In this document: in pieces, positions 1 to 24,750 of the stretch
Layout: every line of letters begins with the position of its first letter
How positions within the stretch are numbered: the first letter of the stretch is position 1
Assembly (NCBI GenBank): GCA_051652765.1
Contig: JBOFUV010000041.1
Coordinates: 1-24,750 of the forward strand
DNA length: 24,750 nucleotides
Origin: Microcoleaceae cyanobacterium
GTDB lineage: Bacteria > Cyanobacteriota > Cyanobacteriia > Cyanobacteriales > Microcoleaceae
Reading direction: 5' to 3'
Made by a program: the position numbers and the translations under genes
The notes under the pieces: model-generated
What the model was told of the DNA's origin: nothing
Seen by the model: the letters and a program-made list of their open reading frames with translations, nothing else
Database searches by the model: none

Positions 1-1294
1 TCCAAAAGTAATCCCTGTAAATCCTGGAGCGGTTGTAGCATCCCAGGTGAGGGTGGCTGTGGTGGCATTATTGGCAACAATGGCTGAAACTGCTTCATCA
101 GCCTGGAAGACCCCATCTCCATCAAAGTCAATCCAACCCACCAAGGTTGCAGGGTTACCTGTGGTGTTCTCAACCGGAACTGTGACACTGTAGTTCGTGG
201 CATTGGTTGCCAGAGTAGGCAGGGTGGTGAAGGCATCTTCATCGTCTGTGCCAGTGGTATCATCCCCGTCTGCGCCAGGAGTCGGTTGGCTGGCCGGTTC
301 CGCATCAATCACAGCAGCTCCCAGTCCAATATTTGGGTCAATCCCATGACTCGGTATTCCGAACGTGGCTGGGGCATCGCCGAAGTCTGTGGGAGCCAGG
401 GTGATGGTGGTTTGCGCCAGGTTACTCGTTAAGTTATCTGGGTCTGTGACCTGAACTGTTACTGTTCGGGGCACAGGATTGGGGGTCGGTGCGGTGTTGT
501 TGTAAGTGATTGCCTGAATTGCAGCTTGGTAAGTGGCAGGGGGAACATCTCCTGTCAACGTAATCGTCGTGGTGCCGTTGCCAGTAACTGTGATTCCGGC
601 TGGAACATTTGCTGGGTCAATATTCAGGATTTCTGCTGCCCCATCCTGCGGGTTGGTCAGGGTAATGACCGCTTGAGAAATATTGGGACTATCGGGGTCA
701 GCGACAACAACATTGTTGCCAATTGCCACAGGGGTGCCGTTGAAGGCTGTGGTGAAATCTGTTCCAGTTGTATCTCCATCCAGGTCAACCGTTGGAGGGG
801 CGATGATTGCTAAAGAGTAATCTTCCACTTCTCCATCGGCTACTGCGTTCGTGGCGGTCAGGAGGGGGTCAGTGGAGACTCTGAACCGGGCGAAGCTGGC
901 TCCAAAAGTAATCCCTGTAAATCCTGGAGCGGTTGTAGCATCCCAGGTGAGGGTGGCTGTGGTGGCATTATTGGCAACAATGGCTGAAACTGCTTCATCA
1001 GCCTGGAAGACCCCATCTCCATCAAAGTCAATCCAACCTCTTAGAGTAGCAGGGCTACCCGTGGTGTTCTCAACCGGAACTGTGACACTGTAGCTCGTGG
1101 CATTGGTTGCCAGGGTAGGCAGGGTGGTGAAGGCATCTTCATCATCGGGAGTCGTTCCCGCAAGATCATCCCCGTCTGCGCCAGGAGTCGGTTGGCTGGC
1201 CGGTTCCGCATCAATCACAGCAGCTCCCAGTCCAATATTTGGGTCAATCCCATGACTCGGTGTTCCGAACGTGGCTGGGGCATCGCCGAAGTCT
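1..1294. repeat. Near-identical intragenic direct repeat, period ~900 bp (1-388 vs 901-1294)
   Basis: 1-138 is identical to 901-1038. The rest matches apart from a short divergent patch, a few SNPs and a 6-bp indel. Confidence 0.95.
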
Positions 1295-4200
1295 AGGGGA
1301 GTTGCTGGGTTCACCGTCAGTTGATAATCTTCAACTTCCCCATTCGTTGCAGTACCGCCAAAGTTGGCTGTGGTGAGGGCATCAGTAGATAGCCGCAGGC
1401 GAACATAAGTTGTCCCGGCAACAACGTTTTCTAGGTCAGAGTTTGCGGCACTCCAAGTTAAGGCTGCTGTGGTGGCATTGGCGGCAACCGTTGCAGTTAC
1501 CCCCTCAGTTGCTTCAAATGTTCCGTTCTGATTGAAGTCAATCCAACCCACTAAGTTGGCTGCACCTACAGTGTTCGTCACCGGAACAGTCAGGGTGTAT
1601 GTCGTATCCCCAACCGTCAGAGCGGGTAAGGGTGGGAACGTGTTTTCATCGTTGATTCCATTGGTATCGTCTTCAGTTCCCGGAGCCGCCAGATCAGGAG
1701 TTCCATCTCCAAATCCATCAGTATCCGCATCAGGTGCGGCTGGCCCAATTTGTAACCCGCTGACAATACCATGGTTGGGGCCACTATCTGCTAGCAACGT
1801 TCCATAGGTGGTCGGAGCATCTCCAAAGTCGAGGGGCTGCACAATGGACAGTGGATAATCTTCCACTTCTCCATCTGTGGCTACGCCTATGGGGGGCAGA
1901 ATCGTATCAGTTGACAACCGCAACCGGGCAAAGGTTGTACCTACGGTTAACGTAGGAATAGTACTCCAAGTCAAGTTAACCGTCGTCCCATTGGTTCCAT
2001 CTGGAACAGCAACTGTAGCGGCTTCCCCTATTTCAAAGGTATTGTTGTTATTGAAGTCAATCCAACCCACCAGATTTGCCGCGCTGCCAAGGGTGTTCGT
2101 AACCGGAACTGACAACGTATAAGTTGCTGAGCCTACAGCTAGGGCAGGAAGTGTGGTAAAAGCATCTTCATCATCTGGGGCAGTTCCCTTAGTGTCGTCC
2201 TCCGTGCCAGGATTTGCTGCATCTTCTATTCCATCTCCAAAGCCATTCGTATCAAGGTCGGGAGCAGTCGGCCCAATTTGTAACCCAGCAACAATAGTGT
2301 GACGGGGGCCATCATTAGCTAGAAGGGTACCGAATGCACTCGGAGCATCCCCAAAGTCCAGCCCAGCAATCGTAACCTCAAAGTCTTCTACTTCGCCATC
2401 ATCTACTGCACCACCTGGAGTCCCCACCCCAAAGGCAGTTCCATCACTGAGATCAGCATCAGTTGAAATGCGGAAGCGAGCGTAGCTAGTTCCGGCAGCA
2501 ATATCTGGCCCGGTAGTTCCAATATTGTTCCAGGTTAGAGTAGCTGTTGTACCTGTGCTGACAACTGTTGCTGTTGTCCCTTCATCAGCATCAAACACAC
2601 CATCTACATCAAAGTCAATCCAGCCTACAACAGTTGCAGTTTCAAGGGTTCCATTGGTGACAGGAATCGTCAAGGTGTAGGTTGTAGTCCCCGTAGACAG
2701 TGCTGGAATGGTAGCTGGATCAATTGCTTCTTCGTCGTCTGGAGTCCCCGTTACATCATCGTCGGTTGCATCCAGGTTGTTATCTGTGCCATCCACATAA
2801 CCATTAGCGTCCCGATCAGGGGCAACTGTTCCTAAGAACAAATTACTGATGATCTGGTGACTGGGGCCACCATCTGCTTGCAAGGTCAGATAAGTTGTAC
2901 TGCTAGGAGCATCTCCGTAGTCATTGCGGAATAAGCCAATGTCTAAGTTGTAGTTGTTCTGGCCAAAATCCCCAGATGTAAAGGTAATCACTGGAATTGC
3001 GCCGACTAAAACAGCGTCGGAATCAATAGTATCGCTGGTTCCTGGTGCAACTCCAGTTGGGGCATCTGCTGGGGACAGAACATAATTCTCTAGCAGTGCT
3101 CCTGCTCCAAAGTCGGTTGCTACTAACCGAATTTCGTAACCTGTGTTAGGGTTAAATGCTGCAGTTGGAACAGAGAGGAGAAACTCCCCATTTGTGGTCG
3201 TTGTAATTGCAACAGGGGTCACTCCTCCAACTTCGTAAAGCTCAACCGTGACCCCATTTGGAATACCTGGTTCTCCCGCATCTTGAATCCCATCGGCATC
3301 AATATCAATCCAAATGCGATCGCCAAAAACAGTTGTCTGAGGCAGTTGACTGACGTATTCTAGATCGCCTAAGCCATTGGCTTTATTAAAAACAATACCA
3401 CCGCCCACACTTCCACCTGCTGGCCCCGCAAAGATCTCAACCGACCGGGCTCGACTACCATTTGTATTGCTGAGCTGAATAAACCCACCAGAGTTGACTC
3501 TCAGAGGATCAAGCGCAGTTGTAACAATGCTGCTATACCCTGGAACTTGAGCTAATCCTCCTTGCGCTGTCTCAGCATGAGAGGTACCAAGATTCTCCTG
3601 ATTATAAAATTCCCTAGGAGTTGGTGGGGTTGTTAGGTCTTCAATTGTCCAGGTTCCATTTCCATTCGAAGCTGCCCGCAAAATATCACCACCACTAGCT
3701 GCTTCATAACCGTTTGTGGTCGGGCGAATCCCAGTCAAGTCTGGTGTGTTAGGGCCAATCTGATCGGCGGTGCGATCACGGAAGCCCAAGATCATGTCCC
3801 CGTTGCCATCAAAAGCAATGTCACTCAGGATAGGTTGTGTGATCTCAACCCAGCGTTTACCGCCTTGTTCGACAAAGTCGCCAACATTTTCAGGGAAATT
3901 GTCACTCCAAGGATCCCATTCGGCTGTGCCCGTTCCGGCAGGCAAGAAACCTGCCTTGCGCTGACGAGCATAATCGAGGTCGAATTGAATCACTGGAGCA
4001 GCGCTGAAGGTTTCTGTTGTTGGGTCAAAGGTGTAAATAGAGGCATCCAGATCACCTACAGCTTGTGTGGATTCGGCACTATCTACAAAACCGATGTAAA
4101 CTAGGCCATCCCGCACAGCTAAAGCAAACGGGCGAACGTCATCTGCAACCGCTGAACCTGTGAAGTCAATGCCACCGATAGAGCCCGGAAGACCAGAAAT

Positions 4201-5805
4201 CAAATCAAAGGCTTCAAGGCTACCATCCGTGAAGCGAGGATCACCAGGAACATAATCCACAGGAGTTGTTGGATCGGCTGCGGTTCCCACTGGAATCTTG
4301 TAGAGACGGCGATCATTGAGGTTGACTGTCCAGATAAACTGGCGATCCTCAGAGACTTCGACATCTCCCAAAGCAACCTTACCAACCGTCGCAAAAGCCC
4401 GCTCATCACTTAAAAAATTAATGCCTACATCTCCGGGATTTTGACCTGCGGCTCCGTGAGAATAGGGGCCAGCAGAATCGACCCCAAAGAAGTCGTCCAA
4501 ATTAATGAATGGAGTAACCGCATTAGCATTATTGGTATCAACTCGATAAATCGCATCATTGCCCTGGGGCCCAATATCCGCATGACGTTTCTGAAAGGCA
4601 GCCGCGAACAGGTCTGCTGCTTCCGAGTGGTAAGTCAATCCATGAGTGGCCCCAACCTGGCCAATAGTGACTAGGGTTGTCTTACCAGGGGGATTGACAG
4701 GATTGGGGGGGTTTCCAGTTTGAGCTGCAATGTAGTTAAGATCAATAATTGCTGGTTCAGCTTCATCTGTGATGACTGTGTTGTCTGAGAAAACATAGCA
4801 GGTTGCAACTAATTTCGGTGGCGTGGTTCGGTTAGTAAAGTCTGTAGGTCGGTATAAAGCCAGGTTCGCTGTGACGTTGGCGACCCCACCATCAACAAAA
4901 GCCACATTGGAAACAGTATCTGCGCTAGCTGGCGGAGTCACCAAGGACGTGTTGAAAAGGCGGTCGGAAATACCTGTGAACTCTAACCGAACGGGAGTAT
5001 TGTCAGGCACTGTCAGGGTGTAGGTTCCATTTGCCGCCGTTGTAGTAGTTGCAATCAGAGTGCCATCTGATCCAAAGGCTGTAACAGTGATGTTACCGAC
5101 TCCAACATCACTTTCAGCATCAATAGCAACCGTAGCATCTGCAGGACTTATAGCACCATCATTATTAAAATCAAGGAAGGCTTGTCCAGTGATGTCAATG
5201 AGTACGCCCTGCCAATTCTGTTGAGTGGCCGGACTGAACACTTCAGGTACTACAAATTCACGGGTTCTAACATCTAGATTCCAGTTGCCGCCTTTGTCAG
5301 CATGGCCCGTGAGGCTGGTGGAGGCAGCAATCTCTGCTCCAGTTAACCGTTGGAGGTTTTCAATAAATTCAGCTCCGGCATCTCCTACGGCAACGTGACA
5401 ACCGTATAGCAGGAGGGTTGGACGCGATCGCCCCGAATCTCCTTGAACGAGGGGAACTCTGGAGAACCAGCTCTGCAACTGCTCGGCGTAATGTGCCAAA
5501 GTTCCTAAGCTTAACTGAGTATCTCCCAAAGATAAACAGCCTGGGGAGCCGTGGGAAACGATGTGAACTGTGTAAGACGTATGAAAGTTTGAATAACTGT
5601 TTGAATAGTGATTGAGAGCTTCGGTAATTTGTTGAACGCCGTCTTGCTGAGCATTCAGGAGAAACACCTTGATTCCGGGCAAGGCTCCAGCAATCAGATC
5701 CTGACAGTGAGGAACCTGAGCATCGATGAAGAGAATCTGTTGAGTGGAATTGACTGCGCTGAGTATAGATTGTGCCTGGGTCAAGAGCATGTTAGATCTC
5801 TCCAT
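1..5805 (-). CDS. Giant secreted/surface adhesin-like protein (DUF4347 + SdrD-B-like + putative beta-propeller + tandem GEVED + Ig/cadherin-like), 3' end beyond window
   Basis: Manual translation from ATG 5805: MERSNMLLTQ..ILFIDAQV..VHIVSHGSPGCLSLG..LLLYGCHVAVGDAGAEFIENLQRLTGAEIAAS..GGNWNL (DUF4347-like); FGDRIWIDIDADGIQDAGEPG (SdrD-B-like, ~3330); DFGDAP...GWIDF...RFR.STD...GEVED modules ending ~2381, 1855, 1325 and 818, plus a partial fifth. Same frame at base 1. The ORF track lists no stop-terminated ORF in this frame, consistent with the frame being open to the edge. Confidence 0.92.
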   Translation of the reverse strand, partial: MERSNMLLTQAQSILSAVNSTQQILFIDAQVPHCQDLIAGALPGIKVFLLNAQQDGVQQITEALNHYSNSYSNFHTSYTVHIVSHGSPGCLSLGDTQLSLGTLAHYAEQLQSWFSRVPLVQGDSGRSRPTLLLYGCHVAVGDAGAEFIENLQRLTGAEIAASTSLTGHADKGGNWNLDVRTREFVVPEVFSPATQQNWQGVLIDITGQAFLDFNNDGAISPADATVAIDAESDVGVGNITVTAFGSDGTLIATTTTAANGTYTLTVPDNTPVRLEFTGISDRLFNTSLVTPPASADTVSNVAFVDGGVANVTANLALYRPTDFTNRTTPPKLVATCYVFSDNTVITDEAEPAIIDLNYIAAQTGNPPNPVNPPGKTTLVTIGQVGATHGLTYHSEAADLFAAAFQKRHADIGPQGNDAIYRVDTNNANAVTPFINLDDFFGVDSAGPYSHGAAGQNPGDVGINFLSDERAFATVGKVALGDVEVSEDRQFIWTVNLNDRRLYKIPVGTAADPTTPVDYVPGDPRFTDGSLEAFDLISGLPGSIGGIDFTGSAVADDVRPFALAVRDGLVYIGFVDSAESTQAVGDLDASIYTFDPTTETFSAAPVIQFDLDYARQRKAGFLPAGTGTAEWDPWSDNFPENVGDFVEQGGKRWVEITQPILSDIAFDGNGDMILGFRDRTADQIGPNTPDLTGIRPTTNGYEAASGGDILRAASNGNGTWTIEDLTTPPTPREFYNQENLGTSHAETAQGGLAQVPGYSSIVTTALDPLRVNSGGFIQLSNTNGSRARSVEIFAGPAGGSVGGGIVFNKANGLGDLEYVSQLPQTTVFGDRIWIDIDADGIQDAGEPGIPNGVTVELYEVGGVTPVAITTTTNGEFLLSVPTAAFNPNTGYEIRLVATDFGAGALLENYVLSPADAPTGVAPGTSDTIDSDAVLVGAIPVITFTSGDFGQNNYNLDIGLFRNDYGDAPSSTTYLTLQADGGPSHQIISNLFLGTVAPDRDANGYVDGTDNNLDATDDDVTGTPDDEEAIDPATIPALSTGTTTYTLTIPVTNGTLETATVVGWIDFDVDGVFDADEGTTATVVSTGTTATLTWNNIGTTGPDIAAGTSYARFRISTDADLSDGTAFGVGTPGGAVDDGEVEDFEVTIAGLDFGDAPSAFGTLLANDGPRHTIVAGLQIGPTAPDLDTNGFGDGIEDAANPGTEDDTKGTAPDDEDAFTTLPALAVGSATYTLSVPVTNTLGSAANLVGWIDFNNNNTFEIGEAATVAVPDGTNGTTVNLTWSTIPTLTVGTTFARLRLSTDTILPPIGVATDGEVEDYPLSIVQPLDFGDAPTTYGTLLADSGPNHGIVSGLQIGPAAPDADTDGFGDGTPDLAAPGTEDDTNGINDENTFPPLPALTVGDTTYTLTVPVTNTVGAANLVGWIDFNQNGTFEATEGVTATVAANATTAALTWSAANSDLENVVAGTTYVRLRLSTDALTTANFGGTATNGEVEDYQLTVNPATPLDFGDAPATFGTPSHGIDPNIGLGAAVIDAEPASQPTPGADGDDLAGTTPDDEDAFTTLPTLATNATSYSVTVPVENTTGSPATLRGWIDFDGDGVFQADEAVSAIVANNATTATLTWDATTAPGFTGITFGASFARFRVSTDPLLTATNAVADGEVEDYSLAIIAPPTVDLDGDTTGTDFTTAFNGTPVAIGNNVVVADPDSPNISQAVITLTNPQDGAAEILNIDPANVPAGITVTGNGTTTITLTGDVPPATYQAAIQAITYNNTAPTPNPVPRTVTVQVTDPDNLTSNLAQTTITLAPTDFGDAPATFGIPSHGIDPNIGLGAAVIDAEPASQPTPGADGDDTTGTDDEDAFTTLPTLATNATNYSVTVPVENTTGNPATLVGWIDFDGDGVFQADEAVSAIVANNATTATLTWDATTAPGFTGITFG
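5426..5458 (+). repeat. Degenerate GC-rich dispersed repeat copy inside the DUF4347 coding region
   Basis: GATCGCCCCGAATCTCCTTGAACGAGGGGAACT aligns with the copies at 7425 and 16698 (reverse complement). Confidence 0.55.
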
Positions 5806-5844
5806 TTCCTTTATTTTGACGGGTTTTGAGAAATTACTTCTATA

Positions 5845-5887
5845 AAGTTACCGAAGACAAGGCTATTACTGAGTAATAAAAACTACA
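5845..5887 (-). promoter_or_regulatory. Putative class II NtcA-activated promoter of the giant gene
   Basis: Minus strand tGTA-GTTTTTAT-TAC (5887-5873), 22-nt spacer, then TAACTT (5850-5845) = GTA-N8-TAC-N22-TAN3T, ~40 nt before the ATG. Confidence 0.6.
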
Positions 5888-5976
5888 TCGCCCCAAGCCG
5901 ATCTGCGGTTCCGATTTGGAGTATAGCACTATCCCGTTCATCCAGAAGCCGAAGTTTTTTGTGAAGGCTTTTTCGT

Positions 5977-6018
5977 AAAAAAAATCAAGGCATTCTTTGT
6001 GGGGAATGCCTTGATTTT
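5977..6018 (-). terminator. Intrinsic terminator downstream of the HtrA-family gene
   Basis: 15-bp perfect stem AAAATCAAGGCATTC (5981-5995)/GAATGCCTTGATTTT (6004-6018), with a U8 tract on the minus strand. Confidence 0.85.
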
Positions 6019-6072
6019 ACTGTCTTGACTTTAACGTACTAATTCACCTGATTAACTCCAGGCTAGAGAGCC

Positions 6073-7299
6073 TTAACGTTGAGCTGAGTCTTGCAGTTCT
6101 CCAGGGCGAACCGAGATCTGTTGGGTTTCACTGCCCCGTCTCACCGTAACCTTCAACGGCTGACCGATGCGGCTTTTCTCAACTAAAGCTTGTAACTGTT
6201 CCGCACTTTTTACCGCTGCGCCATCGATCTGAGTAATTACGTCTCCCCTTCGAACTCCTGCCGCTGCGGCGGGACTATTCGGAATCACCTGCATCACTAA
6301 CACTCCGTCCACTTCTGGAATCGTGAAAGGGGCATTTGGATCATCATTGAACTGCTTTGCGACCTCCGGAGTCAGGCTCAACATCCGAATCCCAATAAAT
6401 GGATGGGAAATCTTCTCTCCCCGAGCCAGTTGATCCTTGATTTCCTTAGCTTTGTCAATCGGAATTGCAAAACCAATACCTTGACCATCGGCCCGAATCG
6501 CTGTGTTGATGCCAATGACTTCACCGCGATCGCTCAATAAAGGCCCACCGGAGTTGCCAGGGTTAATCGCGGCATCCGTTTGAATGAAATCGAGGCGCTT
6601 GTCCGGAATCCCCACTTGGGCACTAGACCGATTCAGGGTGCTAACAATCCCCAGAGTTACAGTATTGTCCAGTCCCAAGGGATTACCTAGGGCGATCGCC
6701 CAATCCCCGACCTGAACTTGAGCTGAGTTCCCCAAGGGGGCCACAGGCAAATTGCTACCGTCAATCTTGACTACAGCCAGATCAGAGGGTTCATCGGAGC
6801 CTCGGACTTCTCCTTGAAATTGCCGTCCGTCTCGCAAGATTACCGTTACTTTGTCCGCTCCCTTGACCACATGGGCATTGGTTAGGATCATTCCGCTGCT
6901 ATCGACAATAAAGCCCGATCCTTGGCCCTGCTGACGATATTCTCGGGGCGCTTGGGACGTTCCCTCTTCCCCAAAAAACCGTCGAAAGAAGGGATCATCA
7001 AAAAAGGGATCAAGATCACGGGTAACGGTTCGTTCGGTGTCAATCCGCACAACGGCAGGCCCAACCTTATCAACGGCGGCGGCCACAAAATTTCGTACCG
7101 CTGGGTTAGTTGGTGCTACTGCAAGGGGTTCAGCAGCCTGAACGAGGGTTGCTGAACTGACTGGATTGTCAGCGCGAGCCGGGGACAGTTTTGGAAAAGC
7201 CCGCAAAGAAGTTAGGGTCAAACCAACACTGAGTAAAACAGTGACTAAATAACCACCCACTTGTCGTAGTGCAAAGGGTTTGCGCTCAGGCGTTCGCAT
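6073..7299 (-). CDS. hhoA: HhoA/HtrA (DegP-family) serine protease with one PDZ domain
   Basis: GSGFI, TNAHVV (His), SDLAVVKI (Asp), IQTDAAINPGNSGGPL (Ser), C-terminal PDZ (PNSPAAAAGVRRGDVI) and an N-terminal hydrophobic segment. The hhoA vs hhoB/htrA paralog assignment is not certain. Confidence 0.93.
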   Translation of the reverse strand: MRTPERKPFALRQVGGYLVTVLLSVGLTLTSLRAFPKLSPARADNPVSSATLVQAAEPLAVAPTNPAVRNFVAAAVDKVGPAVVRIDTERTVTRDLDPFFDDPFFRRFFGEEGTSQAPREYRQQGQGSGFIVDSSGMILTNAHVVKGADKVTVILRDGRQFQGEVRGSDEPSDLAVVKIDGSNLPVAPLGNSAQVQVGDWAIALGNPLGLDNTVTLGIVSTLNRSSAQVGIPDKRLDFIQTDAAINPGNSGGPLLSDRGEVIGINTAIRADGQGIGFAIPIDKAKEIKDQLARGEKISHPFIGIRMLSLTPEVAKQFNDDPNAPFTIPEVDGVLVMQVIPNSPAAAAGVRRGDVITQIDGAAVKSAEQLQALVEKSRIGQPLKVTVRRGSETQQISVRPGELQDSAQR

Positions 7300-7424
7300 G
7301 AATTTTTTTCCTCTAGTTAACTTTAGTTTACCAACCTACTTACTACTCAATCGATCAGGTAGAAATCCTTCTCCTAACAGCTTGATAAAAATACAGCCGT
7401 TTTTGTTCAGATGTGATACAAAGT

Positions 7425-7457
7425 GATCCCCCTAAATTCTCCCTAAAAAAGGAGACT
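7425..7457 (+). repeat. Cyanobacterial short dispersed GC-rich repeat
   Basis: GATCCCCCTAAATTCTCCCTAAAAAAGGAGACT; similar to the copy at 16698-16732 (reverse complement). Confidence 0.65.
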
Positions 7458-7672
7458 CCAGTGGCTGAGATGTCCCTCACTGATCTTAAAAACTGCTGTA
7501 GTTCTGATGAAGATAGTAATGTGAGCGTCTTGCTTCTCTTTTAGAATTACTTTGGAATTACTATAGATACCTTCTAGACACTCTATGATCAGATCTTAGC
7601 TCAGAAACTTTCTTTCCTACAAACTGAATGTATGGATTTTTCTTGACAGTTGAATATTTTAAAACCCAATAT

Positions 7673-7837
7673 TTACCTCTCTTGAACGGCTTCTGGTGTC
7701 TCATACATCTCAGCCGGAGGAACGAAAATTCCTGTCGTCTCATTATCGGGTGAAGAGGTAACCTGGCTAAATAAACGGTTCATCTCCCGTTGTAAACTAT
7801 CAATTTCCCGAAAGGGTTCCCAACGAACTAAAGGCAT
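7673..7837 (-). pseudogene. hspA: Truncated small heat-shock protein (Hsp20/HspA) N-terminal remnant, 54 aa
   Basis: AAGGAG RBS, then MPLVRWEPFREIDSLQREMNRLFSQVTSSPDNETTGIFVPPAEMYETPEAVQER*. This matches the typical cyanobacterial HspA N-terminus; no alpha-crystallin continuation in any downstream frame. Confidence 0.85.
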
Positions 7838-8100
7838 AATTTTCATCTCCTTAAATTCGACAGTTAAGTTGCCTTCTGATATTAAGAATACTCAATCGGA
7901 CTATACTTGTGAATTCGGTTTTGAGACTGAATCAGGAGAAATAACCGTACCTATATCATGTTAGGTTGCGGGGTTATGCTGCTGCGGATTGCCCAAACTA
8001 GCTTTACGTCCTGAATCTTGAAATATACGCTGGAAATATACGCTGAAAACAGATCCTTAAAACACACTTTCAATTCAGATTCAATTCAGACTTGGATCGT

Positions 8101-9423
8101 TCATCCCGCTGGGTTCATTTGGGCCAAAAGCTTGACGACTTCCAATAGATCTGAACTTTGAACTGGAGCAGTTCTGGGTTTCTGAACGCCATTCAACGAT
8201 TCGGGTTGGTTCAAGCTCAGAAGATGCTGTTTCATTTCGTATAGTTGCCAAGCTCGTTCAGACAAGATTGACAGATCAAGATCGGGAGCCACCTGCAAAC
8301 GGATTAACAAAACTCCTTCTGACTGGGCTTCAAACGCTTGAATGGAGATGTTGTCCTGACCCCAATCTGCCTGCAAGATTTGGAAGGTAAGGAGGAATGC
8401 TTGCCAGTGAACACCGTCTTTGAATGCTAAGTTGAGGGTGGTTTCTGTGGGTTGAAACAGCTTAGTAAATTCCCCAGGGGCAAGGGTTTTATCCAGATCC
8501 CGTGGGCATCGTTCCTGCTGATCACCTTTCAGGTAAAGGTAGTCGCAGAGAATCCTATTCAGTTTAGTCTCCTGGTTAATTTGCCATGCTTCAATGCAGG
8601 CTCCGGTGAGGGTGACTGCGGTAAAGTTGGTTTCTAGCGCCTGCACCCCGGAGAGATCAGCCTCTCGCAAATTGGCCTGGGTTAAATCGGCTTGGCTCAA
8701 ATCAGCTTCTTGTAGATTCGCCTTCCAGAGATCGGCTTGGCTTAGGTTAGTTTGACTTAGATCAGTCTGTTGCAAGTTTGCGTTCCACAGATCGGCCCCT
8801 TGCAAATCAGCTTCTCGCAAGTCTGCGCCCCATAAATTTGTACCGATCAAGCTTGCTCCCCTCAAATCTGCCCGCCAGAGATAGGCTTCCTGTAGATCAA
8901 CGTCTCCGAGGTTCAGGCTGGCCCCATTGCCATTGATGATTTCCCAGACCAAGCGCCATTTTTCAGCAATTCGAGTGGCACTGTCCAGAGTTACCGCCTT
9001 AAGGTTGACCCCGCGTAGATCCGCTTGCCAGAGATTAGCGCCACAAAGATTTGCTTCGGTTAAGTCTGCACCCCGCAGGTCTGCTTCTCGCAGATCAGCC
9101 TCCCAGAAACTGGCTTTACCGCCATCAGCTCCCCGTAAGTCAGCTTTCCAAAGGGTTGTTCCACTCAGATCTGCGCCGGTGAGATTGGCTCCACTGAGAT
9201 CGGCCCCCCAAAGATTGGCTTCCCCGAGGTCAGCTTCTCGCAGATCGGCTCCCCACAGTTTGGCTCCCCAAAGATTGGCCTTCCAGAGATTGGCCCCAAT
9301 CAGATTTAAGCCCTGCAAATCAGCGGCAATCAGGTCGGGCTGGATGGCTTCATGGGTGGCCCGCCAGTGATTCCAAACTTCAATTCCTTGTTGCAATCGT
9401 GCAATGAGTTCTGCCTGTGCCAT
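8101..9423 (-). CDS. Pentapeptide-repeat protein with C-terminal non-repeat domain
   Basis: Many A(D/N)LXX repeats, N-terminal QGIEVWNHWR cap, TLTGACIEAWQI motif and GEFTKLFQ..FKDGVHWQAF tail. Confidence 0.92.
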   Translation of the reverse strand: MAQAELIARLQQGIEVWNHWRATHEAIQPDLIAADLQGLNLIGANLWKANLWGAKLWGADLREADLGEANLWGADLSGANLTGADLSGTTLWKADLRGADGGKASFWEADLREADLRGADLTEANLCGANLWQADLRGVNLKAVTLDSATRIAEKWRLVWEIINGNGASLNLGDVDLQEAYLWRADLRGASLIGTNLWGADLREADLQGADLWNANLQQTDLSQTNLSQADLWKANLQEADLSQADLTQANLREADLSGVQALETNFTAVTLTGACIEAWQINQETKLNRILCDYLYLKGDQQERCPRDLDKTLAPGEFTKLFQPTETTLNLAFKDGVHWQAFLLTFQILQADWGQDNISIQAFEAQSEGVLLIRLQVAPDLDLSILSERAWQLYEMKQHLLSLNQPESLNGVQKPRTAPVQSSDLLEVVKLLAQMNPAG

Positions 9424-9715
9424 TTCAACCTTTAAGGAATTGTTTATTCACCTTCTCTTCTAACAAATTTCTAGTAAAACCGAAAAAACTTTAAATATTC
9501 ACACCGAAAAGTTTACAAAACACTTTTGAGGGTAAAAATTAATTAATTTATCTCCGCTATGAACAACATCCTTATCCCTTTTTTATTCATGCGAATCCGA
9601 ACCAAAATTCTCCAAAATAGTCATGGGAGTAAGTTCAATAAATCTGGTTAAGCTCTCTTGTAGAACCTTTTGTCAAGGGAAGAGAGATAGAGGGAAGTTC
9701 TCTATTAAGTTGACT

Positions 9716-9724
9716 GGGAACACT
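9716..9724 (+). promoter_or_regulatory. Possible SigF/SigJ-type -10 element upstream of the taxis operon
   Basis: GGGAACACT resembles the GGGAATACT-like motif of motility-sigma promoters; ~450-550 bp upstream of patA. Confidence 0.3.
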
Positions 9725-10274
9725 GGCGTATTTGGCCAAAGCTAAACTTTTGGGGGTTTTTGGTAGGACTCTATTCTTCGACCTGTTTTAAAATTTGTAT
9801 TAAATTTAACTCAGTAACTTTTAAAACTACAGATTCTAAAAAAATTGGATCAAGAAATAGATCGGAAAAACTTGTGAATTTTAATCTAAAAGTCTATGAT
9901 AGAACCAAAGACAAGTAACTCTTGCTCGGAGAAACCATGAAAAATACGGTTTATAGACCCTCTTTTGACGTTTAAAGAAAGTATTTATTAGTCAAGACAG
10001 ATGGTTTATTTCTAGGTGTTATGGAGGTCATTTTCGGAGATTTGGAGAAGTGAATCCAGAGGATTAATACGGTTTTTTAAAAACTTTCAGGAAGTTACAA
10101 TCAAATCTCAGTAGAGAGATACAGTAGAAAAAGCACGGTAGAAACTTTGAGTCGGTTTTTTCTATTCGGGTGCATTTCGCAACACCAACAGCTCGAATAA
10201 TTGTCGTTCATTTGATGGAGGATAGTAGATTCATTCCCTGTCCTATCAGAGGCGAGTCAGCCCAAAATTTATCT

Positions 10275-11564
10275 ATGCTCACCCCATTAAGCACTGCTGC
10301 GCCGTACCCGATGCCAGTCAACCAAGCTGTTATGAATCAAGTGCCAATTCGTGAATTGACTCAAGAGTTAGAGACCCTCTGTCAACGTAGAACAACAGGA
10401 ACATTAGTTCTGAACACTGCCAGTCAGGAAGGCAAGCTGCATCTTGTCGAAGGTCAACTCCTTTACGTAACCAGTGACTTTCATCGAGTCAGGCGTTGGT
10501 ATCGGGCAACGAAGAAAAGTTGTCCGAATTGGAGACCTCAATCTGGACTGTTGTCCCTAGATTCTGAAACTCCCTGGGAATATCAGTTGCTCGATCTGGG
10601 GATTACCGATGAACAGTTAACCATTGCTCAGGCTAAGGCCGTTATGGGTCAAGTCGCCCTGGAAGTTTTGTTCTCAATCGCTGAACAAACAACAACGACC
10701 TATCGATTTGAGTCCTACACAGAGCCTGCTTTAGACGTTTATCCAGGACTGACCCTATCTCAGGACGATTGGCAACCTTTACTGACAAAAGTTGCCCATC
10801 TTCAATCCCAATGGCAAACTGCAGGTTTGGGGGGGGTTAATCCAATTCTGGCTCCAATCTTGCGAAAACAGGTTGAAGCCAAGTCACTTTCTACCTGGGA
10901 TAAGTATCTCAATGGCAAGTTTACCCTCTGGGATATCGCTGCTCGTTTAGGTAAGTCGGTCACCTCAGTCGCCCGTGCCCTCTTACCTTTAGTGAATAAG
11001 GGATTAGTACAGTTACGCACGGTACCGGATTTGCCCGATCCAGGATTTCAGTTGGCTCCGACAGGCCCAGATGGGAATTCGGGAGGAGCCGTTACATTTG
11101 CATCTTCTACCCCTGAAGAAGGATTAGAGGGTCTTGAGTTGGAGTTTGCTTCTCCTTCAGGCCCTGCCAATCAACCGCTGATTGCTTGTATTGATGATAG
11201 CCCTGTTGTGGCCCAAACCCTGAAGAATATTCTGGAGCCTGCTGGCTATCGTGTATTAGGGATTCAAGATCCAGTACAGGCTCTAGCCCAGATTGCCAAG
11301 CACAAGCCAGATTTAATCTTTCTCGATTTGGTTATGCCCCATGCGAATGGTTATACAGTCTGTCAATTTCTGCGAAACGCACCTCTATTTCGGAATACTC
11401 CGGTCATTATCTTGACCAGCCGAGACAACGTTGTTGATCGGAGTCGAACCATGTTGGCGGGCGCGTCGGGCTTCCTAGGGAAACCTCCTAAGCCAAAGGA
11501 GACCTTGAGAATGGTCAGTAAATATCTCTCTGCTTCAGCATCTTCTAAAAACTCCTCTTATTAA
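10275..11564 (+). CDS. pixG: PatA-family response regulator (PATAN + REC), PixG/TaxP-like
   Basis: N-terminal PATAN-like region (TGTLVL..HRVRRWYR..PWEYQLL) and C-terminal REC (IACIDDS, DLIFLDLVMP, IILTS, FLGKP). First gene of the che-like operon. Start uncertain (GTG 10170; ATG 10215/10275/10311/10332). Confidence 0.88.
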   Translation: MLTPLSTAAPYPMPVNQAVMNQVPIRELTQELETLCQRRTTGTLVLNTASQEGKLHLVEGQLLYVTSDFHRVRRWYRATKKSCPNWRPQSGLLSLDSETPWEYQLLDLGITDEQLTIAQAKAVMGQVALEVLFSIAEQTTTTYRFESYTEPALDVYPGLTLSQDDWQPLLTKVAHLQSQWQTAGLGGVNPILAPILRKQVEAKSLSTWDKYLNGKFTLWDIAARLGKSVTSVARALLPLVNKGLVQLRTVPDLPDPGFQLAPTGPDGNSGGAVTFASSTPEEGLEGLELEFASPSGPANQPLIACIDDSPVVAQTLKNILEPAGYRVLGIQDPVQALAQIAKHKPDLIFLDLVMPHANGYTVCQFLRNAPLFRNTPVIILTSRDNVVDRSRTMLAGASGFLGKPPKPKETLRMVSKYLSASASSKNSSY

Positions 11565-11581
11565 GCCAAATCAAGAAAGCT

Positions 11582-11623
11582 AGGCTAGAAAAATCAGGCT
11601 AGAAAAACCAGGCTAGAAAAACG
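11582..11623 (+). repeat. 14-bp tandem repeat x3 (AGGCTAGAAAAAyS)
   Basis: aggctagaaaaatc aggctagaaaaacc aggctagaaaaacg. Confidence 0.9.
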
Positions 11624-11700
11624 GGTCAAAAACCATTTGCAACGTAGCAATTCAATTGACGTTGAACCCAAATTTTAATATTAATAAAGGTGTTTTTACC

Positions 11701-12069
11701 ATGGCAAGCATATTAGTGGTAGAAGACAGTGCCACAGAGGCCAAGCTATTGACAGACTATCTACAAAAGTCGGGGTTTAAGGTGCTGAGTGTGACAACAG
11801 CAGAGGCTGCAAAAGCACTCCTAGAACAGCAAAGCTTTGATGCTATTTTGATTGATGTTGTTCTGCCAGGTCAAAGTGGATTTGGGCTGTGTCGGGAGTT
11901 AAAAAACCAGGAGAAAACGGCTCGAGTTCCGATTATTATTTGCTCTAGTAAAGCTGAAATAATTGATAAAACCTGGGGTATAAAACAAGGTGCATCTGTC
12001 TATCTCACAAAGCCTATTAATGGGCAAGAAATTGTGGAAACCCTTAACCAACTTATTTCTGCTTCATGA
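11701..12069 (+). CDS. pixH: CheY-like single-domain response regulator (PixH-like)
   Basis: MASILVVEDS..DAILIDVVLPGQSGF..IICSSK..WGIKQGA..YLTKP. ATG 11701 preferred over TTG 11656. Confidence 0.92.
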   Translation: MASILVVEDSATEAKLLTDYLQKSGFKVLSVTTAEAAKALLEQQSFDAILIDVVLPGQSGFGLCRELKNQEKTARVPIIICSSKAEIIDKTWGIKQGASVYLTKPINGQEIVETLNQLISAS

Positions 12070-12569
12070 TGAAAGCTCAATGTTCGCCCTCAATGGTTCA
12101 GTCCTTTCTCAGTGTTCGTCTAGGCCCTGAATTTCAGCTTCTCTTATCCACTCAACCGCTGCTTGAAATCCTCAATTTGAATCCTCGTCATCTTGTTTCA
12201 GTTCCGCAAATGCCTGCCTCTGTGGTTGGTGTTTGTACTTGGAAACAGGAGGTTTTATGGATCATTGATTTGGCAAATTTGTTGGGCTTAGGGTCTCAAT
12301 TGACCGCCAATGTCCTGACTTCCCATTGTTCTGTGCTCGTGATGAAGACTCAGAATGGAAACCTGGGTTTAATGGTCAACCAAGTGGGGCAAGTTGTTTC
12401 CTGCAACCCAGCTCAAATTCAGCCGATTTCTTCAGAATTTCAGTTCGTTAACTTAATCGGATTTCAAGAAAAACTGATGCGAGAGTTCTGGATTGATCCC
12501 GCCAATACCATCAACCCAATTCTGGAAGTTGAAACAGTCGTTCAATTTTTGAATTCGGCCTCTGCATAG
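12066..12569 (+). CDS. cheW: CheW-like adaptor (PixI-like)
   Basis: VPQMPASVVGVCTWKQEVLWIIDL..LGLMVNQV motifs; ATGA overlap with cheY; operon position. Confidence 0.88.
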   Translation: MMKAQCSPSMVQSFLSVRLGPEFQLLLSTQPLLEILNLNPRHLVSVPQMPASVVGVCTWKQEVLWIIDLANLLGLGSQLTANVLTSHCSVLVMKTQNGNLGLMVNQVGQVVSCNPAQIQPISSEFQFVNLIGFQEKLMREFWIDPANTINPILEVETVVQFLNSASA

Positions 12570-12654
12570 TGTGGTTCAGACTACAAATTAATAAATCTTC
12601 AAGCCTAGCTTAACTCTGTATCTCACCCTCTGTCCTTTAACCTTTGAACGATCA

Positions 12655-15600
12655 ATGTCTAACAACAATTCTTCCCTCCGGTTAACCATGACTGAGCCCA
12701 TGAACGAACCTATGCAATCAACTCCCATACATATTGAATCTGAAGTCCAGCCTCCCTTTACGGCTCAACCTCAAGCCCTTGGACTAAAAGCTAAAACGAC
12801 AGCCCTGGCCAGAGAGTTATCGGTATTGCGGCTCAATATTGACAGCCGAGTCAATCAACTCCAATCCTTGATTGAACGGGAAGGTGCCGCCGCAGAACGG
12901 GCCGAACTCCTGAATGAAATCACATCTGCCATGCGGGAATCCCTCAATCCGCAGAATATTTTTAGAACGGCGGTAGAACAAGCTCGGGTTGCCTTGCAGT
13001 CAGACCGGGTTGCGGTTTACCAGTTTGATCCCCAATGGCAGGGAACCATTGTTTCGGAGTCTGTTGATCCTCAATGGCCGTCAGCTCTGGGGGCAATGAT
13101 TGCCGATCCCTGTTTTGCGGATCGCTACGTTGAGTTTTATCAAGCTGGACGGGTCAAGGCGACCTCGGACATCTACAACGCGGGGTTGACAGAATGCCAT
13201 TTGAATCAGCTCGAACCCTTTAAGGTCAGAGCAAACTTAGTGGCTCCGATTGTCGCTAACCAACAACTGATGGGGCTGTTCATTGCTCACCAATGTTCGG
13301 GGTCGCGAGTTTGGCTAGAGCCTGAGATTGAGTTTTTCCGTCAATTGGCGGTGCAGCTCGGTTACGCCTTGGATCAAGCTCTGTTACTCCAACAGCAGCA
13401 AGTGGCAACCCGTCAAGCTCAGCTTCTCAACCACATTACAGCCCAGATTCGTCAGTCTCTGGATGTGGATAACATCTTGGTAACCACGGTCGAAGAAGCT
13501 CGAGCCGCCCTAGAGTGCGATCGCGTCATCGTCTATGAATTTGATGCCAAGTGGCAAGGAACGATCATTGCCGAATCTGTAGATGCCAAATGGCCGAACG
13601 CATTGGGGGCAATGATTGCCGATCCTTGCTTTGCCCAACGCTACATTCAACCCTATTTGCGCGGTCGAGTTCGGGCCACTGAAGACATTGAGAATGCTGG
13701 ACTGACAGAGTGCTACCTGAATCAGCTCAGACCCTTTGAGGTGAAAGCCAATCTGGTGGCTCCAATTGTGGTGAATCAAAAACTGATGGGGCTGCTGATT
13801 GCCCATCAATGTTCTGCCCCCCGAGCTTGGACAGAACTAGAGATTGACCTAATGCGTCAGGTGGGGATTCAACTGGGCTACACCCTGGATCAAGCCTACT
13901 TGCTAAAACAGCAGCAAGCCGCCGCCCGACAAGCCCGATCCCTGAACGAGATCACAACCAAACTGCGAAACTTTAGCCAACCGCAGGAATTGTTTGAGCT
14001 GATTGTGGAAGAGGCTAAGGTCGTTCTTCAATGCGATCGCCTGCTGATTTACCAGTTGGATGAAGATTGGATGGGGACAGTAGTTGCTGAAGCCGTCAGT
14101 CGAGGCTGGTCAAAAACTTTGGGTCGGCAACTCAAAGATCCTTGTATTCCCAGTCATTTCGGCAAACTGTATCTGCGGGGGCGGGTTAGCAAAATCGAAA
14201 ATGTGAATGAAGATGGCTTAGAAGCCTGTCACGTTGAAATGCTGGAATCCTATGAAGCCAAAGCCAATATGGTCGCTCCCATCGTGGCAGAGAATCGATT
14301 GAACGCATTGTTGATTGCCCAGCAGTGTTCGGGGCCGCGAATTTGGCAAGAATCAGAAATTAGCTTTATCCAACAGTTGGCAACCCAGGTGAGTTTGGCT
14401 CTGGATCAGGTGATCCTGCTGCAAAAACAGGAATCGGCGGCAGAACAGGCGCGGCGTTTGAACCGAACCAGTTCGCGGATTCGGGAGTCGCTAGTGTACA
14501 GCGATATCCTGGATGCCACTGTTGAAGAAACCCATAGTGCTCTCAATGCTGATCGAGTGGTTGTTTATCAGTTTGATGCCAATTGGCAAGGAACAATTGT
14601 GGCTGAGTCCGTCAGCGCAGGGTTTCCGGAGGCATTGGGGGCAAACATTGATGACCCTTGTTTTGCTCAGAATTATGTCAAGCCTTACCTCAAAGGCCGA
14701 GTCCAAGCCACCGCAGATATCTACGAAGCCAACCTGACCGAGTGTTACTTAAAACAGCTCGAACCCTTTGAAGTCCGGGCCAATCTAGTGGCCCCAATTA
14801 TCACCAACCAAAAACTTCATGGGTTACTCATTGCCCATCAGTGTTCTGGCCCCCGCAAGTGGTCAAATCAAGACATTGATCTGCTCCGACAGATTGCGGT
14901 TCAGGTGGGCTATGCCTTGGATCAATCTTCTTTGCTGGAGCAACAACGGATCGCCACCCAACAGGCGTGCTGGCTGAGCGAAACCGGGTCTCGGATTCGA
15001 GAGTCCTTAGACTTTGATCAAATTTTGCAGACCGCCGTTCAGGAATTATTACCTTTGATGCAGGGCGACCAAGTCCTCGTCCATGAATTTAACAATGATT
15101 GGCAGAGTCGCATTCGTTCATCGGCTTCAAAGCTAGAACTAGACCTGAAGTTTGGGGCTCCAAAACCTACAACAAAGCTCGCCAATTATGGAGACTTCGA
15201 TCCAGAACTGGCAGGATTCCTGGCTATCCATGCCGAATTTTCCCCAACGTTCTCAGCTGAAACAGTTAAGTTGTATCGTCAAGGACAAGTTCACATTCTC
15301 AGCGATATTGCACAGGCTGATTTAACCCAATTCCAAATTGAGCAGTTGCACCAACAGCATGTCAAAGCCAGTCTGAGCGCACCAATCTTTATTAACCAGA
15401 ATCTCTATGGCTTGATCGAGGTGCAGCAATGTTCTCAGCCCAGAACTTGGATCAATGCGGAAACTGAACTGCTCAAACAAGTCGCATTGCAAATCGGCTA
15501 CGCTCTGGAACAGGCCCAACTCCTGCAACAGGTACAACAGGCTCGCCAAATTGCGGAACAAGTGTCCACAGAACAACAGCAACAAAAGCAAGTTCTCGAA

Positions 15601-16578
15601 CATCAAATCGAGACATTCTTAGGTGATATTGAAAACTCCTTTGAGGGAGATTTAACAGTCCGAGCCCGAGTCACCGAAGGGGTTATGGGAACAGTTGCAG
15701 ACTTTTTCAATGCCACCATTGAAAATCTCCAACAGCTTGTAGTTCAAGTCACCTCTGCGGCCAACGTGGTAAACGGGACTGCCCAGAATAGTGAAGCTGC
15801 GGTCAAGAACCTTTCACAAGCAGCAGTCAATCAAGCAGAGGCGATCGCCAACGCCCTCAGCCAGATTCAAACCATGGCCAGTGCTACCCAAACCGTTGCT
15901 CAAAGCGCCAAAGCCGCCGAAACTCAAGTGCTGAATGCCAGTCAAATCCTGCAACAGAGTGATGTGGCCATGAATCGCACCGTTGAAGGGATTACGGCGA
16001 TTCAGAAGACAGTTTATGCCACGGCTCGCCGCGTGAAAAATTTGGGGGATGCCTCCAAGAAAATTTCTCGCGTGGTGCAACTGATTAGCGAATTTGCCAA
16101 CCAAACCCACATTCTGGCCCTGAATGCCTCGGTAGAAACCACCCGAACCAATCAGGAAGACCTGGGATTTGCCACGGTTGCCAGCGAAGTTCGGAGTCTG
16201 GCGGAGCAATCGGCGACAGCAACCCAAGAAATTGAACAAATTGTCGAGGAAATTCAAACTGAAACCCAGGAGTTAATTCAAGCCATGAAAGTCGGCATGA
16301 AACGAGTCATTCTCGGAACCACCCTCGTGAATGAAACTCGCCAAACTTTAACGAACTTAGTGGAGGTCAGTCAGCACATTCGCGTCCAGGTGGAAGACAT
16401 TGCCCAATCTGCCACTTCTCAAGCCCAAACCTCTAGCGAATTATCCGCTACGGTGGAAGCAGTCGCCGCGATCGCCCATTCAACCTCTGAATATTCAGTC
16501 AAAGTCGCGGAGTCTTTTAATCAACTGCTGACCGTTGCCGGAGATTTGCAAAAGGGCGTTGCTCAATTCAAGGCTTAG
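12655..16578 (+). CDS. pixJ: Soluble multi-GAF cyanobacteriochrome methyl-accepting chemotaxis protein (PixJ-like)
   Basis: Five GAFs at a 172-aa period (DPCF151/CH181, DPCF323/CY353, DPCIP495/CH525, DPCF667/CY697, degenerate SPTF863/FQ893), then a HAMP-like GDLTVRA..GTVADFFNATIENL segment and an MCP signalling domain. No transmembrane segment visible. Confidence 0.93.
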   Translation: MSNNNSSLRLTMTEPMNEPMQSTPIHIESEVQPPFTAQPQALGLKAKTTALARELSVLRLNIDSRVNQLQSLIEREGAAAERAELLNEITSAMRESLNPQNIFRTAVEQARVALQSDRVAVYQFDPQWQGTIVSESVDPQWPSALGAMIADPCFADRYVEFYQAGRVKATSDIYNAGLTECHLNQLEPFKVRANLVAPIVANQQLMGLFIAHQCSGSRVWLEPEIEFFRQLAVQLGYALDQALLLQQQQVATRQAQLLNHITAQIRQSLDVDNILVTTVEEARAALECDRVIVYEFDAKWQGTIIAESVDAKWPNALGAMIADPCFAQRYIQPYLRGRVRATEDIENAGLTECYLNQLRPFEVKANLVAPIVVNQKLMGLLIAHQCSAPRAWTELEIDLMRQVGIQLGYTLDQAYLLKQQQAAARQARSLNEITTKLRNFSQPQELFELIVEEAKVVLQCDRLLIYQLDEDWMGTVVAEAVSRGWSKTLGRQLKDPCIPSHFGKLYLRGRVSKIENVNEDGLEACHVEMLESYEAKANMVAPIVAENRLNALLIAQQCSGPRIWQESEISFIQQLATQVSLALDQVILLQKQESAAEQARRLNRTSSRIRESLVYSDILDATVEETHSALNADRVVVYQFDANWQGTIVAESVSAGFPEALGANIDDPCFAQNYVKPYLKGRVQATADIYEANLTECYLKQLEPFEVRANLVAPIITNQKLHGLLIAHQCSGPRKWSNQDIDLLRQIAVQVGYALDQSSLLEQQRIATQQACWLSETGSRIRESLDFDQILQTAVQELLPLMQGDQVLVHEFNNDWQSRIRSSASKLELDLKFGAPKPTTKLANYGDFDPELAGFLAIHAEFSPTFSAETVKLYRQGQVHILSDIAQADLTQFQIEQLHQQHVKASLSAPIFINQNLYGLIEVQQCSQPRTWINAETELLKQVALQIGYALEQAQLLQQVQQARQIAEQVSTEQQQQKQVLEHQIETFLGDIENSFEGDLTVRARVTEGVMGTVADFFNATIENLQQLVVQVTSAANVVNGTAQNSEAAVKNLSQAAVNQAEAIANALSQIQTMASATQTVAQSAKAAETQVLNASQILQQSDVAMNRTVEGITAIQKTVYATARRVKNLGDASKKISRVVQLISEFANQTHILALNASVETTRTNQEDLGFATVASEVRSLAEQSATATQEIEQIVEEIQTETQELIQAMKVGMKRVILGTTLVNETRQTLTNLVEVSQHIRVQVEDIAQSATSQAQTSSELSATVEAVAAIAHSTSEYSVKVAESFNQLLTVAGDLQKGVAQFKA

Positions 16579-16697
16579 CCCCAGAACACTGACCGTTAGC
16601 ATCTCTCTCCTTTCTCAGAGAAGGACTTGAAGAGCCTCTCGCTTGGAGGCAAGATCCCACACCACAGGCTTCTGTGATTCAGACGTGACCCCTTCTG

Positions 16698-16732
16698 GTC
16701 TCCCCCTTCATCGAGGGGGACTGAGGGGGATC
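16698..16732 (-). repeat. Cyanobacterial short dispersed GC-rich repeat (hairpin-forming)
   Basis: Reverse complement = GATCCCCCTCAGTCCCCCTCGATGAAGGGGGAGAC; internal CCCCCT/AGGGGG stem. Confidence 0.7.
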
Positions 16733-16751
16733 AATTCAGAAACATATTTCC

Positions 16752-16833
16752 TCTGATGTTTAAGTCTGATGTTTAAGTCTGATGTTTAAGTTAGCGTGAA
16801 TCCTGAGTTTGATTTTCCTTCTTAAACATCAGA
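16752..16833. repeat. 13-bp tandem x3 plus one inverted copy upstream of cheA
   Basis: TCTGATGTTTAAG at 16752, 16765 and 16778; CTTAAACATCAGA at 16821-16833. Confidence 0.92.
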
Positions 16834-16869
16834 TTCCCATTCCCTTTTCCTTTCTCCTCATCACTGAAT

Positions 16870-19800
16870 ATGACCCTTGCCACCATCGACGATCAAGCCT
16901 ACGAATTTTTTGTTCAGGAGTCCCTAGAGTTACTCCAGATTCTAGAGAAAGGGCTCATGACCTTGAGCCAAGACCACGACCTGGCAAAACTGCACAGCTT
17001 AATGCGGGCCGCTCACTCGATCAAGGGTGGGGCAGCCTGCGTGGGACTGATGGAGATTCAACAAATTGCTCACCATTTGGAAAATGGAATTCGGGTGCTG
17101 TACGCAGAAGACACGGTATTTGATACCGAGCTAGAAAATCTACTGCTGCAAGCCTTTGACCATCTGCGATCGCCCTTAGTCGAACAAATTGAAACGGGTC
17201 ATTGCAATGCAATCCAAGCATTAAAACATTCTCAGCCAATTTTTGCTCAACTCGAAGTCAAAGTGAACCGTCCCTTGGAGGATGCAGCGGAGTTACCTGA
17301 AGTGCCCATGGAAACGGATATGACTCTGTTTCTATTTGAGGAGGAAATCTCTGTTGGCCTCAGGCGCTGGGGCGCTTTGCTGTCAAACCCAAAACAATCG
17401 ATGCAGAAAATTCAGGAAGAACTGAAGAGTCAAGCAGAGGTGTTTGGCACCTTGGGCAAGATGTTGAGCCTGTCGGGATGGAGCGCGATCGCTGATGCTG
17501 CTCTGCAAGCCTTGGAAACCAATCCGCAGTTTTATCCCGAAATTGGCAAGCTTGCTCTTGCAGACTTCCTCGTTGGACAGGAGGCCGTTTTGGCTGGGGA
17601 TCGGGAACAGGGAGGCCAACCCAATGAGCTGTTACTAGAACTCGCCAAAACAGCAACGACGGTCAAACCCGATATTTATTCAACGATTACCCAATACAGG
17701 CAACAAGTTGAGCAGCAGCAGGCAAACCCTACCCAGCCCCGAGAGAACACACTAGAAACTAAAGTCTTAGAAACTAAAGCGTTCAAGACTGAAACCTTGG
17801 CAGATAAAACTCAAGAATCCGCCTCTCTCTTACTGCCGAATTCTTTCAACTTTGAGCGTTCAGAATTGGAGCCTGCAGAATTTGAATTGCACCCTGTTGA
17901 ACCCCTACTACCAAATGCTCAACAGAGTCCTCAACTCACTACTCAGCCCAGTATTCAGGCTACAGATTTAAACCAAAATCTCCAAGAAAACTGGCAAGAA
18001 GATTCACAAGATTTACACCTGAATTCACGGCAAGACCTACAAGAAGACTTTCAAGAAAACTTTCAAGAAGACTTTCATAAAGGTTCACATGAAGGTTTAG
18101 CTAAAAACTTAGAAGAAGACTTGCAGGAAGTCTTGCAAGAAGACGTACAAGAAGACATAGAAGAAGATTTATGGGAATTTTCGCAACACACTTTACAGCA
18201 AGTTTCCACATTAAATACTCAGCAATTGTCCCAGGTTGAAACTCGGGTTTCATCTGAAATCCTAGATGGAACCTTGATAAATTCTTCGAGTTTGGTGGGT
18301 CAAGATTCTGCAGCTAATCTTCAAGATAACCTTCAAGAAAATCTTGAAAAGAGTTCTGAAGAAAACTCTGAAGCAAGCCATAAAACTCTTCCTCAAGACA
18401 GCGTTGAAGACAAGTCAAAATCTCCCAACATTGTGCTTGCTCAAAGTTCTCCTACGGCTCAACTAGCTTTGGGAGTTCGGATTGATCTGAGCCATCTCGA
18501 TTTGATTAATGACTCAGTGGGGGAACTAGTGACTCAGGACAACAGCTTCTTTCTACAAAATCAAACTGCCCAAACTGTAGTAGAAACTCTGGAAAAAAAT
18601 CGAGTCAAGCTGCGTCAATATTTAGCTAGACTACAATCTCAATTGGGCAAAAATTCCTCAAAAAATCTAGAAAAAACAATTCACAATTCCTTAGAAGAAT
18701 TAGATCAAATTCAGGAGTCAGTCTATGACTTAAAAGTCCTCAATTTACAAAATCGACAGGTCACAAAAAAAAGACAGCAAACGCTACAAAAAATCCAGAA
18801 ATCTCTGGCAGAAACTCGTATGGTTTCAGTCATGGCCGTATTAAATCGATTTCCCCGAATGGTGCGAGATCTGGGAATCCAAAATCAAAAACAAGTTGAA
18901 CTAGAGCTAAAAGGAAAGGAAACCCTATTAGATAAAGCTGTTCTAGAAAAACTGTATGATCCATTAGTTCATTTAATTCGGAATGCATTTGATCATGGCA
19001 TTGAGCCTCCGGAAATTCGGATGCAAGCCGGAAAGCCTCCAGTTGGTAAGATTACAATTTATACCTATCAACAGGGTAACTACACGTATCTGGAAATTCA
19101 GGATGATGGTCAGGGAATTAACTTGGATAAAATTCGCCATAAAGCGGTTGAGAAGCAACTGGTTTCAAGTGAAGATGTCAGACGCTTGTCCAAAGATCAG
19201 TTATATGAATTGCTGTTCTATCCAGACTTTTCGACTCAGAATCAAGTCAGTTATTTGTCAGGAAGAGGGGTTGGGTTAGAAGCAGTTCGTCATCAAATCG
19301 AACTTTTGAAAGGAAGTATTTCTATCCAGTCAGAAGTTGGTCAGGGAACAAAATTTATCCTCCGACTTCCCTGGATGCTAACGATTGCTAAATTATTGGT
19401 ATTTGAGAGTCAAAATTCCTTGTTTGCCATTCCTTTGGACACCCTGGCGGGAGTTGTTTCTGCATCATTGGATGAACTTAAAGGTCAAGATGGACAGGAA
19501 AAATATGATTGGTATGGACAATCTATCCCATTGGTTCATTCAATCCTTGTGGATTATCAGTATTCCAATCCTTATAATCAGACCTCCATCCAAACTAATC
19601 CTTCTCAAAAAGATAATTCTCAGAATAATGGTCAGAAAAACAATGCTCAGAAAAAACTAACACTTCTATTAATTTCCCAGGGGTTAGATACAGTTGCAAT
19701 CAAGATTGATCGAGTGATCATGGAGCAAAACTTGATGATTAAACCCTTTAACAAAATTCTGAAAGTGCCTGCCTATTTGTATGGTTGCACAACCCTAGGA

Positions 19801-20325
19801 GATGGTCGCCTTGTTCCTGTGATTGATAGTCCTGAACTGTTAAATTATTGGTCTCAGCAGGATCAACTTGTCTCTGGAAAGTTGGATTTAGTTCCGCCTC
19901 AGGTTCGACAAACCTCTGCCAGCTTACCCACTATTCTGATTATTGATGATTCAATCACAACTCGTCATTCTTTGGGGTTAACTTTGCAAAAAGCAGGCTA
20001 TCAAATTCTACAGGCTCAGAACGGACAAGAGGGATTAATACAGCTTCAAAAACATCCTCAAATTCAGATCGTCATCTGTGATTTAGAAATGCCTGAGATG
20101 AATGGCTTTGAATTTTTAAGTCACTGCCGTCGTCAGTTTTCCTCAGAACAACTTCCAGTTTTGATTCTGACTTCTCGCAATAATGAACGCCATCGTAAAC
20201 TTGCTCACGAGCTGGGGTCAAATGAATATTTAACTAAGCCTTGGATTGAACCCGATTTAATTGAGACATTGAACAATTATCGAGTTAAAGATCGTAAAGT
20301 TAGCAATGGTAAAGTCCATCATTAA
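16870..20325 (+). CDS. cheA: Hybrid CheA histidine kinase (Hpt, dimerisation, HATPase, CheW, REC), PixL-like
   Basis: LMRAAHSIKGGA (Hpt His), LYDPLVHLIRNAFDHGIE, DDGQGI, SGRGVGL, GQGTKF, CheW domain (GCTTLGDGRLVPVID) and REC (IIDDS..ICDLEMP..LTSR..YLTKP). Confidence 0.95.
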   Translation: MTLATIDDQAYEFFVQESLELLQILEKGLMTLSQDHDLAKLHSLMRAAHSIKGGAACVGLMEIQQIAHHLENGIRVLYAEDTVFDTELENLLLQAFDHLRSPLVEQIETGHCNAIQALKHSQPIFAQLEVKVNRPLEDAAELPEVPMETDMTLFLFEEEISVGLRRWGALLSNPKQSMQKIQEELKSQAEVFGTLGKMLSLSGWSAIADAALQALETNPQFYPEIGKLALADFLVGQEAVLAGDREQGGQPNELLLELAKTATTVKPDIYSTITQYRQQVEQQQANPTQPRENTLETKVLETKAFKTETLADKTQESASLLLPNSFNFERSELEPAEFELHPVEPLLPNAQQSPQLTTQPSIQATDLNQNLQENWQEDSQDLHLNSRQDLQEDFQENFQEDFHKGSHEGLAKNLEEDLQEVLQEDVQEDIEEDLWEFSQHTLQQVSTLNTQQLSQVETRVSSEILDGTLINSSSLVGQDSAANLQDNLQENLEKSSEENSEASHKTLPQDSVEDKSKSPNIVLAQSSPTAQLALGVRIDLSHLDLINDSVGELVTQDNSFFLQNQTAQTVVETLEKNRVKLRQYLARLQSQLGKNSSKNLEKTIHNSLEELDQIQESVYDLKVLNLQNRQVTKKRQQTLQKIQKSLAETRMVSVMAVLNRFPRMVRDLGIQNQKQVELELKGKETLLDKAVLEKLYDPLVHLIRNAFDHGIEPPEIRMQAGKPPVGKITIYTYQQGNYTYLEIQDDGQGINLDKIRHKAVEKQLVSSEDVRRLSKDQLYELLFYPDFSTQNQVSYLSGRGVGLEAVRHQIELLKGSISIQSEVGQGTKFILRLPWMLTIAKLLVFESQNSLFAIPLDTLAGVVSASLDELKGQDGQEKYDWYGQSIPLVHSILVDYQYSNPYNQTSIQTNPSQKDNSQNNGQKNNAQKKLTLLLISQGLDTVAIKIDRVIMEQNLMIKPFNKILKVPAYLYGCTTLGDGRLVPVIDSPELLNYWSQQDQLVSGKLDLVPPQVRQTSASLPTILIIDDSITTRHSLGLTLQKAGYQILQAQNGQEGLIQLQKHPQIQIVICDLEMPEMNGFEFLSHCRRQFSSEQLPVLILTSRNNERHRKLAHELGSNEYLTKPWIEPDLIETLNNYRVKDRKVSNGKVHH

Positions 20326-20359
20326 CGCACAGGAACTGGGTAAAAGTTGGTATCAAAAA

Positions 20360-20827
20360 TTAGTTAAACAGTTCCAAACATTGCTGAAACCATTGTTGAG
20401 TACTATCATTAACTTCAGTTTGATTGAGAGGATGGGGAAATTCCTCAAGACTTAAGGCTTCAATGGCAACATTCATCTCCCATCCAGACTCTGTTTCCCC
20501 GATCATCGGATAGGCATAGGTGAGGTTTTGAATGCGATCGCCTGCAATTTCATAGTCTCCTTTGAAACACGCTCCGATATCAGAATTTTGCAGATAAACT
20601 AATCCCCGAACTTGATTGTTTTTATCCGTTTGAAATAGGATGTACTCAGCCCCAACTTGGGCCGCTTTTGGCACATTCCCGCGAAAGCTCAGGCTTGTGT
20701 CAGCACGGGTTACAGTTGGCTTTGTTGGAAGTCCCTGGGCCTGCTGAGGAACCACCGTTAATAGACTGAGGAGAGTGATTGCACCAGTGATTAAAGCGCT
20801 AGATTTCCGGAGATTCGATCGGTTCAT
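20360..20827 (-). CDS. Conserved cyanobacterial hypothetical protein with signal peptide
   Basis: From ATG 20827: MNRSNLRKSSALITGAITLLSLLTVVPQQAQG (Sec-like signal); QVGAEYILFQ..VRGLVY..ACFKG core; C-terminal Cys. Confidence 0.75.
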   Translation of the reverse strand: MNRSNLRKSSALITGAITLLSLLTVVPQQAQGLPTKPTVTRADTSLSFRGNVPKAAQVGAEYILFQTDKNNQVRGLVYLQNSDIGACFKGDYEIAGDRIQNLTYAYPMIGETESGWEMNVAIEALSLEEFPHPLNQTEVNDSTQQWFQQCLELFN

Positions 20828-21101
20828 GGTTGTACCCTCTTTCAATTCGAACTTCACAGTTCGCAAATGTTAACGGCAATAAAATGCTCAAAACTTGTCT
20901 GGAAAAGTCCCTAAGAGCAGAGTCTTTGCCAAGTTGAGCAAGAGAATAAAAACCGTGATACTTTCAACCACAGTTTCTATTCCTAGAATTCCCGATAAAT
21001 ACCATCAGATCATCTGTCGCCAAGGATAAATTCCTGCCTAAGTGATCCTAGGTTTTGTCACTGAAAATTGCTGTAAATCCTGCGCTTAATCACACCTGCG
21101 C

Positions 21102-21683
21102 TTAATCACAGTACAAAGTTTCACGGGTATTCCGTCCAGTTGTTGGGTTTGTTCCACTCGCAACCTTGCAAAGCTTCAGCAACAGATCTTTGCGAAACAA
21201 CACATCTGTAAAATCTGCCCCTTCAATATTGGCATCGGTAAAGTCAGCATTATAAGCATAGGCTCCCTCCAAGACTGCATTCTTGAGATTGGCTCGAAGC
21301 AGGCGAGCAGCATCTAGGGTCGCATTGGTCAGGTCTGCTCCTTCTAGGTTCGTATCCTGCATTTTTGCTCCAAACAGGCTCACTCCTCGCAGGTTTGCCC
21401 CACTAAAATTACTGCCCTGAAGACTAGCAAAGTTGAATTCCGAATCGGTTAACACTTGCCCAGAAAAGTTAGAATTCAGCATTGTGCGCTTTTCGTAGTT
21501 CTCTGCCTGAACCGGTAAAGTCTCAAACCCGCTCAAGCCAAAGAACAGAATCAGCACTAGAGCTAAGCCAATGATTCTGAAGCGTTGAGGCATCCTGAGG
21601 GTTATCCTCTGGCCTGAGTTTAACGAATTGTGACGAAGATTTTGTCGAAGATTTCGTCGAAAATCTCGCGCTAAGACTTTCAT
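21102..21683 (-). CDS. Exported/thylakoid-lumen pentapeptide-repeat protein
   Basis: Hydrophobic signal ending PVQA, pentapeptide repeats, and C-terminal LCKVASGTNPTTGRNTRETLYC two-Cys motif. Alternative start ATG 21593. Confidence 0.9.
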   Translation of the reverse strand: MKVLARDFRRNLRQNLRHNSLNSGQRITLRMPQRFRIIGLALVLILFFGLSGFETLPVQAENYEKRTMLNSNFSGQVLTDSEFNFASLQGSNFSGANLRGVSLFGAKMQDTNLEGADLTNATLDAARLLRANLKNAVLEGAYAYNADFTDANIEGADFTDVLFRKDLLLKLCKVASGTNPTTGRNTRETLYCD

Positions 21684-21923
21684 AGATCAGGATTTGGGGA
21701 ATGAAGAGTTCAACGAGCAACAGAAACAGACTATTTTTAATCCTGCTTCTATCCTACAGTGGATTTTGCTAGTTTTAGATAGGCATAAGCAACTATGATT
21801 GCTAGATTGTCAATTTACAATGCCTCAGCCGCCCAAAGGATTACTCCTTGGGTTTGTTTTTACTGAAAGCGGGGTTTGGGGACTGAGTCCTCAAGCAGGG
21901 GTGAAAGAACGTTATCTCATTTC

Positions 21924-21961
21924 ATAAAATGATTTATAAAATATTTTATAAATCATTTTAT
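21924..21961. repeat. Perfect 38-bp AT-rich palindrome
   Basis: ATAAAATGATTTATAAAATATTTTATAAATCATTTTAT equals its own reverse complement. Confidence 0.95.
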
Positions 21962-22062
21962 AAATCATTTAAAATTGCTATGTGAGCAATCTAAGAAAAA
22001 TCAGTAAAATCAAAATGGGCTGTTATTTACGGCAAGAGTTCAACGGGTTCAGACTCTGATTC

Positions 22063-22079
22063 GTAACATTTGATACAAT
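22063..22079 (+). promoter_or_regulatory. Putative NtcA box overlapping an extended -10 element
   Basis: GTA-ACATTTGA-TACa (22063-22077); TGn-TACAAT at 22071-22079. Confidence 0.55.
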
Positions 22080-22098
22080 CTATTCCGAAACACCGCCA

Positions 22099-22566
22099 TT
22101 GAAACCGCCATTGAAAAAGTCTTTTAAACGACTCAATATTCTTACAAAAGATGAAAACTTTGTCCTTGCACTCGAGCAAGTTCAAGTTATTGTCTCCAAG
22201 ATCCTCTCCCTAGCAATGGTTGCGTTAATCCTTGCAACAACAGCACATTTGATTTTATTTCTGGGTAAGGAATTGTTATTTGATCCGTCTTTACTTTTTA
22301 AAGGTAAGCTCTTTGAGGTCTTTGGACTTTTTCTTAATCTTCTCATTGCCTTAGAAATTCTGGAGAATATCTCATCCTACCTGACTAACCATGTGATTCA
22401 GGTTGAATTGGTGATTGTGACTTCCCTGATCGCAGTTTCTCGGAAAATTATTATTCTAGATTTAGAGAAAACTACTGGACTAGATATCATTGGATTGGCG
22501 CTAGCAATACTTTCTCTTTCTATCAGTTATTGGATTATTCGGAGGGCATCAAGTCATCATGAGTAA
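22099..22566 (+). CDS. Phosphate-starvation-inducible PsiE-family membrane protein
   Basis: Four hydrophobic helices; FGLFLNLLIALEILENI..VELVIVTSLIAVSRKIIILD motif. TTG start (22099 or 22111). Confidence 0.88.
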   Translation: MKPPLKKSFKRLNILTKDENFVLALEQVQVIVSKILSLAMVALILATTAHLILFLGKELLFDPSLLFKGKLFEVFGLFLNLLIALEILENISSYLTNHVIQVELVIVTSLIAVSRKIIILDLEKTTGLDIIGLALAILSLSISYWIIRRASSHHE

Positions 22567-22631
22567 CTTCAAGCCAGTAACTTCAAGCCAGTAACTTCAA
22601 GCCAGTAACTTTAAGTCAGTAACTTTAAGTT
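22562..22631 (+). repeat. 14-bp tandem repeat x5 spanning the PsiE stop codon
   Basis: AGTAACTTCAAGCC x3, AGTAACTTTAAGTC, AGTAACTTTAAGTT. Confidence 0.95.
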
Positions 22632-22649
22632 AATCTTCTCACCTGAACC

Positions 22650-23189
22650 ATGACAGATCATTCTAAAACAATACATTCCGAAACAGAACACTTTGCAACA
22701 GAACACTTTGAATTCGAAGCAGATTTTGTTGAGTCTCTACGCTGCATTCCAATGAATGTTCGTTATAAGCTAGACACCTGTGGCATCAAACTAAAGCTAG
22801 AGCATTGGCATCAGTTTAGTCATGAAGATCGGCAACACTTAGTCGAACAATTGGTCGAAACACCAGAGTCAGTTCAAGCCTATCGAAACCAACTACAGAA
22901 CTTAGCAGAACGTTGCAGTAAGGCTCCACTGCAAGATTTGCCCATCGATCCCCATCCTCCTTGGAAAAACCAAGAAGAAGTTCCAGAAAGCGTTCAACAA
23001 AAAGCAATGGAACTAGATGTTGAAGTCACTTTGGAAGACTGGAAAAACTTAACTTTCATTCAACGTTTTGCCCTAATCAAACTGAGTCGCCCCAGCCATG
23101 AAAATCGTAATTTCCTACCTGCAATGCAGGAGTTTAGACTAAAGCCTAACCTAATCAAAACTAATCAATTAAGCCCTTTGGAGGATTAA
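22650..23189 (+). CDS. narM: Nitrate reductase-associated protein NarM
   Basis: [58 protein letters not shown] family signature. Confidence 0.9.
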
Positions 23190-23808
23190 CTTCAATTCGG
23201 TGCTGCTCGAAATCAACAACAGGAACTATCTCTTTTACAAATGGGATTAAAACAGTCTGTTTGCGGTCAGGTTTCCGTTTGATCTTGGCTTTTTTGCGAG
23301 AGGAAGTTTGAGCAACTTTGGTCTCTAAGTTAGACTCCAAATCAGACGGATTGAATTGAGGAATCTCTAATACTTCGGGTTCAATTTGATGGGCCAATTC
23401 CACCTCTAAAAGGTTATTCCCCGCAGGAATCACATTGATCACCTTGCCAATCACTTCTCCAGTCACTTGATTCCAAACCTCTAAATCAATCAAGTCAATC
23501 ACGTAAAATTCATCCTCCTCCAGGTGAGGGCGATCGCTCTCTGTCACAAATAGCTGACTGCCTTGCAGGGCTTCGGCTTGATTTCGATCTTCAATTCCAG
23601 CAAGCTGGACAACAAACATCGTTTTCCCTGGAATACAGCGTCCTTGAACTAATTCAACAGGCTGTGGCTCCAGTTGACCCGGTTTTTGCAGCCAGCGCCA
23701 CCCGGGTTCTAAAAATCGCTCTGGAAAGTCTGTGCTGGGCAGAACCCTAACTTCCCCTTTTAATCCTTGTGCTGCAACAATTTGACCAATCTCAATCCAT
23801 TCAGGCAT
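23161..23808 (-). CDS. rimM: 16S rRNA processing / ribosome maturation factor RimM
   Basis: [76 protein letters not shown] 23808 preferred (alternative 23832). Confidence 0.96.
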
Positions 23809-23888
23809 GATATGATTTCTACGTTTTAGCATTCATTAACCAACAAATTCGTGAAGCATCACCCTCACATTTTGCGCTGCTTTCATCT

Positions 23889-24750
23889 ATGAATATTACA
23901 ATTCTATCTGCGATCGCTATTGTTTTTCTTCCTAGCCATCCCATTCTTGCTTCCAATTCCCTGATATCGGCACAGAATAAAGTTCAGCAACAAGACACTT
24001 CAGTCACAAATGAAGTGCAAAGTCACATTCGCGCCGAAGTCCAGCAAACCTTTCATGCTACCTTTACGGTTCTCAGTCTGTTGTTAGTTTTGTTGCTCTT
24101 TTTACCCACAATTACAGCGATCGCGGCCTGGTTTCTGTTAGCTAAACTGGCTCAAAAATCAGCCTTGGCCCAGCAAGAAATTGAAAGTTTGAAAATAGAT
24201 GTCCTATCTCAACTTGAAACATTGCTAGATGACGCTAAAGCAGTTTTATTAACGGCTCAGCTTCCACCTGTCATTTCAGAAGATATTTTCCCAGAAACAA
24301 ATGGTCACTCACACATTTTACAGCTTGATTTAGTTCAAATTCTTTCTCAAGCTCTTGAACCAGATGTTGAACAGGAGATTGAAGAAAACCTTGAATCAAA
24401 TCTTGCTCAAGCTGACTGTAATCAAGCCAAATTATCAGGGGACTCTCCGTCAGATTTACTATCAGAATCTGTGCAGTTGAACCCTGCTCAGCCTGAACCT
24501 TCAAAATTGGCAAGAGATTATGTATTGCAAGCAGAAAAGTTCTTTCTGTCTAATCAGTTAGAAGCAGCTATTGATGCCTATAATCAAGCTATAAAGTTTG
24601 ACCCCGATAGTCCTGAAACCTGGAACAATCGAGGTGTTGTTTTGATTAAACTACAGCGATATCACGAAGCAGTTGCATCCTATGAACAAGCTATTCAAAG
24701 GCGCACAGACTATGCAGATGCTTGGAACAATCGAGGTGTAGCCTTAGGAA
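23889..24750 (+). CDS. Membrane-anchored TPR-repeat protein (partial, runs off right edge)
   Basis: Manual translation: MNITILSAIAIVFLPSHPILA.. TM segment VLSLLLVLLLFLPTITAIAAWFLL.. TPRs AIDAYNQAIKFDPDSPETWNNRGVVL, AVASYEQAIQRRTDYADAWNNRGVAL. Not in the ORF track because there is no stop in the window. Confidence 0.9.
   Translation, partial: MNITILSAIAIVFLPSHPILASNSLISAQNKVQQQDTSVTNEVQSHIRAEVQQTFHATFTVLSLLLVLLLFLPTITAIAAWFLLAKLAQKSALAQQEIESLKIDVLSQLETLLDDAKAVLLTAQLPPVISEDIFPETNGHSHILQLDLVQILSQALEPDVEQEIEENLESNLAQADCNQAKLSGDSPSDLLSESVQLNPAQPEPSKLARDYVLQAEKFFLSNQLEAAIDAYNQAIKFDPDSPETWNNRGVVLIKLQRYHEAVASYEQAIQRRTDYADAWNNRGVALG

Follow-up and report, generated by a model that had tools for sequence, protein, structure and literature searches.

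A soluble five-GAF cyanobacteriochrome taxis receptor of Microcoleaceae with a DPCIP motif in a domain of probable DXCF descent

Cyanobacteriochrome GAF domains fused to a C-terminal MCP region make up several described taxis receptors, among them PixJSe of Synechococcus elongatus UTEX 3055 and PtxD (NpF2164) of Nostoc punctiforme. PixJSe has, like the protein presented here, five GAF domains and an MCP region; it is described as driving both positive and negative phototaxis (PMC7332365, PMC8794177, PMC11181946), and the direction of phototaxis is reported to be reversed in its single-GAF mutants (PMC11181946). PtxD is likewise a multi-GAF cyanobacteriochrome-MCP of a filamentous host, accompanied by CheY, CheW and CheA genes, for which seven GAF domains, six colours and a requirement in phototaxis are given (PMC5812497). 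Synechocystis PixJ1, described with two membrane helices and two GAF domains of which only the second carries bilin (PMC5812497), and TePixJ are blue/green receptors of the DXCF type, a family characterised in the cited work by PCB-to-PVB isomerisation, a reversible linkage at C10 and a blue-absorbing dark state (bioRxiv 2020.12.27.424465; PMC11284453).

Here, we report a five-GAF receptor encoded in a stretch of 24,750 nucleotides (the window) from a Microcoleaceae cyanobacterium. It shares with receptors of the PixJ/PtxD type the fusion of cyanobacteriochrome GAF domains to a C-terminal MCP and a cluster of genes for a PatA-type regulator, CheY, CheW, the MCP and a CheA with receiver (Table 1), in an order that matches the Synechocystis tax1 cluster as described (PMC5812497). 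An earlier note on this DNA had read the protein as a multi-GAF dual-Cys cyanobacteriochrome-MCP taxis receptor; this reading holds, and the gene sits in a PixGHIJL-like operon. The DUF4388 of the PatA/PixG-like gene is what we take to be the PATAN region. The N-terminal transmembrane helices and HAMP domain of PixJ proper (PixJ1, TePixJ and PixJSe) are not part of the receptor: no membrane helix was found (highest 19-residue hydropathy 1.46, against 2.1–2.5 in membrane-anchored relatives), and Pfam returned no HAMP match. By analogy, the receptor presumably works like PixJSe or PtxD. Short tandem repeats occupy five intergenic positions of the window, two of them within the operon. A scan for promoters and terminators stayed at chance level (9 against 13.7; 10 against 13.0).

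Table 1. Coordinates of genes, receptor domains and repeats in the window.
Feature	Position	Strand	Basis	Remarks
Large protein running off the window	1-5805	-		DUF4347, SdrD B-like, four GEVED matches
Trypsin-PDZ protease	6073-7299
Tandem repeat	8020-8049			13-16 bases, intergenic
Pentapeptide-repeat gene	8101..9423	-	Pfam
PatA/PixG-like regulator	10170..11564	+	Pfam	DUF4388, receiver; start uncertain: GTG 10170 or ATG 10215, 10275, 10311
Tandem repeat	11582-11622			13-16 bases, intergenic
CheY/PixH-like single receiver	11656..12069	+	Pfam	Likely start ATG 11701
CheW/PixI	12066..12569	+	Pfam
Five-GAF cyanobacteriochrome-MCP (PixJ/PtxD-like)	12655..16578	+	ORF, Pfam	1307 aa
GAF1	12898..13380	+		DPCFA / Cys-His; Cys153 at 13111, Cys181 at 13195; typical DXCF pocket
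GAF2	13414..13896	+		DPCFA / Cys-Tyr; Cys325 at 13627, Cys353 at 13711; TePixJ GAF is best structure match
GAF3	13930..14412	+		DPCIP / Cys-His; Cys497 at 14143, Cys525 at 14227; Gln556 replaces conserved beta6 His
GAF4	14446..14928	+		DPCFA / Cys-Tyr; Cys669 at 14659, Cys697 at 14743
GAF5	14962..15516	+		Degenerate; residues 770-954
Linker and MCP signalling region	15517..16578	+		Pfam MCPsignal at 16003-16473
Tandem repeat	16752-16791			13-16 bases, intergenic
CheA/PixL	16870..20325	+	Pfam	Hpt, HATPase, CheW, receiver
Repeat in long acidic linker of CheA	18032-18171			12-base low-complexity repeat, 11.7 copies
168-aa ORF	20360-20866			No Pfam match
Tandem repeat	21079-21110			13-16 bases, intergenic
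Pentapeptide protein	21102-21683
PsiE	22099-22566
Tandem repeat	22562-22629			13-16 bases, intergenic
Nitrate reductase-associated protein	22650-23189
RimM	23161-23832
TPR protein	23889-24749

Pfam recognises five GAF stretches in the receptor and an MCPsignal match at residues 1117-1273. The motif map of the open reading frame pairs DPCFA at residue 151 with C181-H, DPCFA at 323 with C353-Y, DPCIP at 495 with C525-H and DPCFA at 667 with C697-Y, at spacings of 172, 172 and 172 and with no indels in GAF1-4. The motif series, the exact period of 172 residues, the two bilin-related cysteines in each of GAF1-4 and the cysteine-less fifth domain had all been proposed in the earlier note and were found as stated, and the extent given for the array, 12940..15520, needs only a slightly earlier start at about 12898. 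GAF1, GAF2 and GAF4 are 61–66% identical to one another and GAF3 is 42–45% identical to these three. At the DNA level the third-position identity between repeats is only 35–45%, and the repeats are therefore old. Recent repeat expansion and gene conversion with a paralogue on contig C85 were also considered and left no sign (fourfold-site identity 24–40%, with these synonymous sites saturated).

The five-GAF layout itself is widespread. A homologue search with the GAF region as query matched 4364 of 8000 scored candidates. Among the best 120 of these 4364, proteins of about 1300 amino acids prevailed; their GAF regions reach 62% identity to the query, and their source records name Limnoraphis, Okeania, Trichodesmium, Dapis, Hormoscilla and Microcoleaceae. 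This family shares length, domain order, spacing and operon with the window receptor. For comparison we used the 61 of the best 120 matches that have five GAF domains and 1270-1360 amino acids. The period of 172 is real but not special to the window protein, since it makes up 108 of the 125 motif-to-motif intervals listed for these 61 relatives (top eight classes). Of the 81 genomes examined from the window's family, 37 had the MCP type, and 14 held at least two matches at 58% identity or more (counted from the table); the GAF architecture was checked in 20 loci. The top matches from S. elongatus, P0003 and P0004, are 44–45% identical over the GAF region. P0004 has membrane helices, HAMP and five uniform DPCFR/CH domains that are 67–89% alike, whereas the domains of the soluble window protein are heterogeneous, and a quick tree places it in an MCP clade separate from the PixJSe type.

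Novelty of the architecture cannot be upheld: PtxD with its six colours and the five-GAF PixJSe are published, and 87 further proteins among those fetched pair an xxCIP domain with a two-Cys DXCF domain, some of them (e.g. P0295) having both CY and CH domains. What is particular to the window receptor is its exact string of four motifs, found in one of 364 proteins and absent from all other family members fetched. No functional study of the soluble family or of this motif string was found in the literature covered, which excludes most subscription journals. Recurrent variants occur in relatives (e.g. P0046, P0074; P0020, P0028; P0023, P0044; P0097, P0108), namely DXCRF/CH at GAF3, DFCLA/CQ at GAF4, SKCFK/CY with a beta6 Asn at GAF4 and xPCFP/CH at GAF5. 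An EPRVT/CH domain is found in six-GAF proteins of Picosynechococcus and Limnothrix, and at L028:4738-8634 (- strand; G029:C87) lies another five-GAF MCP paralogue, the third, in which four GAF domains are degenerate and near which no che genes were detected.

The DPCIP at residues 495-499 of GAF3 is identical to the Asp-X-Cys-Ile-Pro motif of the DXCIP cyanobacteriochromes, which are known to us through reviews, and GAF3 had been assigned to that lineage on this ground. DXCIP domains are described without the canonical cysteine (PMC5578081; bioRxiv 2022.09.22.509050), and the latter source warns that motifs are unreliable family labels. In contrast to these descriptions the canonical cysteine is kept in GAF3 (Cys525-His526). 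DXCIP members retaining it may be among those described by Fushimi et al. 2016. Our survey of 1447 domains from 364 proteins yielded 93 other xxCIP domains, 91 of which lack the canonical cysteine. GAF3 is 34–48% identical to the other xxCIP domains, against 55–61% to the third GAF domains of five-GAF relatives. In a tree of 68 rows it lies inside the clade of positional GAF3 domains (100/97), and also in a mixture-model tree (99/92), with DPCIF/CH and DXCRF/CH domains as neighbours; the nearest third GAF domains of the family are DPCIF/CH (P0063, P0064). Forcing GAF3 together with DXCIP was rejected by the AU test, with motif columns removed, both under LG+G4 with 9 of the 18 DXCIP rows (p 0.0015) and under the mixture model with 7 main-clade rows (p 0.0018). 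These DXCIP references are motif-defined database domains instead of characterised proteins and form two groups in the mixture-model tree, and the long outgroup row P0089_g3 was excluded from the AU runs. Identities, trees and AU tests together reject an origin of GAF3 from the DXCIP lineage through a domain swap. The assignment to DXCIP is thus not supported; the comparisons indicate that GAF3 is a diverged DXCF orthologue with a convergent DPCIP motif, and that the receptor is probably not a DXCIP-containing one. The green-absorbing 15Z dark state given for DXCIP domains, with the bilin attached through the second cysteine, is not transferable to GAF3, as the domain appears to lie outside that lineage. 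In PtxD, as far as it can be compared by its descriptions, two domains carry a second cysteine (PMC5812497), and g2/g3 are of the insert-Cys type (PMC5240096); here, all four Cys-bearing domains of the window receptor appear to be of DXCF descent.

The DPCIP motif seems easy to reach, since Ile at +3 and Pro at +4 recur in two-Cys domains (13 and 58 domains, respectively, in the first 206 proteins). Closer relatives with DPCIP and the canonical cysteine were absent among the homologue-search matches listed and the best 150 representatives. P0241 and P0256 also combine a CIP motif with the canonical cysteine; these and P0301 and P0305 are multi-GAF proteins with DRCIL/DRCIP/DRCVP and Cys-Tyr domains. 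DNA patterns of fixed spacing, which overlook domains with indels, gave 24 matches in genome_contigs with only 2 GAF domains (histidine kinases of another lineage), 30 matches in metagenome_contigs with 0 GAF domains, and five further matches with 0 GAF domains in 400 genomes of the phylum, a sample largely of small-genome relatives outside the window's class. The PAS-GAF histidine kinases at L055:1512-4073 (+ strand) and L061:3117-6593 (- strand), with DECIP/CH and DDCIP/CH, represent a separate origin of the CIP motif with the canonical cysteine kept, in another lineage.

With regard to the chromophore pockets, the DXCF motif and the canonical cysteine are found at TePixJ spacing in GAF1, GAF2 and GAF4, and D492, C494, R507, C522 and N535 of the TePixJ pocket have counterparts in all of GAF1-4. 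GAF1, GAF2 and GAF4 retain the Asp, both Cys, Tyr+11, Arg, Asn and the beta6 His; of the 29 columns near the pocket, 4 in GAF2, 3 in GAF4 and 14 in GAF3 deviate from GAF1. GAF3 retains the Asp, both Cys, Tyr+11, Arg, His and Asn, and in the alignment H498 and H523 of TePixJ also have counterparts. The beta6 His, which probably has a role at the D-ring, is present in 560 of 583 two-Cys domains and is a Gln in GAF3. Further substitutions in GAF3 relative to TePixJ are Met for Q526 and Phe for W499, a residue described as bonding the B-ring propionate (PMC6955287).

The residue after the canonical cysteine was correctly held to be a tuning position: in the AM1_1499g1 scaffold, which belongs to another DXCF lineage, exchange of His for Tyr makes C10 ligation possible, as reported in bioRxiv 2020.12.27.424465. 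That CH and CY would mark different colours in this receptor is not borne out by the near-identity of the pockets of GAF1, GAF2 and GAF4. Both states are mixed within 42 of the 61 five-GAF relatives listed, and the His/Tyr state varies between orthologues at one and the same GAF position. Since TePixJ is described as ligating C10 while carrying His (PMC6955287), the swap need not alter colour in this lineage; GAF1 may still differ from GAF2 and GAF4, by analogy with the other lineage, where His-to-Tyr alters the photocycle. At Cys+8 and beta2, positions mapped from red/green-like domains of our own set, GAF1, GAF2 and GAF4 have Phe and Ile and GAF3 has Tyr and Val, and TePixJ differs from the former three in having Leu at Cys+8. 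The teal-DXCF group, with its trapped-twist photoproduct, is characterised by Phe at beta2 and/or helix alpha4, the cited text leaving unspecified which Phe is needed, and the common Phe at Cys+8 may blue-shift the photoproducts of GAF1, GAF2 and GAF4 alike (PMC5240096).

GAF5 has lost both cysteines, the His after the canonical one, the Arg and the Asn, and is longer by about 24 residues, with an insertion at about 15154-15234. Both cysteines are also absent from GAF5 in 17 of the 61 five-GAF relatives listed, and GAF5 descends from the xPCFP/CH fifth GAF of the soluble five-GAF family. In an AlphaFold2 model of GAF3-5, built from a 20-row alignment, the insertion is disordered (pLDDT <50 at protein residues 834-860). 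The mean pLDDT of the model is 82.9 and its pTM only 0.55, so that the packing between domains is unsure. TePixJ was the top structure match (E 2e-45), and a model domain superimposes on TePixJ 4fof with an rmsd of 1.3 over 153 columns. Continuous helices of 44-45 residues (141-184, 313-357) connect successive GAF domains in the model, and such a helical spine would fit additive signalling along the receptor.

The genome harbours five MCP genes, one ferredoxin-dependent bilin reductase and a PilB-like ATPase, whose match (E 1.5e-157) stayed below the cut-off of the model. A second PatA-CheY-CheW-five-GAF MCP-CheA operon lies at G000:C85:1-7336 (- strand), its CheA running past the contig end, and the motifs of its receptor (P0007) are DPCFA with CH/CH/CH/CY, then VTCFP/CH. 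A third che-like operon is found on contig C52 (95595-105664) and contains an MCP without GAF match. CheR gave one match only, near a separate MCP on another contig (G000:C21:4956-8741). In the loci of five relatives (L021, L024, L026, L031, L033), a homologue of the pentapeptide-repeat gene is found next to an operon of this type; it serves as a marker of the operon paralogue B, to which the window copy belongs. For GAF1-5 in order, copy B is 72/73/41/57/43% identical to the congener's orthologue and copy A 84/80/86/84/79%, a gap that is inflated by a swap of GAF3-5 in the congener's B orthologue. Among B-set receptors the middle and last GAF domains are the most variable. These comparisons suggest that the operon was duplicated and that the window receptor belongs to copy B, which evolves fast, the copy on C85 being the more conserved.

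The congener's orthologue, P0055 (L021:5605-9537; G001:C42), is syntenic and 75% identical in the MCP region. Its GAF1-2 and MCP parts cluster with those of the window protein (100/99 each) and its GAF3-5 part with the DXCRF group (100/100), and its identity to the window protein shifts near residues 420 and 950. A constraint of P0055 with the window protein was rejected for GAF3-5 (p 2e-12). For the MCP, joining P0055 to the DXCRF group was rejected (p 0.00025); for GAF1-2 it was not (p 0.097). The congener's orthologue appears to have exchanged its GAF3-5 block, in one direction or the other; a chimeric assembly in the congener is a possible source of the same pattern.

Taken together, we give about even chances to a receptor in which three DXCF sensors resemble one another, a home-grown domain has been retuned and the last domain is a spacer that does not sense. 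GAF1, GAF2 and GAF4 would be similar blue/green(-teal) dual-Cys bilin sensors, in which, from established DXCF chemistry, the canonical cysteine is expected to attach the bilin and the second to add reversibly at C10, giving a blue-absorbing dark state. GAF3 likely still binds bilin with its tuning shifted, and the cysteine-less GAF5 would act as a spacer. Photoswitching of every GAF is predicted from the modelled helices to add along one helical spine to the MCP. By analogy with Synechocystis Tax1, for which a PixL-PixG-PilB1 mechanism is described (PMC11181946), the MCP would set CheA activity, the PatA-type regulator act on PilB and CheY drain phosphate. The array would then serve chiefly as an amplified sensor of the blue/green ratio, and no more than one of its channels would be clearly distinct.

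It is somewhat doubtful, yet possible, that GAF3 is decaying like GAF5 after relaxed selection on the duplicated copy B, which would leave a plain blue/green sensor of three working domains and two spacers. The GAF3 branch is long (0.32, against 0.07–0.20 for GAF1, GAF2 and GAF4), other B-type receptors have lost Cys in GAF1 (DPNFV/SY), the B copy was not seen in congener G002, and the Gln at beta6 and the Phe for W499 would be consistent with decay too, as would the absence of both cysteines from GAF5 in this receptor and in 17 of the 61 relatives. Against decay, GAF3 keeps both Cys and the Asp, Tyr, Arg, His and Asn at about 60% identity to its nearest kin, and related third GAF domains look retuned, as they carry derived motifs that are conserved (two cases of DPCIF; DXCR[F/L]-type in 10 of the 61 listed). 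Both cysteines are retained at GAF position 3 in 59 of these 61 relatives.

A separate question concerns the output and is compatible with every spectral model. We find it unlikely that the system responds to light quality by adjusting gliding reversal rate, sensitivity or aggregation while direction comes from elsewhere, e.g. from the non-GAF MCP operon on C52. The missing membrane anchor and that third operon are in keeping with such a role; photophobotaxis is reported to be dampened by Phormidium PixJ (PMC13383048), Synechocystis Tax1 is described as flipping orientation and not setting polarity (PMC11181946), and in some species PixJ modulates movement instead of sensing direction (PMC13383048, PMC11181946). 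The reported loss of phototaxis in ptxD and pixJSe mutants (PMC5812497, PMC8794177) speaks against it.

Rather less probable is a joint reading in which copy B serves as a colour cassette open to retuning, next to a copy A that is conserved and blue/green. GAF3 would here have gained the DXCIP motif independently with the canonical cysteine kept and a new photocycle, a step by which second-Cys-only attachment can arise; in-register repeats of 172 residues would permit swaps of entire GAF blocks between genera, and two receptors on the same pilus motor would compare different colours.

Finally, it is quite improbable that the CH, CY and DPCIP domains amount to three or more distinct photocycles, with a green-absorbing dark state in GAF3 and the kinase driven in opposite directions: the motifs do differ, C10 ligation can be switched through His/Tyr (bioRxiv 2020.12.27.424465), opposing GAF effects are suggested for PixJSe (PMC7332365, PMC11181946) and Ile-Pro may alter chemistry regardless of ancestry, but the AU tests place GAF3 outside the DXCIP lineage, the pockets of GAF1, GAF2 and GAF4 are nearly identical, CH and CY interchange freely among orthologues, and TePixJ with His already ligates C10 (PMC6955287).

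The concept of multi-colour taxis receptors is unchanged by these findings. They show a five-letter motif to be an unsafe basis for assigning lineage or colour. GAF3 uncouples the Ile-Pro motif from the loss of the canonical cysteine and would allow a direct test of the role of Ile-Pro, and domains with the recurrent motifs of the relatives (DXCRF, DFCLA/CQ) can be expressed at low cost and might extend the range of bilin photoswitches. The soluble five-GAF family, found in Trichodesmium, Okeania and other marine filamentous genera, offers natural series with variation at single positions in an unchanged frame.
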